Source of the DNA: Phycisphaerae bacterium
Lineage (GTDB): Bacteria; Planctomycetota; Phycisphaerae; FEN-1346
Reading direction: 5' to 3'
DNA: 64,000 nucleotides
Assembly: GCA_035527275.1 (NCBI GenBank)
Contig: DATLBA010000122.1
Span: 19,764 to 83,763 of the forward strand
In this document: piece after piece, positions 1-64,000 of the stretch
How the letters are laid out: every line of letters starts with the position of its first letter
Position numbering within the stretch: position 1 is the stretch's first letter
The notes under the pieces: generated by a model
The model's database searches: none
What the model saw: the letters and a program-made list of their open reading frames with translations, nothing else
Told to the model about the DNA's origin: nothing
Translations under genes and position numbers: made by a program

Positions 1-13
1 GCCGGGAGTCGCG

Positions 14-52
14 TACTACTCTGCGAAGCAGCGCTTCGCTGCGAAGCACGAG
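14..52. repeat. 39-bp element built from GCGAAGC / GCTTCGC / GCGAAGC 7-mers; an inverted copy lies at 10305..10343
   Basis: The reverse complement of 14..52 matches 10305..10343 at 38 of 39 positions. Each copy contains three GCGAAGC-type 7-mers in direct-inverted-direct order. Confidence 0.6.
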
Positions 53-146
53 TCGGTTTGTCCCCGTGCGAACCGGCGCGTCTCTGCTCTCAACACCCCC
101 CGAGAGCAACGGCAGGGGCCCTGTTTTTCTCGGGTGGGAAGGACCC

Positions 147-479
147 ATGACCGGAACGAGCAGCCGTAAGCAACTCTGGTGTGGACGCTGCGGGCGGGTG
201 GTCAAGGTCGGCGCCGAGGCCCTCGAAGTCCTGTGCCCGTGGTGTCTGGTGGATGGAGCGGCGGGGGCGAAGGATGAGAAGGAACCCATCCGAACCTGTC
301 CGGACTGTGAGGACGTGCCGCTCGGCCGGGGCGAAAGATGCTGTCGGACCTGCCGGTTGAAGCGGCGGCGAAAGACTCAAAACCGGTCCGGACGCAAGCG
401 GGCCGAAAAGCCCACGCGAATAAGGCCGTTTGCAGCCTCATGTGAAGGCTCTTTGGCTTATGCACACGACAAACGATAG
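147..479 (+). CDS. hypothetical zinc-ribbon protein (four CxxC pairs)
   Basis: ORF 66..479, with ATG at 147 preceded by GGGAAGGA. Cysteine pairs CGRC, CPWC, CPDC and CRTC are present. Confidence 0.35.
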   Translation: MTGTSSRKQLWCGRCGRVVKVGAEALEVLCPWCLVDGAAGAKDEKEPIRTCPDCEDVPLGRGERCCRTCRLKRRRKTQNRSGRKRAEKPTRIRPFAASCEGSLAYAHDKR

Positions 480-915
480 CAAACCGGGGCCACGGCCCCA
501 GGGGCGGATTAACTGTAGCGCGCGTCGCTCCTGCGCAAACGTGGAAGTAGCGCTGGCACAGGACGAGGTTCTTGTGGATGTGCCAATTTCCGTATTGCAA
601 TCTGATCCCGATGTTGCCAAGCGACTGAGGGGCGAAGTGGTTATATCGGGCCGAGTGCCTGAACATGCCCCGCGCACCCCGGCGTCTGCAAGCCTTCTGC
701 CTGACGGTACGCTTCGCATTTACGATGGAACGCATCGCATAGCCGGTGGGATCGTTCGCGGGGAATCGACATACCCAGTCAAAGTGCGGCTTGCCGCACC
801 ACGGGAAGATTACCCTGCCTCAGTTCTCGCCGACTACCCGGACCTTGCGCGGGTCGCCGCCGAGTGCGACGACTGCATGGGCCTCCCCGTTCCACTCCCA
901 AAGGAGAAGCCATGA
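460..915 (+). CDS. ParB/sulfiredoxin-like nuclease-domain protein
   Basis: ORF 430..915. VDVPISVL followed by a YDGTHRIAGG motif resembles the ParB N-terminal domain. The start is uncertain: ATG at 460 or GTG at 541. Confidence 0.4.
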   Translation: MHTTNDSKPGPRPQGRINCSARRSCANVEVALAQDEVLVDVPISVLQSDPDVAKRLRGEVVISGRVPEHAPRTPASASLLPDGTLRIYDGTHRIAGGIVRGESTYPVKVRLAAPREDYPASVLADYPDLARVAAECDDCMGLPVPLPKEKP

Positions 916-1571
916 AAGACCGAGTGCCAATCGGACCGCTCACCTGCCTTTGGATCCGCTCCGGGCGTCCGCCGTGGCTGGTCTTGATCCTGGCATTACT
1001 CGCTCTCGTTGCTGCGGTGGTCTTTGCTTTTGTTTCTGGCTGTGAGCGCGAGGCGGAGGGGTCCGAACACGAAATGTTGCGGGGTGGTGTAAGGGTAACA
1101 CACCGGGTTCATTCCCCGGAAGCCGCCGGTTCGACTCCGGCCCCCGCTACCATTTTCGTGCCCCCCCCTGCCCCGTTCTGGCGCGCGACGATTCATCACA
1201 CCGGGACGCCGCCGGAGAATCCGGCCACCCGCGTCCGCTCCATCGACGCCGACCACCGCTCGCGCAAATGGGACGGCATCGGCTACCATCTTCTGGTCGC
1301 CGAGGACGGCGGGGTCTATTTCGGCCGGCCGCTCTCGCACCAAGGGGCGCACGTCCTTCACGAGAACGAGGGGAACCTCGGGATCGCATTGATCGGGAAC
1401 TACTCGGACCACACCCCGCCCGAAGCGGCGCTTGCCTCCGTCCGGCGGCTCCTGGCCTGGGCGTTCGAGACGTGGGGCTTTGGGCCGGAGGCGGTCTATT
1501 TTCACAAGGAACTTGCGGCGACGGCGTGTCCGGGTGCGTGGGACAAGGCAAAACTTGGAAAGGAAAAATGA
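912..1571 (+). CDS. N-acetylmuramoyl-L-alanine amidase (PGRP/amidase_2, T7-lysozyme-like), probable endolysin, with a lipoprotein-type signal peptide if the 912 start is real
   Basis: Residues from IHHTGTPP to ACPGAWDK align with the T7 lysozyme / amidase_2 fold. A strong RBS (AAGGAGAAGCC) sits before ATG 912. The N-terminus (WLVLILALLALVAAVVFAFVSGC) looks like a signal peptide with a lipobox. The ORF reads in frame through the tRNA-like sequence at 1078..1152, so an alternative start at GTG 1158 (no clear RBS) is possible. Confidence 0.5.
   Translation: MKDRVPIGPLTCLWIRSGRPPWLVLILALLALVAAVVFAFVSGCEREAEGSEHEMLRGGVRVTHRVHSPEAAGSTPAPATIFVPPPAPFWRATIHHTGTPPENPATRVRSIDADHRSRKWDGIGYHLLVAEDGGVYFGRPLSHQGAHVLHENEGNLGIALIGNYSDHTPPEAALASVRRLLAWAFETWGFGPEAVYFHKELAATACPGAWDKAKLGKEK
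1078..1152 (+). tRNA. tRNA-Met (anticodon CAT), initiator (fMet)-like
   Basis: A 75-nt cloverleaf is present. The acceptor stem is TGCGGGG/CCCCGCT with a 1:72 mismatch, A73 and 3'-CCA. The D-arm is GTGT-AAGGGTA-ACAC. The anticodon stem CCGGG/CCCGG carries three G:C pairs, the loop is TTCATTC and the anticodon is CAT. The T-arm is GCCGG-TTCGACT-CCGGC. The 5' and 3' ends resemble E. coli tRNA-fMet (CGCGGGGTGG...GGTTCAAATCCGGCCCCCGCAACCA). Position 37 is U, which is atypical. Confidence 0.65.
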
Positions 1572-1572
1572 A

Positions 1573-2088
1573 ATGGCGGAGCGACGAGTCGTCAAGGTGA
1601 AGGACAGGAAGGGCAAGATTGAGGTCGCCTACGAGTTGGAGCGGACCGGCGATGATCCGGACCAAGTGACGGTGAGGTGCGGCGATGCGCCGCACCCGGA
1701 GTTCCGCAAAGCGCTCGATGATCTGCGGCCGCACGTCGCCGAGATCTGTGAACTGTCGAAGGCCTGGAGCCAAAATCTGGACATCTGCGGCGTCTCGCTT
1801 TCCTACGCCGAGGACGCCAACGGCGACCCGGTGCTGGGCGCGACGATCACGGCAATGAAACCTCTGGGCGCAAGTCACGGTCCGTTGGTCATCAATACGC
1901 CGCACAAACCCGAGCGGCCGTATTCCGGCCAGGGCGACGACAGCGAAGAATTCTGTCTGTCGGGCGAGTGCGCCGAAGTCCTCGAGGAGGTGATCCGCCA
2001 GGCCCTCGCCTACGTTGATGGCCGGCGTGCCCAGGGCATGTTCGGTTTTGCGGCAGAAGAACCCGAAGCGGTCGGCGCGAAAGGCTGA
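1573..2088 (+). CDS. hypothetical phage protein
   Basis: ORF 1432..2088. ATG at 1573 follows GGAAAGGAAAAA and sits next to the amidase stop. Confidence 0.45.
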   Translation: MAERRVVKVKDRKGKIEVAYELERTGDDPDQVTVRCGDAPHPEFRKALDDLRPHVAEICELSKAWSQNLDICGVSLSYAEDANGDPVLGATITAMKPLGASHGPLVINTPHKPERPYSGQGDDSEEFCLSGECAEVLEEVIRQALAYVDGRRAQGMFGFAAEEPEAVGAKG

Positions 2089-2091
2089 GGC

Positions 2092-2406
2092 GTGACACCG
2101 ACAAACGGAGAGCGAAACCCGCATACCTTTCCCCGGCCCGGCTCGGCCGAAGGAGACTGGACGGCCGAACGGTTGGCGGAAATCGGGCGGCTGATCGAGG
2201 CCCATGAACGCGAAGGCACGCGCAAAAACCATTCGGCGGGCGTCGAGATGCTCGCGATTTTGCGACGCCGGACCGCACGGGTGCGGCGACTCTTGCTTGT
2301 CGGTCTCGCTCCCGACAAGTCAAAACTCGGCGTCCGCCGGATACCGATTGTGCCGTGCCCGATGGCGCGAAGGAAGGGAGGACAAGATGCCACGCGCGTC
2401 GGATGA
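2092..2406 (+). CDS. hypothetical protein
   Basis: ORF with a GTG start. Coding potential is weak and it overlaps the next gene by 20 nt. Confidence 0.25.
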   Translation: MTPTNGERNPHTFPRPGSAEGDWTAERLAEIGRLIEAHEREGTRKNHSAGVEMLAILRRRTARVRRLLLVGLAPDKSKLGVRRIPIVPCPMARRKGGQDATRVG

Positions 2407-2665
2407 AGCGATTGCACGGGGGGCTGAACTTGCCCGGCTCGAAAAGGTGGCGATGCACTATCTGAACAGGGCCAAACTCGCCATGTTGCGACTCCGGACC
2501 CGCGAGGCGCAGGCACAGGCGCGCCTTGCCGTGACGGCGATCGACGAGTTGGAGGCGTTTCTTAAGGCGGCGGAGGAGCGGGGGGAGAGGCGGATTAGGC
2601 TGGCGCCCGACCTTGACGCCGCCTGGCGTGGTATGCCAGACGACGACGACGGGGGCGGGCCTTGA
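2387..2665 (+). CDS. hypothetical coiled-coil protein
   Basis: ATG at 2387 after GAAGGGAGGACAAG, inside ORF 2204..2665. Confidence 0.4.
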   Translation: MPRASDEAIARGAELARLEKVAMHYLNRAKLAMLRLRTREAQAQARLAVTAIDELEAFLKAAEERGERRIRLAPDLDAAWRGMPDDDDGGGP

Positions 2666-2701
2666 GGCGGTGGAAAAGGTAATCGAAAAGGCGGAAGCAA
2701 G

Positions 2702-3103
2702 GTGAGTTTCGAGGCGAAAGAAATTCTCGGCAGGTTGCCGGCCGGCGCGAGGGACGCCGTAGAGGCGCAGTTGGGGCCGCGGCGAAAGCCGGCCGGACGC
2801 CGGAAGTACGGCAACGAGCCGACCTATGTGGATGGCGTCCGATTCGACAGCAAGAAAGAGGCCGCACGATACACGACGTTGCGGGTGCTGATGCGGGCGG
2901 GCGTGGTGAAATGGTTCGCCCGCCAGTGCCGCTTCGTCCTGCCCGGCGGCGTCGAGTATGTGTGCGACTTCATCGTCCACTGGCACGACGGTCGGATAAC
3001 GGTCGAGGACGTCAAGGGCGGCAAGGGGACTCAGACGAAAGTCTATCGCCTCAAGAAGCGCCAGGTGGAGGCGCTTTACGGTATCACAGTCGAGGAACTC
3101 TAG
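2702..3103 (+). CDS. DUF1064-family protein (PD-(D/E)XK-like nuclease / resolvase-like)
   Basis: KYGNEPTYVDGVRFDSKKEAARYTTL...CDFIVHWHDGRITVEDVKGGKGTQTKVYRLKKRQVEALYG matches the DUF1064 pattern. GTG start after GAAAAGGCGGAAG. Confidence 0.5.
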   Translation: MSFEAKEILGRLPAGARDAVEAQLGPRRKPAGRRKYGNEPTYVDGVRFDSKKEAARYTTLRVLMRAGVVKWFARQCRFVLPGGVEYVCDFIVHWHDGRITVEDVKGGKGTQTKVYRLKKRQVEALYGITVEEL

Positions 3104-3110
3104 GTCGGAA

Positions 3111-3542
3111 ATGACAAGGGCCCATCCAACTCGCAAGCCCATCACGGATCCGAATCAGTTGGAGCCAGCCCACCGGGCGCTGGTGGCTCTTTTGAAAGGC
3201 ACATGCTTCGGCGCCGATGCGGCCAGGCCCGAACGGGTCATTCGGCGGATGATGGCCGAGCGGGGGTTCCCGACAACGCTGCGGCGCCTTTTCTATCTCG
3301 TCGGCGACCTTCGTTGCTGCCACTTCTTCGTCGGGAGTGGCACGGCCGGTTATTTCTGGCCCGCGACGCGCGAGGAGTTCGCGGCGGCGATCGGGTTTCA
3401 CGCCTCACGCTTCGAGAAACTAAGGCAAGTCAATATGGCGATGAAATCGGCGATCGGACTCTGGCGGGCCGAGCCGCACCCGGCAGTTGACGGGACACAG
3501 GGGCAGTTGTTCGCGAACGCGGCGGCGGGCAGCCGCCCATAA
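3111..3542 (+). CDS. hypothetical phage protein
   Basis: 143-aa ORF in the coding strand and context of the early region. Confidence 0.45.
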   Translation: MTRAHPTRKPITDPNQLEPAHRALVALLKGTCFGADAARPERVIRRMMAERGFPTTLRRLFYLVGDLRCCHFFVGSGTAGYFWPATREEFAAAIGFHASRFEKLRQVNMAMKSAIGLWRAEPHPAVDGTQGQLFANAAAGSRP

Positions 3543-3558
3543 AAGGAAAGGGGCAGTC

Positions 3559-5196
3559 ATGGCGAAAAGAAAGAAGGTGAAGGTGCAGAAACCGAGGGTG
3601 ACGACGGAATCGTTTCTCCTCGAGGAGGTTTCCGTTGCGGCGATCAAGCCCGACGGAAACCACCGGGAGGACGTCGGCGACATCAAGGCCCTGGCCGAGT
3701 CGATCCGCCGGCAAGGGCTCCTGCAACCCGTCGTCGTGTTCAGGCGCGACGTGCGGGAACACGTGGCCTCTTACATTCTCGCGGCCGGACAGCGGCGCCT
3801 GGCGGCCGTCAAGCGGCTCGGCTGGCTGCGGATTCCGGCGCGGGTGTTTCCTGCCGCGAGTGCCGAGGTCCGAACGGCCGTCTCGGCCATCGAGAATCTC
3901 GACCGCCGGGATCTCACCCCGGTCGAGGAGGCGCTGGCCGTGGCGCGGTTGGCCGAACACCTTGGCGTCAAGCCGAAAGACCTCGAGCGCGGGGCCGGCG
4001 ACTCCGCGGCCCTCGAGAAAGCGGCCGCGATGCTCGGCCGTAGCGTGCCGTGGGTGCGCCAGCGCGGGGCCCTTCTCCGTTTGTGTCCGGGGGTCCGCGC
4101 CCTCGTGGCAGCCGGCCGGCTGCCGCTCGCGCAGGCGCGGGAGATCGCGAAACTGGCCTCGGCGAGCATACAGTCCGACGTCGCCGGCGGGGCGATCAGA
4201 GAATACCATAGGGATCCCCGCAGCGTCGCGAAGGAAGATCCGGCCAACAGCGACGTCCACGTGGATAGTGTGAGGATCGTCCGAGCGGCGGTCGCCGAGA
4301 TGCTCGACACGCTTCGCGGCGTGCCCTGGAAGGCGGACGTTGCGTTTGCTGGACGCCCGGCTTGCGGCCCTTGCCCCGACAACTCGGCGAACAGTCTCCT
4401 CTTTGGACTGGACCCGGCGGACACGACGGACCCGGCGCCCGAGGCCCGGTGTCTCAACGCGACATGCTACCGGCGAAAGATGGTCGCGGCCGAGGAGGCG
4501 CTTGCCGTGACGGCGAAGAAGTTGGCGAAGGAGAAGGGCGTCAGGGCGACGGTCGCGGGCGTCCGCGATCGGTCGCCGGATTGTCTGAAGCCGGCGAAGG
4601 TGGCGCGGGAACTCGAGCGGGCGCGGGGAACAAAATCAAAACAGAAGGGCGGCCAGGACAGCCGGGAAAAAGTGTCAGTCCCGTGGGACAAGCAACCAGA
4701 GGGAAAACTTTACGCGGCCGAGGATAAGTGGACGAGGACGTGCAAGCAGTTGATCGCGAAGGCCCTCACGGCCAAGCCCTTCGGAGTCGCTTGTCTCTTT
4801 ACGGCAATCGAGACGACGACCTGGTGCCGGCACATCTCGTGGGGCCCACCGAAGAAAGAGGCCTTGGCGAAGGTGCGGCCGCTCCTGAAGCACGTCGCGT
4901 CGGGCCAGGCGGCGGACTTGACGGCCTTGCTCGCTGACGTGAACGCCGAGCGGATCTTTGATGGCGGTGGTGGTAGTTGGGGCTTTTGGGCGACCCGCCA
5001 CTTGGGCGGGCTCCTGAATGTGGACCTGCCCGCTGAACCGAAACTCGAGGACTTCCTGCCGAAGCCGAAAGCGGCGAAGCCGGAGCCAGCGAAGCCGAAG
5101 GCCGCGAAGCCCGAAACGAAAAAGGCCGCGAAGCCGAAGGCGAAAAAGGGCCGGGGCGCGCTCGTTCGCGCCAGGCTTCGAGGGCGCAAGGCGTGA
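3559..5196 (+). CDS. ParB-like N-terminal-domain protein with a C-terminal Lys/Pro/Ala-repeat tail
   Basis: ATG 3559 after AAAGGAAAGGGG. IKPDGNHREDVGDIKALAESIRRQGLLQPVVV...YILAAGQRRLAA is the ParB N-terminal motif region. The C-terminus carries KPKAAKPEPAKPKAAKPETKKAAKPKAKK repeats. Confidence 0.65.
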   Translation: MAKRKKVKVQKPRVTTESFLLEEVSVAAIKPDGNHREDVGDIKALAESIRRQGLLQPVVVFRRDVREHVASYILAAGQRRLAAVKRLGWLRIPARVFPAASAEVRTAVSAIENLDRRDLTPVEEALAVARLAEHLGVKPKDLERGAGDSAALEKAAAMLGRSVPWVRQRGALLRLCPGVRALVAAGRLPLAQAREIAKLASASIQSDVAGGAIREYHRDPRSVAKEDPANSDVHVDSVRIVRAAVAEMLDTLRGVPWKADVAFAGRPACGPCPDNSANSLLFGLDPADTTDPAPEARCLNATCYRRKMVAAEEALAVTAKKLAKEKGVRATVAGVRDRSPDCLKPAKVARELERARGTKSKQKGGQDSREKVSVPWDKQPEGKLYAAEDKWTRTCKQLIAKALTAKPFGVACLFTAIETTTWCRHISWGPPKKEALAKVRPLLKHVASGQAADLTALLADVNAERIFDGGGGSWGFWATRHLGGLLNVDLPAEPKLEDFLPKPKAAKPEPAKPKAAKPETKKAAKPKAKKGRGALVRARLRGRKA

Positions 5197-5212
5197 ACGT
5201 TTAGGGAGTGAG

Positions 5213-6118
5213 ATGGCGAGCAAACCGGCAAAACTCGGCGGCATCGTTCCCTGGGCCGGGGCGAAGCGGACCCTCGCGCCACTCATCGTTCAGGAACTCG
5301 GCCGTCATCTTTGCTACCACGAGCCGTTCTGCGGTTCGATGGCAGTGCTCCTCGCCAAGCCGCCCGTCCACATGGAGGCCGTGAATGACCTGCATGGCGA
5401 TCTCATCAACCTCGCCAGGGTGCTCCAGGACGAACGTCGGGGTCCGAAACTCTACCGACGACTCCGGCGGACCTTCTTCGCGGAGGAGTTGTTTGAGAAG
5501 TCGGCCGACTGGATGCGGATGGTGGCACCGTGCACCATCGCGGACAAACCGGATGCTAGACGGGCCTACCACTACTGGGTGGTCTCGTGGATGGGACGCA
5601 ACGGCGTCGCGGGCACGCCCGCCTACAACCGAAACTTTTGCGCCCGGTTCACCTACGGGGGCGGGAATCCGGCAGTCCGATTCTCGAACGCGGTCGCCTG
5701 CATCCCGGCTTGGCGACGTCGCCTGAGGCGCGTGGCGATCTATCGCATGGACGCCTTCGATTACTTGGATCGGATCGCCGACGAGCAGGGCACGGTCATC
5801 TATGCGGATCCGCCCTACTTCTCGAAGGGGTTCCTCTACGTCCACGACTTCGATGATGCGGCCCACGAGCGGCTGGCAGAGGCTCTCGGGCGCTTCCGCA
5901 AGACGCGGGTAGTCGTCTCCTACTATGAGCACCCGCGGCTTGAGAAACTTTACGCCGGATGGACGCGGCGGAGCCTAGCCTGCCCGAAAAGGCTGGGCCT
6001 TGCCGCTGGCCGAGGGAGTCGGGGCCCAAGCAACGCTCCGGAACTACTCCTTATCAACGGACCGAGTTTCGCGGCGGCCGACGACGCGCCGCTATTCGCT
6101 CAGCAGGGGGCCTCGTGA
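5213..6118 (+). CDS. dam: DNA adenine methyltransferase (Dam-family, N6-adenine)
   Basis: N-terminal PWAGAKR and the catalytic DPPY motif (VIYADPPYF) are present. ATG 5213 after GGGAG. Confidence 0.75.
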   Translation: MASKPAKLGGIVPWAGAKRTLAPLIVQELGRHLCYHEPFCGSMAVLLAKPPVHMEAVNDLHGDLINLARVLQDERRGPKLYRRLRRTFFAEELFEKSADWMRMVAPCTIADKPDARRAYHYWVVSWMGRNGVAGTPAYNRNFCARFTYGGGNPAVRFSNAVACIPAWRRRLRRVAIYRMDAFDYLDRIADEQGTVIYADPPYFSKGFLYVHDFDDAAHERLAEALGRFRKTRVVVSYYEHPRLEKLYAGWTRRSLACPKRLGLAAGRGSRGPSNAPELLLINGPSFAAADDAPLFAQQGAS

Positions 6119-7182
6119 CCAAGAACCGCACAAAGAAGTCGCGACAGAAGGCTCCGGCCCCCAAGTCCGACGTTGGGGGGTCACAAAGGGGGTCTCCCCC
6201 TTCGGCTTCCTTTGCCAAGGCGCCCCTGGCGCTCCTGGCCCGGCAGGATCTCACGCCGGCCGAAAAACTGGTGGCGATCGTGCTGGAGGATCTCCGGGCG
6301 TTTTCAGGGCGGCGGCCGACGCAGCGGGCCTTGGCCGAGGCGACGGGGCTGGGCGAACGAACCGTCCGGCGGATCTTAGGGCGGCTCAAAAAAGCGGCCA
6401 AAATGGCCGCCTTGAAGGGAGAAAAAAAGCGGCCAAAATGGCCGCCTCAACCGGACAATTTGGCCGGTCCCTTAACCTTTAAGCAGACAATTCAGACAAA
6501 GAAGAGAAAGAAACGGCCTTCCCCTCTCCCCTTGACGAATTCGGGAACGGAAAAAACGGCGCCCGGCCCGCAAGGGCTGTCGGCGAGCGTGGCGATTCTG
6601 GCGGCGAAAATGGCGGAGGGCGCAGGCCGGCAATGGGGCATCGGGCGGGTCAGGGCGGCGGTGGAGGATGACCTGAGGCACGATCGGTATAACCGGGCGG
6701 CTCTGGAAATGTACTTGGCGGCCACCGGGCCCATCGCCGCCCCGCCCTGGAAGTTGGCCGACGACATCCGGGCGGCCCTCGAGGCGAAGGGGGGGGCCGA
6801 CTTTCGCGAGCGGATCCGACAGATCCGGATCGAAGGTCTGACGGACGTCCGCCGGGAAAGCGACGGGCGGCGATGGCGCGTGCGATATCCGGACGAGCGC
6901 GCGGGACTGCTCATCCTTGAGTCGGTGGTCGAACCGCCGCGTCGGCCGACGCTGGCGGATTTGGAGCGGGAACGGGAAGGTTGGAAGTTTGACCGGCGGG
7001 CCGCCGGGTCCCGCACACTGGAGCGGCGGATCGCCGCGCTTCGCGCCGGCCTGCCCGACCCGGACCCGCCAAGAGCGCCGGAGCCGGAAAAGATAGAAAT
7101 CCGCCAGCCCAAGGATCTGGCGGGCTGGACGTTCCGGCCCGATCATCCGACGCTGTTTTCCCTTGAGGGGGGCAGGCCGTGA
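6115..7182 (+). CDS. HTH-domain protein, putative replication initiator (O-like)
   Basis: GTG 6115 overlaps the dam stop (GTGA). An HTH segment (PTQRALAEATGLGERTVRRILGRL) is present. Tandem iteron-like repeats lie inside the gene at 6389..6446. Confidence 0.45.
   Translation: MTKNRTKKSRQKAPAPKSDVGGSQRGSPPSASFAKAPLALLARQDLTPAEKLVAIVLEDLRAFSGRRPTQRALAEATGLGERTVRRILGRLKKAAKMAALKGEKKRPKWPPQPDNLAGPLTFKQTIQTKKRKKRPSPLPLTNSGTEKTAPGPQGLSASVAILAAKMAEGAGRQWGIGRVRAAVEDDLRHDRYNRAALEMYLAATGPIAAPPWKLADDIRAALEAKGGADFRERIRQIRIEGLTDVRRESDGRRWRVRYPDERAGLLILESVVEPPRRPTLADLEREREGWKFDRRAAGSRTLERRIAALRAGLPDPDPPRAPEPEKIEIRQPKDLAGWTFRPDHPTLFSLEGGRP
6389..6446. repeat. two identical 23-bp direct repeats (AAAAAGCGGCCAAAATGGCCGCC), each containing the palindrome GCGGCCA-AAA-TGGCCGC; candidate ori iterons
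   Basis: Copies at 6389..6411 and 6424..6446 are 23/23 identical with a 35-bp period, and lie within the putative initiator gene. Confidence 0.55.
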
Positions 7183-8033
7183 CGAGGATCCTGCGCGTGT
7201 TTCCGCGACGGACGAGCCACACTCCGACCGGCCCCCTGGTCGCGGTCGGTGAGCCGGGGCTATGGCTGCCGGAGCCTACCGACTTTGATGAGATTCACGT
7301 CTCGGTGACGTTTACGTGGGACGTCAGGCGAGCCGCTGGGCTTGCGGAAGCATGGGAGATGGCCTATCCGGGCAGGTCTGTCCTCGTCGGCGGACCGGCG
7401 GTGTGGTCGCCCTGTGATTCCTTCGTGCCGGGGCGCTACGTCTGTCCCGGCATCACCTACACCTCGCGCGGTTGTCCGAACCGATGTCCCTGGTGTCTTG
7501 TGCCGGACTGGGAGGGGCCGCTCTGGACGCTATCGGATGTGGCGTCGGGGAACGTCGTTCAGGACAACAACTTTCTCGCGTGCCCGCGGGGCCACCGGCG
7601 CAAGGTCTACGAAATGCTCCGAGACCAGGCGCAGGTCCGGTTCCAGGGAGGCCTCGAGGCGGGACGGCTGACGGCTTGGGATGTCGAGCGGATCCGGGGC
7701 CTTCGCCTCAAGGCGGTCTGGTTGGCCTGCGACACGCCGGAAGCGATCGGGCCGCTTCGTCGGGCGATTGGGCTCTTGGCGGGACTCGGCCGCGCGAAAC
7801 TTAGGTGCTACGTCCTAGCGCGCTTCGATCCGCAGGAAACGCCGGACGATGTTGAAGGGCGATGCCGCGAAGTGTGGGCGGCGGGCGCCATGCCCTTCGT
7901 CCAGATGTATCGCACGCATGGCGAGAAGCGCAAGCGGCGGTGGCCGGACGAATGGGCGCCGGTGATGCGCCGCTGGTCGCGGCCGGCGGCGACGAAGGCG
8001 CACATGCGGCAAGTGGGGTTGGTGGAACACTAA
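7179..8033 (+). CDS. radical-SAM-like protein (CxxxCxxC motif)
   Basis: The sequence TSRGCPNRCPWC contains the spacing C-x3-C-x2-C. GTG start overlaps the preceding stop. Confidence 0.4.
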   Translation: MTRILRVFPRRTSHTPTGPLVAVGEPGLWLPEPTDFDEIHVSVTFTWDVRRAAGLAEAWEMAYPGRSVLVGGPAVWSPCDSFVPGRYVCPGITYTSRGCPNRCPWCLVPDWEGPLWTLSDVASGNVVQDNNFLACPRGHRRKVYEMLRDQAQVRFQGGLEAGRLTAWDVERIRGLRLKAVWLACDTPEAIGPLRRAIGLLAGLGRAKLRCYVLARFDPQETPDDVEGRCREVWAAGAMPFVQMYRTHGEKRKRRWPDEWAPVMRRWSRPAATKAHMRQVGLVEH

Positions 8034-8050
8034 CCGGAAAGGGTCAAGAC

Positions 8051-8665
8051 ATGGACGCACGAGTATTGGAAATTGCAAGGGCGGCAGGGAAAGAGGACAG
8101 GAGGTACACACTGGCTGGCGTTCGCTTGCGGAAGAAGGGGCCCGGCGTTGTTGAGGCCGTCGCGTGTGACGGTCGGGTGCTCGTCGAGGTGAAAATGAAC
8201 GACGACAAGACCTTCGAGGAGGGGGAGCCCGCGGAGATCTTGATTCCGGCGGAGGCCTGTCGACGAGGCCTGCAAATTCTTGCCGCAGACAGGAGCGAAG
8301 ACCCAGGGAGCGGCCGGGATGCCATCGTTGAGGTGCGGGAAAACAAGAAGGCGGGAACCGTCATTCTCAAAGTCACCGACACCCATAAGCGCGTGACCGA
8401 AGTCCAGACAAGAGCCGCCAAGGGTAACTTCCCCAAAACGGAGGACATTTGGCCGAAAGACGAGCCCGCAATCACGGTGCGGTTTTGCACGAGTGACCTC
8501 ATCAAGGCGCTGTCGGTTCTGCTCGCCGCGGCGGGCGGTGCAGACAGCGACGGGGATCATGTGATGATGACCATCTACTCAGACAAGAAGCCGGTCCGTC
8601 TCAGTGCCGACACCGTCGAGGACGGATCTCCGGTTCGGGCACTCGTAACGACCGAGATGAAATGA
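8051..8665 (+). CDS. hypothetical protein, possibly sliding-clamp (DnaN)-like
   Basis: ATG 8051 after GGAAAGGG. The N-terminal pattern RYTLAGVRL...VEAVACDGRVLVEV resembles the beta-clamp domain I pattern. This call is weak. Confidence 0.35.
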   Translation: MDARVLEIARAAGKEDRRYTLAGVRLRKKGPGVVEAVACDGRVLVEVKMNDDKTFEEGEPAEILIPAEACRRGLQILAADRSEDPGSGRDAIVEVRENKKAGTVILKVTDTHKRVTEVQTRAAKGNFPKTEDIWPKDEPAITVRFCTSDLIKALSVLLAAAGGADSDGDHVMMTIYSDKKPVRLSADTVEDGSPVRALVTTEMK

Positions 8666-8871
8666 TCTGGCGACCGAAACCAGGCCAGCGCGTGGTGGTC
8701 CGTTACAACCGGCTCGCCCGGCGATTCTTTCCGCACCACGGCCGGGAGGCGACGGTCGAGACGGTCGGCGACGGGCCCGGCCCGATTAACGCCCAAGTCC
8801 GATTCGACGACGGGATTCGCGTGATCGTCCCTCGAGGAAATCTGTTTCCGGGTGGAGGATGCGGACCATGA
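8662..8871 (+). CDS. hypothetical small protein
   Basis: ATGA overlap with the upstream gene; 69 aa. Confidence 0.4.
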   Translation: MIWRPKPGQRVVVRYNRLARRFFPHHGREATVETVGDGPGPINAQVRFDDGIRVIVPRGNLFPGGGCGP

Positions 8872-9074
8872 GTCTGACCGATGGACGGTGGGGCGACAGG
8901 GGTCATTGTCCGAAGTGCGGGCGCTTCTGCGGTGATGTTGTCGGCACAACGAGCGAGAGCCGCGGGCTTGAGCGCGTAGAGGGCACGTGCCGCCAGCACG
9001 GGCGCGTGGATCTGTCGAAACAGGAATGGTCCTATGAGGACTTTGTTGGCGAGGGCGAGGAAGGCGGGCGATGA
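8868..9074 (+). CDS. hypothetical zinc-ribbon protein
   Basis: ATGA overlap. CPKCGRFCGD...CRQHG is present. Confidence 0.35.
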   Translation: MSLTDGRWGDRGHCPKCGRFCGDVVGTTSESRGLERVEGTCRQHGRVDLSKQEWSYEDFVGEGEEGGR

Positions 9075-9259
9075 GCACCGGCGACTTCATCATGCCGTTC
9101 GGAAAGTATCAGGGAAAACTTCTATCGGACATTCCGACCAAGTATCTGGACTACATGCTCGGCCTCAACAATCTCTGGCCTGGAACGAGAGCCGCCATTC
9201 TCGCTCATCTGCGCACGCGGGGGAACTGGCAAAGAATGGAGGAAGCGGGCGATGTCTGA
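9071..9259 (+). CDS. DUF3820-like small protein
   Basis: MPFGKYQGKLLSDIPTKYLDYMLGL matches the DUF3820 pattern. ATGA overlap. Confidence 0.5.
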   Translation: MSTGDFIMPFGKYQGKLLSDIPTKYLDYMLGLNNLWPGTRAAILAHLRTRGNWQRMEEAGDV

Positions 9260-9725
9260 GCGAGACAAGTGTCCGGGATGCGGGGCGAGTGGCCTGACCG
9301 ATGCCGAGCAGGACGCCGGCAAATGCTACGATTGCCAACGGTCGGCCCGGAAGGAAAGCGAACTGCGCCGTCAACTCGCCGATGCGAAGGCCGAGGTCGG
9401 GCGGCTGCAAAAGTATGCTGATGTTGCAGAGGCCGTGTCTCAGGCCATTGCTGAAGCGAGGGAGAAGAGGGTCGTGGACGAACTCCGGGCCACGCTACTT
9501 GTGAACTTCGAGAAAGGCTGTGGGCGGCCGGCTGAGTGGGTTGGCCTCGAAAACAAGGGGCACACGCTTGGCCTGTTGATGGTCACGCTGGGGCGGCTAT
9601 TGAATCGCATCGGCGACCTGGAGGCCGAGGCTAAGCGGTCGCGGGAGACGAACCGCCGGCTGAACCGACGCTGTCAAAAACGCGAAGCGGCTTTGGCGAA
9701 GTTGCGCAGGCCGAGCCGAAACTAA
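9252..9725 (+). CDS. hypothetical zinc-ribbon / coiled-coil protein
   Basis: CPGCG...CYDCQ at the N-terminus. RBS GGAGGAAG. Confidence 0.45.
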   Translation: MSERDKCPGCGASGLTDAEQDAGKCYDCQRSARKESELRRQLADAKAEVGRLQKYADVAEAVSQAIAEAREKRVVDELRATLLVNFEKGCGRPAEWVGLENKGHTLGLLMVTLGRLLNRIGDLEAEAKRSRETNRRLNRRCQKREAALAKLRRPSRN

Positions 9726-9753
9726 CCGAACCGGGATTGAAAGGGGAAGGGCG

Positions 9754-10023
9754 ATGGCGAGCAAAGGACTTACGGTGCAGGACATTCTCATCTTGTGGCT
9801 TACCGACCACGGCTACGACGGCCTTGTTTCCGATGGTGCGGACTGTGGTTGCCTTCTCGATGATCTAATCCCGTGCGATGCGCCGTGCGAAACCTGCCGG
9901 CCGGGATACCGCGGCCCGGACCTAACTGGTGAGGGCGATTGGGCCATTTACGGCTCTCGTGAGGCTGTGGGCCAAGCCCTCGCCGCGAGCAAGGCGCTGG
10001 CTGACGGAGAGGCGGACGGATGA
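9754..10023 (+). CDS. hypothetical Cys-rich protein
   Basis: RBS GAAAGGGGAAGG; 89 aa. Confidence 0.45.
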   Translation: MASKGLTVQDILILWLTDHGYDGLVSDGADCGCLLDDLIPCDAPCETCRPGYRGPDLTGEGDWAIYGSREAVGQALAASKALADGEADG

Positions 10024-10295
10024 GCGTATATGTTGACATCCTCAAGCCCTGTGCGCCGAGCCGCGTCTGGCGGTGGGGAGAGTCGTGTCATTTACTCGCC
10101 GATAGCGGGGCGGAGTTGCATGAATTCGCCCGGCGACTCGGCCTAGAAAGGTCGTGGTTTCAGGCGCGATCGGTGCTGCCGCACTACGACCTCACCGCCG
10201 GCAAACGGGAGACGGCCGTCCGCCTGGGGGCAACGGAGATCGGGGATCAAGACGTTGTTGGCCTCATGCGCCGAACGAGGGAGGCAAAAAAATGA
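10020..10295 (+). CDS. DUF4031-family protein
   Basis: MSVYVDILKP...HLLADSGAELHEFARRLGLERSWF...HYDLTAGKRETAVRLGA fits the DUF4031 pattern. Confidence 0.55.
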   Translation: MSVYVDILKPCAPSRVWRWGESCHLLADSGAELHEFARRLGLERSWFQARSVLPHYDLTAGKRETAVRLGATEIGDQDVVGLMRRTREAKK

Positions 10296-11269
10296 CACAA
10301 CCTGCTCGTGCTTCGCAGCGAAGCGCCGCTTCGCAGAGTAGTAAACGAATCGCCAGGGGGCTTTATTGGGACCGGGCTTGGTCGCTGGTGGAGGGTTGCA
10401 CGCCCGTCTCCGCCGGCTGCCGGCACTGCTGGTCGGCCGGCCAGACGCGGACACGCGCAGGCCAGTCGAACTGCAAGATAAAAGCGCGGTACGCGGGCCT
10501 CACGAAAAATACGAGCGAGGGCCCGCGCTTCAATGGAACGATCCGCCTCATGGAAGCGGATCTCGAGAAGCCTCTGCGGGTGCGCAAGCCCACGACTTGG
10601 GCGATCTGGAACGACCTCTTTCACCCGGACGTGCCGGATGAGTTCGTCGACCGCGCGTTCGCCGTCATGGCGCTTTGCCCGCAGCATACGTTCCTGGTGC
10701 TGACGAAGCGGCCGGAGCGGGCCGAGGCGTATGTCCGTGCCGGGCATCAGGCGCTGTGGGGGCGATGGGGCCGTGCGGCGTTGACTGTCGCCTGTGGGAC
10801 AATGGAATGGGTTGGCACGTTCCGCGGGGTTGACCCCCTGCCCTGGCCCCTGCCGAATGTCTGGCTTGGCGTCTCGGTCGAGGACCAGCCCACGGCCGAC
10901 GAGCGCCTGCCCTATCTCCGGGAACCGTCCGCCCAGGGCTGGCACACGTTCGTAAGCGTCGAGCCGATGTTGGGTTCCGTATATTTGGGCGATGCGCTGA
11001 AAGTACCCGAACCCCTCGAGGGGGTTATCTGCGGCTGTGAGTCGGGGCCGAAGCGGCGCATCGACTCGGTAAACTGGTGGCTCTGGGTGAAGGCCCTGAA
11101 AGATGAATGCGTTGCCGGCGGCGTACCGTTCTTCCTCAAGCAAGGCGAGGGATGGGGCGGCTGTGTTGTCAAGATGCCACTTCTCGACGGCCGGCGGTGG
11201 GACGAGATGCCGGAGGAGATGAAGGGGAAAGCCCGCGGATTGTCCCGGCGCGCCGGGATGGGTGGATAG
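10292..11269 (+). CDS. phage Gp37/Gp68-family protein (DUF5131)
   Basis: LYWDRAWSLVEGCTPVSAGCRHCW matches the characteristic N-terminus of this family (C-x5-C-x2-C). RBS GAGGGAGG. The 5' end contains the inverted-repeat copy at 10305..10343. Confidence 0.6.
   Translation: MTQPARASQRSAASQSSKRIARGLYWDRAWSLVEGCTPVSAGCRHCWSAGQTRTRAGQSNCKIKARYAGLTKNTSEGPRFNGTIRLMEADLEKPLRVRKPTTWAIWNDLFHPDVPDEFVDRAFAVMALCPQHTFLVLTKRPERAEAYVRAGHQALWGRWGRAALTVACGTMEWVGTFRGVDPLPWPLPNVWLGVSVEDQPTADERLPYLREPSAQGWHTFVSVEPMLGSVYLGDALKVPEPLEGVICGCESGPKRRIDSVNWWLWVKALKDECVAGGVPFFLKQGEGWGGCVVKMPLLDGRRWDEMPEEMKGKARGLSRRAGMGG
10305..10343. repeat. inverted copy of the 39-bp element at 14..52
   Basis: 38/39 identity to the reverse complement of 14..52. 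Confidence 0.6.
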
Positions 11270-11485
11270 ATGGAGCGCATCGGCGGACTGCTCGGCTTGG
11301 CGTTCTGCGCCGCTCAGGCTGTGGCCTTGGGAGGAGGGCTGATCGTGATGGTCGTCGGTGGAAACGGCGACGCTTGGCTTCGTTGGACCTTGCCGCCGAT
11401 GATCGGCCTGGGGATGGTGCTCGTGTACGGCCTGCCGCTCGTTGGCGTCTCGGCGGCGCTTTGGCGGGTTTTTAGGGATGGATAG
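11270..11485 (+). CDS. small membrane protein (2 TM helices)
   Basis: Hydrophobic 71-aa ORF directly after the stop at 11269. Confidence 0.4.
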   Translation: MERIGGLLGLAFCAAQAVALGGGLIVMVVGGNGDAWLRWTLPPMIGLGMVLVYGLPLVGVSAALWRVFRDG

Positions 11486-11617
11486 GGTGCAAGAACGTGC
11501 GGCTGAAAAATCGGTGACGGGTCCTTTTTTTGTCCTGCGTTTTCCGGTGGGCGCGGGGAACAATCCTAGACCTGGCTATTCTTTCTTTCGTGGGAAAAAC
11601 GCGAGGAGGACCGACAA

Positions 11618-13015
11618 GTGGGAAAACGCAAACCGCCGCGGAAATTGCCCCGGGCTCCCCACAAAAAGGGTTCTGTGGGGGATACGAAAAAGGGTTCCGG
11701 GGCTCTGGTGAAGGCGGCGGGCGGGCTGGTGGTCGAGCGGGTGCGGGTTGAAGATCTGTTGCTCGATCCCGCGAACGTCCGGCTGCACGACGAGCGGAAT
11801 CTTGCGGCTCTGGTCGCCAGCCTGAAGCGGTTCGGGCAGCAGAAGCCCATCGTCGTGGACGCCCATGGCATCATCGTCGCCGGGAACGCCACGCTGGACG
11901 CGGCCCGGCGGCTGGGCTGGACGCACCTGGACGTCGTGCGGACGGGGCTGGAGGGGGCGGAGCGAATGGCCTACGGGATCGCTGACAACCGGCTCGCCGA
12001 ACTCGCCACATGGGACGACCAGGCGCTGGCGGACCTGCTGGAGGCTTTGCGGGCCGAGGACGAGTCGTTGCCCGGAGATGCGGGGTTCCTCGAGGAGGAC
12101 CTGGCGGTGCTCCTGGCCGGGAACGTGAAAGAGGGGGAGACGGACCCGGATGCCGTGCCGGAAGCGCCGAAGAAGGCGGTGAGCAAGCGGAGCGAGGTGT
12201 ATCTCCTCGGAGAGCACCGGCTGATGTGTGGGGATTCGACAAAGACGGAGGATGTGGGGCGGCTGATGGGGGCGGAAACAGCAGAAACGCTTTTTACATC
12301 TCCCCCGTATTGGACAGGTAAGGACTATGACAAAGCGTGTGGTTCGCAGGGGGTTGTCCGTTTTATGGATCGGTTCGCTAACACGTGGACCAACGTGATA
12401 AATAGACGCATTATAATAGAAAGTTTCTTCACCACAAATCAAAAAACAATCGGTGATGGGGGACCGATGCGTAAGGTTTTGCTTTGTGCCATGTGGCAGA
12501 AAGCAATGGAAGATCACGGTTGGCTGTTACGTCACCTGCGCTGGTGGTTGAAGCAGGGAACCTTGCCACATACGACACCCGTAAGCGATATGGTGGACGA
12601 GTCCTGCGAAGGCCTTTTCGTCTTTTATCGCCCAGGCCACAACGAGGGCGGGATGGAGCGCGTTGGAGAAGAATGGGTTTGTCGCGGATATTGGGACGAT
12701 GTGCCCGGCAGGCACGATCAAGAACATCCGGCCGTGTTTCCCGTGGAGATTCCGAGTCGCATGATTCGACTTTATTCGCGGCCCGGAGCCATCATCGCAG
12801 AGCCTTTTTCCGGTTCCGGCACGACCATCATCGCCGCCGAGCAGTTGGGACGGCGGTGTTTCGGTATGGAAATTGAGCCGCGGTACGTGGACGTGGCGCG
12901 ACGGCGGTGGGCCGAGTTCGTCCACGGCGAAGGATGCGCCTGGCAAGCGTTGACGCCCAAGGAAGGCGACGCGAAACCCCGGCGCCGACCGGGCCGGAAG
13001 AAAGGCGGCCGATAG
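11618..13015 (+). CDS. ParB N-terminal domain fused to a DNA (N6-adenine/N4-cytosine) methyltransferase
   Basis: ParB-like region (VEDLLLDPANVRLHDERNLAALVASLKRFGQQKPIVV...GNATLDAARRLG). Methyltransferase motifs FTSPPYW (catalytic motif IV, SPPY) and EPFSGSGTT (SAM-binding motif I). GTG start after GAGGAGGA. Confidence 0.7.
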   Translation: MGKRKPPRKLPRAPHKKGSVGDTKKGSGALVKAAGGLVVERVRVEDLLLDPANVRLHDERNLAALVASLKRFGQQKPIVVDAHGIIVAGNATLDAARRLGWTHLDVVRTGLEGAERMAYGIADNRLAELATWDDQALADLLEALRAEDESLPGDAGFLEEDLAVLLAGNVKEGETDPDAVPEAPKKAVSKRSEVYLLGEHRLMCGDSTKTEDVGRLMGAETAETLFTSPPYWTGKDYDKACGSQGVVRFMDRFANTWTNVINRRIIIESFFTTNQKTIGDGGPMRKVLLCAMWQKAMEDHGWLLRHLRWWLKQGTLPHTTPVSDMVDESCEGLFVFYRPGHNEGGMERVGEEWVCRGYWDDVPGRHDQEHPAVFPVEIPSRMIRLYSRPGAIIAEPFSGSGTTIIAAEQLGRRCFGMEIEPRYVDVARRRWAEFVHGEGCAWQALTPKEGDAKPRRRPGRKKGGR

Positions 13016-13641
13016 TGGCGAAACGGCAACCGGGCCGGACGGCCGAGGCCCGCAAACAGATCATAGCCCTCATCGTCGCCGCCGCCGGCGGGCGGAAGGA
13101 CCTGGTCTGGCTCGATGCCGCCATCCGCAAGGCCGGATATGTCGGCATTCGCGGGACGGGTGCGGCAGCGACGGAATCGGGCGTGGAGCGGGTGGTACTC
13201 TGGATAGTGAGCGGTCTCTTCGGCGCCGATCTGGAAGGGGCGTGCGTCTCCAAACTCGGCATTGGTCCGGCCGGCGTGAAGGATATAATTGCCGAAGCGC
13301 GGAAAAGGATTACGATTGCGGCCGACTTCGCCCGGGACGAGCAGATCGGGAAGGCGGTTCTGCGGCTTGAAGATATCTATGCGAAAAGTATGACGACGGC
13401 CGGTGCAGATCCCCGGACGGCGCTTCAGGCGCAGAAGGAGTTGAATCACCTCATGGGTCTTTACCCCGCCGACGAATCGGGCGAAGGGGGGTTGCCCGAG
13501 GACGAGGACGACGCCCGCCGGCGGCTGGAAGTGATCGCCTCTTATCTTTTGCCCCTGAAGTTGGCGGGCGGAAAGTATCCGGTAGAGGAGCACGCGAGAG
13601 TTGCCAGTGAAATCCTCCGTGATCGCGCAAACCGCGTATGA
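13015..13641 (+). CDS. putative terminase small subunit
   Basis: Sits immediately upstream of the large terminase. GTG overlaps the preceding stop. The start is uncertain. Confidence 0.35.
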   Translation: MAKRQPGRTAEARKQIIALIVAAAGGRKDLVWLDAAIRKAGYVGIRGTGAAATESGVERVVLWIVSGLFGADLEGACVSKLGIGPAGVKDIIAEARKRITIAADFARDEQIGKAVLRLEDIYAKSMTTAGADPRTALQAQKELNHLMGLYPADESGEGGLPEDEDDARRRLEVIASYLLPLKLAGGKYPVEEHARVASEILRDRANRV

Positions 13642-15670
13642 TCGACATCGTGCCCGGGCGAAGGCCAGGAGCGCGGCGATCACCCTGGCCGGCCAGGACA
13701 TCGCCCCGCTGCCGCCGATCCGGAATCGGAAAAGGCGGGCGCGGGCGGAGCGGGAGTTCCGGTTCTTTTGCGAGACTTATTTTCCCCAGGTCTTCAGCCT
13801 GCCGTGGTGTCAGGATCACTTGCGGGTCATCAAGAAAATAGAACGGGTCGTCCGTCACCGCGAGACGCTGGCCGTCGCCATGCCGCGCGGGTCCGGGAAA
13901 ACTTCTTTATGTTTGGCGGCCGTGCTGTGGGCGATCCTTCCGGCATGGCATCTTTACGTCGAACTAATTGGCGCTACGGACAAGCGGGGGCAGGAACTGC
14001 TCGAAAGCCTGAAAAGCCACCTGGCGGGGAACGATGGACTGTTGGAGGATTTTCCTGAGGCTGCTTATCCGATCCGAATGCTGGAAGGCGAGTCGAGGCG
14101 GTGCGCGGGTCAAAGGTACTACGGCGTCCCGACGAGGATCGAATGGCTGAACGATTTGCTCGTCCTTCCGACGATCCCCGGAAGCCGGTCGGCGGAGACG
14201 GTGATCCGCGTAGCGGGGTTGACGGGGCACATTCGCGGCGCCCTTCACACGCGCTCCGACGGGACGCAGATCCGGCCGACTCTGGTCATTTGCGACGATC
14301 CCCAAACGGACGAATCGGCCCGAAGCCCGGTTCAGACGGCGCAGCGCCTGGCGATCATCCAGCGGACGATTCTCGGCCTGGCGGGTCCTACCAGCGGGAT
14401 CGGTGTCATCGTCCCCTGTACCGTGATCTGCCCGGGGGACCTGGCCGAATCGCTTCTCGACCGCGAAAAACACCCGGAATGGCGCGGCGAGCGAACGAAG
14501 ATGATGTATGCGTTTCCGAAGAACAAGAAACTCTGGACCGAGTACGCCCGGCGCCGGGGGGAGTCGCTTCGCGCGAAGGAAGACATCAGCGAGGCGACGG
14601 AGTTCTACAAAAAACATCGGAAGGCGATGGACAGGGAAGCCATCGTGGCGTGGCCCGAACGGTTCGGGCCCGGCGAGGTGTCGGGGATCCAGTGTGCCAT
14701 GAACCTGAAGATCCAGGACGAGGCGGCCTTTATGAGCGAATACCAAAACGAGCCGATCGAGGAGCACGGGGAGATGGACGTCCTCGCCCCGAGCGATGTG
14801 GCGGCAAGGTTCTCGGGCCGGCCGCGGGGGGAGGTGCCCCTGGAGTGCCGTATCGTGACGGCGTTCATCGACGTTCACGATCGCGTCCTCTACTGGATCG
14901 CCTGTGCCTGGGCCGAAGGGTTCAAAGGCTACATCGTCGATTACGGGACCTGGCCGCCGCAGAAGAGGAGTTGGTTCACGCTGGAGACGGCGCCGAGGAC
15001 CCTGGGCCGGTCCTTTCCCAAAATCGGGACGGACGGAGCGATCCAGGCGGGCCTTGAGTCTCTCGTCGGGACGATGCTGGCAAGGGAATGGAGAAGGGCC
15101 GGAAACGGGGGCGTCCTTCGGATCGAAAGGTGCCTGGTGGACTCGGGCTACAAGGCGGGGATCGTGGCGGCCGTCAAGCACAAGGTCGGCGGCGCGACGA
15201 TGGTCCTGTCGAGGGGCGTCGGGATCCGGGCCGGTTCGCGGCCGATGACGAGTTACCGGCGCAAGGCCGGCGAGGTTCACGGCTACAACTGGTATATGCC
15301 GAACGTCGCGGGATCGAAGGAGTTTCCCTACGTGGCGTTCGATGCGAACTGGTGGAAGACGTTCGTCCACAAGAGGTTGAGCGTGGCGCCGGGCGACCCG
15401 GATTCGCTCATGCTTTTCGGCAAGAGCGCCGAGGAGCATTCCCTTTTTGCCGAGCATATCGCGGGAAGCGAAACCTGGAACAAGACGACCGGCCACGGCC
15501 GGGAGGTTCAGGAGTGGCGGCTGCGCCCGTCGAAGCCGGACAACCACTGGCTCGATTGTCTCGTGGGCTGCGCCGTTGCGGCCTCGACGTGCGGCATCAC
15601 ATCGGCCGACGCGGGCGCCAGGCCGGCGGGGAAGAAACAGCGTCGAAAGTCCAGGGTGACGTATCTATGA
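13601..15670 (+). CDS. terL: terminase large subunit
   Basis: Walker A MPRGSGKTS, Walker B-like LVICDDP, a C-terminal nuclease-like region, and a size of about 690 aa. The start is ambiguous (TTG 13601 or GTG 13619). Confidence 0.8.
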   Translation: MPVKSSVIAQTAYDRHRARAKARSAAITLAGQDIAPLPPIRNRKRRARAEREFRFFCETYFPQVFSLPWCQDHLRVIKKIERVVRHRETLAVAMPRGSGKTSLCLAAVLWAILPAWHLYVELIGATDKRGQELLESLKSHLAGNDGLLEDFPEAAYPIRMLEGESRRCAGQRYYGVPTRIEWLNDLLVLPTIPGSRSAETVIRVAGLTGHIRGALHTRSDGTQIRPTLVICDDPQTDESARSPVQTAQRLAIIQRTILGLAGPTSGIGVIVPCTVICPGDLAESLLDREKHPEWRGERTKMMYAFPKNKKLWTEYARRRGESLRAKEDISEATEFYKKHRKAMDREAIVAWPERFGPGEVSGIQCAMNLKIQDEAAFMSEYQNEPIEEHGEMDVLAPSDVAARFSGRPRGEVPLECRIVTAFIDVHDRVLYWIACAWAEGFKGYIVDYGTWPPQKRSWFTLETAPRTLGRSFPKIGTDGAIQAGLESLVGTMLAREWRRAGNGGVLRIERCLVDSGYKAGIVAAVKHKVGGATMVLSRGVGIRAGSRPMTSYRRKAGEVHGYNWYMPNVAGSKEFPYVAFDANWWKTFVHKRLSVAPGDPDSLMLFGKSAEEHSLFAEHIAGSETWNKTTGHGREVQEWRLRPSKPDNHWLDCLVGCAVAASTCGITSADAGARPAGKKQRRKSRVTYL

Positions 15671-15703
15671 ACGCACCGGCGTGTGCCGGCAAAGGAGGAT
15701 GTC

Positions 15704-15991
15704 ATGTCAGCAAAGTCCAAGGTGAAACGACCGAGAGGCGCGAAGACGAAGATTTTGCCCGTGGTCGAGGTGAGCCGTAGCCGGTGCCCGAAATGTGAGA
15801 GCACCGAAAGGACGCGCGTCCTTGGCCGTCCGCCGCGTGAGTGGGCCTACAACGGCGTGGACCCCGGCGGCAAACCCTTTACGCACGTCGTCTGGCGGCA
15901 TTGCGTGTGCGTGGCCTGCGGGCAAAGGTTCGTGGAAAAGACCTACGAAAACCGCGTCGCCACTCCTCGCGGGACCCGAAAAAAAGTCTAA
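15704..15991 (+). CDS. hypothetical zinc-ribbon protein
   Basis: AAAGGAGGA RBS before ATG 15704. CPKC...CVAC is present. Confidence 0.45.
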   Translation: MSAKSKVKRPRGAKTKILPVVEVSRSRCPKCESTERTRVLGRPPREWAYNGVDPGGKPFTHVVWRHCVCVACGQRFVEKTYENRVATPRGTRKKV

Positions 15992-16181
15992 GATTCTTAG
16001 TCTATTCTGAAAGTTCATCTTGACGGGTTTTCGTTTGCGCGCCAGAATGTAAGAGTGTAAGTCTGAGTGACATCTGAATACTGCCAAGGAGAGGCCCTGG
16101 CCGGGGTTGCTTCGTGGCGAGCAAGGCCGCTGGACTGTGATCACCAGCCCGGCGGCCTTTCTCTTTGGCTGGAGGCGACGC

Positions 16182-16385
16182 ATGGCGACATATTCCGAAA
16201 CCATGTTGCACAAATACGAGACGCTGCTGGAATCGTCGGCGGGGCTGAACGTGGTGACCATCGACGGGCAGAGCGTCTCGTTCGCCGATCTGGAAGTGAA
16301 GCGAAAATACTGGCAGCGCGAGGTGGCGAAGGAATCCGGCGCGAAACCGGCTGCTTCGACCATCGACCTGTCGAGGACGTTTTGA
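16182..16385 (+). CDS. gpW-like head-tail joining protein
   Basis: LLESSAGLNVVTIDGQSVSFADLEVKRKYWQREV parallels lambda gpW ([33 protein letters not shown]). RBS GGAGG. Lies upstream of the portal gene, as in lambda. Confidence 0.55.
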   Translation: MATYSETMLHKYETLLESSAGLNVVTIDGQSVSFADLEVKRKYWQREVAKESGAKPAASTIDLSRTF

Positions 16386-17800
16386 TGACGGTCGCAACCG
16401 ACAATCGCCGCGTGGTGCTCGGGGCCGACGGGAAGCCCGCGACTCGCCTCGATTACGACGCCGTCGAATCAGGCAAGCGCCGGTCGGCTGCGGTGACGAG
16501 TCTCAAGAGCGAAGACGAACACCTTCCGCCGGAGAAGCGGAAGGCGCTTGTCTCGACGACCCGGGACCTCCAGCGAAACTTCGCCCTCGCCGCCTGGGCG
16601 ATCCGCAAGCATCTCGACTACGTATCCAGTTTTTCCTTCCAGGCCAAGACCGGCGTCCCGGAATTCGACGATTCCCTTGAAGCGCTCGTCCGGTGGTGGT
16701 CGCGGGCGAAGAACATCGACGTGGCCGCCCGTCATCCTCTTCGGCGCATGATTCGGATGGCCGAGGAGCGGCGGACCGTGGACGGGGACGTCTTCCTGAT
16801 GAAACTGGCGGACGGCCGGATCCAGGCCGTCGAGGGCGACCGCGTCAGGAATCCGCTCGTGGCGTTGCCGATCGAGATCGACCTGAAGCGCCTCGTCCAG
16901 GGGGTCCTCATGGATGAGGCGGGCGCGGCGGTCGCCTACGCCGTCAACCGGCGCGGGTCGATAGGCATGATGGGATTCGAGCGTTTCGTAGCGGCCGAGA
17001 ACATGATTCACCACGCCTATTGGGGCCGGTTCGACCAGGTCCGCGGGATCTCTCCCCTGGCGCCGGCGATCAACGCCTTCCGCGACCTGTACGAGGGCAT
17101 GGACTACGCCCTGGCGAAAATCAAGGTCGCGCAGTTGTTCGGGTTGGTGTTCTACCGCGAAAGCGCGGAGTCGGTCGGAATCACGATGGAGGCCGAGGAA
17201 TCGACCGACGAAGCGCCGAAGTATGACGTGGATATCGGCAAGGGGCCGGTCAAACTCGAACTGGAACCCGGCGACCGGGCCGAGTGGCTCGAATCGAAGA
17301 CGCCGGCCGGCGAGACGGTCGTGTTTCTGGATAAGATCGTCGGCCTGGCCCTCAAGGCGCTCGATCTGCCGTACTCGTTCCACGACGAATCCTTCACGAA
17401 CTTCTTCGGGTCCCGGGCGGCCTTGAATCACTATTTGCAGTCAGCCTCTTCCAAACGGGCCGACAACCAGGACGTGCTCGACCACCTGACGCTGTGGCGG
17501 GTGCGGATGTGGATCGACGACGGCGTGTTGAAAGTGCCCGCGAAAGCCCGCCTGGAATGGGATTGGATTCCGCGCGGATTGCCCTGGTGGAACCCGGTCC
17601 AGGAGATCAACGCCGACGTCCAGGCAATCGCGGCCGGCCTGAATTCCAGGACGCGGGTATGCCGGGAACGCGGAGCAGATGTGTATGAGATCATCGACGA
17701 GATCGCCGACGAGAACGCTTATCTGAAAGAGAAGGGTCTGCCGGTGAACGTCGAGCCGGCCAACGTCCAGATCGTGGAGATCGGAAATGAAGGCCAGTGA
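16385..17800 (+). CDS. portal protein (lambda gpB family)
   Basis: ATGA overlap with the gpW-like gene. LQRNFALAAWAIRKHLDYVSSFSFQAKTG and overall similarity to lambda-type portals. Confidence 0.75.
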   Translation: MTVATDNRRVVLGADGKPATRLDYDAVESGKRRSAAVTSLKSEDEHLPPEKRKALVSTTRDLQRNFALAAWAIRKHLDYVSSFSFQAKTGVPEFDDSLEALVRWWSRAKNIDVAARHPLRRMIRMAEERRTVDGDVFLMKLADGRIQAVEGDRVRNPLVALPIEIDLKRLVQGVLMDEAGAAVAYAVNRRGSIGMMGFERFVAAENMIHHAYWGRFDQVRGISPLAPAINAFRDLYEGMDYALAKIKVAQLFGLVFYRESAESVGITMEAEESTDEAPKYDVDIGKGPVKLELEPGDRAEWLESKTPAGETVVFLDKIVGLALKALDLPYSFHDESFTNFFGSRAALNHYLQSASSKRADNQDVLDHLTLWRVRMWIDDGVLKVPAKARLEWDWIPRGLPWWNPVQEINADVQAIAAGLNSRTRVCRERGADVYEIIDEIADENAYLKEKGLPVNVEPANVQIVEIGNEGQ

Positions 17801-19034
17801 ATTGAAGAACGATCCGGAAATGCTGACGCGGGCGGAGGCTCGGCGCCTGGGGATCGCTCCGGCGGCCGCCATGCGGTTCGGCGCGGGGGAGTTCGTTCTC
17901 GGAACGAACGGCGAAGGCGCCAAGACCGCGCCGATTAAGATTCTCGCGCGGACCGGCCAGCCGCTCTATCATTGGTGGTGGGGCCGGTGCGTCCATGATA
18001 TGGCCGGCATGACGGTTCACAAGTCGCGCCTCGCGCTCGATTACTGCCACGACGACTACGAGATCATCGGCTACCTGAACAAGTTCGACACGACCGGCGG
18101 GGACCTCAATGTGTCTGGGGCCGTGGTCCCCTACAAGGAAAACGACCGGGCGACGGAGATCATGTTCAAGTCCCGGGCGGGCGTGCCTTACGAGGCGTCG
18201 ATCGACTTCACGCCGGGCGATGCCGCCCTGGTCATCGAGGACGTGCCTGTGGGTCGGAAGGTGGCCGTCAACGGCTACGAGTTCGAGGGGCCCGGGATGG
18301 TGTTTCGCCAGTGGCCGCTCCGGGGCGTGGCCGTCTGTCCCTACGGGGCGGATATGAACGCGCGGTCGGAGCTCGCGCGGAGCGAGAAGAACGTTCCTGT
18401 CACTTTCATCGAACCAGGAAAGGAACACAAAATGGTTGTGCACAAACAGGTCGAGGCCGGTGGTTCTGAAACGCCGGTCGTTGACGCCGAGACGGTAGTA
18501 GAGCCGGAGGCCGCGCCACCTGCGGCCGTTGAAGGCATAGTGCCGGCCGCAGCGGAAGGCGAGGAACCGCCTCCCGCGCCCGCCCCCGAACCCGCGGCCG
18601 ATCCGCCGGTGGCGCCGGCGGAAGAACCGGAGCCGGAATCGGAGCCGGAACCGGAGCCGGAACCGGAGCCGGAATCAGAGACGCCGCCGGTTGCAGGACC
18701 GGAAACCGATGCCGCAGCCCAGGCGCGGGCCGAGTGTAAGAGGTTCGTCGAGGCGTTCGGCGCGAAGGGCGGCGAGTGGTTCGCCGACGGCCGGACGTTC
18801 GACGAGGCCCAGGCGCTTCACGTCGAGGCCCTGGTGGCGGAGAACGCGCGACAGGCCAAGGAGATCGAGCGGCTCGCCAAGGCGGCGCGGGCGGCGCGCG
18901 GTGAAGAGGCTCCGGTGACGTTCGTGGCGGATGGGGCGGAAGACGGGCCGGATGTTACCGGCCTGTCCGGGAAGATCGGAGAAAACGCGGCGAAGGTCGC
19001 CGCTGGGATCAAGTTCCAGAAGAAGGACAACTGA
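17787..19034 (+). CDS. prohead protease (HK97/S78-like) fused to a scaffolding-like C-terminus
   Basis: His/Ser-containing N-terminal half (LDYCHDDYEIIGYL...), a (PE)n linker, and a Glu/Ala-rich coiled-coil C-terminus. It sits between the portal and capsid genes. Confidence 0.5.
   Translation: MKASELKNDPEMLTRAEARRLGIAPAAAMRFGAGEFVLGTNGEGAKTAPIKILARTGQPLYHWWWGRCVHDMAGMTVHKSRLALDYCHDDYEIIGYLNKFDTTGGDLNVSGAVVPYKENDRATEIMFKSRAGVPYEASIDFTPGDAALVIEDVPVGRKVAVNGYEFEGPGMVFRQWPLRGVAVCPYGADMNARSELARSEKNVPVTFIEPGKEHKMVVHKQVEAGGSETPVVDAETVVEPEAAPPAAVEGIVPAAAEGEEPPPAPAPEPAADPPVAPAEEPEPESEPEPEPEPEPESETPPVAGPETDAAAQARAECKRFVEAFGAKGGEWFADGRTFDEAQALHVEALVAENARQAKEIERLAKAARAARGEEAPVTFVADGAEDGPDVTGLSGKIGENAAKVAAGIKFQKKDN
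18624..18688 (+). repeat. tandem CCGGAGCCGGAA-type repeats encoding (EP/ES)n
   Basis: gaaccggagccggaatcggagccggaaccggagccggaaccggagccggaatcagag. Confidence 0.6.
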
Positions 19035-19103
19035 CCGCCGGGCCGCGGGCAAGGCATCGAATAGCCTGCCCGTAAACCGCGGTCGAACAGGAAAGGATAG
19101 CAA

Positions 19104-20030
19104 ATGGCTCTGCCAACGCTGTTGGACATCGCCAGGGCGAGCGGGTCGGACGCCGTGGTCGGTCTCATCGACGAGGCCGCCAAGACCCATCCGGAACTCT
19201 TACTCGGCCCGGCGAGGACGATCAAGGGTCTGAACTACAAGACCCTCGTCCGGACGGCCGTGCCGACCGGAACGGCGTTCCGCGACGCGAACGAGGGCGT
19301 CGCGCCGACGAAAGGGACGTACATCAACCGCCTGGTCGAGGCGTTCATCCTCAACCCGAGGTGGGAATGCGACAAGGCCGTCGCCGACGCCTACGAGGAC
19401 GGCGCCGAGGCCTACATCGCGCTCGAGGGCCAGGCGATCCTCGAGGCCGCGATGCAAGACCTCTGCGCCCAGTTCTACTACGGGCGCGGGACGGGCGGCA
19501 ACGCGAAGGGCTACCCCGGCCTCCTGGCGGCCTACGACGCGGCGAACATGGTTGTGGACGCGGGCGGGACAACGGCCGCCACCGGCTCGAGCGTGTGGGG
19601 CGTGCGTTGGGGCCCGAAGAACGTCCAGTGGGTGTGGGGCCTGAACGGCCAACTCGCCCTCGCGGACGTGCGGGAGGAATCGATCCTGGACGCGGGCGGG
19701 ACGAATAAGTTCACCGCCTACATCCAGGAGATCCTCGCGCGGCCGGGCCTCCAGGTGGCGAGCCTCCTGTCGATCGCCCGCATCAAGAAGTTGACGGCCG
19801 ACAGCGGCAAGACGCTGACCGACGACATGATCGCCGATCTCCTGTCGAAGTTCCCGGCCGGCCTCAGGCCCGACGTGCTCCTGATGAACCGGCGGAGCCT
19901 GCGGCAACTCCAGGACAGCCGCACGGCGACGAACGCGACGGGCGCCCCGGCGCCGTTCCCGGCCGAGGCGTTCGGCGTGCCGATCGCCCCGACGGATGCG
20001 ATCCTCTCGACCGAAGGCTTGACCCTGTAA
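19104..20030 (+). CDS. major capsid protein
   Basis: RBS GGAAAGGA. A 308-aa protein following the protease/scaffold gene, with strong hairpins downstream. Confidence 0.55.
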   Translation: MALPTLLDIARASGSDAVVGLIDEAAKTHPELLLGPARTIKGLNYKTLVRTAVPTGTAFRDANEGVAPTKGTYINRLVEAFILNPRWECDKAVADAYEDGAEAYIALEGQAILEAAMQDLCAQFYYGRGTGGNAKGYPGLLAAYDAANMVVDAGGTTAATGSSVWGVRWGPKNVQWVWGLNGQLALADVREESILDAGGTNKFTAYIQEILARPGLQVASLLSIARIKKLTADSGKTLTDDMIADLLSKFPAGLRPDVLLMNRRSLRQLQDSRTATNATGAPAPFPAEAFGVPIAPTDAILSTEGLTL

Positions 20031-20055
20031 GCGTTCAGGTCTGGGGCCGTGCGGC

Positions 20056-20133
20056 CAGCGGGGCCGCACGGCCAGACCTGACGAACGACAACCCCCCGAT
20101 TGCAATCGGGGGGAAGTCAAAAAAGCACGGCCT
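20056..20133 (+). terminator. two consecutive GC-rich stem-loops after the capsid gene (terminator-like / RNA-stability elements)
   Basis: A hairpin with a roughly 19-bp stem at 20056..20100 and a perfect 22-nt palindrome CCCCCCGATTGCAATCGGGGGG at 20112..20133. No clear U-tract follows on the + strand. Confidence 0.4.
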
Positions 20134-20170
20134 CCAGAAAGCGGCCGCAAACGAACGAAAGGAATCTCCA

Positions 20171-20569
20171 ATGGCGCGCGAAATCCGGGATACTCTCCTC
20201 AAAGACACGAAAGCCCTGCCGGAGACGGCCGAGACCGTCTATACGGACGGCATCGACCTCGGCGCCGGTGAAAAGGTGGCCGGGATGGACCTTCTCATTT
20301 CGGCCCCGGCGCTGGCGGTCGGCGAACTCGGGGACGGTGAAACCGTGACGTATGAGGTCCAGACGGATTCCGATTCCCTGTTCCTCTACCCGACAGACAT
20401 CATCCCGAGCGCCCTTGTCCAGACGGGCGCCGATGGAGCCGGCGCCGCAGCCGCGACGCGGCGGTTCGCTCTGCCGACCGACGCCGAGCAGTACGTCCGC
20501 GTGGCGGTCACGGCCGATGCGGACAAAGATGCCTCGGCAAAGAGCGTGACGCTCGAAGTCCTCCTGTAG
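20171..20569 (+). CDS. hypothetical virion protein (possible decoration / head-associated)
   Basis: 132-aa ORF with RBS GAAAGGAA. Confidence 0.45.
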   Translation: MAREIRDTLLKDTKALPETAETVYTDGIDLGAGEKVAGMDLLISAPALAVGELGDGETVTYEVQTDSDSLFLYPTDIIPSALVQTGADGAGAAAATRRFALPTDAEQYVRVAVTADADKDASAKSVTLEVLL

Positions 20570-20597
20570 GCGGTAAAAGCCGACGGAGGGCGATGTT

Positions 20598-20957
20598 ATG
20601 GGTGTCTTCGATTACGCCACCGGGGCCTTGGCCGCGGCGATGAAGGGTGCGGAAGGGCGAAACATCTTTTATCGCCGCGGCGCGGCCGAACTTGCGATCA
20701 CGGCCTGGCGGTCCTTCCGCGCGGGCGAGGTGGACGACGGGACCGGCATCCTCGTGGTCTATGAATCGTGGGACTGGCTTCTGGAGGCCGCCGATCTCGA
20801 CGAACTGGACGCGCCGGAGCCCGGAGACCGCCTGATCGACGCCGACGGTTGCGAATACGAGGTGACGGCGCCGCCGGGGCAGAAGGAATTTCAGGTGGCG
20901 GGGCCGGCCGGGACGCTTTTGAGGGTGCACACGAAACAACTTGCCGGGGAGCCCTGA
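20598..20957 (+). CDS. hypothetical head-tail connector-like protein
   Basis: Position and size only. Confidence 0.4.
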   Translation: MGVFDYATGALAAAMKGAEGRNIFYRRGAAELAITAWRSFRAGEVDDGTGILVVYESWDWLLEAADLDELDAPEPGDRLIDADGCEYEVTAPPGQKEFQVAGPAGTLLRVHTKQLAGEP

Positions 20958-21139
20958 TGCCCGAACCCAAAGATCACGACTTGTTGATCCGAATCGACGA
21001 GCGCGTCGCCAAACTCGATCGGTGCATGTCGAATCATCTGTCACACCATTGGGCCGTTACGCTGGCCGCGCTGGGCGCGATGTTAACGGCCATGATCTCG
21101 ATCGTGATTGCCATCGTGGCTGTCCTGGGGACGAGATGA
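20957..21139 (+). CDS. small membrane protein
   Basis: ATGA overlap. One TM helix (AVTLAALGAMLTAMISIVIAIVAVL). Confidence 0.35.
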   Translation: MPEPKDHDLLIRIDERVAKLDRCMSNHLSHHWAVTLAALGAMLTAMISIVIAIVAVLGTR

Positions 21140-21140
21140 C

Positions 21141-21590
21141 ATGTCGATCATCGCGGACGTGGCCGATGCGGTGGCCGGGGAACTCGCGGAAGGGACGTTC
21201 TCTAAAGAGATTTCGGTCGAGCGCCGTTGGCGGCCCCGCGCGACCCTCAGCGAGGCGGGACCGGACGATCCGGTGGCCGTTTTCGTCGTGCCGAAATCCT
21301 GGGCGGCGGAGGTGCTGGACCGCGGACGGACGGTCGAGACGGTCGAGATCGATGTGGCGGTCATGCGGAAACTCGCCGAGCCGGCCGACGACGAGGCGAC
21401 GATCGACGCCCTGATGAACCTGGTGGAGGAGATCGCCGATTTTTTCAAAATGCGGCGGCTGGCGTCGTACCCGTTGGCCGCATGGAAACATTCGGGGCGG
21501 GATCCGATTTACAGCCCGCAGCACCTGGACGAACTCAGGCAGTTCACGAGCGGCGTGACCCTGACGTATAGGGTCGTGCCTTCCGCGTGA
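21141..21590 (+). CDS. hypothetical head-tail joining / tail-completion-like protein
   Basis: ATG 21141 adjacent to the upstream stop; 150 aa. Confidence 0.4.
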   Translation: MSIIADVADAVAGELAEGTFSKEISVERRWRPRATLSEAGPDDPVAVFVVPKSWAAEVLDRGRTVETVEIDVAVMRKLAEPADDEATIDALMNLVEEIADFFKMRRLASYPLAAWKHSGRDPIYSPQHLDELRQFTSGVTLTYRVVPSA

Positions 21591-21702
21591 AAAGTTCAAG
21601 GGTGACGAGCCGCGCACGTAAGTAAGCGGAGCAGTTGACTATGAAACGGATTCTGATGTGGGTCTTTTTGTGCCTGTTTCCGTTCCTCGCGGAGGATCTT
21701 TA

Positions 21703-22449
21703 GTGCAGTCATTCAGCGTCTATCCGGGCGCGACGGATGCCGATACGTTGCTCCTTGCGCGCGCCGACAGCGGTTGGCTGCGGGGAAAGAGCATCGTCGG
21801 GCCGGACTTCACCAACCTTGGCGCTACCCCTACTCCTGAGAGCGACGGCTGGCGCTTCGGCGATGCCGAACGTGACTACATGAACGTCGCGCTTGATGGC
21901 GGTGCACGGATGGCGGGCACACTCGAGTGCTGGATTCGAAACTTCACCACCCCGGATACCACCTATCATTATCCGGTCTGCTGGTTTGAAGCGGGAGCAA
22001 GTCGACTGGCCATATTCCTCCGGCGTAGCGATCCAACAAGTGCGCGCATCGGCGTATATTTTGTGGACAGAAACGCCGCGAACCGCTCGATCTACTGGCA
22101 ACCGAACGACGGTTCAATCGAAGCCCTGTTCGACAGTCCAAAACCGTTTCACGTTGCCGTCACTTTCTGCTGCGATCCGCAAAAGCAGGTTGCGGTGATT
22201 GTGAATGGAAAGAGATATGTGGGGACATCTTGGTCAGGGCTCGTAGGCTTCTCACCTACCACACTTCGCCTGGGGCGGAACTATGATGGTGCTGCCGCTA
22301 ATGACTTCTACGGCGTCCTGGACGAGGTTCGGGTGTCTAACATTGAGCGCTACTCGGCCGACTTCCCGATCACGCGGTTTCAGGAAGGCGAGCGGGCTGG
22401 TTCGAGGGGGCCGGGCGAAACGGTGGAAGTGGCGGGAGGTTGCGTATGA
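21703..22449 (+). CDS. LamG / concanavalin-A-like lectin-domain protein
   Basis: GTLECWIRNF...LRLGRNYDGAAANDFYGVLDEVRVSN is typical of LamG-like jelly-roll domains. GTG after GGAGGA. Confidence 0.5.
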   Translation: MQSFSVYPGATDADTLLLARADSGWLRGKSIVGPDFTNLGATPTPESDGWRFGDAERDYMNVALDGGARMAGTLECWIRNFTTPDTTYHYPVCWFEAGASRLAIFLRRSDPTSARIGVYFVDRNAANRSIYWQPNDGSIEALFDSPKPFHVAVTFCCDPQKQVAVIVNGKRYVGTSWSGLVGFSPTTLRLGRNYDGAAANDFYGVLDEVRVSNIERYSADFPITRFQEGERAGSRGPGETVEVAGGCV

Positions 22450-24740
22450 GCCGGCTCGATAGGGAAACTCTAACGGGTGTTGACATTACGCCCGCTGATG
22501 GACTCCTGGTCCTCACGAAGGCGCTGCCGACCAGCCTGGCGGAGTGGGCACTGAAAGGCATCGTCCGCGTATCGGCTCTCGCCGCAAGCAAGACACGGAC
22601 GCTCACGCTGACCGTCAAGACGGACGGCGAGCACGTGTTCTCAACCGACTGGGTCTTCGAGAGCGACGCGACCGACGCCGGACGGGTGAAGCGAATGGCC
22701 TTTCGCGTGCCCGAGGACATTCGGGGGACGGTGACGCTGCATCTTCACTCCACCGAAGCGACCGATACGACGGTCGATGTGGACGCTCGCCTGAATACAG
22801 ATGTGGATGACGTGCCGAACACTTGGTTTGTGGATGCGACCTACGGCCACGACACGGAGCACGACGGCCGGTCGTGGCAAACTGCCTTTCTGACAATCGA
22901 CGCTGCAATAGCGGTAGCAGCCTCAGGCGACACGATTTGTACGGGTCCTGGGATTTTCGCTCTGGGGGCCGCTGTGATCGAATTACCTGACGGCGTCAAC
23001 TTACAAGGTAAAGGCATCGACGCGACGCTTATTACAAGCACGGCGGTGTTGAGCACACTTGGATGTATCGTAAAGCCGGGCACGGGATCTCGGATAGCCG
23101 ATCTGACAATTCAGGGGATTGCTGGTGCTGGGGTATATCAGGCCGCGTTGGGATACCGAAAGGCGAGTGCCGGCGCGCCGACCCAGGCCCGCTTCCTCCA
23201 TGCTTGGGCCGACCGGGTGCGTTTGATTGCCGACGCCGACGGCGTTTACATTCGAGAAGAGCCCGACCCGGGTACCCGATGTGATCTTGTCATGCGCGAC
23301 TGTCTTATCGAAACTAAGTATGATGGTGTGACGATAATTTCGCGCAACGCAAGTATTGTTCTTTACGACACGCGCATTGTTGTGATAGGGCCCTCTTCCT
23401 GCGGTGGCCAATACGCTCACGGCCTTGCCGGAATAGGAGGCTCGGACGCCTTTATTTCCATGGTGCGGGGTTCACTTGAGGTATCCGGAGCAACAGTGTC
23501 AAACGTAGGTGCTCAAGAGGCCAGAGGTCGCATTATCTTGAGCGATGTTCACGTGGATACCGCTGGAGCTGCCCCGATGGACTTGGTGCAAGCAGATAAT
23601 GGCAGTGTCTTCGTTTTCGGCAGTGTGTTTGACCCAGCTAAGACCTCTGGCACGATTATCCACGTTCCGCCCGGCGCATCCATCCTGGCCGACACGGCCG
23701 CCCTTGAGGCGCGCCTCACTGCGGAACGGGCGGCCCGCCTGGATGCGGACGTATCGAGCCGCGCCACGCCCGCTGACGTGACAGGTGCCCACGGTATGAC
23801 AGACGGCCTCATTGGAGGCCTGGGGTCGCCGGAGCAGGATGGCGCGGTCGCGACCGCCCATGCGACGACTGACGGCAAGGTGGACGCGGCCAAAGCCTCG
23901 GCGGACGCGGCGTCGCGCCCCTCGGACGTCACAACGGCCCACGCGACGACAGACGGCAAGGTGGACGCGGCGAAGGCGAGCGCCGACGCGGCGAAGGCCA
24001 GCGCGGATGAGGCGTCGCGCCCCTCGGACGTGACGACGGCCCACGCGACGACTGACGGCAAGGTGGACGCGGCGAAAGCCAGCGCGGATGCGGCGAAGGC
24101 GAGCGCCGACGAAGCCACCCGGCCCGACGACATTCCGACGCCGGAGGCGAACGCGGCCGAGACCGCAGAAGTCCTGGCGGCGGCGCACGGCGAAGAATCG
24201 TGGGAAAGCCTTGCGGAGCGAGATTGGACGGCGGGCGAGCGCGGGCAGATCCGCGACGCTCTGGGCGTGGCTGGCGACAAGACGACGGCGGAGGACGGAC
24301 AATTGCAGAATATCAAGACCAAGACGGACCTCATCACGGCCGGGAATGTTCGCGTGCGGACGCCGGTTGCGGCCGACGGAACGATTACGCTCATGCGCGG
24401 CGATTCCTACTTGGAAGTGGACGATACAAAACTGAAACTCGATGTTCCGAACTACGCCGGCCCGGACCTGACGGCCGAGGGAACGGTTCTTACGTTCAGC
24501 GTCGGCCCGAGACGCGAGGGACAACCGGCAATCTTCACGGTCGAGGCGTCGGCGGAAATGGACGGGACGACCCTGGTGCTCTCCGCCGATGTGGCGAGCG
24601 GGGACACGGCCGAACTGGATGCGCCCGGAGAATATCTTTATGACTTTCAGGCCGTCTTTGCCTCCGGCGGGATCTTCACTCCCGCCGCCGGCAAACTGTT
24701 GGCGCTTGCCGACGTGATGGCCGAACCGGAAGAGGAGTAG
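22440..24740 (+). CDS. right-handed beta-helix (pectate-lyase-fold) tailspike / depolymerase-like protein with internal tandem repeats
   Basis: NTWFVDATYGHDTEHDGRSWQTAFLTIDAAIAVAASGDTI is the canonical start of pectin-lyase-like beta-helices; 766 aa. Confidence 0.55.
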   Translation: MRMSRLDRETLTGVDITPADGLLVLTKALPTSLAEWALKGIVRVSALAASKTRTLTLTVKTDGEHVFSTDWVFESDATDAGRVKRMAFRVPEDIRGTVTLHLHSTEATDTTVDVDARLNTDVDDVPNTWFVDATYGHDTEHDGRSWQTAFLTIDAAIAVAASGDTICTGPGIFALGAAVIELPDGVNLQGKGIDATLITSTAVLSTLGCIVKPGTGSRIADLTIQGIAGAGVYQAALGYRKASAGAPTQARFLHAWADRVRLIADADGVYIREEPDPGTRCDLVMRDCLIETKYDGVTIISRNASIVLYDTRIVVIGPSSCGGQYAHGLAGIGGSDAFISMVRGSLEVSGATVSNVGAQEARGRIILSDVHVDTAGAAPMDLVQADNGSVFVFGSVFDPAKTSGTIIHVPPGASILADTAALEARLTAERAARLDADVSSRATPADVTGAHGMTDGLIGGLGSPEQDGAVATAHATTDGKVDAAKASADAASRPSDVTTAHATTDGKVDAAKASADAAKASADEASRPSDVTTAHATTDGKVDAAKASADAAKASADEATRPDDIPTPEANAAETAEVLAAAHGEESWESLAERDWTAGERGQIRDALGVAGDKTTAEDGQLQNIKTKTDLITAGNVRVRTPVAADGTITLMRGDSYLEVDDTKLKLDVPNYAGPDLTAEGTVLTFSVGPRREGQPAIFTVEASAEMDGTTLVLSADVASGDTAELDAPGEYLYDFQAVFASGGIFTPAAGKLLALADVMAEPEEE
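23863..24135 (+). repeat. three imperfect tandem repeats of about 81-102 nt encoding TAHATTDGKVDAAKASADAA(KASADEA)SRPSDVT
   Basis: Direct reading of the nucleotide and protein sequence. Confidence 0.6.
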
Positions 24741-24746
24741 AGTCGA

Positions 24747-26585
24747 ATGACGATGCCTATGGTCATCTCGTTCTACACGCCCGACAACGAATACGCGGAG
24801 TGGGCGAAGACTCTCCGCGCCTCGTGCGAGAAGTTCGGGCTGGATCACGAAATCAACGAGGTGGACCTCTCGCGTGTGGGTTCGTGGCATGCGCGCGCGG
24901 CCCATAAAGGCGTGTATATGTTCGAGGCGGCCAAGCGACACGATCCCCGGCCCGTTCTCTGGCTCGACGCCGATTCCGAGATCGTCGGACCGCTGGATAT
25001 GTTCGACGATCCGCCGTTCGATTTCGCCGTCTCGCATCCGCACAACGACCGCGTGCGGACCGGGACGATTTACGCGAACCCTGCCGCGCGGCGTCTGCTC
25101 AGGATCACGGCGGCATTTTGCAAGGCCCATCCCGGGAAGGCCCACGAACGGAATCTTCAGGCGGCCATGCGTCTCGTCAGGATACCGGCGCATCGGAGCA
25201 TCCGGGTCCATTTCCTGGACTATGGGTACAACTACGTCCCGAACTGGCCGACGCCGGCGCAATGGAACGGAAGGATCTTCATTCTCTCGAACCACGTCTC
25301 GGGATGCGGGTATCTCAGATCCACGCAGCGAGACGGAGGGCCGAAGGGCATGGGCAGGCGGCTCAAACTCAAGACGCTCGTGACTTCTTTCTGGTCCGAC
25401 CAGGAGGGCACGTTCTACAAGCAGGCCGCGCGGACGCTCCAGAAAAGGTGCGGTGCCCTCGGCATCGAATACGACATCCGGCCGCGACCGCCGGGTGCCA
25501 ATTGGATCCGCAACTGCGACATGAAGCCGAGTCACATCCTGGAGGTCCTCGAACAGCGCAAGCGGCCGGTCCTGTGGATCGATGCCGATAGCGATCTTAT
25601 AAGCGTGCCGACGGCCGTGGACGCCCTCGATTGCGATGTGGCCGCGGTGCCGTTCGAGGGATCCCCGCGGAACGATCCGCCGCTTCGCGTTCGGGCATTC
25701 GTGCTCTATTTCAATTACACGCCGGCGGCCCTGGATTTCGTGAGGTCCTGGAAGGCCAAGTGCGACTCTTCGACGAGCGAGGACATCTCGGACCACCAGT
25801 ACCTCGAGCGGACCTGGCGGGAGTTCGAGGCGGCGCGGCCGGACTGCCGATTCGCCCACCTGCCGGAGACCTACGCCGGCACGCGGAAAACGGCGGGCAG
25901 CGTCATCCTTTACGGGGCCGGGCATGGGGCAAGCCGCACGGAGGTGTGTCAGCGCTACTCGAAACGGGCCCTGCGGCTGACGAGCGATAAGGTGTTCGGA
26001 TACTTCAGCCGCGCTCAGCGGGCCTTTTACGACCGCATGGTGGCCGAGGCGCCGGACCCGGCCGTCTTTATCGAGGTGGGGTGTCTGCTCGGAAAATCGA
26101 CGATCTACCTGGCCCAGGCGATCCAGGCCGTGCGTAGTTATGCCGGTAGTCCAGGAACCGGCAAGTTCATTCAGATTCATGCCGTCGATTGGTTCAAGGG
26201 GAGCGACGAGCCGGCCTTCCGGACCGAGCCGGCCCTCCAGGGCATAGACTTCAAGACGGAGTTCTTGCGGAATATCATGTCGGCAAACGTCCATAAAGTA
26301 GTTCGTACTCATACCGGCGAATCGACCGCCGTCGCCCGGACGTTCGCGCCGGCGAGCGCCGACATGGTTTTCATCGACGGATCGCACGACTACGAATCGG
26401 TCAAGCGGGACATCCTGGCGTGGCGATCGGTGGTGAAGCCGGGCGGCGTGCTGGCGGGCGACGACTACCATTCCCCCCGATGGGCCAGCGTCGTAAAGGC
26501 CGTGGACGAACTCCTGCCCGGCCGGAAGATCGAGGGGACGATCTGGACGTGGAAAGTGCCCGCGAAGGAAGAGGTTCCGGCATGA
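24747..26585 (+). CDS. multidomain protein: two tandem nucleotide-sugar glycosyltransferase-like domains (DxD-type) plus a C-terminal class I SAM-dependent methyltransferase
   Basis: Paired domains (VISFYTPDNEYAEWAKTL...VLWLDADSEIVGPLD and LVTSFWSDQEGTFYKQAARTL...VLWIDADSDLISVP). The C-terminus carries FIEVGCLLGKST...VFIDGSHDYESVKRD...GGVLAGDDY. RBS GAGGAG. Confidence 0.5.
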   Translation: MTMPMVISFYTPDNEYAEWAKTLRASCEKFGLDHEINEVDLSRVGSWHARAAHKGVYMFEAAKRHDPRPVLWLDADSEIVGPLDMFDDPPFDFAVSHPHNDRVRTGTIYANPAARRLLRITAAFCKAHPGKAHERNLQAAMRLVRIPAHRSIRVHFLDYGYNYVPNWPTPAQWNGRIFILSNHVSGCGYLRSTQRDGGPKGMGRRLKLKTLVTSFWSDQEGTFYKQAARTLQKRCGALGIEYDIRPRPPGANWIRNCDMKPSHILEVLEQRKRPVLWIDADSDLISVPTAVDALDCDVAAVPFEGSPRNDPPLRVRAFVLYFNYTPAALDFVRSWKAKCDSSTSEDISDHQYLERTWREFEAARPDCRFAHLPETYAGTRKTAGSVILYGAGHGASRTEVCQRYSKRALRLTSDKVFGYFSRAQRAFYDRMVAEAPDPAVFIEVGCLLGKSTIYLAQAIQAVRSYAGSPGTGKFIQIHAVDWFKGSDEPAFRTEPALQGIDFKTEFLRNIMSANVHKVVRTHTGESTAVARTFAPASADMVFIDGSHDYESVKRDILAWRSVVKPGGVLAGDDYHSPRWASVVKAVDELLPGRKIEGTIWTWKVPAKEEVPA

Positions 26586-27187
26586 CGACTCACGTGAAAT
26601 TGAGGACTATCACGCAACTCGATGTGGAGCGCGAGGCGGCCTTGAATCCGTACTGGAAAGGGCGGTGGGAAAATTATCTGGCGGTCGCGTGCCGGATTTT
26701 CCGCGAGATCCCGGGTGTCACGAGGGTGCTGGAGATCGGACCCGGAAGCCTCTCGCTCGTGCGCGGTTGCGACATCATGGACATCTGGAACTGGGGCCGG
26801 CGGCCGCTGACTTTCGGGCACGATGCCGGGGCGGTGCCCTGGCCGCTCCCCGACGATGCTTACGACGTGGTCGTGGCCTTGCAAGTGCTCGAGCATCTTG
26901 GCGGCGACAACGCCCGATTCTATCGCCGGGTCATGGCGGCGTTGCCGGACAAAGAGCAATGCGTCCGGCGGCAAAGGGCGGCGTTCGCCGAGGCGCTCAG
27001 GGTCGCGCCGAGGCTGCTCCTCAGCGTGCCGCTGGACTGGAAGACGACGGGGATGCACGCGGGGATCACGCCGGATGTGGTGAAATCTTGGGCGCCGCGC
27101 GGCGCCAAAGTGACAGCGTCTGTCAAGGTCGGGCGGGACCAGAACCGCCGGCGACTTGTGGAACTCTGGCAAAGGGAGACAGTCTGA
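26582..27187 (+). CDS. class I SAM-dependent methyltransferase
   Basis: VLEIGPGSLSL...VVVALQVLEHL. ATGA overlap. Confidence 0.5.
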   Translation: MTTHVKLRTITQLDVEREAALNPYWKGRWENYLAVACRIFREIPGVTRVLEIGPGSLSLVRGCDIMDIWNWGRRPLTFGHDAGAVPWPLPDDAYDVVVALQVLEHLGGDNARFYRRVMAALPDKEQCVRRQRAAFAEALRVAPRLLLSVPLDWKTTGMHAGITPDVVKSWAPRGAKVTASVKVGRDQNRRRLVELWQRETV

Positions 27188-27630
27188 TGGAAAAACTGGG
27201 AATGGATGCAAAACTCTACCGGAACAAGGGGACCTACGCGGTTCCCGACTGGGAGGAGATCACCAACGTGCGGGACGTGACGCTGAACCTGGAAGAGGGT
27301 GAGGCGGATCTCACGACCCGGGCGAATGCGGGCTGGCGGGCGACGCTCGGGACCCTGAAGGATGCGAGCGTCGACTTCGAGATGGTCTGGGACACCGAGG
27401 ATGATGGGTTCACCGCCCTCCAGGAGGCGTTCTTTGATAAGACGACCCTGGAGATAGCCGCCATGTCCGGCGCCATCGACGATGCCGAGAGCCAGGGACT
27501 CCGGGCGACCATGCGGGTGGCGACGTTCACGCGGTCTGAGCCGCTCGAGGAAGGCATCACCGTCGCCGTGACGCTGAAGCCGGCCCCGGCCGACAACGCG
27601 CCGGAATGGATCAGCGGCGCCTACGCCTGA
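27187..27630 (+). CDS. major tail (tube) protein
   Basis: 147-aa protein immediately upstream of the chaperone and tape-measure genes, with a beta-rich composition. Confidence 0.55.
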   Translation: MEKLGMDAKLYRNKGTYAVPDWEEITNVRDVTLNLEEGEADLTTRANAGWRATLGTLKDASVDFEMVWDTEDDGFTALQEAFFDKTTLEIAAMSGAIDDAESQGLRATMRVATFTRSEPLEEGITVAVTLKPAPADNAPEWISGAYA

Positions 27631-27701
27631 GCTGGCGTAGGATGGCGGCGGATCAACGAACATCTGCCCCAATGCAATGGGGCGGGGAAAGGGAGCAGGC
27701 C

Positions 27702-28238
27702 ATGAAAACGTTTCTCGACAGCGCGGGCCGGACCTGGACCATCGCGATCACGGTGGATGCGGTGCGGCGGGTGCGCGACCTGGTGGACGTGAACCTCGCG
27801 CGCATCATCGAGCCGCGCAAGGCGGGAGGCGAGGTCCCCCTTATGACGGATCTCGAGGACGATCTGCTGCTCCTCGTGGACGTCATCTACGCCCTGGTGA
27901 AGCCGCAGGCCGACGAGGCCGGCGTCTCGGACGAGGAGTTCGGCCGGGCCCTGGGCGGCGAGGCAATCGCCGCGGCCCACGAGGCGTTCTGGAGGGAACT
28001 CGCGGATTTTTTCCGGAGCCTGAGGCGGCGCCCGAACGCGGCCGAGGCGAGGGCCATCGAGAAGCAGCTCGCGCTCGTCGAGGCGGCGCTGGCGGTCGCG
28101 GAAGAGAAGATCGAGGCCCTCGATCCGGAAAAGATGATCGCGGCGGCGGAAAAGAAGTTCGAAGAGGAAAACCTCCGGACGGCTGGCGACTCGTCTTCGA
28201 GTGCGCCGGGGTCTGCGGAGTCGCCCCCGGACCGCTGA
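27702..28238 (+). CDS. tail assembly chaperone (gpG-like)
   Basis: Position after the tail-tube gene and an acidic C-terminus. An 89-codon ORF in the -1 frame runs from its stop to 28504. Confidence 0.45.
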   Translation: MKTFLDSAGRTWTIAITVDAVRRVRDLVDVNLARIIEPRKAGGEVPLMTDLEDDLLLLVDVIYALVKPQADEAGVSDEEFGRALGGEAIAAAHEAFWRELADFFRSLRRRPNAAEARAIEKQLALVEAALAVAEEKIEALDPEKMIAAAEKKFEEENLRTAGDSSSSAPGSAESPPDR

Positions 28239-28258
28239 CGCTGCGGGAACTGGTGTGG

Positions 28259-28504
28259 ATGGCGGAAGGATGCTCGCGGGAACGGTGGAACCATACGGCG
28301 TCGCTGATGGCGCACCTGGCGAACATCAGCCCGTTCCGAAAGAAGGGGCGCACGCTCCAGCCGAAAGATTTTCATCCGTTCCAGACGGGACGGCGCAAAG
28401 GCGGTCTGCGGCTGACGAAGGAGAACATCGGCATCCTGAAACAGGTTTTTGTGCGGTCAAAGGCCGCTTCCAACAGGCGGGGGAAAAAAGGGGACGGAAA
28501 ATGA
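28259..28504 (+). CDS. ORF in the -1 frame relative to the chaperone gene: either a gpT-like frameshift extension or a small separate gene
   Basis: Frame-2 ORF open from 27677 through 28504. ATG at 28259. The stop overlaps the next start (ATGA). Confidence 0.3.
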   Translation: MAEGCSRERWNHTASLMAHLANISPFRKKGRTLQPKDFHPFQTGRRKGGLRLTKENIGILKQVFVRSKAASNRRGKKGDGK

Positions 28505-29187
28505 AATGCGCGGCGGCAGTTCTTCTGGCGGTGGCAGTACTCGTTTTGGCGGGCGGGTGCCTCTGGCTCAAAGACTCAACCCGGACCACACCCGCCAGCG
28601 TCGAACTGAACTCGGAGGTTTATAGCGGCCAAGACGAGACTGGTGCGCCGATATGGTCGCGCAAAAGCGCCAAGGCCGTCGGGCCGAGCGTCGCCGTCAA
28701 ACAGGATGGCGGGGCGGCGGATTTCGATTCTACCGTGCCGGAAGTGTCCATCAACGGAATGACGGGGAAGGCCGGCGGGACGGCACTGGGCGTCAAGAAC
28801 GCTTTTGCCAAGGCGCTTCAGACGCCACTAGCGCTCGGCGTTCTGGGTGGTCTGGCGGTCATTGCCGGCGCGGTGCTCGGGATTTTGACGAAAAGTGCCA
28901 AGGCGGCCTTGCCGCTGGTCGGGGTCGGCGTGCTCTTGATTGGCTTGGCCGTCGTCGCCGAGACGGCACCGTGGGTCTATTGGATTGCCGCCCTCGCGGC
29001 GCTTGCTGCTGCGGGCTACCTGGGTTGGCGCTACTGGAAAACCGACCTGTCGTTGCGTCTGGTGGCGCGGGCCGTTGAGAAGTCCGACCATGCTGGAGAA
29101 GTCAAGACGGCGGTTGCACTCGCCAGCCGCGACGATCCGGGGGTCAAGGCGACCATCGGCGAGGCCAAGACAAGAGAAGGGGTGTGA
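28501..29187 (+). CDS. membrane protein (signal peptide/lipobox-like N-terminus, 3 or more TM helices)
   Basis: MKCAAAVLLAVAVLVLAGGC followed by hydrophobic segments. Confidence 0.45.
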   Translation: MKCAAAVLLAVAVLVLAGGCLWLKDSTRTTPASVELNSEVYSGQDETGAPIWSRKSAKAVGPSVAVKQDGGAADFDSTVPEVSINGMTGKAGGTALGVKNAFAKALQTPLALGVLGGLAVIAGAVLGILTKSAKAALPLVGVGVLLIGLAVVAETAPWVYWIAALAALAAAGYLGWRYWKTDLSLRLVARAVEKSDHAGEVKTAVALASRDDPGVKATIGEAKTREGV

Positions 29188-29190
29188 GCA

Positions 29191-29442
29191 ATGGCTCGAA
29201 GGTACATTCTGATTACGCCCGCCGACGGCGGGCTGTGGCGACTCGCCAAGGCCGTCTGTCGTCAGGGGGCGACGGAAGCCCTTGATTTTGCGGGCCTCGT
29301 CAAACGTCTCTGCGAAGAGGAGGCCGGCAAGGCCGAGGTCAACGTCGCCCAGATGAGCGAAGTGCTCGCGGATCTTCGGAAACTCTTGGCGGCGGACCCG
29401 AAGGCGGTCTTGGAGGTCCTGGCTGGGAAACTGGAGGAATGA
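29191..29442 (+). CDS. hypothetical protein
   Basis: RBS GAAGGGG; 83 aa. Confidence 0.4.
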   Translation: MARRYILITPADGGLWRLAKAVCRQGATEALDFAGLVKRLCEEEAGKAEVNVAQMSEVLADLRKLLAADPKAVLEVLAGKLEE

Positions 29443-29558
29443 GGCGATCTCCGCCGAAGGGGTCCAGTCCCACGGCCAAGGGGGGGATCGCCGCGTGTGG
29501 GCGGTCCTGGCGCACCAGGGGGGGGACTAGCCCCTCGCACCGCGAGGGGACATTGGTT

Positions 29559-29590
29559 ATCCCCCGGAGCGCAGTCCGGGGGAGAATAGA
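29559..29590 (+). promoter_or_regulatory. 32-nt hairpin element ATCCCCCGGAGCGCAGTCCGGGGGAGAATAGA immediately 5' of the RBS; copy 1 of 2
   Basis: Stem CCCCCGGA/TCCGGGGG with loop GCGCAG. Identical at 31/32 positions to 32471..32502. Confidence 0.5.
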
Positions 29591-29601
29591 AGGAGGATGA
29601 C

Positions 29602-30132
29602 GTGCCTGCAGGCGGGTTGAACATGACCTTTTCGATGTTCTTCGATCGCCGTCCCGTTCTGCACGCGGCGGATAAGGCCAAGCGGCAGGTGATGTCGAAG
29701 GCCGGGGCGTTCATCCGGACAGCCGCGAAGTCCTCCTTGAAGTCCGCGCCGCAGAAAACGCTCGCGGAAATGTCGGCCGAGGAGCGCGAGATCTATGCCA
29801 TTCGCATCCGCAAGGCCGAACGCCGGGGCCGGCGAAAACCCCGCCGGCCCGAGCGGAGAAGCAGGCCCGGCCGGCCGCCGCTTCTGCACATGCGGCCGTC
29901 GCCTCTGAAGCGGCTCATCTACTTCGGTTACGACCGGGCGGCGGACTCGGTGGTCGTCGGGCCCCTCAGGTTCGGGCGACGCCCGGGCGCGGACGTCCTC
30001 GAGCGCGGCGGCACGGCCCGGATCCGGGGCCGCCGTCGGCGCGTCGCCGCCCGGCCGTTCATGGGACCGGCTCTGGCGCAGGAACTGCCGAAGTTCCCGA
30101 GCCTGTGGCGAGACTCGGTAAGGAGGGCGTGA
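29602..30132 (+). CDS. hypothetical tail/virion morphogenesis protein
   Basis: GTG after AGAAGGAGGA. 176 aa with an Arg-rich C-terminus. Confidence 0.4.
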   Translation: MPAGGLNMTFSMFFDRRPVLHAADKAKRQVMSKAGAFIRTAAKSSLKSAPQKTLAEMSAEEREIYAIRIRKAERRGRRKPRRPERRSRPGRPPLLHMRPSPLKRLIYFGYDRAADSVVVGPLRFGRRPGADVLERGGTARIRGRRRRVAARPFMGPALAQELPKFPSLWRDSVRRA

Positions 30133-30133
30133 C

Positions 30134-32440
30134 ATGGCGACTCCCGGCGGCATTCGTGCCGGCAAGGCTTACGTCGAACTGGGCGTCCGGGACCGTCTGT
30201 CGCGGGGTCTGAGGGCGGCCAGTGCAAAACTCAAGGCGTTCGGGGCTCAGGTCATGGCCATCGGGGCGTCGGTCCGGACCGCGGGCCTTCGGCTCTTCGC
30301 CGCCGCCGCAGGTATGGCGGTGCCGTTTGTCGTTGCCGCGAAGGTCTTCGCCTCCTTCGAAGAGCAGATGGCCAACGTCTCGACGATGCTCGGCGACCAG
30401 GCCGAAAAATACATGCCCGCCTACACGAAAGCCGTCCGCCGCATGAGCGTCGAATTCGGCGAAGGGACCGAGACCATCGCCAAGGGCCTCTACGATCTCC
30501 TGTCGGCCACGGTTGCGCCGGAAAAGGCGCTGGGCGTCCTTCGCGTCGCCCTGAAGGCGGCCGCCGGCGGCATGACCGATACGGCCACATCCGTCAAGGC
30601 AGTGGTCCGCGTCCTGAAGGCTTACAACGTGGATGCGGAGGCGGCGGCGGACATAAGCGACCTCCTGTTCAAGATCGTCCAGCGAGGCGTGGTGACCTAT
30701 CCGGAACTGGCCGAGCACATCGGCTCGGTCGCGCCGGCCGCCCGCGCTGCCGGACTGTCGCTCGAAGAGTTGGCGGCGGCCATCGCGACGGTCATTACCG
30801 TTGAGGAGCCCGCCCGGGCAATGACCGCCCTCAGGCAGGCGATATTCGAGGCCGCCGAGGCGGGGCTCGACCTGATGTCGTTCATCCGAAAGTTCGAGGG
30901 CGCCGACCTCGAAGCAATCATTGCCGCGGGCATTCCCAAACGGGCCGCTCTGGGCGTGGTCATTCTCGCCGGCAACATCGCACTGCTCGATGAAAACCTT
31001 GCCGCGATGGCGGCGAGGACCGGCGCGGCCGAGGAGGCCTATCAGAGGATGGCCTTTACGCTGGGCCGCTTCGGCCGCCAGGCGAAGCAGGCGGGCCTCT
31101 TGATCCTGTCGACGATCGGCGAGGCCCTGGCGGAGCCGCTGAAACGGGCGGCGAAGGCCATCACGGAGTGGGGAACAAGAGTCGCCGACTGGGTTTCCAA
31201 GAATAAGGAGCTGATTCGCACACTGGCAAAAGGCGTCCTCATCGTCGGGGCCCTCGGGGCCGGACTGGTCATCCTGGGGACGATCATTTCCGGCGTCGGC
31301 TTCGGGATTATGGGGTTTGGGATAATACTCGGCGCGGTTGTCACAGCCCTGGGGGCACTTCTCTCGCCCCTCGGGCTCGTTGTGGCGGCCCTCGGCCTCG
31401 TCTCGATTGCCGTCGTCGGTCTCGGCGCCTACCTCCTGTGGGCGAGCGGCGCGGGCGGAAAGGCCCTGGCCTGGCTCAGCGAGAAGTTTGGGGAACTGAA
31501 GGACTTCGCTCTGAAGTCTTTTCAGGGCATCAAGGACGCCCTGGCCGCAGGCGACTTCCGGCTGGCGGCCAGAGTTCTCTGGGCGAGTCTCAAGGTGGCC
31601 TGGCAGAAAGGGACCCACTGGCTGGAGACGACCTGGCTCGATTGGAAGAAGTCATTTCTCGACACGGCGACGGACGCCTTCTACGGCTTCCTGGCGCTTT
31701 GGACCCAGGTCAGAGCAAAAATCGCCACGGTTGCAGCCGAGATGAAGGCGCTTTTCTCGACCATCGGCGCCGTCGGCGCGGGCCTTGTCAAACTCAAACT
31801 TCACGAGACCGTGGGCCGAGCGGCCGCTCGGCGCGAGGCCGCCGAACTGAAGGCACGCAGGGGGCGCGGCGAAATCACACCGGAAGAGTATGCGGCCGGC
31901 AAAACAGAAATTTTTGAGCGTTGGAAAGCCAGGCGCGCAGAGATCGTCGGCGAGACGGATAAAAAACTCGTTGACGCCGAGGAAGACCTGCAAAAAACCC
32001 TTTTGGGAATCGAGGACGAAAAAGAGAAGGCCCTCATCGACGCCGCCGAAAAGGCCGCCGCCGCCCGCCGCAAACACGCAGCTGCACACGGCAAGGCCCT
32101 GGCCGCAGCGGAAAAGGAACTCGCCGACGCCGAAGCCGCGTGGGAGACGGCGGTCAGAGATGCAGCCCAGGCACGCGAGCTGGCGGAACGGCCGCTGTGG
32201 GGGGAGGAAGAACCGCCGGGGGCGCCGCCCGTGCCCAACATTGCGGATCTGCTGAAAAACATCGGCGAGGGTGTGGGCGAGGCTGTGGAGCGGACCGTCC
32301 GGGTCCGGGGGACCTTCAGCCCGTTTGCGGCCGAGGCGCTCGGCCTGGGCGACGCCCTGACCAACGCGGCGAAGGCAACCGCCAAGAACACGAAGCGCCT
32401 CGTCGACATGGCGGAGGATGGCGGACTGGTCTTCGAATAG
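30134..32440 (+). CDS. tail tape measure protein
   Basis: 768 aa, alpha-helical and Ala-rich, with multiple TM segments in the middle. N-terminal resemblance to the phage tape-measure domain family. Confidence 0.75.
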   Translation: MATPGGIRAGKAYVELGVRDRLSRGLRAASAKLKAFGAQVMAIGASVRTAGLRLFAAAAGMAVPFVVAAKVFASFEEQMANVSTMLGDQAEKYMPAYTKAVRRMSVEFGEGTETIAKGLYDLLSATVAPEKALGVLRVALKAAAGGMTDTATSVKAVVRVLKAYNVDAEAAADISDLLFKIVQRGVVTYPELAEHIGSVAPAARAAGLSLEELAAAIATVITVEEPARAMTALRQAIFEAAEAGLDLMSFIRKFEGADLEAIIAAGIPKRAALGVVILAGNIALLDENLAAMAARTGAAEEAYQRMAFTLGRFGRQAKQAGLLILSTIGEALAEPLKRAAKAITEWGTRVADWVSKNKELIRTLAKGVLIVGALGAGLVILGTIISGVGFGIMGFGIILGAVVTALGALLSPLGLVVAALGLVSIAVVGLGAYLLWASGAGGKALAWLSEKFGELKDFALKSFQGIKDALAAGDFRLAARVLWASLKVAWQKGTHWLETTWLDWKKSFLDTATDAFYGFLALWTQVRAKIATVAAEMKALFSTIGAVGAGLVKLKLHETVGRAAARREAAELKARRGRGEITPEEYAAGKTEIFERWKARRAEIVGETDKKLVDAEEDLQKTLLGIEDEKEKALIDAAEKAAAARRKHAAAHGKALAAAEKELADAEAAWETAVRDAAQARELAERPLWGEEEPPGAPPVPNIADLLKNIGEGVGEAVERTVRVRGTFSPFAAEALGLGDALTNAAKATAKNTKRLVDMAEDGGLVFE

Positions 32441-32445
32441 AAAAG

Positions 32446-32467
32446 CCCATGGATTGCAATCCGTGGG
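32446..32467 (+). terminator. stem-loop CCCATGGATTGCAATCCGTGGG after the tape-measure gene, sharing the GATTGCAATC palindromic core with 20112..20133
   Basis: Roughly 10-bp stem with one mismatch. Confidence 0.35.
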
Positions 32468-32470
32468 GTA

Positions 32471-32502
32471 ATCCCCCGGAGCGCAGTCCGGGGGAGGATA
32501 GA
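32471..32502 (+). promoter_or_regulatory. copy 2 of the 32-nt hairpin element, immediately 5' of the start of gene 32505
   Basis: ATCCCCCGGAGCGCAGTCCGGGGGAGGATAGA; 31/32 identity to 29559..29590. Confidence 0.5.
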
Positions 32503-32504
32503 CC

Positions 32505-33380
32505 ATGCCGATCACGGTAAGCGAAAAACCCGACAGCCGCACCCGCGGGGAAGATCGGGCGGAGATGCGCTTTATCATCCGCGGCACGGCCGACGGCGCC
32601 GCCGCGCGGACCGCGCTCCTCGCCAGCGGGGACGTGCCCGCCGCCTACGACGGTCTGGTGCGCGAGCGCGCCCGCGTCGAGCCTGTCCACGTGGACGCCG
32701 GCGACGAGCCGGCCTGCATCTGGGAGGGAATTGTCGAGTACGCCCAGCCGTCCGGGTCCGCGCCGATCCAGACGGAGATCGGCGACGTGGTCCTCTCCGT
32801 CGATACGACCGGCGGTACGCAGCACATCACACAGAGCCTCGAGACGCTGGGCTATTATTCTCCACCCGACAAGGATCCAGCGAACAACAAGGGCGCCATC
32901 GGCGTCACGGACGACTCCGTCGAAGGCGTGGACATTCCCCTGCCGGTCATGCGGCTGACGGCCACGAAGGTGTGGGACCCGGCCGATGAAAGTCTGCCGA
33001 CCATCGCGGCCCTTTACGCCCTGATCGACACGCCGATGAACGTCGCCGAGTTCACTGTCACCGACACGCAGACCGGCCGCACCATGACTTTCGCCGCGGG
33101 CGAGTGCCGATTCCTGGGGCACCGCGAGGGCGGACGAAGAGCCGACGGGGGGTTGGAAATCGTCTATGAGTTCGACGCCCAACCGAACCGGACAGATATG
33201 GACATCGCCGATATGACCGACATCCTCGGGCACAAAATCTCCAAGAAGGGATGGGACTATCTCTGGTTTCGCTACGCGGATGCCGAAGACGACGCGGCGA
33301 AAGCGCTTGTTCAGATCCCCATCGCCGCTTATGTCGAAAAGGTGCACAAAGATGGAGATTTCTCCGTCCTGGGCCTGTAG
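32505..33380 (+). CDS. hypothetical tail protein (distal tail protein position)
   Basis: Follows the tape-measure gene; 291 aa. Confidence 0.45.
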   Translation: MPITVSEKPDSRTRGEDRAEMRFIIRGTADGAAARTALLASGDVPAAYDGLVRERARVEPVHVDAGDEPACIWEGIVEYAQPSGSAPIQTEIGDVVLSVDTTGGTQHITQSLETLGYYSPPDKDPANNKGAIGVTDDSVEGVDIPLPVMRLTATKVWDPADESLPTIAALYALIDTPMNVAEFTVTDTQTGRTMTFAAGECRFLGHREGGRRADGGLEIVYEFDAQPNRTDMDIADMTDILGHKISKKGWDYLWFRYADAEDDAAKALVQIPIAAYVEKVHKDGDFSVLGL

Positions 33381-33395
33381 GCGGGAACAAATGTC

Positions 33396-35180
33396 ATGGC
33401 CTTGAAGCGGGTCCGGCCCGGTGAACGGCTGCGAATCCCGGCCGATGCCTATAACGCCTTCGTGGAGGCGGCCCAGGCCCACCGCGGCCGCCAGCAGGGA
33501 ACAGGCGCGGAGCGCCCCGCTCGCCGGCTCGAGTCCCGAAACGTCGTCCCCGTCAAGAACACTTCCGGCGCCGATCAGGATCGCTTTGCGATCCTCGGCA
33601 TAGATGTCCCGATCTTCACGCCCACGGACAACCTTCAGGAGTTCCAGAACCGGCCGGCCCTGAAGGGCATCGTCCCGACCACGGCCGACCATGCGGGCCG
33701 GTTCGTCGTCCTCCTCGAGCCCGCCAAGGCGGACGTCATCGTTCCCGGCCTGATGATGGGCGTGACGCCGGTCCAGGTGAACATCACGGATGAGAACCAC
33801 CAGTTCGCCGACGTGGCCGACGGCGAAACGGGGCACCTGGAAAGTGGGGTGGCAGGCGCAGCACAGATTCTCTGGCGCGAAGGACTGGTCGAAGAGGAGG
33901 AATGGCCGCAGGTGAAGTGGGCCGTGGTGCGCGTGTCCAATCCCGCGGCCGCGGCGCAACTGGCGATAATCCACGGCCTCAAGGTCACGGGCGTATGGAC
34001 AGCATGGGGCGAGGCATGGACCGATTTCGACACCCACGGATACATCACCTTTGTCAGTGGTAAGTTTGCTTTCCTTGATAAGTCATGGGTGGACGAAGAA
34101 TCGGACGACCTGTTCATCAAGGTCACCGGCCCGCGCGGCAAGAACACCCCCATCGGCTACCGCGGTATCGCCGTCAACGACTTCATCGGCTGGGCGGCTG
34201 GCGATTACTTTGAGGATATTCCGGACTCAGGCGGCGAGGTCTATGACGGCGAGGTGGTGGCGTTCGTCGGCCCCGAGGGGGCGCTGCTGAACTGGGGAAT
34301 CACCGCAGGCAAAGGCTTGGTGCTCGACAACCCCGTGCCCTACGACCGCAAGATCCACGTGGAACTTGAAGATACTACACCCGGTCTCAAGTTCGATGAG
34401 GAGACCGACAACGGTCAACTTATGGTGGATCCGAACACGGACAAAGGCATCACCGTCGGCGCCGCCGGCGTGGAAGCGAAGATTAACGATGGGGTGGCGG
34501 GCCTTCGGTTCGGTGGTGAAGGAAACATCGAAGTTAAACCAGATGCGACGCGCGGCATTGACGTAGCCGCCGATGGCGTCCGAGCGAAACTTGCTGCTGA
34601 CGGGGGCCTTCAGTTCGACGGTGCAGGTGACCTGGCGGTCAAGCCCAAACCAGACGCAGGTATTGTCGTTGATGCGGATGGCGTAGCGGTCAAGCCGTAC
34701 TTTGGGATCGTCCTCGATGCCAACGGAGTGGCTGTCAAGCCGAAGCCGGACTCGGGTATCGTAGTGGATGTGGATGGTGTGGCCGTCAAACCCGACGCGG
34801 CGCGGGCCGCGGGCGTCGATGCCAGCGGCCTCCACGTCCGTGTGCCAGCCGCCGGCAGCCGCAAGGGCGTGATCTTCACGCCGGATGGGGAACTCGGCGC
34901 CCATGTGAACATGGCGGTCGGCGGCATCATGGTTGATGACGACGGCCTGGCGATTCTTGTCAACCAGGACAAAGGCATATCCGTTGACGGCAATGGGGTA
35001 TTTCTCCAACTGGACAGTGTAAATCTGGACTTTGCTGCTGGAGACCTTACCCACATCGTCGGCCCGCACGTGTATGGACACGAAACCAACCTGACGAGTC
35101 TTCATGGCATCAGCCTAGATGCGAACGGGCATGTTCGGAAGGTTTACGCTTATGAGGCATGGATAGGACCGGCAGCATGA
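33396..35180 (+). CDS. tail fiber protein with internal periodic repeats
   Basis: 594 aa with periodic GIVVDxDGVAVKPKPD-type repeats (about 34440..34800). The C-terminal region shares a 64-bp identical stretch with the convergent gene at 35752..36342. Confidence 0.55.
   Translation: MALKRVRPGERLRIPADAYNAFVEAAQAHRGRQQGTGAERPARRLESRNVVPVKNTSGADQDRFAILGIDVPIFTPTDNLQEFQNRPALKGIVPTTADHAGRFVVLLEPAKADVIVPGLMMGVTPVQVNITDENHQFADVADGETGHLESGVAGAAQILWREGLVEEEEWPQVKWAVVRVSNPAAAAQLAIIHGLKVTGVWTAWGEAWTDFDTHGYITFVSGKFAFLDKSWVDEESDDLFIKVTGPRGKNTPIGYRGIAVNDFIGWAAGDYFEDIPDSGGEVYDGEVVAFVGPEGALLNWGITAGKGLVLDNPVPYDRKIHVELEDTTPGLKFDEETDNGQLMVDPNTDKGITVGAAGVEAKINDGVAGLRFGGEGNIEVKPDATRGIDVAADGVRAKLAADGGLQFDGAGDLAVKPKPDAGIVVDADGVAVKPYFGIVLDANGVAVKPKPDSGIVVDVDGVAVKPDAARAAGVDASGLHVRVPAAGSRKGVIFTPDGELGAHVNMAVGGIMVDDDGLAILVNQDKGISVDGNGVFLQLDSVNLDFAAGDLTHIVGPHVYGHETNLTSLHGISLDANGHVRKVYAYEAWIGPAA
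34836..34899 (+). repeat. left copy of a 64-bp inverted repeat, inside the tail-fiber CDS
   Basis: 63/64 identical to the reverse complement of 36081..36144. It encodes VRVPAAGSRKGVIFTPDGELG in both genes. Confidence 0.7.
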
Positions 35181-35755
35181 AAATCGACTGGATTACCGTC
35201 GTGAAGTGTCGCTACGCACGGGACTGGGGCAACCCGGTTCTGGACAAGTGGCTCAACGCCCTGGCGGCGATGGGGGCGGTGGTCCGTGCGAGCAGCGTGG
35301 CTCCGCGCGTGGACTTGATGCGCAACCGCGAGGTTGGACGGTGGCTCGCGGAGGATGCAACCCGCTATCTGCTGATGGTGGATTCGGATATGGTTCCGCT
35401 GCCTGAGACCAACGCCCTGTTGGTTGAGGCGGGCGACGCGCTTTGGTGTCCCTATGTGGACCAGGCGGGCAAGGTGATAGACGCGCAGAAGAACGGTGTC
35501 GGGACGGGATGTATGAGGATTTCACGCGGCTTGGCGGAAGCGATACCGGAACCGCGATTCGAGTATACTCTGGATACATCTGGTCGGAAGGTCGAAAAGA
35601 GCGAGGCCTTCACTTTCACGCAGAAAGTGGCGGCGGCGGGCTTCGCATTCCGCGCCGTCGGGCGAGCGGGACACCTGATGCGGCTGGTAGCCTTGCCGCC
35701 GGGGCCGGGGCACACGGCGGTCGAATGGAAATTCGAGTGGGAGTTTTGGGGCTAG
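35177..35755 (+). CDS. hypothetical protein between the inverted repeats (possible DxD-type glycosyltransferase-like or fiber-assembly protein)
   Basis: ATGA overlap with the fiber stop. Contains LLMVDSDM. The functional call is weak. Confidence 0.35.
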   Translation: MKIDWITVVKCRYARDWGNPVLDKWLNALAAMGAVVRASSVAPRVDLMRNREVGRWLAEDATRYLLMVDSDMVPLPETNALLVEAGDALWCPYVDQAGKVIDAQKNGVGTGCMRISRGLAEAIPEPRFEYTLDTSGRKVEKSEAFTFTQKVAAAGFAFRAVGRAGHLMRLVALPPGPGHTAVEWKFEWEFWG

Positions 35756-36342
35756 GGCGACGAGAACGTCGCTACTTCAACCCATTTAACCGCACCATCG
35801 CCGTGGTCGAACATAAGCACGTAATCTTTAGTTGCGGGATTCGCCGGTGCCGCAACCAATTTCCAAGCCTTGTCTATGGTCTGGTCCCAGACGAGCATCT
35901 GCCCGTCCGCCGTGCCGTCCGCCAGCCCCACACCATCAGCATCTACTTTGACCGCGGCCGCCGCGTCCACCTTGACGCGCACTCCGTTGGCATCAACATC
36001 TATGCCCTTATCCTGGTTGGCGAGGATCGCCAGACCATCATCGTCGATCATGATGCCGCTGATCAGCATATTCGTGTGAACGCCGAGTTCCCCGTCCGGC
36101 GTGAAGATCACGCCCTTGCGGCTGCCGGCGGCTGGCACACGGACATAGAGGCCGTCAGCATCAACCCCCATGGCTCGTGTTGTGTCCGGCTTGGCTTCGA
36201 ATTTGCCGCCCGCCTCGTTCACCAACCGAAATTTCCGCGCCTCCACGACCTCTGCCGCTGGCGGCGTTCCGCCGCACGCCACCGCCATGACGGCCAACGG
36301 AAGCACCAACAACACAGTGATGAATCGAGTTGATCTCTTCAT
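35752..36342 (-). CDS. lipoprotein whose C-terminal domain is homologous to the tail-fiber C-terminus
   Basis: Lipobox signal peptide MKRSTRFITVLLVLPLAVMAVAC. RBS GGGAGA. The C-terminal region (YVRVPAAGSRKGVIFTPDGELGVHTNM...GIMIDDDGLAILANQDKGIDVD) parallels the fiber C-terminus (HVRVPAAGSRKGVIFTPDGELGAHVNM...GIMVDDDGLAILVNQDKGISVD). Confidence 0.55.
   Translation of the reverse strand: MKRSTRFITVLLVLPLAVMAVACGGTPPAAEVVEARKFRLVNEAGGKFEAKPDTTRAMGVDADGLYVRVPAAGSRKGVIFTPDGELGVHTNMLISGIMIDDDGLAILANQDKGIDVDANGVRVKVDAAAAVKVDADGVGLADGTADGQMLVWDQTIDKAWKLVAAPANPATKDYVLMFDHGDGAVKWVEVATFSSP
36081..36144 (-). repeat. right copy of the 64-bp inverted repeat, inside the lipoprotein CDS
   Basis: See 34836..34899. 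Confidence 0.7.
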
Positions 36343-36533
36343 GGCATGTCTCCCAATTTGGCAATAGGAGTATAGCACAGAAACGGAAGGCTGTCAAGAA
36401 ACTTGTCGTGGCGGACGGGCGCGTGAAGCCGTGCGGCGAATGTAAGAAGGGCAGGACAGGACAAGGCGGTCCGGCCACAACTCTTTATCCCATCAAGGCT
36501 TACGGACAATAATAAAAAAATCGGGATTTTTTT

Positions 36534-36562
36534 CTTGACTCCTGCCGGCGAAGCGCCGATAC
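36534..36562 (+). promoter_or_regulatory. sigma70-like promoter TTGACT-17-GATACT, preceded by an AT-rich near-palindrome (AAAAAAATCGGGATTTTTTT)
   Basis: A good -35/-10 match with 17-bp spacing, about 150 nt upstream of gene 36710. The AT-rich island is unusual in this GC-rich genome. Confidence 0.4.
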
Positions 36563-36709
36563 TACCGGCAGAGGTGGAGATGAAAATCCCAATAAACGAA
36601 AACGCGAAACGAGGGCCGGCCAGGGGCGACGGCATCTTCACGCTCGTCTCCACCTCTAAACCTGGCCGGCCTTCATTGCGCGAAGGGCGAAAGAAAAGAG
36701 GGGTGGATC

Positions 36710-36928
36710 ATGGACAAGCCGCAGTATGTGACCACGCAGCGGACGGGCAAAGGCGTAAAGTTGGCGATCCTGATAAGCGGCCTCGGCATGTTGTTTTCCC
36801 TCGGCGGAGCGGGGGCGTCGGTCTTGGCCGAGTCGGGGAAGGGGATCGTTCTTTCCATTCTGGCGTTCGTGGCCTGCGCTGGGGCGCTTTTGGCGGCGAA
36901 GATCGTCCGGTGGTGGCGCTATGAATAG
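36710..36928 (+). CDS. small membrane protein (2 TM helices)
   Basis: RBS GAGGGGTGGA. Hydrophobic segments. Confidence 0.45.
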   Translation: MDKPQYVTTQRTGKGVKLAILISGLGMLFSLGGAGASVLAESGKGIVLSILAFVACAGALLAAKIVRWWRYE

Positions 36929-37241
36929 CGGCGAAGGGAATTCGGATCGCCCCCCGGTCGACGCCGAAGAGACCGTGCGGACGTGCAAAATCTACCTTGC
37001 TCGGGCGGGCGAATGGCGCTGGCGGCTGTTGATAAACGACTCCTATGTCGTGGCCGAAAGCGACGAGAGCCATGTGAGCGGCTACGCGGCCAGACAGAAT
37101 TTTTTGCAATTCGTTGCGGCATGGTGGGCCATCTCGGACATCGCCCAGATCGCGATCCAGTTTTGCCTGACGGGCGGCGGAGCGGGGCCTCTCATGAGTA
37201 TTCATGTCGTTCAGGATGTCACCGATGGTGTTGAGGACTGA
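36921..37241 (+). CDS. DUF1508 (YegP-like) domain protein
   Basis: CKIYLARAGEWRWRLLINDSYVVAESDESHVSGYAARQNFLQFV matches the YegP/DUF1508 pattern. Confidence 0.6.
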   Translation: MNSGEGNSDRPPVDAEETVRTCKIYLARAGEWRWRLLINDSYVVAESDESHVSGYAARQNFLQFVAAWWAISDIAQIAIQFCLTGGGAGPLMSIHVVQDVTDGVED

Positions 37242-37569
37242 GATGGCGCGACGGAAAACCGTGAAAACTCGGCCGCAAAACCTTCCGGTGCGCATCGCGC
37301 CAAACTTCATTTCGAGTTATCTTGATGCTCCCATTATACATATTATGTTGCGCTGGGGAGCGCTTGCGGAGTCCACGCGGTCCTTGCGGCCGTTGTTGTG
37401 GTCGGGCCATGGAGGGGGCCGAAAAAGTGCTAATGGTTCGGGAACACGACGCGCAGCCTCCACGACGTTGAAGAGGATGGTTTCGCACGGTGGCGCGCGA
37501 AGTCCGGTGGCCGTTCGGAAGACGCGGCAGGCGCGGGGTTCGAAGAATGCCCCTAACAGGCAGAAGAGG

Positions 37570-38112
37570 TCAGGCGTCCGAATCGAGGAGATCCTCATCG
37601 GAGATTTGGAGTCGGCCGTCGTCCGGCCCGGCCGTCGGTGGTTTCTCGGCCTTTGCTTCAGGCTTTTTGCCACCGGAGAGGCGTTCGAGGTTGGAGGCAA
37701 TGTCGTCGGTGGTTCGGGCGGGTCCGGGCGCGGGAATCTTGGGTTCAGCGGCGGCGGCCCTCTTGCGTGTGGCGGGTTCGGGTTTCGGTGCGGGGGCCGC
37801 CTGGGCGGGCGGTTTGCGGACGCCGCCAATTTCGACGATAAACGTCAAGGGGCCGATTCGGACCTCGTCACCGGGGCGCAGCGCTTGTTCCTGGATCCTC
37901 TTGCGGTTGACGAAGGTGCCGTTCCCGCTTCCTTTATCGCGGATGAGAAGCGTGTCGCCCTCGTTGACGATGTCGCAGTGGTGTCGGGAGACGCGGGTGG
38001 AGGCGATGATGAGGTCGCTGTCCTCGGCGCGTCCGACGCTGAGTGTGCCGGGTGCGACCTCCACCTGTTTGCCCTTGGGATTTCCCTTGATAAGGTCGAG
38101 TTTGACGTCCAT
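37570..38112 (-). CDS. FHA-domain protein
   Basis: VGRAEDSDLIIASTRVSRHHCDIVNEGDTLLIRDKGSGNGTFVNRKRI...LRPGDEVRIGPLTF is a canonical FHA domain. RBS GGGAGGAG. The C-terminus is Pro/Ala/Lys-rich. Confidence 0.65.
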   Translation of the reverse strand: MDVKLDLIKGNPKGKQVEVAPGTLSVGRAEDSDLIIASTRVSRHHCDIVNEGDTLLIRDKGSGNGTFVNRKRIQEQALRPGDEVRIGPLTFIVEIGGVRKPPAQAAPAPKPEPATRKRAAAAEPKIPAPGPARTTDDIASNLERLSGGKKPEAKAEKPPTAGPDDGRLQISDEDLLDSDA

Positions 38113-38642
38113 GGCACTCCTCCCAACCGTATAGAGTTTCCGTCGATCCTCCGAGAGGGAGGGTGTACCAGAAGGCCGGAGGCGAATCAACCCCAAATCC
38201 GGATTTTGGAGGTCGAGCCCCCCTGCCCCACCTCAGAGGGCCGGGGGCGACCAAGCGTCGGCCCGAAATGCGGGGCTGAAAAACCGCCAACAGGCGGGAA
38301 CGCAAGGGACCGAATCGTTGAAGCCCGAGGGCCTCGTTTGCCGATATCAGCCGCAGAAGGCGGGCTGCGGCCGCTTTCAGAGAAAATCGCGTGAATTCCG
38401 ACTGTGCTGCGCATCCCCCTACGGCCCAGGCGCGTAATGGGTCCCCTACCCAGAAAACTCTGTGACGTGTGTAAGCCATGGTGCGAAAAGGGGTTATGCT
38501 CGACCCTTTCGGTTCGGGCACGCGGATTCGGCCGAACTTGCAGCGAGATTTGACCCCTAGCGCGCCCTGTATAGGCTCTCCACCAAAGGGGGCCGTGTGT
38601 CTATGGAGTAGGTAGAAGCGCGCCAATCTCGAGGAAGGCCAT

Positions 38643-39767
38643 ATGGTGCTTCGCAAACGCATTCTATTGCCCATTGGTATCCACTTGAACCTGGAGTCGG
38701 TTCAGATGGTCCAGTTGGAGCAGGCGGACGGGTCGGTCGCGCTGGTTTCGAAGGCTGGTGCCACGTTTCCGCCGATCGCCGCCCCATCCAAGGACGGTGA
38801 GGCGACCGGCGTGGAAAGGGATGAGGTATCCGAGGTGGCGGCGGCGCGCTACCGTGAAGGCCGGGAGTTTGTCCGCCAAAGACTCGCCGGGAACGGTTTC
38901 CGAGGGAAAGAGGCGGTCATCAGTTTGCCGGCGGAGCATTTGGTGATTCGGCAGGTGCGGATGGCGCCGATGCAGCCCGACGAGTTGATCGCCGCCCTGG
39001 CCTGGGAACTGCAAGGCAAGTTGCCGTTCGATCCGAAGCGTGCCGTGATTCGGCACATCGTGGCAGGCACGGTCTCCGAAGACAACGAAACCAAGCAGGA
39101 TGTCATTGCCCTAGCCGTCCGCCGGGACGTGGTCGAGAAGCACGTCGCTGCGACAGAGAAACTGGGCCTGCAAGTTGTGGGCGTGGGGGTGGAACCCTGC
39201 GTAATGGGCTACCCCTATGTGTTTGCCGTCACGCACGGCGCGGACACTCCGGGAGGGCCCTGCGGACTGATGCTCGTCCATCTCGGCGCGCTTACGACCT
39301 ACGTGACCATCATCCGGGGCCAGGAGACGGCGTTCGTCAAGGGTATCGACTTCGGCGTTGAGAACGTGGTCCAGGCGGTTGCGAAGTCGCAGGACATCCC
39401 GACCGAGGAGGCCCGCGCGATGCACGACCGGTGGTGCGGCTCGAGCGCGGGGACGGCCGAGACGGAAGGTCCGGACCCTGCGCAAGTGTACAATCGAATC
39501 CGACCGGCATTAGAACATTTCACCGACCAGATTGAGTCGTGCATGCGGTATCACGGGTCGTTGGCGCGCGGCGCCGACATTGACCGGTTGATCTTTCTCG
39601 GCCCGGGTGCACGGGACCGGCCGCTGGTGGGCGTCCTGGGCGCTCGCTTGGGTATCGCGTGCGAAGTGGGTGATCCGCTGGGCGCCGTTGCTGAGAGGGG
39701 TAATTCTGGTGAAGCCGAGCCGGAACTGGCAGTTGCGCTCGGCCTGAGCCTTTTCGAGGCGCAGTAG
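38643..39767 (+). CDS. pilM: type IV pilus assembly protein PilM
   Basis: Actin-like ATPase-fold features and its position at the head of the pilN-pilO-pilP-pilB-pilT-pilC cluster. RBS GAGGAAGG. Confidence 0.65.
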   Translation: MVLRKRILLPIGIHLNLESVQMVQLEQADGSVALVSKAGATFPPIAAPSKDGEATGVERDEVSEVAAARYREGREFVRQRLAGNGFRGKEAVISLPAEHLVIRQVRMAPMQPDELIAALAWELQGKLPFDPKRAVIRHIVAGTVSEDNETKQDVIALAVRRDVVEKHVAATEKLGLQVVGVGVEPCVMGYPYVFAVTHGADTPGGPCGLMLVHLGALTTYVTIIRGQETAFVKGIDFGVENVVQAVAKSQDIPTEEARAMHDRWCGSSAGTAETEGPDPAQVYNRIRPALEHFTDQIESCMRYHGSLARGADIDRLIFLGPGARDRPLVGVLGARLGIACEVGDPLGAVAERGNSGEAEPELAVALGLSLFEAQ

Positions 39768-39779
39768 GCGAGAAGCGAA

Positions 39780-40532
39780 ATGATGAGAATCATAAACTTT
39801 TTGCCGGCTGACCATGTGGAAAAGCGAGGCCGCCGCCGGGCGAACCTTATCTGTCTCGGGCTGGCCGCCGTGGCGGCTCTGGCGCTGGGGTTGATAAGCG
39901 CGATTTGCGTGGCACGGGCCGCCGGGGTCGCCGGCCTCCGCAGACTGATCGATCAGCAGTATCGCGATGCCGGGCAGCAGATTAACCAACTGAAGAAGTT
40001 GGAGCAGCGCAAGGAAGGACTGCTCCGCAAGGTCGAACTGAGCGCGGATTTGCTGGAACGGGTTCCCCGAAGCCACATCCTGGCGCGGGTGACAAAGGCC
40101 CTGCCCCTCCGGACCAGCGTCCAGGTCTTCACCATGTCGGTTGAAGAGGTCGAAATGGTGACGGAGAAGCCCCCCGAAGGCGAGAGTACCGAAAAGGGCC
40201 AATCGGCCGGTCAAGCAGCCACGCGGGGCGGCAAGAAAAAAGGCCGCGTCCCAACAGTGAAGGTGAAGCAGACTCGATTCACCCTGGTCGGGCTGGCGCC
40301 CACGGACGTCGAGGTGGCGGAGTTGATTTCGCGGCTCAACACCGATCCGGTCTTCGAGGGCGTGAACCTTCAGTTCAGTGAGGAGTTTCCCTACGCGGAG
40401 GATGTGCAGATGCGGCGGTTCAAGTTGTCCTTCTGGCTGAGCGCGGAAGCGAAAAGGATATTGGAATCCTTCACCAGCCCAGGGCAGGATCCAGTCGAAC
40501 CTGATGCACCGATTGCAGGGAGTGATTTATGA
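39780..40532 (+). CDS. pilN: type IV pilus assembly protein PilN
   Basis: N-terminal INFLP motif, a single TM helix and a coiled coil. Confidence 0.6.
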   Translation: MMRIINFLPADHVEKRGRRRANLICLGLAAVAALALGLISAICVARAAGVAGLRRLIDQQYRDAGQQINQLKKLEQRKEGLLRKVELSADLLERVPRSHILARVTKALPLRTSVQVFTMSVEEVEMVTEKPPEGESTEKGQSAGQAATRGGKKKGRVPTVKVKQTRFTLVGLAPTDVEVAELISRLNTDPVFEGVNLQFSEEFPYAEDVQMRRFKLSFWLSAEAKRILESFTSPGQDPVEPDAPIAGSDL

Positions 40533-41056
40533 AAGTGTCCACGCGCGTTCTGCTCACGGTTCTGGCCGTCGCCGTTGCTGCGGCGGCCGTCCTTCTCTTG
40601 GTCGTCCTGCCGCTCGGGCGGCGCGTGGAGTCGGATCGTGCAGCCATCCAGAGCCGGCGGGCTCAGTTGGCGAAACTCGAGCGCATCACAAGGTGGATCA
40701 GCGATCTTCATGGAGAGATCCGGCGGCTCGAAGAAGCGCTTGAGTTCTTCGAAAACCGGCTGCCGGAAAAACGCGAAATCGACGTGATCGTCCGCGAGGT
40801 CTGGCTCATCGCGGAGTTGAAATCGCTGACCTCGCGCAGCATCCGGACGGAGAAGTCCGAGCGGATGCCGCGATACAGCGTCCAGCCCGTCCGTCTGGCG
40901 CTCGAGGGGCGGTTTGAGGGTTTCTATGAGTTTCTCCTCGGCCTCGAACGCCTGCCGCGCATCACTAAAGTGCGCGAGATGCAAATTCAAAAATCACCCA
41001 CTCAGGAAGGCACCGTGCAGGCCGACCTGGTGGTGGACATCTTTTTCGAGCAATAG
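40529..41056 (+). CDS. pilO: type IV pilus assembly protein PilO
   Basis: TM helix followed by a coiled coil. ATGA overlap. Gene order. Confidence 0.55.
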   Translation: MKVSTRVLLTVLAVAVAAAAVLLLVVLPLGRRVESDRAAIQSRRAQLAKLERITRWISDLHGEIRRLEEALEFFENRLPEKREIDVIVREVWLIAELKSLTSRSIRTEKSERMPRYSVQPVRLALEGRFEGFYEFLLGLERLPRITKVREMQIQKSPTQEGTVQADLVVDIFFEQ

Positions 41057-41058
41057 CC

Positions 41059-41775
41059 ATGACCGACGAAATACCCATGAACCAGTATCGGATGTCGTCC
41101 AGTGGGCTGGAGCCGCTGACGGCAAAGAACGACCACGACCTGCATCGCCACAGCAGGGAACTGGGGCTCAACGACAAGAAGAAAGTAGCGGCTCTGGCTG
41201 TTCTGCTCGCGTTGGGATGCGGGGTGGTGGCGTTTCAGTTTCTCCGCGGCGGGAGTCCGAAGCCGGCTGGCGCGGTGGTAAGCGGGGCATTCTCCACCCA
41301 ACCTTCGAGCAGCCTAGGCGAAATTGAGTCCGTCCTCAAGCAATTGGAAACCAGGGCCCCTGGGCAGGATGACGTCTCCGTAACCCGCGTTGAGGAACTG
41401 GTCAAGGAGTTCCACGGTTACGTGCGACGGCGCCAAGTCCCGCTCCAAGACCTCGGCGTCAACCCCTTCCTGGTCGTCATGGCGCAGGAGGAACGTGTGG
41501 CAGAGGTAGAGCAGGCGGCTGAAGAGGCAAAGCAGGCGGCTGAAGAGGCATTGAAGCGGCAGCAGATCCGTGAGGCGGCCGCGCAACTTACCCTGACTTC
41601 GATCGTCGTGGCGGGAGAAAAACGGCTGGCCCGGGTTTCCGGCGAAGTCTGTGGTGTGGGTGATAAGGTCCGCGGGTTCCAGGTGGAACGAATTGAGCCC
41701 GACCGCGTGGTGCTCGTTTGCGAAGGTGAGACGGTGGAACTGACACTCTTTGAGAAGCCGAATGTAAGGAACTAA
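41059..41775 (+). CDS. PilP-like pilus assembly protein
   Basis: Position after pilO. TM helix and a C-terminal beta domain. The call is weak. Confidence 0.4.
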   Translation: MTDEIPMNQYRMSSSGLEPLTAKNDHDLHRHSRELGLNDKKKVAALAVLLALGCGVVAFQFLRGGSPKPAGAVVSGAFSTQPSSSLGEIESVLKQLETRAPGQDDVSVTRVEELVKEFHGYVRRRQVPLQDLGVNPFLVVMAQEERVAEVEQAAEEAKQAAEEALKRQQIREAAAQLTLTSIVVAGEKRLARVSGEVCGVGDKVRGFQVERIEPDRVVLVCEGETVELTLFEKPNVRN

Positions 41776-41777
41776 GG

Positions 41778-43601
41778 GTGGCGATGGCAAGCGACAAACA
41801 GGAAGGCAAGGCGGCAGCCGCGCCAGATACCCCGGGAGAGGGCGCAGCGGCCCTCGCCGAGGCCAAGCCGCGCCCTCGGCGTATGGGCGACACCCTCGTC
41901 AGCCGCGGCGTCGTGACCGCCGCACAACTGGAAGAGTGCCTCGCGCTCCAGAAGTCCAGCCCGGGCGAGCGGCTGGGCCAGATTCTCGTCCGCAAAGAGT
42001 ACGCCAAGGAAGAGGAGATCATGACGTGCCTGGCGGACGAGTATGGTCTGGAGTTTGTGCACGTCGGTGAGTTGGACATTCCCCAGCGCGTTCTCGACAT
42101 GCTGCCGTCCGATTTCTGCCGCCGCCACAAAGTGCTCGTCATCGACATGGACGTGGACGAAGACACGGTGACGGTGGCGACGGCGGACCCGGCGAACGTG
42201 TTCCTCATGGACGAAATCCGCCACCGTCTCGGCCAACCGGTTCGGCTGGCAGTGGCCGCCCCATCGGCCATCACCAAGGCAATTGACGAAAAGGTCCTCG
42301 CCTTCGACGACTTCGAACTGGACGAACTGATTCGCGACATCACGGACGATGCCGTCGAGGTCGTCCAGGACGGAGACGACGAAATGACGGACCTGGCGGA
42401 GGTGGCGGGCGAATCGCCGATCATCCGCCTGGCCAACTACCTGATCTGCAACGCTGTCAAGGAAGGCGCCAGCGATATTCACGTCGAGCCGGGTGAAAAG
42501 AAGATGAAGGTGCGGTACCGCATCGACGGGGTGCTGTTCGAGATGATGTCCCCGCCGCAGGCCATGCACCCTGCCCTGATGTCGCGTCTGAAGATCATGG
42601 CCAACCTGGACATTTCGGAGCGGCGTCTGCCCCAGGACGGCCGCATCCGCGCCATCGTTCGGAACCGCTATGTGGACTTCCGCGTCAGCACGCTCCCCAC
42701 CACCCAGGGCGAGAAGACGGTCATCCGCGTTCTGGACAACCGGTCCATCCTGATCGGCCTCGAAAAACTGGGTTTCGAGGAAGACCATCTGAAGACCTTC
42801 AAGGAACAGGTTCGGCGGCCGCACGGCATCATCCTCGTCACCGGGCCGACCGGGTCGGGCAAGACGACGACCCTTTACTCGGCCCTGCTGACGATGAAGG
42901 GCGGGGAGATTAACATCTCCACCGTCGAGGACCCTGTCGAGTACTTCCTGGGCTTTGCGAACCAGGTCCAGATTAACGAGCGGATCGGGTTTACTTTCGC
43001 CAGTGCCCTGCGGGCGCTCCTGAGGCAGGACCCCGATGTGATCATGGTGGGCGAAGTCCGTGACGAGGAGACGGCTCGGATCAGTGTCCAGGCCGCTCTG
43101 ACCGGTCACTTGGTTCTTTCGACCTTGCACACCAATGACGCGCCGTCGAGCATCACCCGCCTCATCAACATCGGCGTCGAACCGTATCTGATCAGTGCAT
43201 CGGTGAACGCGGTGCTGGCCCAACGTCTCGTCCGCCGCATCTGCGAGCATTGCAAGGAACCCTACGAGCCCAGCGACGAAGTCAAGATGGCGCTCGCAAG
43301 GAACAAGATCGAGGTGGAACAGTTGTATCGCGGCAAAGAGTGCGACCATTGCCGAAACACCGGCTACAGCGGGCGGTGCGGCATCTACGAAGTGCTGGAG
43401 TTGGACGATGCGATCCGTGACCTGGTCGCAGCGAGCCCGAATGTCACGGACCTGCGGCGCTACTGCCAGGAGGGTGGCATGTTGACGTTGCGCGACGACG
43501 GGATACGAAAACTGCGCCGGGGCATTACGACCGTCGAAGAGGTGCTTCGGGTGACGGAAGACATCCACACGCAGTCAGCTGTGACGGAGGCGCAACCGTG
43601 A
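41778..43601 (+). CDS. pilB: type IV pilus assembly ATPase PilB (GspE family)
   Basis: Walker A VTGPTGSGKTTTL, Asp and His boxes, and a tetracysteine motif CEHC...CDHC. Confidence 0.8.
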   Translation: MAMASDKQEGKAAAAPDTPGEGAAALAEAKPRPRRMGDTLVSRGVVTAAQLEECLALQKSSPGERLGQILVRKEYAKEEEIMTCLADEYGLEFVHVGELDIPQRVLDMLPSDFCRRHKVLVIDMDVDEDTVTVATADPANVFLMDEIRHRLGQPVRLAVAAPSAITKAIDEKVLAFDDFELDELIRDITDDAVEVVQDGDDEMTDLAEVAGESPIIRLANYLICNAVKEGASDIHVEPGEKKMKVRYRIDGVLFEMMSPPQAMHPALMSRLKIMANLDISERRLPQDGRIRAIVRNRYVDFRVSTLPTTQGEKTVIRVLDNRSILIGLEKLGFEEDHLKTFKEQVRRPHGIILVTGPTGSGKTTTLYSALLTMKGGEINISTVEDPVEYFLGFANQVQINERIGFTFASALRALLRQDPDVIMVGEVRDEETARISVQAALTGHLVLSTLHTNDAPSSITRLINIGVEPYLISASVNAVLAQRLVRRICEHCKEPYEPSDEVKMALARNKIEVEQLYRGKECDHCRNTGYSGRCGIYEVLELDDAIRDLVAASPNVTDLRRYCQEGGMLTLRDDGIRKLRRGITTVEEVLRVTEDIHTQSAVTEAQP

Positions 43602-44659
43602 GTCGAGTTAAGGCGCTCTTGAGACAAACCGTCGCGGCGGGGGCCAGCGACCTGCACATCATCGTCGGCCACCCGCCGATACTGCGGATTCACACCATCC
43701 TCGCCCCCGTCGAGGGGGAAGCGGCTGTCAAGGAAGACGAGGCCGACGCCTTCATGCGGGAGTTGCTCACCGACGGGCAATATGAGCGGCTCGAGCAACA
43801 GCGGGACCTGGACTTTTCGGTTTACCTGCCGGGCGGCCCGCGTTTTCGCGTCAATGCACACTTTCAGCGAGGCACCCCGGCGCTGGCGTTTCGTGCGATC
43901 CCCGCCCAGGTGCCGCCGCTGGAGACGTTGAATCTCCCGGACGTGACCGTTGACTTTGCCAATCTTCCACAGGGTCTGGTCCTCGTGACGGGCGAGACGG
44001 GCAGCGGCAAGTCGACGACCCTGGCGGCGATGATCAACCACATGAACGGCCGCTTCCGCTACCATGTCATCACACTCGAGGATCCGGTCGAGTATTCCCT
44101 GGAATCGAGAATGTGCACGGTCGAGCAGCGGGAAATCGGCCTGGACGTGCCGGATTTCCGGTCGGGGCTGCGACACGTCCTGCGGCAAGACCCCGACGTC
44201 ATTTTAATCGGCGAGATGCGCGATCTGGAAACGATTTCGACGGCGCTGACGGCGGCAGAGACGGGACACCTTGTCCTTTCCACCCTGCACACGAACGATG
44301 CCGCATCCACGGTCGAACGGATCATCGACACCTTTCCGGCGGGTCAGCAGAACCAGATCCGATCGATGCTGGCCAACACGTTGAGAGGCGTTGTCTGTCA
44401 GCGTCTGTTTGCGCGTATCGACGAGCCCGGCATGATTCCGGCCACGGAAGTTCTGGTGTCCACCCCTGCGGTCAGAAATTGCATTCGGGAGAACCGCGTC
44501 TTCGAAATCCCGAACATTATCGAGACGAATCGGGCGCTCGGAATGGAACTGTTCGACGAGTCGCTCAAGCGGTTGTACTTCAACGGCCACATCAGCCGCC
44601 AGGACGCCCTGTCCCACGCCCGGCAACCCGAACTGCTTGAAGGAGTGCTGTCCGCCTAG
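43598..44659 (+). CDS. pilT: twitching motility ATPase PilT
   Basis: LVLVTGETGSGKSTTLAAMINHMN; about 350 aa. GTGA overlap. Confidence 0.8.
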   Translation: MSRVKALLRQTVAAGASDLHIIVGHPPILRIHTILAPVEGEAAVKEDEADAFMRELLTDGQYERLEQQRDLDFSVYLPGGPRFRVNAHFQRGTPALAFRAIPAQVPPLETLNLPDVTVDFANLPQGLVLVTGETGSGKSTTLAAMINHMNGRFRYHVITLEDPVEYSLESRMCTVEQREIGLDVPDFRSGLRHVLRQDPDVILIGEMRDLETISTALTAAETGHLVLSTLHTNDAASTVERIIDTFPAGQQNQIRSMLANTLRGVVCQRLFARIDEPGMIPATEVLVSTPAVRNCIRENRVFEIPNIIETNRALGMELFDESLKRLYFNGHISRQDALSHARQPELLEGVLSA

Positions 44660-44667
44660 GTGAAGCC

Positions 44668-45888
44668 ATGCCTACATACCAATACCAACTCAAGGAGGCG
44701 GACGGTCACGTGGTCACCGGAACCACGAAAGCCGAGAGTCTGATGCTGGCCACCCAGCAAGTGCGAGAACTGGGCGGCACCATCATCGATCTGATGCGTC
44801 TCGGAGATGAGCAGGCCCCGGGCCGAGGTATTCTCGGTCTCCAGTTCGGTCAGCGTGTCCGGTCGAAAGACATTCTGGCGTTCACCAGCCAGTTGGCGGT
44901 CATGTCCAAAGCGGGCATCGGCCTGACCAGCGCGCTGGAGGGAATCGGGGAACAAATGAAGAACCTCCGGATGGGGCAAATCGTCCGGACGATGAAACGC
45001 GACGTTGAGGCGGGGCGCCAGTTCTCCGAGACCCTTCAGCGCTTCCCGAAGGTCTTTTCACCGCTCTATGTCAATATGGTCCGCGCCAGCGAACTGTCGG
45101 GATCGTTCGGGCATATGCTGGACCGCATCGGAGGCTACCTCACCCAACAGGTTGAAACCCGGCGCCAGGTCAAAGGGGCCATGATCTACCCGACCATCAT
45201 CGTCGTGCTGGCCATCGCCACCACGATTTTCATGCTCACCTTCGTTTTGCCGCGATTCATGGTCCTGTTCGAGGGCAAAGAGGACATTCTGCCTATGCCC
45301 ACGAAGGTCCTCATGGCCATGAGTTCCTCCCTGCGAGGCTACTGGTATATCCACCTGGTGGCGGCCGCCGCCATTATCAGTGGCGCGGTGTATTTTCTCC
45401 GCACGGACATCGGCAAAGTGTGGTGGGACAGCGCGAAACTCAAGATTCCCATCCTGAAGAACCTCTGCCACGCCCTGTACCTGTCGCGTGGCCTGCGGAC
45501 GATGGGGGAACTTGTCAATGCCGGCGTGCCGATGCTCGACACGATTGCCATCACGGCCGAGGTTTCGGGCAATGTGCACTACGCCCAGGTCTGGCACCGC
45601 GTTCACGCGGGCGTGCGGAAAGGGCAGCGCATCTCCCCTACCCTTTCGCGCAGCCCGCTCTTCCCCAGTAGTGTGGCCCAGATGATCTCCGCCGGCGAGG
45701 AAACCGGCTCCCTGGGCGAGATCCTCAGCAACGTCAGCGAGTTCTACGACCGCGAACTGAGGGCAACGATTAAGGCCGTGACCGCCGCCATCGAGCCGCT
45801 GATGATTATCCTGATGGGCGGCGTCGTCGCGTTCATCGCCGCCTCGATCCTCCTGCCCATCTTCAAGATGTCCCAGTTGGTGAAATAG
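44668..45888 (+). CDS. pilC: type IV pilus platform protein PilC (GspF family)
   Basis: 406-aa polytopic membrane protein with duplicated GspF domains. Confidence 0.8.
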   Translation: MPTYQYQLKEADGHVVTGTTKAESLMLATQQVRELGGTIIDLMRLGDEQAPGRGILGLQFGQRVRSKDILAFTSQLAVMSKAGIGLTSALEGIGEQMKNLRMGQIVRTMKRDVEAGRQFSETLQRFPKVFSPLYVNMVRASELSGSFGHMLDRIGGYLTQQVETRRQVKGAMIYPTIIVVLAIATTIFMLTFVLPRFMVLFEGKEDILPMPTKVLMAMSSSLRGYWYIHLVAAAAIISGAVYFLRTDIGKVWWDSAKLKIPILKNLCHALYLSRGLRTMGELVNAGVPMLDTIAITAEVSGNVHYAQVWHRVHAGVRKGQRISPTLSRSPLFPSSVAQMISAGEETGSLGEILSNVSEFYDRELRATIKAVTAAIEPLMIILMGGVVAFIAASILLPIFKMSQLVK

Positions 45889-46316
45889 CCGCGCGACACG
45901 CGAAAATCTATCGGCTCCAGGGGCGAAAAATTGGCAGATTGGAAAGCCGGCAGTCTGAAGAGCACGGAACGGGGCGGCCTTGAGGGGTGTCGCCCCGCTT
46001 CCTGTGACAACTCCTCCGGCTTGCTCGAGTGGGGTATTAGAGGAATCGAATCTTCGGCGCCCGGAGAAACCCTACCGTTTTTCGGGGACGGCGCGCAACA
46101 CCTCCGCCTGTGATCGGGCGATGGAGCCCGAGCGAGCAGGCTGGCTCAAATCTCTAACCCACTGCACACAAAGAGGTTACGCGTCCCCGCCGCAGCGTGA
46201 GGAAGCGGAATCTTGGCGACCCCCCTGCCCCATTTGACCGCCAGGGATATACCAGTAACCTATCAAAGACGAGGGCGCGGCAAACGGCCGCCCCGATTCG
46301 GGAAGGAACGGTAACC

Positions 46317-46814
46317 GTGAAGCGACAAAGCGCCAGCCTCCAACAAGGGCGCGGCCGGCGAGGATTTACTCTGGCGGAGGTGATCGTCAGCGCGGCGCTG
46401 CTGGCTATCGGCTTCACCGCCCTGGTGGCCTCGTTCGGCCACGAGTCGGTCGTCACCCAGCGGGGCGAGGACATCACGCTAGGGACGTTTCTGGCGGAAG
46501 AGATCCGCGATAAGGCCTTTCAGACGGCCTTTGACGACGTTCTCGACCTGGACGGGACGACCTACAGCCCCGCTTCACTCAGCACGGGCGTCTCGGAGGA
46601 TCTATCGAACTGGTCGCAAAGAATCAGCGTGACGCCGGTTTCATCGAGCGACCTCAACGAGGAAGTCGAGGCCGCTGAAGCACAGGTCGCCCGCCTCACG
46701 GTGGAAGTCTTCGCCAAGGGGAATCCGGTCCTCACCCAGACGTATTATATCTTTGATTTCGCCGGTGTTCCTTTTACGGAAGCCGACGGAGGCGGCGACG
46801 ATGACGGTGAATGA
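46317..46814 (+). CDS. prepilin-type N-terminal cleavage/methylation-domain protein (pilin/pseudopilin)
   Basis: GFTLAEVIVSAALLAIGFTAL is a class III prepilin signal. GTG after GGAAGGAA. Confidence 0.55.
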   Translation: MKRQSASLQQGRGRRGFTLAEVIVSAALLAIGFTALVASFGHESVVTQRGEDITLGTFLAEEIRDKAFQTAFDDVLDLDGTTYSPASLSTGVSEDLSNWSQRISVTPVSSSDLNEEVEAAEAQVARLTVEVFAKGNPVLTQTYYIFDFAGVPFTEADGGGDDDGE

Positions 46815-46889
46815 TAGCGGTGCAGACCAACAGGGGGCCGCGACCGACGCTTTGGTATCTCGGCGCGGTCGAGATTGTGGAGACGAACC

Positions 46890-48293
46890 ATGAAGGACCG
46901 TCGGGGGAGCGACAGGCCGGCCGCGAGGGGCGTCGCTCTGCTTCTCACGTTGATTTTTCTGGCGCTGTTCGTGGCGATGGCCGTGGCGATCGCCGCGTCG
47001 GCCGATATCAACCTAACCATCGCCAGGAACCGCATAGAAAGCCGTCAGGCGGCCGCGCTGGCCGAGACGGGTCTGCTCTTGTGCCAACGACACCTCGGCG
47101 GGCTCCAGGTCCCTGCCACGAGTGACATTGAGGACCTGCACGAGGCGATAGCCAACCACATTGCGGCGGCCTGGGACGCCTCTTCCATGGCCGACGCGAC
47201 CGACCTGACCTGGGACGCAAACAGCGCGGTCCTTCCGACGGTGATGGTTACCCAAGAGGGGCGTTCGGGAACCATTGACGCGACCGTGACGGCAAATGGC
47301 GGGGTGCTTTCCAGCCCGACGGTCACGATTCAAAGCACCGGGCGCTTTGGGAATGCCGTACGCACGGTTTCGTACCGAATGGCCGTTGTGGACACGTTTT
47401 CGGTGCTATCCAAGTATGGCGTCGTCAGCAAGTCACGCCTCCGGATGACCGGCAACGGAAAGATTGAAGGCGCCAACCAGGATGCGGAGGGAAGTGTCCT
47501 CTCGGCCACCTATTCTCACATTGAGGCGATTGACATGGGGGGCCACAGCAGCGTTTCCGGTGATGCGGCCGTCTCCAACCTCAACGCGCAAATCATCAAA
47601 TCCGACAGCGCCTCGATAGGGGGCGATCAGATATACGGCGTCATGGAGCTGCCATGGCCTGAAATTGACGTGAGCATCTTCGAACCTTATGCCACGAACA
47701 TTTACACCGGCAACTCGGGGGGCGGTAAGGACAAAGGTAAAAAAGACAAAGACGACGGAGATGACACGCTTACGAACATCCGTATCCCCGCCGGAACCAA
47801 CCCCACGTTCAACGCGAACACGACGATTAGCGGCGTGCTCTACATCGAGTCACCCAACGTCGTGACGTTCAACGGCAGCGCGACGATTAGCGGCGTCATC
47901 GTTGCCGAGCAACCTGAGATCGAAGACCTTTCAACAAACCAGATTCACTTTGGGGGCAACGTCACCAGTTCGGGGGTTGAAAACCTGCCTCCGGACAGTG
48001 AGTTCGACGGCCTGCGCGAACTGACCGGCTCGTTTCTCCTCGCGCCCGGCTTCAGCACAAAGTTCAGGGGAAACTCCAGTATGCTCTCCGGCTGGATCGT
48101 CGCCAGTTCGTTTGACTTTGCAGGCAACGTCAGCGCGGCAATCCGCGGCGGGGTCATGAATCTGAACGACTCGAACTTCCTCGTGAGCGGCAATCTGACA
48201 ATGACCATCGACAAGGCAAACGTGGCGGGGGAACCGGCCGGGATGGTCGCTATCTATGTCCTGGCTTGCGTCCCCGGTTCTTACGAGGAGTGA
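46890..48293 (+). CDS. pilus-associated large minor-pilin-like protein (PilX/GspK-like N-terminus)
   Basis: N-terminal hydrophobic segment GVALLLTLIFLALFVAMAVAIA; 470 aa. Confidence 0.4.
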   Translation: MKDRRGSDRPAARGVALLLTLIFLALFVAMAVAIAASADINLTIARNRIESRQAAALAETGLLLCQRHLGGLQVPATSDIEDLHEAIANHIAAAWDASSMADATDLTWDANSAVLPTVMVTQEGRSGTIDATVTANGGVLSSPTVTIQSTGRFGNAVRTVSYRMAVVDTFSVLSKYGVVSKSRLRMTGNGKIEGANQDAEGSVLSATYSHIEAIDMGGHSSVSGDAAVSNLNAQIIKSDSASIGGDQIYGVMELPWPEIDVSIFEPYATNIYTGNSGGGKDKGKKDKDDGDDTLTNIRIPAGTNPTFNANTTISGVLYIESPNVVTFNGSATISGVIVAEQPEIEDLSTNQIHFGGNVTSSGVENLPPDSEFDGLRELTGSFLLAPGFSTKFRGNSSMLSGWIVASSFDFAGNVSAAIRGGVMNLNDSNFLVSGNLTMTIDKANVAGEPAGMVAIYVLACVPGSYEE

Positions 48294-48296
48294 GCG

Positions 48297-48770
48297 ATGC
48301 ATACGCGGTCTTGTGAGAGCGGCTTCACGTTGGCCGAGATGCTCATCTCGCTGGCGCTGATGGCCCTGCTCGTCACCGCAGCGGCCATGGGCATCCATGC
48401 AGCGCAGGTTTCCCACGCCTACAACACCGAGAAGGCCGACCTTGTTGCGCGGGTGCGCGGCGTGCTCGACCGTATCGCACGCGATATCCGCCGCGCCGAC
48501 TCGTTCAGCGTGCCGGACGGCGACGACAAGGTCGTGACCATCACGATGCCCGACGGCAGCACCCGCGCCTACGAATGGGACGGCGAGGACGGGGGGGACC
48601 TCACCCTGACCGTGGACGGCGGCACACCGGCCACGCTTACCGGATTCGTTCACTCCTTCGTGGTGTCGGACGACAACCAGCCCACTTGTGAAGTTCGACT
48701 CGAACTCGTCGGCGACAAGGCGGCAACGGAGGCCTCCATCACTGCCACGCCGCGGAAAGAATTGTTCTGA
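48297..48770 (+). CDS. prepilin-type pseudopilin
   Basis: GFTLAEMLISLALMALLV N-terminus. Confidence 0.55.
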   Translation: MHTRSCESGFTLAEMLISLALMALLVTAAAMGIHAAQVSHAYNTEKADLVARVRGVLDRIARDIRRADSFSVPDGDDKVVTITMPDGSTRAYEWDGEDGGDLTLTVDGGTPATLTGFVHSFVVSDDNQPTCEVRLELVGDKAATEASITATPRKELF

Positions 48771-48777
48771 GCCGCCC

Positions 48778-48800
48778 GGGGGGCTTCCCGGGACGTCTCG
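48778..48800. terminator. hairpin CCCGGGgggcttCCCGGG between the convergent pilin and pheS genes (bidirectional terminator candidate)
   Basis: A palindromic 6-bp GC stem located between convergent gene ends. Confidence 0.3.
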
Positions 48801-48816
48801 GCGCGCGGCGTGGCGT

Positions 48817-49833
48817 TCAGAACTGCCGCAGAAGCCGCACATCGTTCTCGAACAGAAGGCGAATGTCGTTAATCCGGTATTTGAGCATCGCGGGACGCTC
48901 GATCCCGAACCCGAACGCCAGACCGGTCACCTCTTCCGGGTCGTAGCCCACCGCCTCGAAGACGTTCGGGTCCACCATTCCGCACCCGGCGATCTCGATC
49001 CATCCGGTGCGTTTGCAGGCGGGGCATCCCCGGCTGTCGCACAGTATGCAGGACACGTAAAGTTCCGCGCTCGGTTCGGTAAAGGGGAAGTAACTTGGCA
49101 GGAACCGCGTGCGGACATCCGGGCCAAAAAACGCCCGCGCGAACGTCGAGAGAACGCTCTTGAGGTCCGCGAAGGTGACGCCCTTGTCAACCCACAGCCC
49201 CTCGAGTTGATAGAACATGTTGGAGTGGCCCGCGTCCACCGTGTCCGGCCGGTACACGCGGCCCGGCGCGATGATGCGGACCGGCGGCAGACGATTTTCC
49301 ATCACGCGAATCTGCACGGTGGAGGTCTGTGTCCGAAGCAGGGCGTCGTCGGTCAGATAATAGTTATCAAGGGGGTCCCGTGCGGGGTGCTCGGGCGGAA
49401 TGTTCAACGCGACGAAGTTGTGCCACTCGTCCTCGACCTCGGGTCCTTCGGCCACCTCGAAGCCGAGCCGGCCGAAGATCTCAATCATCTCCTGCATCGC
49501 GCGGAGCGTCGGATGGATGCGACCGAGGCGGGGCCGACGCCCCGGCATCGTCACGTCCACGGCGGGGCGCTCGGCGCACGGCTCGCCGAGGGCCAACTCC
49601 CGCTCGGCCAACCGTGCCGCCACATCCGCCTTCAGGGTGTTGACGGCCTTTCCGAAGGCCGCCCGCTCCTCCGCCGCGACCAACGGAATCGACTTCAAAA
49701 GCGCCGTAATGCGTCCGGCCTTGCGGCCGAGCCACTCGACGCGCACGGCCTCCAGCGCGCGGGCGTCGAGTGCCTGCTCGATCTCAGCGAATGCTTCGCT
49801 GCGAAGGATATCGACGTCCTCGAGTCGGCTCAC
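48817..49833 (-). CDS. pheS: phenylalanine--tRNA ligase alpha subunit
   Basis: Class II aminoacyl-tRNA synthetase motifs ([12 protein letters not shown]-like [10 protein letters not shown]; [11 protein letters not shown]; [11 protein letters not shown]). Confidence 0.85.
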
Positions 49834-50195
49834 CCCTTCTCCTCCAGGGCGGCTTTTGCCCGGCCGACGACGGCGTCGAAGGCCTTGGGATCGTTGACGG
49901 CGAGATCAGCCAGGACCTTCCGGTCCAGTTCGATGCCGGCCTTCTTCAGGCCTCCCGCAAACTGGCTATATGGCATCTCCCGCTGTCGGCACGCGGCGCT
50001 GATGCGTGTGATCCAGAGGCGGCGGAAGTCGCGCTTCTTGCGTCGCCGGTCACGATAGGCATACTGGTCGCCCTTCATCACCGATTGCTTGGCGACCCGA
50101 TACAGTTTGCTGCGCGCACCGAAATAGCCTTTGGCTCGTCGAAGGAGGCGCTTCCTGGCCCGGCGTCTGGCGGCTCCTTTACGCGTTCGTGGCAT
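49830..50195 (-). CDS. rplT: 50S ribosomal protein L20
   Basis: [18 protein letters not shown]...[10 protein letters not shown] is a conserved L20 sequence. Confidence 0.9.
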
Positions 50196-50231
50196 AATGG
50201 ATCTCCTGGTTTTCCTCGGCGTGGGCCGGCG

Positions 50232-50426
50232 TCAGCCGCCGAGCAGTCGCGCATACGCTCGTGCCTGTTTCGTGACCACGCGGCCTTTCTTTCGCAGGCG
50301 GCGCTTACGCGTGCCGCGCTTGCCGCTCATCAGGTGTCCGCGGTTCGCACGGCTGCGCGTGACGGTGCCTTTGCGGGTGCGTTTCATGCGCTTCGCTATT
50401 CCTTTATGGGTTTTCATCTTGGGCAT
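50232..50426 (-). CDS. rpmI: 50S ribosomal protein L35
   Basis: MPKMKTHKGIAKRMKRT... is canonical L35. Confidence 0.9.
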   Translation of the reverse strand: MPKMKTHKGIAKRMKRTRKGTVTRSRANRGHLMSGKRGTRKRRLRKKGRVVTKQARAYARLLGG

Positions 50427-50529
50427 TGCTTATCTTTCCTTGCTGTGCTTGTATCTCCCTAAGAGCCCGCCGCCGACGGCCGATCGGCGAGCCCGGCCTG
50501 TGTTCTCCGGTCCTGATCCGGTCGGCAAA

Positions 50530-51042
50530 TCAGGAACTCTTCTTCGGGGTAAGAATGAGGATCATGCGGCGGCCGAGGCGGTCGGGCCCGCGCTCGACCT
50601 TCGCGACGTCGGCCAACTGCTCGACGAACGCCAGCATGTTCTGCCGCGCATAGTCCAGATGGCTCAGTTCGCGCGCCCGGAACAGCATATTGACCGTCAC
50701 CTTGTCCCCGTTTTCGAGGAAGGACCGGGCCCGTTGGATCTTGAAGTCCCGGTCGTGGGCCTGGGTTTTGGGCCGGATGCGGATCTCTTTCATGTGGACT
50801 TCATGGTGTCGGCCCTTGTGCGTCCGCTTGGACTGGCGGTACTTGAACTTCCCGTAGTCCATGATGCGGCAGACGGGCGGTCGATCGTTCGGGGCGACCT
50901 CCACCAGGTCCAGTCCGGCCTCCGAAGCCAGGTTGATCGCTTCGTCTCGCTCCAGAATCCCCAACTGCTCGCCCTTTTCTCCAATTACTCGCAACGGCGA
51001 AACACGGATCTGATCGTTGACCCGCTGTCTTGCCTCTTTCAA
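50530..51042 (-). CDS. infC: translation initiation factor IF-3
   Basis: IRVSPLRVIGEKGEQLGIL...LDLVEVAPN... pattern. Likely a non-ATG (TTG) start with an AAGGAGG RBS, which is typical of infC. Confidence 0.85.
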   Translation of the reverse strand: MKEARQRVNDQIRVSPLRVIGEKGEQLGILERDEAINLASEAGLDLVEVAPNDRPPVCRIMDYGKFKYRQSKRTHKGRHHEVHMKEIRIRPKTQAHDRDFKIQRARSFLENGDKVTVNMLFRARELSHLDYARQNMLAFVEQLADVAKVERGPDRLGRRMILILTPKKSS

Positions 51043-51072
51043 GCCTGCCTCCTTACCTGGGTTCCGGTTCGT

Positions 51073-53082
51073 TTACGATGCGCGGGTTTCGGACTCACTC
51101 TGGTGCGGCCTGAGCCGCCTCGCTTCGATCTCCTCTCTCGCGCGCCGGATAAACGCCTCGACCGGCTCCGGGCCGAGGTCACCGAGCGCCTTGTCGCGCA
51201 CGCTGACCGAGCCCGCCCCGGCTTCCTTCTCGCCGACGACAAGCATGTAAGGGATTTTGCGGGCGCTGGCGCGGCGGATTTTCGCGCCGACCTTGTCGCT
51301 TGAGCCGTCCACCTCGGCCCGCAGGCGCGCGGCCCGCAGCGTATCGGTCACCTTGCCCGCATAGGTATTGAACCGGTCGCTGACCGGGAGGATGATGGTC
51401 TGAACCGGCGCCATCCAGAGTGGGAAGTCTCCCCCGTAATGCTCGATCAGGATGCCTAGGAATCGCTCGATGCTGCCGAGGACGGCCCGGTGGATCATCG
51501 CGGGCCGATGTTCCGCGTTGTCGGGTCCCACGTAGGTCAACCCGAACCGCTCAGGCATCGCCAAGTCCACCTGAATTGTGCCGCACTGCCATGAGCGTCC
51601 GAGACAGTCGCGAATGTGGTAGTCGATCTTCGGGGCGTAGAAGGCCCCCTCCCCTTCGTTGACCTTGTACGGGACGTTGCGAGCCTCCAGCGCGTCGCGC
51701 AGCGCCGCCGTCGCATGCTCCCACATTTCGTCGGTGCCGATGGAATGCTCCGGCCGCGTCGAAAGTTCGACCCGGACCCGGTCGAAGCCGAACGTTCGGT
51801 ATATCCGATCCGCGATGTCGATGACGCCGATGATCTCCTCTCGCAACTGTTCCGGCAGACAGAAGATGTGCGCGTCGTCCTGGGTGAACTGCCGCACGCG
51901 CAATAGCCCGTGCAGGACGCCGCTTTTCTCGTGCCGGTGCACCAGACCCAACTCCGCCACGCGCATCGGAAACTCGCGGTAGGAATGCGGACGCTCGAGG
52001 TAAATTAGCAGGCCGCCGGGACAGTTCATGGGCTTGACGGCATAGGACTGGTCGTCGATCTGAGTGAAATACATCGCCTCGCGGTAGTTGTCCCAGTGGC
52101 CGCTTCGGTGCCAGAGGTCCTCGCTCAGGATCATAGGGGTGCGAACCTCGACGTAGCCCGCCTCGCGGTGGACCTCGCGCCAGAAGCCCAGGATCTCCTC
52201 GAGCAGGATCATGCCGTTCGGGTGGAGGAACGCAAAGCCCGGCCCCTCATTGTGGAAACTGAAGAGGTCGAGGTCCTTGCCGAGGCGGCGGTGGTCCCGT
52301 TTTTTGGCTTCTTCGCGCTGCGCCAGGTGCTCCTGGAGATCCTTTTTCGAGAAGAACGCGGTGCCGTAGATGCGCTGGAGCATCGGCCGCGTCGAGTCGC
52401 CGCGCCAGTAACTCCCCGAGACATTCAGGAGTTTGAAGGCGGGGATGCGGCCGGCGTCCGGCAAGTGCGGTCCGCGGCAGAGGTCCACGAACTCGCCCAT
52501 CCGGTAGAGCGTGACCGTTTCGGCCGCCTCCGGCTTGGCTTCAGCGTCCTTCAGTTGCTCCCCCTGGGCGAGTTTCCCCGACGCGATATCGTCCAGCAGT
52601 TCGACCTTGCACCACTGGCCGTCTTTTTGCATCCGGCGGTGCGCCTCGGCCGTCGGGACCCCTTCGCGCACGAACGGCTCGGCGGCGGCGATGATGCGGG
52701 CCATCTCGTCTTCGATCCGCGTCAAATCCTCGTCGCTGATTCGCTCCGGCAGATCGAAGTCGTAATAGAAGCCGTCCTCGATGGCCGGGCCGATGCCGAA
52801 GCGCACACCATCCCCGTAGAGCCGGCGCACGGCCGCCGCCATCACGTGAGCGGTTGAGTGGCGCAAAATCGAGAGGGCTTCGTCGCTTTTGTCGGTCAGG
52901 ATCTCCACGTCGTGCTCGCCGTCTGATTCGAGCACGCGCGACAGATCCACCAACTTGCCGTTCAGCCTGGCAGCGACGGCTGCTCGGGCCAGGCCTGAAC
53001 CGATCCGGTTGGCCACCTCTGCGACGCTTGTCCCTTCGGCCACTTCCAGGGCGCTTCCGTCAGGAAGTTTGACCGTCGGCAT
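51073..53082 (-). CDS. thrS: threonine--tRNA ligase
   Basis: N-terminal TGS domain (MPTVKLPDGS), class II motifs and anticodon-binding domain; 669 aa. Conserved thrS-infC-rpmI-rplT-pheS gene order. Confidence 0.9.
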   Translation of the reverse strand: MPTVKLPDGSALEVAEGTSVAEVANRIGSGLARAAVAARLNGKLVDLSRVLESDGEHDVEILTDKSDEALSILRHSTAHVMAAAVRRLYGDGVRFGIGPAIEDGFYYDFDLPERISDEDLTRIEDEMARIIAAAEPFVREGVPTAEAHRRMQKDGQWCKVELLDDIASGKLAQGEQLKDAEAKPEAAETVTLYRMGEFVDLCRGPHLPDAGRIPAFKLLNVSGSYWRGDSTRPMLQRIYGTAFFSKKDLQEHLAQREEAKKRDHRRLGKDLDLFSFHNEGPGFAFLHPNGMILLEEILGFWREVHREAGYVEVRTPMILSEDLWHRSGHWDNYREAMYFTQIDDQSYAVKPMNCPGGLLIYLERPHSYREFPMRVAELGLVHRHEKSGVLHGLLRVRQFTQDDAHIFCLPEQLREEIIGVIDIADRIYRTFGFDRVRVELSTRPEHSIGTDEMWEHATAALRDALEARNVPYKVNEGEGAFYAPKIDYHIRDCLGRSWQCGTIQVDLAMPERFGLTYVGPDNAEHRPAMIHRAVLGSIERFLGILIEHYGGDFPLWMAPVQTIILPVSDRFNTYAGKVTDTLRAARLRAEVDGSSDKVGAKIRRASARKIPYMLVVGEKEAGAGSVSVRDKALGDLGPEPVEAFIRRAREEIEARRLRPHQSESETRAS

Positions 53083-53590
53083 CGCTCGTGTCTCGGGCCG
53101 GGCCGCGCAAATCGGAGATCTGAAATCTCAGACTCCACTCGGACGAGCCGGCCCCCTGTCCTCCACTGTGTCTCGCTTGCCGGTTTTCCGGAAGCCTTCT
53201 TTGCACGATATGATACCGGCAGCGGCCCACGCGGTCAAGGCCAAATCCCGGCCCTGTCGGCGGTCACCGCCGCCGCCAACCCCTCGACCGCCCGGGTCAG
53301 GAACGAGTGAGGCCATCACAAACAGAACTGCTGCGCACGTGGTCAGAAGGCGCCTGTGGAGGCCCCGTTCCGGCCGCCGCCAGCCCTCCGCCTACCGCCA
53401 ATCCACGAAACGGTGGCCGGGTGCGGGCTGCTTCACGGCAAATTCACATTCGGGGGTTGGCTTTCCGGCGGTTCGGGTGTAGAATGGCGGCGAGGATGGC
53501 CGATAGAATCGGGCGAGGGGCATGCCGTCTCCGCCGATCGGGGTTTTGGGCCCGCCCGTGCCGGGGCGGAGAAGGCGAGAGCAAGGAACC

Positions 53591-54265
53591 GTGAAACACA
53601 AGCTCAAACAGAAGGCCCACGACGAGTTCTGTAACTGGGCCGCCACCTATGACACGCACTGGTTGAACCGGTTCCTCTTCGAGCCGGCGCACAGCCAACT
53701 GCTGAACGAGTTGGGACCGTGTGAGCAAGCCACGGCAGGTAAACCCGCCCGCGTTCTGGACATCGGCTGCGGGACGGGGGAACTGGCCGTTCGCCTCGCC
53801 GAGCGGGGCTGGCATACGGTGGGCCTGGACCTCTGCGAGCCAATGCTCCACCGGGCGCGCCCCAAGGTGAACGGCAGCCCGGGCTCCGTGCGCCTCACGG
53901 TGGCCGACAGCGAGCACCTTCCGTTCGCGACCGGCTCGTTCGACGCGGTCACGTGCGCCAACTCCTTCCATCATTATCCACATCCGAAGGCGGTGGTTCG
54001 GGAGATGCTGCGGGTCCTGCGAGCGGACGGGTGGCTCTTGGTGATCGACGGCTGGCCGGACCACTGGGCCGGACGCATCATCTACGATCTGGTCATTACC
54101 CGTGTGGAAGGGGGGGATGTGCGGCACGTGGAGTCGCACGAGATGGTGCGGCTGCTTGAGGGGGTGGGCTTCCGGGAGGTGACCCAGAAGCGGATCCATG
54201 CCCTGTTTCCTCTCCTCCTTACCCGGGGTATTGCCCCCGGCGCCGAGCCGGCAACGCCTCGCTAA
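53591..54265 (+). CDS. class I SAM-dependent methyltransferase
   Basis: VLDIGCGTGELAVRLAE...FDAVTCANSFHHYP... Confidence 0.55.
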   Translation: MKHKLKQKAHDEFCNWAATYDTHWLNRFLFEPAHSQLLNELGPCEQATAGKPARVLDIGCGTGELAVRLAERGWHTVGLDLCEPMLHRARPKVNGSPGSVRLTVADSEHLPFATGSFDAVTCANSFHHYPHPKAVVREMLRVLRADGWLLVIDGWPDHWAGRIIYDLVITRVEGGDVRHVESHEMVRLLEGVGFREVTQKRIHALFPLLLTRGIAPGAEPATPR

Positions 54266-54275
54266 GGGACGCTCC

Positions 54276-55160
54276 ATGGTCGTGCCCACCTTGACGCAGC
54301 GTGTGCCGAGGCGCTCGGGTTGCAACGCACGCTCGCTACGGGTTACGTTGAGGCTGCCGGGGCCGCTCCTTCTCCTCGCCCTTGTGGGATCTTTGCTGTG
54401 CGCCGAAACGCCGGCCGGCAAGAAACTTTCCGTTGCGGCCGAGCAGGCCGTCTATCCGCAGCCTCGCGAGGAAGTCGAAGCGCTGGCCCGGCGCGACCCG
54501 CTGGAGTTTCTGCGTCTCAGTCTGAAATGGTACGAAGCGAAGGTGACCTCCTACGCGTGCCAATTCCACAAGCACGAGCGGGTCGGCGACAAGGTCCGCA
54601 AGCCCGAAACCATCTTCATGAAGTTTCGCGAGCAGCCGTTCAGCGTTTACATGAAGTGGACTGCCGACCCATCGAACGGTCAGGAAGTCATTTACGTCGA
54701 GGGGCAGCATGACAACAAAGCGGTGGTCCATCCGAGCGGGCTGCTGGGCTTCATCTTCCGCAAAGTCAGCCTGGACCCGGAAGGCAAGATCGCCAACCGC
54801 CACAGCCGCCGGCCCGTTACCTACGCCGGCCTCGGGAACATGCTCAGGGTCGTGATCCCGCAGTGCGAGCAGGCGAAGGCCAACGGCGACCTTGTCCTCG
54901 AATACCTGGGGGTACGCGAGGAGGCCGGGCGGCCCGCTTATGTTATCAAGCGCGTGCTCCCCAGGAAGCACGATTACCGCTCGCACCAGTTATTCATTTT
55001 TATCGATCAACAGTTTCTGATTCCCGTCCGCACAGAGGCGTATCTCTGGGACGGGACGCTGCTCAGCGATTACCGTTACACGGACCTTGAAATCAATGCG
55101 GACCTGATGGACGAGGACTTCGACCCCGACAACGCCGCCTACTCATACCGCCTGTTTTAG
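54276..55160 (+). CDS. secreted hypothetical protein (N-terminal signal peptide)
   Basis: Signal peptide LRLPGPLLLLALVGSLLCAE; 295 aa. Confidence 0.45.
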   Translation: MVVPTLTQRVPRRSGCNARSLRVTLRLPGPLLLLALVGSLLCAETPAGKKLSVAAEQAVYPQPREEVEALARRDPLEFLRLSLKWYEAKVTSYACQFHKHERVGDKVRKPETIFMKFREQPFSVYMKWTADPSNGQEVIYVEGQHDNKAVVHPSGLLGFIFRKVSLDPEGKIANRHSRRPVTYAGLGNMLRVVIPQCEQAKANGDLVLEYLGVREEAGRPAYVIKRVLPRKHDYRSHQLFIFIDQQFLIPVRTEAYLWDGTLLSDYRYTDLEINADLMDEDFDPDNAAYSYRLF

Positions 55161-55186
55161 AGCGACGTAGATGAGGGACAGAAGCC

Positions 55187-55930
55187 GTGTTCACCGGCGT
55201 GAAAGCCGTTCTGTTTGACCTTGGCGGGACACTGGTCGAGTACGCCGTGCCGAGTTGGCCGGCCGTGCTCGGCCAGTGCGTGGACGCGGTCTACGGGTTC
55301 CTCATCCGGCCGGAGGAGGAACGGTTCCCGCCGGCCGCTTCCGTCCCGCCGCCCGATGAGGCTCATGCGCGCCGCGGTCCGGCGCGGCCGGACACCCCCC
55401 TGCCCCACCGAATCACGATGGCGCTCAGGCGGATGGTGCGAGGCGCGAGCGGACGCACGCTGCCCGCGATTGCCGAGGCGTGTGCTCGGCCGCTGATGGC
55501 CACCGGCAGGATTTGCGAGGATACGTTGCCGGCGCTCGAGGCGATCCGCGCGCGCGGGTATCGCCTGGGCCTCGTCTCCAATACGCCCTGGGGCACGCCG
55601 GACTATCTGTGGGAGAAGCAGATTGAGAAGTTCGGCCTGACGCCGTTTCTCGACGTCCGGTTGTTCAGTTCCGGCGTGGGATTTCGGAAGCCCGATCCTC
55701 AAATCTTTCGCGAGGCACTCGGTCAACTCGGGGTCGCGGCGGGCCGGGCCGTTTTTGTCGGCGACAGCCCGCGCGACGACATCGCCGGCGCCCATGGCGC
55801 AGGGCTGCGCACGGTCCTGATTGCGCGACGGCCATGCTTTCCAGATGCCGTGGATCCTCCGCCCGATGCGTCCATTCAAACGCTGGCGGATTTGCCGGCG
55901 CTTCTCCCCTCGGGTATCCAAAACTGTTGA
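55187..55930 (+). CDS. HAD-family hydrolase (subfamily IA)
   Basis: VLFDLGGTLV at the N-terminus. LGLVSN...FRKPDPQIF...VFVGDSPRDDIAGAHGAG. Confidence 0.6.
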   Translation: MFTGVKAVLFDLGGTLVEYAVPSWPAVLGQCVDAVYGFLIRPEEERFPPAASVPPPDEAHARRGPARPDTPLPHRITMALRRMVRGASGRTLPAIAEACARPLMATGRICEDTLPALEAIRARGYRLGLVSNTPWGTPDYLWEKQIEKFGLTPFLDVRLFSSGVGFRKPDPQIFREALGQLGVAAGRAVFVGDSPRDDIAGAHGAGLRTVLIARRPCFPDAVDPPPDASIQTLADLPALLPSGIQNC

Positions 55931-56025
55931 CACGCCTGCGGCCCCCTCTTAGCATTTGCTGTCTGCCGACGAGCGAAGCAGCATAATCGGCCCCGCCGGG
56001 GCCCGTCGATTGAAGAGTTTTTGGC

Positions 56026-57123
56026 ATGGCACATGATGTCACCTTAATTCTGGGAGACGGTGTCGGGCCGGAATTGGCAGCCGTAGTGCGCTCCTGCATC
56101 GACGCCACCGGCGCACGTGTAGCCTGGGACGAGCAGGAAGCGGGCACCGAGTGCCTCGAGAAGTACGGCACCCCCCTGCCCGACGCCCTGATGGAGAGCA
56201 TCCGGCGGACGCGGGTGGCCCTGAAGGCGCCCATCACGACACCGGTCGGCAAAGGCTTTCGCAGCGTCAACGTCCACCTGCGCCAGACGTTCGACCTGTA
56301 CGCCTGCCTGCGGCCGTGCAAGTCCTATCCGGGCGTCCGCTCCAAGTACGAGGACGTCGATCTGGTCGTCGTGCGCGAGAACACCGAGGACCTCTATGCC
56401 GGTGTCGAATTCAAGAAAGGCGAAGAGACCACCCGGACCCTTTACCAGACGATTAACAGGCTCAGCACCGACAGAAAAATCGTCACCGGCGAGGCGACCA
56501 CGGGCATCAGTATCAAGCCGATCAGCGTCGAGGCGACCGAGCGGATCCACCGGTTCGCGTTTCGCTACGCGCGCGACAACGGCCGCAGGAAAGTGACCAC
56601 GGTCCACAAGGCGAACATCATGAAGCACACGGACGGTCTGTGGCTGGAAGTGGCCCGCGAGGTCGCCAACGAGTTCTCCGATGTCGAGTTCGAAGAGCGT
56701 ATTGTTGACAATATGTGCATGCAATTGGTTCAAAAGCCGGAACTGTATGACATCCTGGTTCTGCCGAACCTGTATGGCGACATCTTGAGCGACCTGTGCG
56801 CGGGCCTGGTCGGGGGGCTGGGCGTCGCCCCCGGCGCCAATATCGGCGACGACTGCGCCATCTTCGAGGCCACGCACGGCTCGGCGCCGAAATACAAGGG
56901 TCTCAACAAGGTCAACCCGACGGCCTTAATCCTTTCGGGCGTCCTGATGCTGCGTCACCTGGGCGAGGCCGACGCCGCCGACCGCCTCGAGCGGGCCGTC
57001 ACGGCCGTCGTCGCTGAGGGGAGGCACGTCACCTACGACCTGAAACCGCATCGCGACGACCCGACGGCGGTCGGAACCCGCGAAATGGGACAGGCCGTCA
57101 TCAAGCGGCTGGCGGGGCGCTGA
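56026..57123 (+). CDS. isocitrate/isopropylmalate dehydrogenase-family protein (NAD-dependent isocitrate dehydrogenase-like)
   Basis: [34 protein letters not shown] and [10 protein letters not shown] are motifs of the beta-decarboxylating dehydrogenase family. Confidence 0.7.
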
Positions 57124-57213
57124 CCCGCCTGCGGGTCGCCACGGCGACTCGCCTGTGGAGAGCCGTAGCCCTACGGCGGGCGAAGGCCCGCCCCGGAAAG
57201 TTCGGTCCTGTCT

Positions 57214-58326
57214 ATGGAAGCGAACCGTTCAACCGGACAGCCGGGCACTACGCCGGACCGACGGCAGGTCTGGCTGCCGCTGATCTCGGGCGAGCAGCGC
57301 GGTCTGGGAGCCGCCCTCGCCCGTTTCGGACTCTGGCTCATGGCGGGGCTGTATCACGCCGGGCTGTTCCTGCGCAATCTACGCTTTCGCTTGCCCGGTG
57401 CCGTCAGGCGCATCGGTCGCCCCGTCATCAGCGTCGGCAACCTGACGGTTGGCGGAACGGGCAAGACGCCGATGGCGGCCTATCTGGCCCGACTTGCCGC
57501 TAAGATGGGCGGGCGGCCGCTTGTTATTAGCCGCGGGTATGCCTCGGCCGCCGGTGAAGCCAATGAAGAAACCCGAGAACTGGCGCGGCTTTGTCCGGAC
57601 ATCCCCTGCGTTCAGAACCAGGACCGATGGCAGGCGATTCACGACTGGATGTGGCGAAACCCGTGCGACGTCGCCATTCTCGACGACGGCTTCCAGCACC
57701 GCCGTCTCGCCCGCGACCTCGACATCGTCCTGGTCGATGCGAGCCTGCCGTTCGGATACGGCCACGTCCTGCCGCGAGGGCTCCTGCGGGAACCGCCCTC
57801 GGCATTGCGCCGCGCCGACCTCGTTGTCATTACCCGTGCCGAACTGGTCGAGGCGGACGCCCTCGCCGCTCTCAAAGAAGATCTTGCGCGCCGAACCCGG
57901 CCCGGCGTGCCGATCCTCGTTGCGGAGCATCGGCCGCAGGAACTTATCGCCCTTGACGGCTCGAGCCAGGACCTGAGTCGGCTTCGCGGTCAGGACGTGG
58001 CGGCGGCGTGCGGCATCGGGAATCCGGACGCCTTCCGCAGGACGCTTGAAGCCCTAGGCGCGCGGGTCGCCCTGTGGGAAACGTATCCTGACCACTATCC
58101 ATACACCGTGGAGGAAATCGAGCGGCTGCTGCGGGCGGCACACTCTGCCGGACTGAAGATGCTTGTGACGAGCGGGAAGGATTATGTAAAATGGAAGCCG
58201 CTACTGGGGGGCAGGAAGGGGTCGGGGTCGGCGCCGGTCGAGGTCGTCGCACTGACCGTCGGAATCGAGATCGTCGAGGGGGCTGACGTCCTGGCCCGCC
58301 GGGTCCGTTCTCTGCTTCCTGGCTGA
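57214..58326 (+). CDS. lpxK: tetraacyldisaccharide 4'-kinase
   Basis: PVISVGNLTVGGTGKTP P-loop and overall LpxK architecture. Confidence 0.7.
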   Translation: MEANRSTGQPGTTPDRRQVWLPLISGEQRGLGAALARFGLWLMAGLYHAGLFLRNLRFRLPGAVRRIGRPVISVGNLTVGGTGKTPMAAYLARLAAKMGGRPLVISRGYASAAGEANEETRELARLCPDIPCVQNQDRWQAIHDWMWRNPCDVAILDDGFQHRRLARDLDIVLVDASLPFGYGHVLPRGLLREPPSALRRADLVVITRAELVEADALAALKEDLARRTRPGVPILVAEHRPQELIALDGSSQDLSRLRGQDVAAACGIGNPDAFRRTLEALGARVALWETYPDHYPYTVEEIERLLRAAHSAGLKMLVTSGKDYVKWKPLLGGRKGSGSAPVEVVALTVGIEIVEGADVLARRVRSLLPG

Positions 58327-58331
58327 CCCGA

Positions 58332-59324
58332 ATGGGCCTGACCAGGACGTTTGTCCGGCTCGGGAAACCGCCGATGCGCCAGCGAAAAACCTATCAGCCT
58401 GTTGACCTGTCGGCACTGGAGTTTCTTCCCATTTCCGATCGCGCCCACAAGGTCCATCTGGACGACCTTGCCGCCCCGGCGGGGCCGGAGGCCGGCCTGG
58501 CCGACTTCTTCGACTCGCTGCCCACGACGCCCGTCACGGAGAACTTGCGCGGCCTGGCCAAAGCCATCGCCCATGCCGCGCGGAACGATTCCCCGGTCGC
58601 AATCGCCTTCGGCGGCCACGTCATCAAGTGTGGCCTCGGCCCGGTCATCATCGACCTGATGGAGCGAGGCGTCGTGACGGTAGTGGCAACGCACGGGGCC
58701 GGGGCGATTCACGACCTGGAACTCGCCTTCCACGGCGCCACCAGCGAGGATCCCGCCAAAACGATGCGCGACGGCCGCTTCGGTATGGTCGAGGAGACGC
58801 CGGGCTATCTAAACGATGCGGCTCGGCTCGGCCGGCATCGCGGCTTTGGCCAGGCCATCGGCGACCTCATTAACGAAGCCGGTGAAGAGTTTCCTTACGC
58901 CGACAAGAGCGTCCTCGCCGCGGCCAGCCGCCTTGACTGCCTGGCCACGGTGCACGTGGCCGTCGGGTCCGATACCGTCCATATGCATCCGGAGGCCGAC
59001 GGCGCGGCAATCGGCGAGGCGTCGCTCTTGGATTTTCGCAAACTGTGCGCCGCCGTCGCGGACATGGCCGAAGGCGTCTGGATGAACGTCGGCTCCGCCG
59101 TCCTCCTTCCCGAGGTTTTCATGAAAGCGTACACTGTTGCGGCCAACCTGGGGGCGAAACTGGACAAGATGGTGACGGCCAACTTCGACCAGATTCAACA
59201 CTATCGCCCGCACCAGAACGTCTTGACGCGGCCGACGAGTCGCGGCTATGGGCTGACGGGACACCACGAGATCATGCTGCCGTTGCTTCGACACCTGATC
59301 CTGCTCGAACTTGGAGACCTGTAG
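58332..59324 (+). CDS. deoxyhypusine synthase-like family protein
   Basis: VTVVATHGAGAIHDLELAF resembles the DHS motif VDVIVTTAGGVEEDLIKCL. The call is weak. Confidence 0.35.
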   Translation: MGLTRTFVRLGKPPMRQRKTYQPVDLSALEFLPISDRAHKVHLDDLAAPAGPEAGLADFFDSLPTTPVTENLRGLAKAIAHAARNDSPVAIAFGGHVIKCGLGPVIIDLMERGVVTVVATHGAGAIHDLELAFHGATSEDPAKTMRDGRFGMVEETPGYLNDAARLGRHRGFGQAIGDLINEAGEEFPYADKSVLAAASRLDCLATVHVAVGSDTVHMHPEADGAAIGEASLLDFRKLCAAVADMAEGVWMNVGSAVLLPEVFMKAYTVAANLGAKLDKMVTANFDQIQHYRPHQNVLTRPTSRGYGLTGHHEIMLPLLRHLILLELGDL

Positions 59325-59334
59325 GAGCGGCTGC

Positions 59335-60876
59335 GTGTATCGCCACCTGATTAATCTGATTGACGGACTGGGCGAGCCGCGCATCGCGGTGGTCGGCGAT
59401 TTGATGCTCGACCGGTACGTTTACGGCGACGCGGAGCGCATCAGTCCCGAGGCCCCCATTCAGGTCCTGCGGGCTGCCGGAGAGGAAAACCGCCTCGGCG
59501 GCGCGGGCTCAGTCGTCAGCAACCTCCGCGCCCTGGGGGCCGACGTCGCCGTCTTCGGCGTGGTCGGCCGCGATGAGAACGGCCGGCAGGTGACCGACGC
59601 CCTGAAGGCCGCCGGCGCGAAGACGGGCGGTGTGCTCCGTCTGCCGGTCCGCCCAACGACCGTCAAGACGCGCTTCGTGGGCCGGGCCCAGCACCGCATC
59701 CCGCAGCAGGTGCTGCGTGTGGACTGGGAGGACACGAGGCCACTCCCGCGCAAGGCCGAGGACAGACTGATCGCCAAAATTGAGCGGAACCTTGGCCGAA
59801 CAGATGCCATCGTGCTGAGCGACTACGACAAAGGCGTTCTCACGCCGCGCGTGGCCCGGGCGGTCATCCGGCTGGCGCGGCGCGGTCGCGTGCCGGTTCT
59901 CGTGGATCCGCTCCGCGCGAAGGACTATTCGAAATACCGCGGGGCGACCCTTCTGACGCCCAACCGTGTGGAAACCGAAACGGCCCTGGAGGTGCGCCTG
60001 ACCGGCGCCGATGCCTTGCGCCGGGCCGCCCAACGCCTGGTCAAGGAACTGAATCTGGCCGCGCTGGTGGTGACGCTCGACAAGGAGGGTGCCTACCTGG
60101 CGGTCAAGGGCAAGTCCGGCCGGATGGTTCCGACCCGTCCCCGGCCCGTCTATGACAACGCCGGCGCGGGCGACATGGTCATTGCGGTGGTCGCGCTGGT
60201 GGTGGCGTCGGGCGGTTCATTTTTGGACGCGGTGCGGCTGGCGAACGTGGCCGCAGGCCTCGAGGTCCAGAAGTTCGGCGTCCAGACGGTCTTGCGCGAG
60301 GAGGTTACCGCGGAACTGCTTGATGAAGCCCGGCGCAGCGGCGACAAACTCCGCACTCTCGATAATCTCCTCGTGGACCTCAATCGCCACCGCGCTCGCG
60401 GCGAGGCGGTCGTCTTCACGAATGGGTGTTTCGACCTCGTGCACGCCGGCCACATCGCGTTTCTCGAATTTGCCGCCCGCCAGGGCGAGGTCCTCGTCGT
60501 CGGCCTTAACTCCGACCGAAGCGTCCGGGCAATCAAAGAGGCGGGGAGGCCGGTGTGCCCGCAAGAGCAGCGCGTACGCGTCCTTGCGGCCCTTGAAGCC
60601 GTCGATTACATTGTTATTTTCGACGAGGACACGCCGGCGGAACTGATCAGGACCGTTCGGCCCGATGTCCTCGTCAAAGGCGAAGACTGGTGCGAGAAAG
60701 GCGTCGTCGGCCAAACGTTCGTCGAGTCCGACGGCGGGCGCGTCGTTCTAGCGCCGCTTGTCAAAGGAATCAGCACCAGCGGGATCGTGGAGCAAATCCG
60801 CGGCGCGGATTGCAAAAAGAGGCATTCGCACCGGAAAGGCTCAGCCCGACCGCCGCAGAAGGGAGGCGCGCCGTGA
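59335..60876 (+). CDS. hldE: bifunctional D-glycero-beta-D-manno-heptose-7-phosphate kinase / heptose-1-phosphate adenylyltransferase
   Basis: N-terminal ribokinase-like domain. C-terminal cytidylyltransferase domain with FTNGCFDLVHAGH. GTG after AGGAGCGG. Confidence 0.8.
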   Translation: MYRHLINLIDGLGEPRIAVVGDLMLDRYVYGDAERISPEAPIQVLRAAGEENRLGGAGSVVSNLRALGADVAVFGVVGRDENGRQVTDALKAAGAKTGGVLRLPVRPTTVKTRFVGRAQHRIPQQVLRVDWEDTRPLPRKAEDRLIAKIERNLGRTDAIVLSDYDKGVLTPRVARAVIRLARRGRVPVLVDPLRAKDYSKYRGATLLTPNRVETETALEVRLTGADALRRAAQRLVKELNLAALVVTLDKEGAYLAVKGKSGRMVPTRPRPVYDNAGAGDMVIAVVALVVASGGSFLDAVRLANVAAGLEVQKFGVQTVLREEVTAELLDEARRSGDKLRTLDNLLVDLNRHRARGEAVVFTNGCFDLVHAGHIAFLEFAARQGEVLVVGLNSDRSVRAIKEAGRPVCPQEQRVRVLAALEAVDYIVIFDEDTPAELIRTVRPDVLVKGEDWCEKGVVGQTFVESDGGRVVLAPLVKGISTSGIVEQIRGADCKKRHSHRKGSARPPQKGGAP

Positions 60877-61466
60877 TCGAACGCATCAAACGCCGTCTCC
60901 AGGAAGCCGCCGACCTCTACCGCCAGATGGCCGAGCAACTGGCCAAACCGACCGCACAGGCGGCTGAGGTGCTCATTGCTGCGCTTCGCGAGGGGCACAC
61001 GATTTACGTCTGCGGTGACGGCGGCAGCGCCGCCCAGGCCCAGCACGTCGCCGGTGAACTGGTCGGGCGGTTCATGGCCGATCGCCCTGCCCTGCCGTGC
61101 GTCGCCCTGACGACGGACACGAGCGTCCTCACGGCCGTGGCGAACGATTACAGTTTTGAGCAGGTCTTCGAGCGGCAGGTCGAAGCGCTCGTCAGGGAAG
61201 GCGACGTGCTGCTCCTCCTGTCCACGAGCGGCTCAAGCGCCAACGTCCTGAAGGCCGCCACGCGAGCGCGCAAGAAGGGCGCCAAGACCATCGGCCTGGT
61301 CGGCCAGAGCGGCGGCAGGCTGAAGGAACTTTGCGACCTCAGCCTTTCCGTGCCCGCCGAGACCGGCCCCCTGATTCAGGAGGGACACTTGGTGCTTCTT
61401 CACATTCTGTGCGGACTCATCGAACAGGCCCTGTTCACGCGCGACGGGGCGGAAAGTAAGGAATAA
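60873..61466 (+). CDS. gmhA: phosphoheptose isomerase (SIS domain)
   Basis: IYVCGDGGSAAQAQH...LLLLSTSGSSANVLKA... SIS-domain motifs. GTGA overlap with RBS GAAGGGAGG. Confidence 0.75.
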   Translation: MIERIKRRLQEAADLYRQMAEQLAKPTAQAAEVLIAALREGHTIYVCGDGGSAAQAQHVAGELVGRFMADRPALPCVALTTDTSVLTAVANDYSFEQVFERQVEALVREGDVLLLLSTSGSSANVLKAATRARKKGAKTIGLVGQSGGRLKELCDLSLSVPAETGPLIQEGHLVLLHILCGLIEQALFTRDGAESKE

Positions 61467-61472
61467 ACCGAC

Positions 61473-62639
61473 GTGGGACAGGCAGCCGTTTTTCTCGACC
61501 GGGACGGTGTGTTGATTGAAGAGGTGGGCTACCCGACCCGACCGGAGCACATCCGCATTCTGGGCGGCGTCGCACGGGCGCTGGCGCGGCTCGCCCAGGC
61601 AGGGTTCAAACAGGTCGTCGTGACCAACCAGTCGGCTATCGCCCGCGGCCTGATGACCGAAGAGGACCTCGACCGCTTCCACGAGGCGCTTGACGAGCAA
61701 CTGGACCTCCTTGGGGTCGGCGTGGATGCGTACTACGCATGCCCGCACCACCCGGACCCTTCAGAGGCCGCGCGGCAGGACCTCGCCGTGGAGTGCGAAT
61801 GTCGAAAGCCCAAACCGGGGCTCATTCTTCAGGCCGCCGAGGACCTGGAGATAGACCTCGACGCCTCCTGGCTGGTCGGTGACACGTGGCGCGACATCCA
61901 GGCGGGTCAGGCGGCGGGGCTGCGAACCATCAAACTGCCGGCCGCCCCCGGCCACGACGCGCTGCGCCCTCCCGAAGTCGCACCGCTAACGGCCGAAGCC
62001 GCCGACCTCAACAAGGCCGTGGATATTATCCTCGGGGAGGCGGAACCGGTTGCAGAGGAGCCCGCCACGTTTACCCGCCGCGCTTGCCCGCCGTGGCGGG
62101 GTGGGGCGGGCGAGCCCGCTGGGGCAAAGCCGGCTGACGCGGTGCCGCCACCCGAGCCCCCGCCGGCGCCGAGCCCTGAACCCATCTCCGCCGAATCGAA
62201 GGAGCCGAGTATACCTCAGGCTCAACCTGAAGTTGCCGAACAAGAGCCACTCGAAGATCGGCCACCTGTGAAGACATGCGCTCGCTGCGGTCAGGTGATC
62301 CCGCCTGCCGCGCTGGAGGCCGGAACGGCCGGTTCCCACGACGGCCTCTTCTTGTGTTCCGAGTGTTTTTCGAGGCAGCCGCGCGAAAAGGTGCAGCACT
62401 TCCCGCAAGACACGACGGCACTTCTTCGGGCCGTTTTGACGGAACTTCGCCGCATCGGCCGCGCCCAGGAATCGGCCAGTCTGTCTGCCGTTCGGCTGTT
62501 TGCCTATGTCCTTCAGGCGGCGGCGCTCTTTGTCGGCGTCTGGGGTCTGGTGGGCAGCGAGCGGGCGGTGATGCTTCCGGTCGCCATTTTCCTGCAGTTA
62601 CTGGTCGTCACGCTTCTCGTGATTGAGAGGCAGCCATGA
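61473..62639 (+). CDS. gmhB: D-glycero-D-manno-heptose 1,7-bisphosphate phosphatase (HAD) with a C-terminal Pro-rich linker, CxxC...CxxC zinc-ribbon and TM extension
   Basis: FLDRDGVL, VVTNQS, CxCRKPKPG and GDTWRD motifs in the first 190 aa or so. The C-terminus carries CARCGQ...CSECF and a hydrophobic tail. Confidence 0.65.
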   Translation: MGQAAVFLDRDGVLIEEVGYPTRPEHIRILGGVARALARLAQAGFKQVVVTNQSAIARGLMTEEDLDRFHEALDEQLDLLGVGVDAYYACPHHPDPSEAARQDLAVECECRKPKPGLILQAAEDLEIDLDASWLVGDTWRDIQAGQAAGLRTIKLPAAPGHDALRPPEVAPLTAEAADLNKAVDIILGEAEPVAEEPATFTRRACPPWRGGAGEPAGAKPADAVPPPEPPPAPSPEPISAESKEPSIPQAQPEVAEQEPLEDRPPVKTCARCGQVIPPAALEAGTAGSHDGLFLCSECFSRQPREKVQHFPQDTTALLRAVLTELRRIGRAQESASLSAVRLFAYVLQAAALFVGVWGLVGSERAVMLPVAIFLQLLVVTLLVIERQP

Positions 62640-63658
62640 GGCTGGCTGTGGCATTGCCGAGTTGGGTCGGCGATGCCGTCATGGCCACGCCGGTGCTCCG
62701 CGCGCTTCGGACGCGTTTTCCCGACGCCCGCATCGTGGCGGTGGTGCGCCCCTACGTGCGGCCGGTGATGGACCCCAACCCCTGGACGGATGCGTTCATC
62801 GAAGCCGACAAGTCGGCCGTTGAATTTCTTCGTGCAGCGTCGCGCCTTCGGAAGGAGGTGATTGACGTCGGCGTCCTCCTGCCGAACAGTTTCCGAAGTG
62901 CCCTGCTCTTCCGCCTGGCTGGCGTCAAGCGGCGTATCGGGTACGATCGGGGCGGCCGCGGGGCCTTGCTCACCGACCGCATTCAACCCGAGAAGAGAGG
63001 CGGCCGCTTCGTCCCCACGCCGCAGATTGCGTACTACTTGAGACTTGCCGAGGTCCTCGGCGCTCCCACAGGCGACCTCCGCATGGAACTTTTCCCGACG
63101 GAAGCGGACGAAGCCGCAGCGGAAGCGGCCTACCGCGCGGCCGGCCTTACGCCGGAGCGAACGCTTCTTTTGTGCCCGGGTGCGGCATTCGGGCCGTCGA
63201 AACGCTGGCCGCCGGTTCACTGGGGGACGCTTGTCCGAGAGGCGCGGGCAAAGTTCGGTCTGGATTCCGCCATTTTGTGCGCGCCGTCCGACGCCGACCT
63301 CGCAACGACCATTATCGAGTCGGCTGGCGGACGCTGCGCGACATTCCATGATAAGGGCATCAATCTGGCTTCCGCGCGGGCCGTCGTCCGGCGCGCCCGG
63401 GCGATGGTCGCCATCGACAGCGGCCTCAGGCATTATGCGGCGGCCCTGGGGCGGCCCGTCGTGTCCCTCTTCGGGCCCACGGACGTTCGCTGGACGGAAA
63501 CCTGGTACGAGAAGGAGGTCCGCCTTCAGTCCGTCCCGCCTTGCGGGCCTTGCCAAAGGCCAACGTGTCCTGTAGGAACGACCGAATGTATGTGGAAGAT
63601 TGAGCCGGAGGAAGTGCTTGATGCGCTCACCGAGGCACTCGAGCGGGACCGTGCATAG
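62636..63658 (+). CDS. ADP-heptose:LPS heptosyltransferase (glycosyltransferase family 9)
   Basis: LPSWVGDAVMATPVLRAL N-terminus. A GT9 fold pattern and the heptose-operon context. ATGA overlap. Confidence 0.7.
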   Translation: MRLAVALPSWVGDAVMATPVLRALRTRFPDARIVAVVRPYVRPVMDPNPWTDAFIEADKSAVEFLRAASRLRKEVIDVGVLLPNSFRSALLFRLAGVKRRIGYDRGGRGALLTDRIQPEKRGGRFVPTPQIAYYLRLAEVLGAPTGDLRMELFPTEADEAAAEAAYRAAGLTPERTLLLCPGAAFGPSKRWPPVHWGTLVREARAKFGLDSAILCAPSDADLATTIIESAGGRCATFHDKGINLASARAVVRRARAMVAIDSGLRHYAAALGRPVVSLFGPTDVRWTETWYEKEVRLQSVPPCGPCQRPTCPVGTTECMWKIEPEEVLDALTEALERDRA

Positions 63659-63672
63659 AGGGTGGTTTAGGG

Positions 63673-64000
63673 ATGCTGGATCGCGATGAACTGGAGGCCA
63701 TTCGCGACGGACGGCTGACGCCCGAGGACCTCGCATCCATCGTGATTCCCCACTACCAGACGGAGGAGTTGATGCGCCTGTGCCTGCGCGCTATCCGGCG
63801 TCTGACGGCCCATCCGTTCGAGGCCATCGTGGTGGATAACAACTCTGGGGACGGGTCGCTGAATTATTTGCGCCGGGTGGGCTGGATCCGGCTCATTGAG
63901 CGCGGGGGCGAGGCGGAAACCGACGTCGTGCGCGCCCACGCGAGCGCGATGGACGCGGGGCTGCGGGCCGCGCGCGGACGCTGGCTCGTCAGCCTCCACA
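63673..64000 (+). CDS. glycosyltransferase family 2 protein (partial, 3' end beyond the window)
   Basis: SIVIPHYQTEELMRLCLRAIRRLTAHPFEAIVVDNNSGDGS is a GT2 N-terminus. No stop occurs within the window. Confidence 0.45.
   Translation, partial: MLDRDELEAIRDGRLTPEDLASIVIPHYQTEELMRLCLRAIRRLTAHPFEAIVVDNNSGDGSLNYLRRVGWIRLIERGGEAETDVVRAHASAMDAGLRAARGRWLVSLH

Follow-up and report, generated by a model that had tools for sequence, protein, structure and literature searches.

Endolysins of the exported type, such as Lyz of phage P1, R21 of phage 21 and Lys44 of the Oenococcus phage fOg44, carry a signal peptide or a signal-anchor-release sequence. tRNA genes can act as punctuation in polycistronic transcripts, which are cleaved by RNase P, as in mitochondria and some E. 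coli operons, and palindromic elements of Rickettsia have reportedly inserted in frame into ORFs. Phage tRNAs with anticodon-loop changes are predicted to evade the nucleases VapC, PrrC and colicins; VapC cleaves initiator tRNA, and tRNA-fMet is generally avoided by phages (van den Berg et al. 2023, eLife, PMC10264068). A stretch of DNA is normally taken to be either a tRNA gene or a protein-coding gene but not both, and a literature search for a tRNA nested in a phage ORF, a lysin gene or an exported endolysin gene found no precedent.

The locus considered here lies in a window of 64 kb (the whole stretch of 64,000 nucleotides analysed, from a Phycisphaerae bacterium), in a lysin gene with the following features:

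900..1061, + strand: mobile module composed of the ribosome-binding site AAAGGAGAAG, ATG 912 and codons 1–50, defined by homology to locus L004
912..1571, + strand: endolysin ORF of 219 aa (signal/TM-lipobox, linker, Amidase_2), assigned from the open frame and ribosome-binding site
972..1043, + strand: hydrophobic helix (aa 21–42) ending in a lipobox-like FVSGC, from the translation and an AF2 model
1078..1152, + strand: initiator-type tRNA-Met (CAT) with encoded CCA, called by ARAGORN and Rfam; codons 56–81, LRGGVRVTHRVHSPEAAGSTPAPATI
1158..1160, + strand: GTG start of the JGI/NCBI annotation (product of 137 aa, P0001/P0021); the native start is probably elsewhere
1185..1535, + strand: Amidase_2/PGRP-type N-acetylmuramoyl-L-alanine amidase domain (Pfam, PHROG, PDB)

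We propose, with confidence that we would call evenly balanced, that this is a nested dual-use gene, in which an intact tRNA also provides translated linker codons of an exported lysin.

ARAGORN called a single tRNA in the window, and the Rfam model RF00005 matched 1078..1149 over model positions 1–71 of 71 with 57.2 bits (E = 1e-9; gathering score 29). The 75-nt tRNA-Met cloverleaf claimed in a preliminary description of this DNA was thereby confirmed, both programs accepting it despite the odd U37 that had been pointed out there. The other features listed in that description could all be read from the sequence and the covariance-model (CM) alignment: an acceptor stem GCGGGG/CCCCGC with a U1:U72 mismatch, A73 followed by the encoded CCA, an anticodon stem CCGGG/CCCGG with three G:C pairs (G29–G31:C39–C41), the anticodon loop UUCAUUC, that is CAU with U37 and C38, and the T arm GCCGG-TTCGACT-CCGGC. 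The conserved tertiary positions are all there (U8, A14, G18 G19, U33, T54 U55 C56, A58, G53:C61). Formylation of bacterial initiator tRNA is determined by an unpaired 1:72, G2:C71, C3:G70 and A73, and each of these determinants is found in the window tRNA, although its mismatch is of another kind than the C1:A72 of E. coli tRNA-fMet. The run of three G:C pairs in the anticodon stem (29–31:39–41) is a further initiator trait that it shares. A blastn search of 5,426 E. coli genomes gave tRNA matches at a median of 4 places per genome; the best lay within three tandem tRNA-Met genes beside mltA, which we take to be the metZWV operon of the K-12 map, and the best-matching genes are initiator genes. 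Positions 2–7, 66–71 and A73 are identical to those of the E. coli copy adjoining mltA. Judged by these determinants and matches, the tRNA is of the initiator type. Initiators have A11:U24 in the D stem and elongators Y11:R24; the initiator pair was not found here, the stem GUGU/ACAC giving an elongator-like U11:A24. The atypical positions are U37, C38, U11:A24 and probably A15:C48, and the minimum free energy (MFE) z-score is only -0.82. The loop UUCAUUC recurs in tRNA-Met genes of unrelated Muribaculaceae prophages, where A11:U24 is kept, so that the unusual positions look more like those of a functional variant than like signs of decay; a search for the exact anticodon arm in IMG/VR gave no match. 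No sigma-70-like promoter or terminator was found adjoining the tRNA, so that it could be matured only from an mRNA and would presumably be expressed in this way.

The lysin belongs to a ~37.5-kb integrated prophage of Phycisphaerae type, two further features of which lie at its right end:

36710..36928, + strand: candidate holin of 72 aa with two hydrophobic helices and a charged C-terminus, a candidate by architecture only
37336..37358, + strand: attR core ATACATATTATGTTGCGCTGGGG, the right end of the prophage, a 23-mer identical at attL and attP

The attL copy is found in L005 (1722..1744), 100–122 nt to the left of window position 1, and the attP copy in L007 and L258, which represent the circular form; beyond attR are the host genes for PilM, a T2SS ATPase and ThrRS. 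The tRNA lies inside the phage, and the circular form contains it with both flanks unchanged. Mapping of the att sites in the integrated and circular forms thus demonstrates that the tRNA is phage-borne, which, together with the initiator genes as best E. coli matches, bears out the earlier suggestion that the phage carries its own initiator tRNA. tRNA genes are integration targets of many temperate phages and this one is near the left end of the prophage, as would suit an integration scar, that is, a phage attachment site or a host tRNA caught at the border. The tRNA as attachment site is ruled out, however, because the block common to attL, attR and attP is the 23-mer, whose left copy is ~1.18 kb away from the tRNA; with the circular form unaltered around the tRNA, we give the scar reading, refuted by the att mapping, practically no credence. 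The tRNA copies are identical on at least 13 contig records (two look-ups), some of which are perhaps re-assemblies of the same samples. No polymorphism was seen in the tRNA among contigs of this prophage, so there is no within-lineage covariation. Because it is present in circular form, the phage is probably active as it stands. No Pfam match to an integrase was obtained among the ORFs scanned. The candidate holin, equal to the translation of L007 1096..1314, precedes the lysin by ~1.3 kb when the phage genome is circular.

As the preliminary description had noted, the frame (864/912..1571) runs through the tRNA without a stop codon and in frame, and an amidase domain follows: Pfam PF01510 (Amidase_2) matches aa 92–208 of the product from 912 with E = 1.3e-16, the PHROG match is to endolysin/amidase, the PDB matches are PGRPs and T7 lysozyme (1lba), and the zinc-ligand positions H95/H96, H198 and C206 are invariant in a family alignment of 18 sequences. 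AF2 predicts a TM helix at 21–42 (pLDDT ~88–90), disorder at 44–84 and a folded domain from 91, which places the tRNA-encoded residues in a disordered linker between helix and amidase fold. A lipoprotein signal consists of a positively charged n-region, a hydrophobic h-region and a lipobox [LVI][ASTVI][GAS]C. Here, the n-region has K2, R4, R16 and R19, and the putative lipobox VSGC, with Cys44 encoded at 1041..1043, fits the core pattern, the cysteine coming later than usual. Homologs have a Cys at the same position after the TM helix, in less canonical boxes (IRSC, AHGC, VRGC), and an export signal, either Tat-like or TM plus Cys, is seen in all 17 of the 17 complete or near-complete close homologs. 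The lysin would be exported and perhaps lipidated.

Gene callers that do not mask tRNAs give the 219-aa protein P0022, whereas annotation pipelines that mask the tRNA start the lysin at 1158, truncating it to a form (P0001, P0021) that lacks an export signal and in which only 8 residues precede the conserved domain. These pipeline calls are what a split gene would look like, in which the tRNA separates a lysin starting at GTG 1158 from an upstream ORF that is dead or independent, the open frame being a by-product of high G+C. Indeed, two of the three frames of the tRNA are stop-free and regional G+C is about 64–67%, so that in-frame continuity, whose probability by chance we estimate at ~0.2, is not significant on its own; chance ORFs over tRNAs occur in GC-rich phages, as in a GC-rich Mesorhizobium phage with a tRNA-Met inside an annotated CDS that lacks Pfam support. 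The GC3 of 912..1077 is only 0.65 and, given the holin-like gene, a lysin devoid of a signal could work. Nevertheless, ATG 912 is preceded by a strong ribosome-binding site (AAAGGAGAAG) whereas GTG 1158, preceded by ccgctaccattttc, has none, and most phage genes have one. Moreover, the module at 900..1061 recurs with 92.8% identity in L004 (801..966), there at the head of a 3D-domain lysin (P0019); the homology sets in precisely with the ribosome-binding site and stops at codon ~51, and 5 synonymous changes, 1 L-to-F change and an indel patch of 3 nt that keeps the frame make up the differences. This largely synonymous pattern, with its frame-preserving indel, shows the signal module to be under coding constraint. 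In addition, the upstream ORF has no stop codon to end it, no complete homolog is without an export signal, relics of six different lengths all preserve frame and phase (see below), and the phage is probably active in its present state. We therefore consider the split gene improbable. Another ORF, at 430..915, is a doubtful gene (GC3 0.59, not called by JGI), and for this reason its ATGA overlap with ATG 912 is not relied on. The two starting points offered in the preliminary description consequently fare differently: the GTG start loses ground through its missing ribosome-binding site, and the evidence (signal constraint, export signals and in-phase relics) favours read-through of the tRNA as a linker. 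A phage tRNA and a translated linker, presented there as alternatives, are not mutually exclusive.

The significance of this arrangement comes from comparative data. Amidase-based scans of metagenome and viral contigs retrieved ~15 close relatives, in none of which ARAGORN or Rfam could call a tRNA. Instead, the same linker position in eight related lineages is occupied by tRNA-derived relics, with an acceptor-like closing stem and progressively decayed T arms. Their lengths (63, 90, 117, 129, 147 and 150 nt) are all multiples of 3, they contain no stop codon, and the acceptor 5' strand begins at codon phase 1 in the 8 lineages scored (L001 is not among them, since the scripted search caught an unrelated earlier GCGGCTG there). 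Across the 621 kb of loci fetched, GGTTCGANTCC is confined to called tRNAs and the linker of L009, whose T stem is that of the window tRNA and whose acceptor complement is perfect over 7 bp. L016, L019, L017, L015 and L131 show a series of stages in T-arm decay, with the T arm followed in the sequence by CAGYCGC-CCATTT, homologous to CCCCGCT-ACCATTTT of the window. ARAGORN found no tRNA in the elements of L009, L016, L019, L017, L015, L131 and L001, nor did Rfam give a tRNA match in relatives' elements at E <= 1 to 10, L009 yielding T-arm-sized matches to tmRNA models only. These elements are relics of tRNA origin, not tRNAs, and their rejection by tRNA finders means that the lysin can do without tRNA function. 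Either a recent re-acquisition or a decay that has yet to set in could account for the window tRNA.

Between lineages, 4 of the 7 acceptor pairs differ on both sides, and 94% of acceptor cells are paired, against 73% in shuffles (0/500 reach the observed value), the stems for this test having been chosen by eye. An exchange of one tRNA for another, and not compensatory evolution, could account for such differences. Because the MAFFT alignment of linkers was uninformative, an anchor-based alignment was made by hand and script. A profile search with the N-terminal and linker parts retrieved no new proteins, and an IMG/VR scan for T arm, acceptor and CCATT gave 119+ ordinary tRNAs, none of them followed by an amidase. 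We also considered a dispersed, MITE-like repeat, which we rejected because neither the window nor 259 loci contained extra element ends beyond the lysin linkers. The preliminary description had held that rejection by tRNA finders, together with homologs carrying the segment as ordinary coding sequence without tRNA-like covariation, would speak against its claim. The homologous lysins do carry it as ordinary coding sequence, but the window copy is accepted by the finders, and lineages differ in the acceptor stem in a compensatory way. As for the tRNA being an insertion into a contiguous lysin gene, also raised there, L132 has a contiguous linker without the element, while linkers of the other relatives hold decayed relics.

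These relics could be taken further, the ORF at 912..1571 being the real lysin and the window tRNA just another linker of tRNA origin that no longer matures, or never did, and has not yet decayed. The decay or expansion of the segment to plain coding sequence in eight related lineages, the rejection of all relatives' copies by ARAGORN and Rfam, the unusual U37, C38, U11:A24 and U1:U72, the lack of an own promoter and the weak MFE z-score all agree with it. On the other hand, a copy scoring 57.2 bits with every conserved tertiary position in place, and with a loop shared by other prophage tRNA-Met genes, hardly resembles a decaying one. In addition, the CAI-like value of the tRNA codons is 0.375 (GC3 0.54), which ranks among the lowest 0.9% of windows taken from genes of this phage and argues that the sequence is either held by a factor other than translation or very recent. 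A translated relic is therefore possible, but we regard it as rather unlikely. Because the tRNA is well preserved (57 bits) and its codons are poorly adapted, the segment is not just a linker, and both uses probably hold.

Translation through the tRNA is well supported by these comparisons, and the dual-use scenario that we prefer would run as follows. The endolysin would be the whole 219-aa product, with an N-terminal export signal of membrane or lipoprotein type, a disordered linker of ~45 residues and the Amidase_2 catalytic domain; 25 of the linker codons would belong to the intact tRNA-Met gene of initiator type, which shares their strand and frame and which ribosomes would read through to give the residues of LRGGVRVTHRVHSPEAAGSTPAPATI. 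The arrangement would be old in the lysin family: a tRNA would have become part of linker-coding DNA and, in most lineages, decayed or expanded to plain linker codons with the reading frame always kept, whereas in this phage it would have stayed intact. Part of the lysin-region transcripts would be cut by RNase P and 3' processing enzymes, and the released tRNA would serve as an initiator; thanks to its altered loop (U37, C38), it may be spared by those host nucleases that, like VapC, cut anticodon loops. The embedded cloverleaf might even be a regulatory device, RNase P and 3' processing competing with read-through ribosomes. Each transcript would then give either a nuclease-resistant initiator tRNA or an exported lysin, and the timing of lysis would be coupled to the translational state of the cell. 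Such a device would explain why the closing stem is kept paired, with compensatory differences, where inner parts of the tRNA have been replaced; we nonetheless view it as a long shot.

These comparative data indicate that tRNA sequence is part of a translated linker in several phage lineages, one of which keeps the tRNA intact. Should both uses prove real, the phage would offer a clear case of a tRNA and a protein encoded by the same DNA on the same strand, and also of a tRNA gene exapted into protein sequence. An initiator tRNA with a recurrent altered loop, also found in Bacteroidota prophages, is an added candidate for counter-defence against anticodon nucleases. In the records of JGI and NCBI, lysins of these Planctomycetota phages are wrongly annotated.

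Like exported endolysins (P1 Lyz, R21, Lys44), the muralytic enzyme has a predicted N-terminal hydrophobic export signal, and a small two-TM holin-like gene is nearby; unlike them, its signal ends in a lipobox-like Cys, and relatives swap Tat-like and TM+Cys signals. As in tRNA punctuation, an mRNA-embedded tRNA would be a substrate of RNase P and 3' processing, and cleavage would cut the message; in that case, however, tRNAs stand between cistrons, whereas this one is within a single cistron, so that a given molecule could be either processed or translated but not both. The insert resembles the Rickettsia palindromic elements in being structured DNA with paired ends, of variable length, in frame in a tolerant linker and apparently translated, and one relative (L132) is without it. 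It differs in being a tRNA gene or its relics, and no other copies were found in the window or fetched loci, hence no sign of a dispersed repeat family. In contrast to the tRNA array of the Streptomyces phage FlowerPower, it is a single tRNA inside a protein-coding gene. Finally, its loop, like those of the phage tRNAs predicted to evade nucleases (PMC10264068), deviates from the host-type consensus (UUCAUUC instead of the CUCAUAA of E. coli tRNA-fMet), and as an initiator tRNA it belongs to the same target class as the substrates of VapC.

The left part of the window (1..~37358) is a tailed prophage encoding a ParB-like protein, methylases, a large terminase, a lambda-type portal, a major capsid protein, a tape-measure protein and fibres; host genes (PilM, T2SS ATPase, ThrRS) lie to its right. 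No integrase was recognized by Pfam among the ORFs scanned. Contigs with an identical lysin region were found in two forms: one has host genes (ABC transporter, ribosomal protein S21) at its left, and the other, a circular or attP form (37,445-nt contig), joins window 35615..37358 to window 1 onward. A 23-nt att core is common to attL, attP, and attR (also at 1722..1744 in both contigs L005 and L007), its left copy lying ~100 nt left of window position 1. The phage genome measures ~37.46 kb, and its integrated and circular forms both occur in metagenomes. From these core positions, the tRNA lies ~1.18 kb inside the phage: it is phage-borne, as the preliminary description had considered, and the possibility that it serves as the attachment site is refuted, the core being elsewhere. 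Because relatives are annotated from Phycisphaerae MAGs, the host probably belongs to the Planctomycetota.

Features of the prophage
202..735, minus strand: stretch overlapping 430..915
430..915, plus strand: 161-aa ORF, stop codon overlapping ATG 912 (ATGA)
912..1571: lysin ORF, 219 aa
1078..1152, plus strand: tRNA-Met (cat)
5018..6118, 11618..13015 and 24747..26585: methyltransferase-type genes
36710..36928, plus strand: 72-aa ORF, holin/pinholin candidate
37336..37358: att core, ATACATATTATGTTGCGCTGGGG

Among the prophage products are at least three of the DNA methyltransferase type (D12-class N6-adenine, N6_N4_Mtase, and Methyltransf_24). The holin candidate, with two hydrophobic helices (2 TM) and a charged C-terminus, lies ~1.3 kb upstream of the lysin in the circular genome and is adjacent to it only there, the att site separating them in the integrated state. 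The 161-aa ORF has a GC3 of only 0.59 and no JGI call, and the GC3 signal of 541..811 fits the opposite strand better.

The tRNA gene is the sole ARAGORN call in the 64-kb window, and the Rfam tRNA model aligns to 1078..1149 along its full length, scoring 57.2 bits (gathering score 29). The complete cloverleaf described from the sequence alone is thus accepted by both a tRNA finder and a covariance model.

Elements of the window tRNA (sequence and model alignment)
acceptor stem: U1:U72 unpaired, G2-G7 paired with C66-C71
D arm: GUGU-AAGGGUA-ACAC
anticodon stem: CCGGG/CCCGG (G29-31:C39-41)
anticodon loop: UUCAUUC (CAU with U37 and C38)
T arm: GCCGG-UUCGACU-CCGGC
3' end: A73, CCA encoded

When compared with all complete E. 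coli genomes, this tRNA has a median of 4 matching places per genome, the best being within three tandem tRNA-Met genes adjoining mltA, which we take to be the initiator operon metZWV. The two genes share positions 2-7 and 66-71, A73-CCA and the three G:C pairs, whereas the window tRNA has U1:U72 instead of C1:A72, U11:A24 instead of A11:U24, and U37 C38 instead of A37 A38. Judging from these matches and departures, the tRNA appears to be of the initiator type by most determinants (2-7/66-71, A73, G:C pairs); the earlier assignment thus stands for these, but fails for one determinant.

An anticodon-arm scan of 185,579 species genomes found the UUCAUUC loop, together with the 1:72 mismatch and GGG:CCC, in initiator-like Muribaculaceae tRNA-Met genes (L127 5955..6028 and L128 475..548), which lie in prophages, next to terminase, Mu-like protease, and amidase genes. 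One further initiator-like UUCAUUC tRNA-Met belongs to a tRNA cluster of a Flavobacteriales MAG (L129 533..605); this cluster contains seven tRNAs, including a tca ("SeC"/suppressor-like) tRNA. Anticodon-loop changes in phage tRNAs have been proposed as an escape from VapC, PrrC, and colicin-type nucleases, and initiator tRNA is cleaved by VapC (PMC10264068); by analogy, nuclease escape is a plausible reason for U37/C38.

The ORF starting at ATG 912 is stop-free through the tRNA, and Pfam places Amidase_2 at residues 92-208 of its product, which bears out the in-frame position noted previously. Because two of the three tRNA frames are stop-free and the surrounding DNA is G+C-rich, we estimate the chance of such an open passage at ~0.2, which proves little alone; a G+C-rich Mesorhizobium phage, described below, presents a similar case. 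Five lines of evidence say that 912..1571 is one gene: ribosome-binding sites, the signal module, the export signals of the family, the predicted structure, and gene callers that do not mask tRNAs. First, ATG 912 has a strong ribosome-binding site (AAAGGAGAAG), a purine-rich site being present for most genes of this phage, in contrast to GTG 1158, which is preceded by ccgctaccattttc. Second, segment 900..1061 recurs with 92.8% identity in another phage contig (L004 801..966), where it heads a different muralytic protein (P0019) whose catalytic 3D domain is unrelated to Amidase_2. The homology covers ~160 nt with sharp boundaries, beginning exactly at the ribosome-binding site and stopping at codon ~51, and the copies differ by five synonymous changes, one L->F and one in-frame 3-nt indel patch, a pattern that characterizes a functional module under coding constraint. 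In the window the module lacks its own stop codon, so the downstream sequence must be its cargo. Immediately upstream of the tRNA or its relics, the amidase is fused to no fewer than four different N-terminal modules, which points to a recombination junction at this place. Third, every complete close homolog of the amidase (60-80% identity) has an N-terminal export signal that is either Tat-like (MNRRTSILAIVGAGLAARRA...) or consists of a TM helix with a terminal Cys, and a variable linker comes next; were translation to begin at 1158, the window protein alone in its family would lack a signal. Fourth, AlphaFold2 predicts a confident helix at 21-42 and disorder at 44-84, so that every residue encoded by the tRNA (56-81) falls in the disordered part; the predicted amidase fold begins at 91, and its zinc-ligand positions are invariant. 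Fifth, callers without tRNA masking give the 219-aa protein (P0022), the GTG 1158 start of JGI and NCBI having been obtained with the tRNA masked. This masking and base composition are what speaks for a split gene, in which the lysin would start at 1158 beside a separate tRNA; the missing purine-rich site, the constrained signal module, and the export signals of the homologs make it improbable. Of the two arrangements initially considered, it is therefore read-through of the tRNA as a lysin linker that is favored.

In the relatives, ARAGORN and Rfam detected no callable tRNA. The linkers of TM+Cys-type relatives nevertheless retain recognizable traces of a tRNA in the homologous position, flanked by a common E-x-E stretch and a common CCATTT(T)C. 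The relic of relative L009 combines an acceptor stem paired perfectly over 7 bp (GTCGCTG/CAGCGAC) with a D arm (GCGU-UGAGGGAA-ACGC) and a canonical T arm (GCCGG-TTCGATT-CCGGC), the stem of which is identical to that of the window tRNA; its 3' end is T-CCA, and ~65 nt of other hairpins replace the anticodon arm. A search of both strands of the 621 kb of fetched DNA located GGTTCGANTCC only in called tRNAs and in the L009 linker. The T arm decays by degrees in five other relatives.

T-arm decay series (L016, L019, L017, L015, L131)
first: GTCGGAATCGACTCCGGC
second: GGTCGGATAGATCCGGCC
third: GCGGAGCGATTCCGC
fourth: GCCGAACTCCGGC
fifth: AACTCCGAC

Each decayed arm is followed by CAGYCGC-CCATTT, with a complementary GCGGCTG 63-150 nt upstream. 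The 5' strand of the acceptor starts at codon position 2 in the window, L009, the five relatives of this series, and L018 (L001 was left out of this scoring, the script having matched an unrelated earlier GCGGCTG). The six relic lengths (63, 90, 117, 129, 147, and 150 nt) are all multiples of three, none of the relics is interrupted by a stop in the gene frame, and relative L132 has a contiguous linker without tRNA-derived element. The comparison with homologs thus finds the same segment as in-frame linker codons; these relics and L132 indicate that the segment is probably translated as a linker family-wide, its tRNA identity being optional for the lysin. When delimited by hand, the relics form closed multi-branch folds that score somewhat better than shuffles (z = -2.3 to -3.1, values biased by ends chosen for complementarity).

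Linkers just upstream of the amidase domain also contain tandem heptamers, (CCTCAAG/CAAGCCT)n, encoding a recurring SLKPQA motif (L013 ~2467, L017 ~2465, L018 ~2382, L019 ~964, L131 ~2414), sometimes with inverted copies that make long hairpins. With a unit of 7 nt, a change in copy number moves the reading frame; in L017 the signal part and the amidase are in different frames, and L019 carries a frameshift of 1 nt. Slipped-strand phase variation of lysin export could account for these shifts, as could assembly noise.

Three observations argue that the window tRNA is more than a linker. It scores as an ordinary tRNA with conserved tertiary positions kept, whereas its counterparts have decayed; it makes very poor codons, with a CAI-like value of 0.375 (lowest 0.9% of 26-codon windows in the phage's own genes; median 0.72) and a GC3 of 0.54 versus 0.80 in the amidase domain; and its anticodon loop is recurrent. 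These same features argue against a translated relic devoid of tRNA function, a reading to which the decay in relatives and the atypical positions of the window tRNA lend weight but which we regard as doubtful. Between lineages, four of the seven acceptor-stem pairs differ on both strands with pairing kept (94% of cells vs. 73% in shuffles, 0/500 of which reach the observed value, for only five distinct sequences with stems picked by eye); this pattern fits selection on the stem and, equally well, replacement by different tRNAs.

We propose that the lysin is exported, perhaps lipid-anchored via Cys44, and that part of the transcripts would be cut by RNase P and 3' enzymes, releasing the tRNA, for which no promoter or terminator signal of its own was found. 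The released tRNA would function in initiation, possibly with resistance to anticodon-loop nucleases. As its release would cut the lysin message, every transcript would be subject to competition between the two uses, and one may speculate that this competition is exploited for timing.

Phage tRNAs and exported endolysins are both known. The literature searched yielded no precedent for an in-frame tRNA gene within a phage protein-coding gene, nor for protein linkers made from tRNA relics. In the G+C-rich Mesorhizobium phage vB_MseS-P1 (L134, PP232116.1), ARAGORN calls a tRNA-Met at 2000..2074 inside a CDS annotated as "transcriptional repressor," for which there is no Pfam support. Initiator-tRNA-like sequences also occur in records of ~5-6-kb ssDNA phages (hits H1, H2, and H6: bajarodino viruses, Inovirus sp.), where they are unannotated or under "hypothetical protein." All these cases are probably annotation artefacts or att sites. 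The nested arrangement of tRNA and lysin is surprising and directly testable, with a putative tRNA activity and a small data set. Its nearest analogue known to us is the Rickettsia palindromic elements, which are inserted in frame into Rickettsia ORFs.

What the first reader, a model, noticed from the sequence alone, without database searches (positions are those of the whole stretch)
21591..27186. Glycan-active cassette (LamG lectin, beta-helix tailspike, GT-GT-methyltransferase, second methyltransferase) inserted between head-tail joining genes and the tail-tube gene
Between the last head-tail connector gene (21141..21590) and the major tail protein gene (27187) lie four genes unrelated to core morphogenesis. 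These are a LamG-like lectin-domain protein, a 766-aa pectate-lyase-fold protein with tandem repeats, a 612-aa protein with two DxD-type glycosyltransferase-like domains fused to a CmcI/TylF-like SAM methyltransferase, and a second SAM methyltransferase. The block has patches of lower GC than its surroundings. This looks like a moron or insertion. It could decorate the virion (neck or head fibres plus self-glycosylation or methylation). It could instead modify host surface polysaccharide, giving serotype conversion or receptor masking by the prophage. A two-glycosyltransferase-plus-methyltransferase single polypeptide in a virion gene cluster is uncommon.
Basis: partly seen in the sequence, partly recalled or inferred. 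Interest (0 to 1): 0.55.

Follow-up and report, generated by a model that had tools for sequence, protein, structure and literature searches.

The report
Phage fibre and glycan-tailoring enzyme insert
A prophage in a Phycisphaerae (Planctomycetota) genome carries two add-on gene modules just before its tail-tube gene, an extra fibre and a set of sugar-adding and sugar-methylating enzymes, and the enzymes most likely coat the virus particle with methylated sugars as a green-alga virus and some mycobacteriophages are known to do.

Summary
The four genes are real, on the + strand and translationally coupled into the late operon. Twelve related viral contigs that keep both flanking genes have only 24-1456 bp in this slot. 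The window has 5.6 kb, so the insertion is real.

It is two modules, not one cassette:
- **Fibre module.** A LamG-like protein plus a 764-aa modular fibre. It occurs alone before a tail-tube gene in L034. Only its LamG gene and central domain are low in GC3 (0.63 and 0.57, against 0.78-0.93).
- **Enzyme module.** A 612-aa protein with two paralogous GT-A/DxD glycosyltransferase domains and a Methyltransf_24 O-methyltransferase domain, plus a 201-aa divergent class I methyltransferase. Its GC3 matches the backbone.

The best PDB fold match of the 612-aa model is domain 1 of chlorovirus PBCV-1 A064R. That protein is a GT-GT-MT capsid-glycosylating enzyme that works with a separate small methyltransferase. 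Close relatives of the enzyme pair sit among virion genes in three other phage backbones.

The most likely function is glycosylation and O-methylation of virion proteins. The target is not shown. Serotype conversion is disfavoured: no membrane segments and a late-operon position. The pectate-lyase fold of the fibre could not be verified.

Moderately interesting; a new variant of a known kind.

The parts
21141..21590 (+). Left flank of the slot: a conserved 150-aa head-tail or tail-completion-type gene (g160). No family assignment.
   Evidence: Homologues at 35-46% identity lie 24-1456 bp upstream of the tube gene in 12 related viral contigs. No Pfam or PHROG hit.
21658..22449 (+). LamG/concanavalin-A-like protein (263 aa from GTG 21658; start uncertain). 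Partner of the fibre gene.
   Evidence: PF13385, E 5.3e-6, 27.1 bits against a cut-off of 27.6. PDB 4dqa, E 8.8e-4. Its stop overlaps the fibre start as ATGA. The pair is conserved in L034. GC3 0.63.
22446..24740 (+). Modular fibre protein, 764 aa. Domains: N-terminal jelly-roll anchor (residues 1-117); variable central domain (about 118-410; beta-helix unverified); Ala/Asp/Thr-rich helical repeat stalk; C-terminal domain (about 560-764).
23883..24112 (+). Tandem repeat inside the fibre gene: 102 bp (34 aa, TAHATTDGKVDAAKASADAA...) x 2.3 copies. A recombination breakpoint lies at its 5' edge.
   Evidence: TRF score 348, 86% matches. Identity of 99-100% to L049 and L050 ends at 23884.
24747..25370 (+). 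GT-GT-MT protein, domain 1 (residues 1 to about 205): GT-A fold glycosyltransferase domain with D74-A-D76.
25371..26006 (+). GT-GT-MT protein, domain 2 (residues about 208-415): second GT-A domain with D279-A-D281.
   Evidence: pLDDT 92-99. D279 is invariant and K260, W277, D281 and D297 are at least 90% conserved across 147 relatives. 26 of 55 relatives match PF03407 (best 6e-8). A profile matches AgtA (6mw5), E 0.012, with the DxD aligned.
26007..26585 (+). GT-GT-MT protein, domain 3 (residues about 430-612): class I SAM-dependent O-methyltransferase of the Methyltransf_24/CmcI type.
26582..27187 (+). MT2: 201-aa divergent class I methyltransferase-like protein, a constant partner of the GT module. 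It carries a 21-aa insertion relative to its homologues.
   Evidence: Motifs VLEIGPG and VALQVxEHL. Pfam hits only at E 0.006-0.017. 236 homologues were found, and some carry PF08241. Next to GT-GT in L002, L004 and L036/L037. Next to other glycosyltransferases in L046, L047, L048 and L053.
27187..27630 (+). Right flank of the slot: the tail tube (major tail) protein gene.
   Evidence: PF06199, 29.4 bits against a cut-off of 23.8. PHROG major tail protein, 1.6e-10. Its start overlaps the MT2 stop as TGATG.

Best explanation
Two accessory modules sit in a variable slot between the last head-tail gene and the tail-tube gene. The host element is a siphovirus-type prophage, or prophage remnant, in a Phycisphaerae bacterium.

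**Module 1: LamG-like protein plus 764-aa fibre.** This is an optional extra fibre. A conserved N-terminal jelly-roll domain would anchor it to the particle. The gene position suggests the collar or neck, as with lactococcal neck passage structures. Exchangeable distal domains would bind or cut host surface glycans.

**Module 2: 612-aa GT-GT-MT protein plus 201-aa MT2.** This is a soluble enzyme set made late in infection. The proposed steps are:
1. The two GT-A/DxD domains add two sugars in turn from host nucleotide-sugars to an acceptor.
2. The fused CmcI/Methyltransf_24-type domain O-methylates the terminal sugar.
3. MT2 adds a further methyl group.

The most likely acceptor is one or more virion proteins (capsid, tail tube or the fibre), modified in the cytoplasm before or during assembly.

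**Shown here:** gene structure, domain folds and motifs, the insertion, the separability of the modules, and the recurrent genomic contexts.

**Inferred:** enzymatic activity, the order of the steps, the sugar identity (a methylated deoxyhexose such as rhamnose is only a hint), the acceptor, and the fibre's location on the particle.
For: **Insertion.** The g160-to-tube gap is 24-40 bp in L019, L022 and L025, and 293-1456 bp in nine further related contigs. It is 5.6 kb here.

**Late-operon membership.** Start and stop codons overlap (ATGA, TGATG). There is no excess of promoters or terminators.

**Soluble proteins.** The maximum 19-residue hydropathy is 1.0-1.6, so no membrane segments are predicted.

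**Glycosyltransferase identity.**
- The two domains are paralogues.
- The DxD motif and the other family-conserved residues are present in both.
- Relatives match PF03407.
- In longer relatives the domain is fused to methyltransferase domains, polysaccharide pyruvyl transferase, FkbM and MptE-like domains.

**Sugar O-methyltransferase identity.** PF13578 at 75.9 bits. Structural neighbours are SpnH, MeT1 and CalS11.

**MT2 is functionally linked to glycan synthesis.** It neighbours GT-GT in four other contexts, in either gene order: L002, L004, L036/L037 and L039. It also neighbours GT4, GT2, Rhamno_transf and RMNT_CmcI genes in L046, L047, L048 and L053, and a nucleotide-sugar cluster in L051.

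**Position among virion genes.** The GT family lies among structural genes in several backbones:
- before the tube gene (window lineage and L007);
- beside a podovirus Tube gene (L002);
- after a Phage_cap_E capsid gene (L004);
- after a P22-type portal gene (L029);
- after an SU10-type capsid gene (L027).

**Precedents.**
- PBCV-1 A064R (GT-GT-MT, 638 aa) and A061L (209-aa MT) build a dimethylated rhamnose cap on capsid glycans (PMC9614988).
- Corndog carries an O-MT, two GT genes and a GlcNAc-transferase gene inside its structural operon, and these enzymes are absent from virions (PMC4351075).
- Glycans occur on the capsid and tail tube of mycobacteriophages (as cited in PMC12619734 and PMC11256854).

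**Fibre.** Its architecture and gene position parallel lactococcal NPS proteins: a conserved ~130-aa N-terminal beta-sandwich, a variable distal carbohydrate-binding or beta-helix domain, and presence in only some phages (PMC6669499).
Against: - No acceptor is identified.
- Tail-tube proteins of phages with and without the GT module show no specific extension or Ser/Thr-rich tail. The capsid and tube C-termini here look ordinary.
- One distant relative of the GT domain lies beside a DNA polymerase gene rather than structural genes (L028).
- Cellular members of the MT2 family sit in ordinary polysaccharide loci (L051, L053). The enzymes are therefore general glycan tools, and position is the only link to the virion.
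- The window protein's own GT domains do not reach any Pfam threshold.
- MT2's methyltransferase identity rests on motifs and weak hits. A profile of the family found no PDB match.
- The PHROG family that matches the MT domain is labelled 'DNA methyltransferase'.
Confidence: 0.5

Rival explanations
1. Host glycan modification. The enzymes alter the host's surface polysaccharide or a glycoprotein, giving serotype conversion, receptor masking or superinfection exclusion that benefits the lysogen or protects progeny.
For: - The element is integrated next to host genes (tRNA-Met at 1078-1152; type IV pilus genes from 38.6 kb).
- Temperate phages are known to modify host serotype with glycosyltransferases (cited in PMC12619734).
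- Cellular members of the MT2 family sit in polysaccharide loci (L051, L053).
Against: - No membrane segments or signal peptides.
- The genes are embedded in, and translationally coupled to, the late structural operon, far from the ends of the element. No promoter-like site lies within the block, and the region as a whole shows no excess.
- The backbone-like GC3 argues against a recently acquired lysogenic-conversion moron.
- Close homologues lie inside structural modules of viral contigs of other types.
Confidence: 0.13
2. DNA modification. The transferases glycosylate or methylate modified bases in the phage DNA to evade restriction.
For: - PHROG 2675, which matches the MT domain, is labelled 'DNA methyltransferase'.
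- Phage glycosyltransferases that hypermodify DNA are known (cited in PMC12619734).
- One distant relative of the GT domain lies beside a family A DNA polymerase gene (L028).
Against: - The 17 larger ORFs screened across 1.1-16 kb and 32.5-43.6 kb gave no base-hydroxymethylase or thymidylate-synthase-like hit. The early-region hits were ordinary Dam-type and N6/N4 DNA methylases, ParB-like and DUF5131.
- The MT domain's structural neighbours are sugar and small-molecule O-methyltransferases.
- The domain's fusion partners are polysaccharide-tailoring domains.
- The position is among virion genes rather than replication genes.
Confidence: 0.06
3. The enzymes act on something other than the virion, the envelope or DNA. 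Examples are a host cytoplasmic protein or a small molecule (takeover, anti-defence or a metabolite). Alternatively they serve only the neighbouring fibre, for instance by maturing its C-terminal domain.
For: - GT-A/DxD enzymes that glycosylate cytoplasmic proteins exist among the structural neighbours (AgtA acting on Skp1; glycogenin).
- The fibre's C-terminal 205 aa co-occur with the enzyme genes in L001, L008 and L035, while the visible upstream part of the fibre differs.
Against: - Takeover functions are normally early genes.
- The enzyme pair occurs on contigs with no homologue of this fibre (L002, L004).
- Co-occurrence with the fibre C-terminus may simply reflect physical linkage.
Confidence: 0.2

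Closest known systems
Chlorovirus PBCV-1 A064R (638 aa; two rhamnosyltransferase domains plus a 2-O-methyltransferase domain) with the separate methyltransferase A061L (209 aa)
   Same: - Same order of three ~200-aa domains (GT, GT, MT) in one soluble polypeptide of similar length (612 against 638 aa).
- Both have a separate ~200-aa methyltransferase gene (MT2 is 201 aa).
- A 638-aa viral protein, M1IF74, aligns along the whole length in BFVD (E 2.8e-18). It is unnamed in the tool output. Its chlorovirus origin is my inference from the accession series and the length.
- Both are virus-encoded and cytoplasmic (PMC9614988).
   Different: - Sequence identity is about 10-12%, and no sequence-level match to A064R-D1 was found.
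- Here the two GT domains are paralogues, both with DxD. A064R-D2 is a distinct, cation-independent inverting family.
- The host is a bacterium. The acceptor and the sugars are unknown.
Mycobacteriophage virion-glycosylation genes: Corndog gp35-gp38 (O-methyltransferase, two glycosyltransferases and an N-acetylglucosaminyltransferase inside the structural operon), and the Che8 glycosyltransferases
   Same: - Glycosyltransferase and O-methyltransferase genes are inserted among virion structural genes of a siphovirus.
- The enzymes are soluble and expressed during infection.
- They are proposed, and in Che8 reported, to glycosylate the capsid and tail tube (PMC4351075; PMC11256854 and PMC12619734).
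   Different: - Different slot: portal-to-protease in Corndog, the genome's 3' end in the Che8-like phage Maravista (PMC11256854), and connector-to-tube here.
- Separate genes there, a tri-domain fusion here.
- Sequence relatedness was not tested.
- Different host phylum (Actinomycetota against Planctomycetota).
- No glycosylated C-terminal tail is evident here.
Lactococcal neck passage structure (NPS, collar-whisker) proteins of 936-type and P335-type phages
   Same: - Size is in the same range: 764 aa here against ~500-900 residues for NPS proteins (PMC6669499).
- A conserved N-terminal beta-sandwich of about 120-130 aa is followed by a helical stalk and exchangeable distal domains.
- The gene is present in only some related phages.
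- The gene sits directly upstream of the tail-tube gene. That position for the lactococcal NPS gene is from my own knowledge, not from the passages read.
   Different: - No sequence or specific fold match to BppU or NPS was obtained.
- A separate LamG-like partner gene is present here.
- The collar location is untested.
- The central domain's fold is unknown.
PF03407 Nucleotid_trans / GT77-type GT-A transferases (for example Dictyostelium AgtA)
   Same: - GT-A fold with DxD.
- 26 of 55 family relatives match PF03407 (best 6e-8).
   Different: - The window's own domains do not reach the Pfam threshold.
- They form a compact ~200-aa unit, mostly found as stand-alone proteins. The unit has 1554 cluster representatives at E <= 0.001.

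Membership tests
GT-A fold, DxD nucleotide-sugar glycosyltransferases (PF03407/GT77-like) | Rossmann-like alpha/beta/alpha GT-A fold | tested here: met
GT-A fold, DxD nucleotide-sugar glycosyltransferases (PF03407/GT77-like) | DxD motif following a beta-strand, conserved across the family | tested here: met
   L-W-L-D74-A-D76-S and L-W-I-D279-A-D281-S. D279 is invariant and D281 is at least 90% conserved in 147 sequences. The DxD aligns with that of AgtA.
GT-A fold, DxD nucleotide-sugar glycosyltransferases (PF03407/GT77-like) | Score above the Pfam gathering threshold for PF03407 | tested here: not met
   The window protein has no PF03407 hit at E <= 0.1. Only relatives hit: 26 of 55 at E <= 1, best 6.4e-8. 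It is therefore filed as GT-A/DxD-like, not as a PF03407 member.
GT-A fold, DxD nucleotide-sugar glycosyltransferases (PF03407/GT77-like) | Glycosyl transfer from a nucleotide sugar | not testable with these tools
   Needs an enzyme assay.
Methyltransf_24 (PF13578) / CmcI-TylF-type class I O-methyltransferases | Score above the Pfam gathering threshold, and a class I SAM-binding fold | tested here: met
Class I SAM-dependent methyltransferase (the 201-aa MT2) | Glycine-rich motif I and the downstream acidic and hydrophobic motifs; profile score above threshold | tested here: inconclusive
   V-L-E-I-G-P-G and V-A-L-Q-V-x-E-H-L are invariant in four homologues. Pfam hits are 15-18 bits, below cut-offs of 21-30. 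A family profile finds nothing in the PDB at E <= 1. Some of the homologues carry a precomputed PF08241.
Laminin_G_3 / concanavalin-A-like lectin-glucanase (PF13385) | Score above the Pfam gathering threshold | tested here: inconclusive
   27.1 bits against 27.6, E 5.3e-6, covering 126 of 151 profile positions. PDB 4dqa, E 8.8e-4. No structure was predicted.
Pectate-lyase-like right-handed beta-helix (the fibre's central domain) | Beta-helix fold, or a match to a beta-helix family profile | tested here: not met
Lactococcal NPS-type collar fibre | Optional gene directly upstream of the tail-tube gene; conserved N-terminal beta-sandwich with variable distal domains | tested here: met
   Position and presence/absence. 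Conserved N-terminus and variable remainder. N-terminal beta-sandwich in the model, pLDDT 55-80. The NPS description comes from PMC6669499.
Lactococcal NPS-type collar fibre | BppU-like N-terminal domain homology, and a collar seen on the particle | tested here: inconclusive
PBCV-1 A064R/A061L capsid-glycan capping system | GT-GT-MT tri-domain polypeptide plus a separate small methyltransferase | tested here: met
   Domain order and boundaries. MT2 lies adjacent. Architecture compared with PMC9614988.
PBCV-1 A064R/A061L capsid-glycan capping system | Domain 2 belongs to the distinct, cation-independent inverting family of A064R-D2; there is sequence homology across the domains | tested here: not met
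   Here domain 2 is a DxD-bearing paralogue of domain 1. No sequence-level match to A064R-D1 was found at E <= 1. It works like A064R/A061L but is not filed as an orthologue.
Prophage serotype-converting modules (Gtr-type) | Membrane-embedded transferase or flippase components and lysogenic expression | tested here: not met
   No hydrophobic segment passes a transmembrane-like level. The genes lie in the late operon with overlapping stops and starts. Expression itself is not testable here.

The most novel reading that the evidence does not exclude
The ~200-aa GT-A/DxD unit and its partner MT2 may mark a widespread, so far unrecognised virion-glycosylation system of environmental tailed phages. 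It would reach well beyond actinobacteriophages, including phages of Planctomycetota, and would share ancestry with the chlorovirus A064R/A061L capsid-glycan capping enzymes. In that reading, methylated deoxyhexose caps on particles are an ancient and common viral trait. In glycan-scavenging hosts such as Planctomycetota they might even serve as bait for the host's polysaccharide-capture apparatus. That last step is pure speculation.
Probability: 0.15. Interest if true: 0.75.

Novelty: new variant of a known kind. Interest (0 to 1): 0.5.

Why it matters
Enzymes that glycosylate the virus particle itself are documented in the papers read here for chloroviruses and for mycobacteriophages. This locus puts a comparable enzyme set into the structural operon of a phage of a poorly studied phylum. 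The set comprises two glycosyltransferase domains, a fused sugar O-methyltransferase and a second methyltransferase.

The same GT unit and its MT2 partner recur among virion genes of several unrelated phage backbones in metagenomes. If the target is the virion, particle glycosylation would be more widespread among environmental phages than is currently recognised. That would bear on adsorption, particle stability and recognition by hosts or grazers.

The finding also gives a testable bacterial counterpart of A064R/A061L. It offers a clean example of a 'plug-in' slot in a tail operon where a fibre module and an enzyme module are gained independently.

Tried and rejected
- **Phage database search.** A DNA search of 21000-28000 found nothing.
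- **MT2 profile against the PDB.** No hit.
- **PHROGs on 55 GT-domain relatives.** No family matched.
- **A glycosylation 'handle' on the tail tube.** I aligned tube proteins from phages with and without the GT module. No specific extension or Ser/Thr tail appeared. The capsid proteins of the related contigs are not homologous to the one here, so they could not be compared.
- **Attachment-site repeat of the tRNA-Met.** None of 14 bp or longer was found, so the prophage ends are undefined.
- **Metagenome and genome scans for close relatives.** These added few loci.
- **Literature.** The primary paper on mycobacteriophage virion glycosylation (Freeman et al. 2023) is not held, so it is cited only through papers that cite it. 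Searches for 6G7D and M1IF74 found nothing.
- **The 990-aa antisense ORF at 23499-26471.** Rejected as a gene. It overlaps two well-supported + strand genes in a 63% GC region, where long spurious ORFs are expected.

Full report
**What is there.** The window is 64% GC. Its left 37 kb reads as a tailed-phage genome integrated in, or assembled with, a bacterial chromosome.
- The phage genes include a large terminase (13601-15670), a lambda-type portal (16067-17800), a protease/scaffold gene, an epsilon15-gp7-type major capsid protein (19104-20030; NCBIfam 200 bits against a cut-off of 75), a head-tail joining protein (PF25138), a tail tube gene (27187-27630, PF06199) and a tape measure gene (30134-32440).
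- Host type IV pilus genes start at 38.6 kb.
- The fibre protein and MT2 are 100% identical to proteins annotated from a Phycisphaerae bacterium MAG. A second Phycisphaerae MAG carries an 87% identical copy of the transferase.
- The host is therefore a member of the Planctomycetota. The ends of the element were not resolved, because no repeat of the tRNA-Met was found.

**Gene structure of the flagged block.** Four + strand genes occupy 21658-27187.
- The junctions are ATGA (LamG/fibre, which puts the fibre start at ATG 22446 behind a GGAGG), a 6-bp gap (fibre/612), ATGA (612/MT2) and TGATG (MT2/tube).
- Promoter-like and terminator-like sites are no more frequent than in shuffled sequence.
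- None of the four proteins has a hydrophobic stretch of transmembrane strength.
- They are therefore soluble products of the late operon.

**Is it an insertion?** Yes.
- Fifteen viral contigs encode a tail tube protein 46-68% identical to this one. Most also carry homologues of the two upstream head-tail genes, the chaperone, the tape measure and the two following tail genes.
- Twelve of them retain both flanking genes. The distance from the g160 homologue to the tube gene is 24-40 bp in three (L019, L022, L025) and 293-433 bp in seven. In four of those seven it holds a small gp10-like gene.
- It is 1456 bp in two (L021, L023). Here it is 5.6 kb.
- The gp10-like gene is present in the window but sits between the chaperone and the tape measure gene (29602-30132; BLASTP 9e-13).

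**One cassette or two?** Two.
- In L034 a LamG fragment and a 632-aa fibre homologue (39% identity over residues 3-499) sit directly before a tube gene, with no transferase.
- In L007, L009 and L026 (an Opitutaceae MAG) a GT-GT protein sits directly before the tube gene, with no MT2 homologue. The contig is cut just upstream, so a fibre gene cannot be assessed there.
- In L002 a 56% identical GT-GT-MT protein and an MT2 homologue (40%) lie next to a podovirus-type tubular protein gene (PF17212).
- In L004 and L006 a GT-GT protein without the MT domain and an MT2 homologue (32%) follow a Phage_cap_E capsid gene in a contig that also carries a Mu-like protease gene.
- Composition agrees. GC3 is 0.63 for LamG and 0.57 for the fibre's central domain. 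It is 0.81 for both transferase genes and 0.78-0.93 for the other head, connector and proximal-tail genes.
That suggests a more recent arrival for those segments.

**The 612-aa protein.**
- Residues 1-205 and 208-415 are paralogues (30% identity, E 1e-10).
- An exhaustive HMMER search of 1.84 billion cluster representatives with residues 1-420 found 1554 proteins at E <= 0.001. Most are stand-alone ~200-aa proteins. The full-length tri-domain architecture was seen only in P0001 (90%), the Phycisphaerae-MAG copy L008/L035 (87%) and P0002 (56%).
- K, W, D-x-D and a downstream D are invariant or nearly invariant in the family, and both domains here keep them.
- The window's domains give no Pfam hit themselves. 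However, 26 of 55 relatives match PF03407 Nucleotid_trans (best 6.4e-8). A family profile aligns its DxD with that of the GT77 enzyme AgtA (6mw5, E 0.012).
- In longer relatives the unit is fused to several kinds of methyltransferase domain, polysaccharide pyruvyl transferase, FkbM, MptE-like and TPR domains. These are partners typical of glycan tailoring.
- An AlphaFold model built on 147 sequences has pLDDT 79.5, with domain 2 at 92-99.
- Glycogenin, AgtA, a GT6 enzyme and the GT34 enzyme XXT follow for the GT part. For the C-terminal part the matches are SpnH (spinosyn rhamnosyl 4'-O-methyltransferase), MeT1 of Mycobacterium hassiacum and CalS11.
- The C-terminal domain is a solid PF13578 Methyltransf_24 member (75.9 bits).

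**MT2.**
- On its own it gives only sub-threshold methyltransferase hits. A four-sequence alignment shows invariant V-L-E-I-G-P-G and V-A-L-Q-V-x-E-H-L motifs. These are the usual motif I and a later motif of class I enzymes.
- A profile search found 236 homologues at E <= 0.001, of about 160-230 aa. Some carry PF08241.
- What makes MT2 informative is its neighbourhood. It lies next to GT-GT in either order in L002, L004, L036/L037 and L039.
- It lies next to a GT4 gene and a polysaccharide deacetylase gene, downstream of terminase, portal and minor-capsid genes, in L046.
- It lies next to a Methyltransf_24 gene and a Rhamno_transf gene in L047, and next to two GT2 genes in L048.
- In cellular DNA it lies next to a GT4 gene and an RMNT_CmcI gene (L053), and next to a DegT/PglD/epimerase sugar cluster in a Rhodopirellula MAG (L051). 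One context was uninformative (L052).
- The trio of a glycosyltransferase, a CmcI/Methyltransf_24-type O-methyltransferase and MT2 therefore recurs (window, L002, L047, L053). This points to two methylations on one glycan.

**Where the GT unit sits in other phages.** Besides the cases above, it lies:
- after a P22-type portal gene in L029, where it is again fused to a Methyltransf_24 domain;
- after an SU10-type capsid gene in L027;
- next to a family A DNA polymerase gene in L028.

Most of the independent contexts examined are thus structural modules. This is the main, though indirect, argument that the acceptor is a virion component.

**Comparison with known systems.**
- PBCV-1 A064R has 638 aa. 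D1 (1-212) is a GT-A/DxD rhamnosyltransferase. D2 (213-438) is a second rhamnosyltransferase of a distinct family. D3 (439-638) is a methyltransferase that methylates O-2 of the terminal rhamnose.
- A061L, a separate 209-aa methyltransferase, then methylates O-3 (PMC9614988). The parallel with the 612-aa protein plus the 201-aa MT2 is close in logic and in the fold of D1.
- It is not orthology as far as I could test. Identity is about 10%. No sequence-level match to D1 was found. Domain 2 here is a DxD paralogue of domain 1.
- A 638-aa viral protein (M1IF74) is the second-best BFVD match and aligns along the whole length (E 2.8e-18). I suspect it is a chlorovirus A064R orthologue but could not confirm its identity.
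[quoted passage not shown] The enzymes are made in infected cells, are absent from virions, and were proposed to modify the capsid (PMC4351075).
- Later work reported glycans on the capsid and tail tube of such phages (as cited in PMC11256854 and PMC12619734). The primary paper is not held.

**The fibre module.**
- The 764-aa protein shares its first ~120 residues with several otherwise different proteins. AlphaFold models this part as a beta-sandwich (pLDDT 55-80), and the rest of the model is unusable.
- The centre (about 118-410) begins with a 'GHDTEHDG...TIDAAIAVAASGDTICTGPG' stretch reminiscent of beta-helix caps. It gives weak tail-fibre and Leptospira surface-protein hits. No test confirmed a pectate-lyase fold.
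- A 34-aa unit repeats 2.3 times, within a helical Ala/Asp/Thr-rich region.
- The last 205 residues are shared at 81% with the longer fibre proteins of L001, L008 and L035, whose visible upstream parts are unrelated.
- Conserved N-terminal anchor, stalk, exchangeable distal parts, optional presence and a position just upstream of the tube gene together match the description of lactococcal neck passage structures (PMC6669499).
- I therefore read it as an accessory collar or side fibre with the LamG-like protein as its partner. Its location on the particle is an inference.

**Mechanism and alternatives.**
- The best-supported model is given under the best explanation. Late in infection the soluble GT-GT-MT protein and MT2 use host nucleotide sugars and SAM to build a short, methyl-capped glycan on virion protein(s).
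- I put this at about 0.5. The acceptor is unknown, and no feature of the tube or capsid proteins marks them as substrates.
- Host-envelope modification (0.13) is disfavoured by solubility, operon position, composition and the contexts of homologues.
- DNA modification (0.06) is disfavoured because no base-hydroxymethylase or thymidylate-synthase-like gene was found among the larger ORFs screened, which gave only ordinary DNA methylases. The sugar-type structural neighbours argue the same way.
- Action on another cytoplasmic target, or on the fibre alone (0.2), cannot be excluded.

**Verdict.**
The fold of the fibre's centre is unverified.
But the block is two modules, and the serotype-conversion option is weak.
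- It is a new variant of a known kind (virus-encoded virion-glycan enzymes inside a structural operon) in an unusual host phylum, with a notable architectural parallel to chlorovirus A064R/A061L.
- Interest is moderate.

Noticed in passing
window 21910-23884; L049 1-1975; L050 1-1577: Two Logan contigs from other samples carry DNA 99.3% and 100% identical to the LamG 3' part plus the fibre's N-terminal and central domains. Identity stops exactly at the start of the 102-bp tandem repeat. Beyond it the fibre has a different C-terminus, and the contig becomes a 42-47% GC phage backbone (Phage_portal gene; a 1435-aa DNA-ligase/Peptidase_S78_2 fusion). This is either very recent module exchange between phages of very different GC, or an assembly chimera through the shared repeat.
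   Followed up: partly
window 28238-30134 (ORFs 28501-29187 and 29602-30132): There is a second expanded slot, between the tail chaperone and the tape measure gene: 1.9 kb here against about 240 bp in L012. It holds a 228-aa protein with a lipoprotein-like signal (LAGGC) and hydrophobic C-terminal helices, which may be an exclusion or membrane moron. It also holds the gp10-like gene that related phages keep between g160 and the tube gene.
   Followed up: partly
window 19104-20030 against L011-L025: The related contigs share the connector and tail genes, and weakly the protease, but gave no hit to this epsilon15-gp7-type capsid protein. The head and tail modules of this lineage are therefore mosaic.
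   Followed up: no
window 3487-13015: The early region carries two DNA methyltransferase genes (D12/Dam class at 5018-6118; N6_N4 class at 11618-13015), a ParB-like gene (3487-5196) and a DUF5131 gene (10154-11269). No integrase was recognised by Pfam in the ORFs next to the tRNA-Met.
   Followed up: no
window 1078-1152: A tRNA-Met gene lies at the left edge of the phage-like region. No direct repeat of it of 14 bp or longer was found elsewhere in the window, so the attachment sites and the ends of the element remain undefined.
   Followed up: partly
window 26912-26974 (MT2 residues about 111-131): The window's MT2 has a 21-aa insertion (DNARFYRRVMAALPDKEQCVR). It is absent from the 75% identical Phycisphaerae homologue and from more distant homologues. 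It lies just after the conserved V-A-L-Q-V-x-E-H-L motif.
   Followed up: no
window 33396-35180: The 594-aa tail protein downstream of the tape measure gene gives a short 'avian adenovirus fibre N-terminal' repeat match (E 1.2e-7, residues 401-432). Part of it is duplicated in inverted orientation in L001 (80% identity over residues 465-534).
   Followed up: no
window 23499-26471, minus strand: A 990-aa antisense ORF spans the fibre and transferase genes. I read it as a by-product of high GC, not as a gene.
   Followed up: no

Follow-up and report, generated by a model that had tools for sequence, protein, structure and literature searches.

Near-identical hairpins in the tail module of a Phycisphaerae phage belong to a dispersed palindromic family of Planctomycetota

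Intercistronic stabiliser hairpins are known from the malE-malF REP and the Rhodobacter puf operon. REP and BIME units influence mRNA stability and occur mostly downstream of genes (Delihas, 2011, PMC3184786; Di Nocera et al., 2013, PMC3733652); one of the traits by which a REP is defined is a GTAG or CGTC tag left unpaired at one of its ends (PMC3733652). SPRITE is a terminator-like dispersed repeat of ~105 nt that is specific to streptococci (PMC3184786). Among phages, members of Cluster K of the mycobacteriophages carry SAS and ESAS, the function of which is unknown (Pope et al., 2011, PMC3203893). SAS is an asymmetric 13-nt motif present in more than 10 copies, 3-7 nt upstream of the starts of non-structural genes only; it is kept at the same gene families across subclusters and is virtually absent from the hosts, and ESAS adds an inverted repeat to it (PMC3203893).

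The repeat described here resides in a temperate 37.4-kb phage of Phycisphaerae, contained in the 64-kb stretch of DNA that was analysed as a whole (the window). It is represented by two copies:

29555-29590, plus strand: copy 1, a 36-nt unit GGTTAT-CCCCCGGA-GCGCAG-TCCGGGGG-AGAATAGA, with the stem at 29560-68/29575-83 and the loop at 29569-74.
32467-32502, plus strand: copy 2, a 36-nt unit GGTAAT-CCCCCGGA-GCGCAG-TCCGGGGG-AGGATAGA, with the stem at 32472-80/32487-95; it includes the Shine-Dalgarno sequence GGAGGA of g291 (32493-98).

The 32-nt repeat initially noticed on the plus strand at 29559-29590 and 32471-32502 is present with 31 of 32 positions identical, and the identity extends to 36 nt (34/36; 29555-29590 versus 32467-32502). 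No third copy of the 32-nt sequence occurs within the window with three mismatches allowed, and a chance repeat was ruled out by shuffled controls, 0/100 of which matched. The two copies are recent 36-nt duplicates of each other. The GCGCAG loop is as it was described in the sequence-only reading; the stem, reported there as 8 bp, comprises 9 bp because a U-A pair closes it. The predicted fold energy of each copy is -18.9 kcal/mol, and the AU-rich flanks read GGUUAU and AGAAUAGA. With a 22-nt hairpin inside a 26-36-nt unit, the element has the size of a REP (a GC-rich palindrome of 20-40 nt).

The genes beside both hairpins are indeed tail-module genes, as had been proposed: TMP (30134-32440) matches PF10145, and g291 is located 3' of TMP in 80/80 relatives. 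One source labels g176 as 'gpG-like'; neither g176 nor g291 had a match in Pfam, PHROGs, NCBIfam or PDB. All genes between 9.1 and 35.7 kb are on the plus strand, and the hairpin units should therefore be co-transcribed.

Four members of the hairpin family (hereafter family 1) were detected in this phage, at the 29555, 32467, 20092 and 32446 sites, compared with 0.025 members expected in the window from shuffled sequences. The additional members and the features around them are as follows:

20092-20113, strand undecided: family member CCCCCCGA-TTGCAA-TCGGGGGG, in the 140-nt spacer 3' of the major capsid gene (19104-20030).
29443-29601, plus strand: lineage-specific g83-g176 spacer of 159 nt, with G7/G8 runs, the partner hairpin and copy 1.
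29531-29549, plus strand: partner hairpin of copy 1, CCCCTCGC-ACC-GCGAGGGG, -14.8 kcal/mol.
32441-32504, plus strand: lineage-specific TMP-g291 spacer of 64 nt, containing the dimer.
32446-32467, strand undecided: diverged family member CCCATGGA-TTGCAA-TCCGTGGG, 5 nt upstream of copy 2.

The member at 32446-32467 obtains its higher score on the minus strand (tail CTTTTC), where a G-U pair of the plus strand becomes a C-A mismatch. Together with copy 2, it makes an inverted dimer (32446-32494). A hairpin of -36 kcal/mol (20036-20079) comes before the member next to the capsid gene. Although the stem of the partner hairpin of copy 1 is CCC...GGG, its loop has 3 nt, and the hairpin does not match the family model. 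The 159-nt spacer was surveyed for a hidden small ORF, and none was found.

A second small palindromic family (family 2) has two occurrences in the window. It is found also at the TMP-g291 junction in L020 and L029 and is nested within family-1 loops in the phage contig L107. This family behaves like family 1. The sequence GAGTAGA in L020 was considered as a target duplication; this was ruled out, as it is the tail part of the family-2 element itself.

The shape characteristic of family 1 is an 8-pair CCC...GGG stem that carries a bulge of one base and a GCA triloop, the closing pair of which is C-G or U-A. The usual end of the unit in other genomes is C(G/T)T(T), compared with AGRATAGA in the window copies. 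A scan of 185,579 species genomes for the exact 22-nt core identified it in five Planctomycetota MAG contigs, between genes for M50 peptidase, sulfatase, proline racemase, TruA and glycosyltransferase, and the identical core is present in different planctomycete classes. Each contig contains 1-3 exact copies, either single or 1.5 kb apart. These chromosomal units end in CGTT and form inverted dimers with a diverged unit, organized as AACG-unit(rc)-spacer-unit-CGTT in L001 and L002. The longer tail CGTTTT was observed in four of the six chromosomal copies, which are located downstream of co-oriented genes.

The family was also revealed in two phages unrelated to the window phage, in both cases in the head module: contig L107 has at least five sense-strand members and contig L148 has four. 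Four different stems in L148 share one GCGCAG loop, and the stems in L107 are likewise varied around a constant apex; the hairpin tails in both contigs contain 1-3 T only. A 5' flank of the type GGTnAw is common to L148 and the window, and the flanks of the hairpin's relatives are otherwise varied. In the phages, the members are placed 1-61 nt 3' of the upstream stop codon, and one member is intragenic and in frame. An alignment of 21 members has 98.9% of cells paired and compensatory changes in 6/9 pairs, statistics that are inflated because most members were found by patterns or models rewarding pairing. The apical pair, which is outside the search model, is C-G in 16 members, U-A in three and U-G in one. 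In a loop-blind scan, the CCC-stem hairpins of the three phages had nnGCAr loops in 4/5, 4/5 and 3/3 cases. A search against Rfam gave only a tRNA above the gathering threshold, and permissive element searches returned chance-level matches. Only chance 17-mers were obtained from 50,697 isolated phage genomes, and IMG/VR contains neither the exact 22-nt core nor the exact 18-nt core. The two copies belong to a dispersed palindromic family of Planctomycetota chromosomes and several unrelated phages.

Absence of the motif from close relatives had been named as grounds for refuting the sequence-only reading. As far as the available genomes allow, this is what the comparison shows: neither junction, mostly 1-24 nt long, carries the hairpin in any of the relatives (over 80 related tail modules, among them the nearest that share the gene order; 40-54% identity for g291 and 56-67% for g176). 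The near-identical genomes L006-L015 are uninformative on conservation because they represent the same phage. The TMP-g291 spacer in 54 relatives has a median length of 12.5 nt and is 24 nt or shorter in 38 of them. In the closest relatives that share the gene order, each of the three junctions is 1-10 nt long, the g83-g176 junction being 1-3 nt. The family-1 model was run over ~640 kb of related tail loci and found nothing except a marginal match in L071; this rules out, for family 1, that the hairpin is a general habit of this phage group. No family members were present in ~35 kb of host flank.

The dimer of the TMP-g291 spacer is bounded by two short repeats:

32437-32441, plus strand: left ATAGA direct repeat, which includes the TMP stop codon TAG (32438-40).
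32498-32502, plus strand: right ATAGA direct repeat, which resembles a target-site duplication ending the 61-nt insert.

Removal of 32442-32502 yields TTCGAATAGACCATG, which is like the uninterrupted junction of a relative (TTCGAGTAGACCATG in L021), and the empty TMP-g291 site reconstructed in this way aligns gap-free to L021 and L026. At the copy-2 site, an inverted dimer has entered a TMP-g291 junction that was formerly 3 nt long, with a 5-nt direct repeat. A target duplication is evident at this site only and not at the copy-1 or capsid sites. The patchy multi-copy distribution of the family and its status as an insertion are thus directly supported by these data. A recombination signal at module boundaries was rejected: g176 has moved relative to the commonest gene order, but relatives with the moved order do not have the repeat. 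The same applies to IS200/IS605-type ends with g176-TMP as cargo, as relatives possess this gene pair without hairpins and no transposase was found.

We estimate the probability at roughly 0.5 that the copies are REP/MITE-like units, the intercistronic hairpins of which act in late mRNA as decay barriers or processing punctuation. Units have entered the long rightward late operon at three of its junctions, and they would be transcribed as part of the late polycistronic mRNA, presumably giving stem-loops of about -19 kcal/mol just after cistron ends. Transcription would read through them because the phage copies lack a T-rich tail. By analogy to REP hairpins, these stem-loops may block 3'-to-5' decay or mark processing, and the suggestion of RNA processing or stabilisation in the sequence-only reading is still a reasonable fit. 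Copy 2 may secondarily provide the Shine-Dalgarno sequence of g291, and the single difference in the 3' flank (GGAGG versus GGAGA) would create a good Shine-Dalgarno only where needed. Several points do not agree well with mobile repeats acting as decay barriers. The repeats are few (4-5 in each phage and 1-3 exact copies in each MAG contig), neither a GTAG/CGTC tag nor a Y1 transposase was seen in the phage, and a target duplication is evident at a single site. The stems differ yet the apex is kept within L148 and L107, which resembles old selected elements more than selfish copies of recent origin. Stabilising the low-abundance TMP cistron offers no obvious gain, and the role in RNA is one that we infer.

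Both copies were said to end 8-12 nt before start codons. This is correct for copy 1, which ends 11 nt before GTG 29602; copy 2 ends only 2 nt before ATG 32505. The stem-to-start distances are 18 nt (copy 1) and 9 nt (copy 2), and, judging from homologue N-termini, the true start of g176 could be ATG 29623. The ribosome-binding site assigned to the GTG start is the following:

29590-29597, plus strand: Shine-Dalgarno AAGGAGGA of g176, for GTG 29602; outside the hairpin.

The internal equivalent in copy 1, GGAGA (29581-85), is a poor Shine-Dalgarno. It appears improbable to us that g176 and g291 are coordinated by a common post-transcriptional switch at their initiation regions, working either by occlusion or activation of the ribosome-binding site or as a site for a late regulator. 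Such a switch could draw on the distance of 9-18 nt between both copies and the called starts and on the Shine-Dalgarno of copy 2, three bases of which are within the stem (unpaired probability 0-0.18), with a predicted cost of 11.5 kcal/mol for opening the g291 initiation region. The structure prediction does not extend this occlusion to g176, the site of which is free at 5.4 kcal/mol, and the cost for other operon genes tested is 1.8-11.1 kcal/mol, with 10-11 kcal/mol being reached in genes without the element. Moreover, both junctions are hairpin-free in all relatives, the family is dispersed, and some of its members are away from any ribosome-binding site. Nearness to a start codon is to be expected because any insertion into a junction of 3-15 nt produces it. 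The shared control of two tail genes that had been suggested is therefore not upheld. We are equally doubtful about weak attenuators, factor-independent or factor-dependent, which would lower transcription at three points (downstream of the capsid gene, ahead of g176-TMP and past TMP) and in this way set structural protein ratios. The CGTTTT-tailed chromosomal copies 3' of co-oriented genes speak for them, as does the site 3' of the capsid gene, a classic place for attenuation. However, AGAATAGA and AGGATAGA follow the stems in the window copies without a T-tract and the terminator scan made no call on the plus strand, in agreement with the earlier statement that the hairpin is not a canonical intrinsic terminator. 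The absence of a T-tract is meaningful because canonical hairpin+T6 terminators are used elsewhere in the phage (6388-6457). The copies also do not mark the end of a transcription unit, since essential tail genes follow downstream, and the tails in L107 and L148 have too few T residues (1-3) to favour attenuation.

A larger but still minor share of our confidence goes to a hairpin that is a selected cis-element, in which a trans-acting factor recognises the apex (bulge and GCA triloop) sequence-specifically and the copies are functional and not selfish. Candidates for this factor would be an RNA-binding protein of the host or of the phage, concerned with termination, antitermination or processing, or an enzyme of single-stranded DNA (HUH/Y1 transposase or priming protein). 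Within one genome (L148, L107), the apex is invariant or covarying while the stems fully differ, the core is common to different planctomycete classes, and both L148 and the window have the GGTnAw 5' flank. We take the C-GCA-G apex to be a GNA-type triloop. Triloops of this type are known to make DNA mini-hairpins of high stability, and hexaloop pseudo-triloops, the IRE among them, are bound by proteins. On the other hand, no candidate binding protein common to the three phages was present in the sequence examined, and no conserved phage function requires the element because it is absent from nearly all relatives. One member is in frame inside a gene, and hairpin stability alone could explain the conserved apex. 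In its full form, this proposal would make the CCC-stem/bulge/GCA-triloop hairpin an undescribed class of constrained cis-elements of Planctomycetota and their phages, which is served by a dedicated trans-acting factor (an RNA termination/processing protein or an HUH enzyme), is deployed or acquired by phages for the punctuation of their late structural operons and provides a portable Shine-Dalgarno; we regard this as possible but rather unlikely. A solitary CRISPR-repeat mimic, serving as an RNA anti-CRISPR decoy, is hardly conceivable. The 36-nt unit has a typical repeat length, an internal hairpin and an 8-nt 3' tail and occupies intergenic positions in the phage, but no array was found in the window or among the exact-core matches in 185,579 species genomes. 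Copies stand alone or at a distance of 1.5 kb from each other, with housekeeping genes around them. The tail does not look like any known repeat handle, and the flanks differ among relatives of the hairpin. RNase III requires a duplex of ~20 bp, and the 9-bp stems are too short for such a site. The AACG...CGTT ends of chromosomal dimers recall the R''/R' boxes of integron attC sites; this identity was rejected as well, as the RYYYAAC/GTTRRRY consensus is not matched, the units are too short and their neighbours are housekeeping genes.

To our knowledge, small dispersed palindromes, familiar from Proteobacteria, have hardly been characterised in Planctomycetota, and records of them from within phage structural operons are rare. 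The case presented here offers a covariation-supported motif, a working covariance model, three multi-copy phages and an insertion with a matching empty site. These might be used for tracing the movement of elements between hosts and phages, for examining how such elements uncouple translationally coupled genes yet donate a ribosome-binding site, and for asking whether conservation of the hairpin apex points to a site of factor binding. They also call for caution, as a structured repeat beside a ribosome-binding site in a compact phage genome need not regulate the adjacent gene.

Compared with the described systems, the repeat shares with SAS/ESAS its presence in a phage directly upstream of start codons and a Shine-Dalgarno core. 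It differs from these in having two copies (four family members), in its location in structural operons, in not being kept in relatives and in being common to chromosomes of the host phylum. As in SPRITE, the units resemble Rho-independent terminators near gene 3' ends, the chromosomal copies ending in CGTTTT; the unit is, however, 22-36 nt long and the phage copies lack a T-tract. Similar to the malE-malF REP, the Rhodobacter puf hairpins and the RNase III sites of T7, all of which set segmental stability or processing, the copies are stable stem-loops between cistrons. The T7 sites are, as here, a repeated family just upstream of ribosome-binding sites, but the stems in our phage have 9 bp. 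Differences from REP include the lack of a GTAG/CGTC tag in the hairpin family (the tail is C(G/T)T and is missing in the window copies), a low observed copy number (4-5 in a phage and 1-3 exact copies in a MAG contig; REPs number tens to hundreds per genome), an apex that is kept while stems vary within a genome, and the occurrence in phage genomes; RAYT (Y1 transposase, PF01797) had no match among the called genes of the phage or flanks. Otherwise, the family agrees with REP/BIME (Di Nocera et al., 2013, PMC3733652; Delihas, 2011, PMC3184786) in being composed of short GC-rich palindromes of 20-40 nt, which are extragenic, mostly just 3' of genes and occasionally intragenic, often arranged as inverted pairs (L001, L002, window 32446-32494) and patchy between genomes, and which would be co-transcribed and able to affect mRNA stability. 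With regard to MITEs, the elements are at the lower size limit, have no known cognate transposase and display a duplication at one site only, but they share with MITEs the nested insertions (family 2 in family-1 loops, L107) and a copy-2 site at which an inverted dimer of 54-61 nt is accompanied by a 5-nt direct repeat and which is empty in L021 and L026.

Positions 1-37358 of the window represent a temperate phage of ~37.4 kb integrated in a Phycisphaerae (Planctomycetota) chromosome, and positions 37359-64000 are host DNA with FHA, PilM/O and T2SSE genes. The prophage ends are defined by a 23-nt core, ATACATATTATGTTGCGCTGGGG, common to attR (37336-37358), attL (129 nt before the window begins) and attP; outside the window, these sites were recorded at ~8300-8330 in contig L101 and at 14825-14854 in L007. 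Circular-type contigs from other samples (37.4-37.8 kb) link position 37358 to position 1 via ~100 nt and, because the same phage is seen there in this form, the prophage is probably active. Every gene called between 9.1 and 35.7 kb is located on the plus strand. The following features were examined:

14-52 (-) and 10305-10343 (+): second palindromic family, CTCGTGCTTCGCAGCGAAGCGCYGCTTCGCAGAGTAGTA
1078-1149: tRNA, within the phage
(+): head genes (terminase, portal)
19104-20030 (+): major capsid protein (PF20911)
20092-20113: CCCCCCGA-TTGCAA-TCGGGGGG, member of family 1 (the hairpins that include copies 1 and 2), spacer after the capsid gene
27187-27630 (+): tail tube gene
(+), in order after the tail tube gene: g178, g81, g228, g83
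between g83 and g176: 159-nt spacer with hairpin copy 1 (29555-29590)
29602-30132 (+): g176, 'gpG-like'
30134-32440 (+): tape measure gene (PF10145)
between the tape measure gene and g291: 64-nt spacer with hairpin copy 2 (32467-32502)
32446-32467: CCCATGGA-TTGCAA-TCCGTGGG, family-1 member forming a dimer with copy 2
32505-33380 (+): g291, then g594

Several other elements were recorded. Gene g81 has the sequence GGGAAAAAAGGGG (28481-28504) at its end, and g228 begins with an ATGA overlap in the -1 frame, making this a candidate programmed frameshift for the tail assembly chaperone pair. A 764-aa structural gene contains in-frame 102-nt tandem repeats (23883-24140; 2.0-2.3 copies, 81-86% matches). 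Two 169-nt arms of an inverted repeat, 83% identical (34811-34979, plus; 36001-36169, inverted), occupy the 3' end of fibre-like g594 and the inside of a minus-strand gene (35752-36342). Their mismatches fall mainly at every third base; the arms are paralogous coding segments and may serve as alternative or invertible tail-fibre tips.

The near-identical hairpin pair described in the sequence-only reading is real: the repeat is exact as reported, extends to 36 nt and has no further copy in the window when up to three mismatches are allowed. In both copies, a 9-bp stem closes a GCGCAG loop (-18.9 kcal/mol), and a second hairpin is located upstream of each (29531-49 and 32446-67, respectively). 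The Shine-Dalgarno sequence of g291, GGAGGA (32493-98), lies inside copy 2, 6 nt upstream of ATG 32505. Its equivalent in copy 1 is GGAGA, followed by a separate AAGGAGGA ahead of GTG 29602. The copy-1 spacer also contains the homopolymer runs G7 (29481-29487) and G8 (29518-29525). When 150 nt are folded to minimum free energy, G8 base-pairs with the hairpin's 5' arm, a competing structure present at copy 1 only. The cost of opening positions -14 to +5 was 11.5 kcal/mol for g291 and 5.4 kcal/mol for g176 (1.8-11.1 kcal/mol for the other operon genes tested); ribosome-binding site occlusion was thus rejected as a common property.

Ten contigs with an identical g291 belong to the same phage and show zero variation. 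Diverged loci were therefore fetched: 80 via g291 (40-54% identity) and four via g176 (56-67%). Neither hairpin site was conserved in these loci, and the motif was absent from both junctions. The spacer between the tape measure gene and g291 had a median length of 12.5 nt in the 54 loci with a resolvable junction. It measured ≤24 nt in 38 of these, was 32-106 nt long and held unrelated small inserts in 11, and contained gene-sized inserts in five. Where the gene order is that of the window, the closest relatives have 1-10 nt at this junction and at each of those flanking g176. The window minus 32442-32502 reads TTCGAATAGACCATG and aligns gap-free to L021 (TTCGAGTAGACCATG) and L026; the insert is flanked on both sides by ATAGA. 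The empty site and the ATAGA bracketing indicate that the copy-2 site is an insertion into a tight junction. This junction was probably translationally coupled before the insertion, and the insert had to supply its own Shine-Dalgarno sequence. Dedicated control of two tail genes, as proposed from the sequence alone, is therefore unsupported, given sites not conserved in relatives and occlusion not common to both genes; the option of stabilisation or processing survives.

Gene g176 immediately precedes the tail tube gene in most relatives (about 18); in about 12 relatives and in the window, it directly precedes the tape measure gene (loci compared: L024, L026, L028, L043 and others). The gene has thus been relocated inside the tail module. 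A tie between relocation and the repeat is unsupported, since relatives with the window's order occur without the repeat. Genes g201 and g228 lack counterparts in relatives, as does g83, except in L026.

The second palindromic family, CTCGTGCTTCGCAGCGAAGCGCYGCTTCGCAGAGTAGTA, occupies the tape measure-g291 junction of L020 (~865-905) and, in diverged form, L029. It is present in five viral contigs (L104-L108), and two of the family-1 hairpins of L107 carry a copy within the loop. At 10305, the window copy forms an in-frame part of the 5' end of a called DUF5131 gene. Small palindromic inserts of more than one kind are thus carried by phages of this group, and the tape measure-g291 junction is a recurrent insertion site. 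L060 contains a CRISPR-like array (10001-10330; 36-37-nt repeat GTGTCCATCGATCATGACCGCGTCGGCCGACGCGGC, period 72-73) some 2.6 kb 3' of a related tail module.

Four family-1 sites occur in the window versus 0.025 expected in shuffles, the pattern having been set once the sequences were known. Searches with covariance models R1 and R2 added no member in the window or in a further 8.3 kb of host flank; the ~640 kb of related loci yielded a marginal match in L071 and nothing else. This match (1360-1406, minus; CCCGCGGAGC...GCTCCGCGGG+CGTG, loop expanded) is placed in antisense between prophage tail genes, on a contig of 887 kb. With the same models, at least five sense-strand members were detected in L107 (viral contig, 69% GC), following a cement-protein gene and flanking a head-tail attachment gene on either side; four in L148, where they surround a distant lambda-type portal; and one each in L166, L134, L169 and L127. 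All L148 members have the GCGCAG loop, on four different complementary stems, and two share a 5' flank type with the window (GGTGAT/GGTGAA vs GGTTAT/GGTAAT). One L148 hairpin (6027-6062, minus) is in frame within a 735-aa ORF with a GC3 of 0.93 and is therefore intragenic. A scan of one genome per species detected the exact 22-nt core in five Planctomycetota MAG contigs, between ordinary genes (M50 peptidase; DPP-IV/sulfatase/proline racemase; TruA/glycosyltransferase). CGTT, usually CGTTTT, directly follows the core in 6/6 chromosomal occurrences. In L001 and L002, the partner of the core is a diverged unit in inverted orientation, CCCGCCGA-(A/C)CGCAG-TCGGCGGG+CGTT, with compensatory changes in its stem. 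In a loose-pattern IMG/VR sample, 5/120 matches were fully paired versus about 0.9 expected. Rfam contained no matching family, and literature searches found no description of this hairpin.

Because R1 and R2 favour B-like loops, every CCC(N5)-N6-(N5')GGG hairpin was also listed, regardless of loop. Loops of the nnGCAr type accounted for 4/5 in the window, 4/5 in L148 and 3/3 in L107; elsewhere, loops were heterogeneous. Of the cells in an alignment of 21 sequences, 98.9% are paired, and compensatory changes were seen at six of the nine pairs; these figures are inflated because members were found with methods rewarding pairing. The loop-blind scan and the apex result are less prone to this: loop positions 2 and 6, outside the search models, form C-G in 16 sequences, U-A in three and U-G in one. 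The motif is therefore a CCC...GGG stem with a one-base bulge and a GCA triloop on top. The C-GCA-G triloop belongs to the GNA type, which is very stable in DNA.

Family-1 members lie 1-61 nt 3' of upstream stop codons and, in phages, are co-oriented with transcription. The canonical hairpin+T6 terminators of this phage are located at 6388-6457, and its late-operon family-1 members lack a T-tract. The former region is a tandem 35-nt duplication between convergent genes, giving two terminators (minus strand GCGGCCATTTTGGCCGCTTTTTT). A very stable extended hairpin (20036-20079, -36 kcal/mol) directly follows the major capsid stop, 5' of the 20092 member.

By analogy, the most economical mechanism would be a co-transcribed decay or processing stem-loop: the unit would be transcribed within the mRNA, fold, and hinder 3'-to-5' decay or mark processing, with transcription reading through. 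The apex may be read by a trans-acting factor on RNA or single-stranded DNA: unlike in freshly copied selfish repeats, it stays constant over varying stems within single genomes. For the decay or processing stem-loop, classical intercistronic stabilisers provide one analogy. The other is provided by REP/BIME hairpins (PMC3184786, PMC3733652). The element lacks the REP tag, its observed copy number is 4-5 per phage and 1-3 exact copies per MAG contig, and the called genes of the phage and its flanks gave no RAYT match. It is best filed under REP/MITE-like dispersed palindromes.
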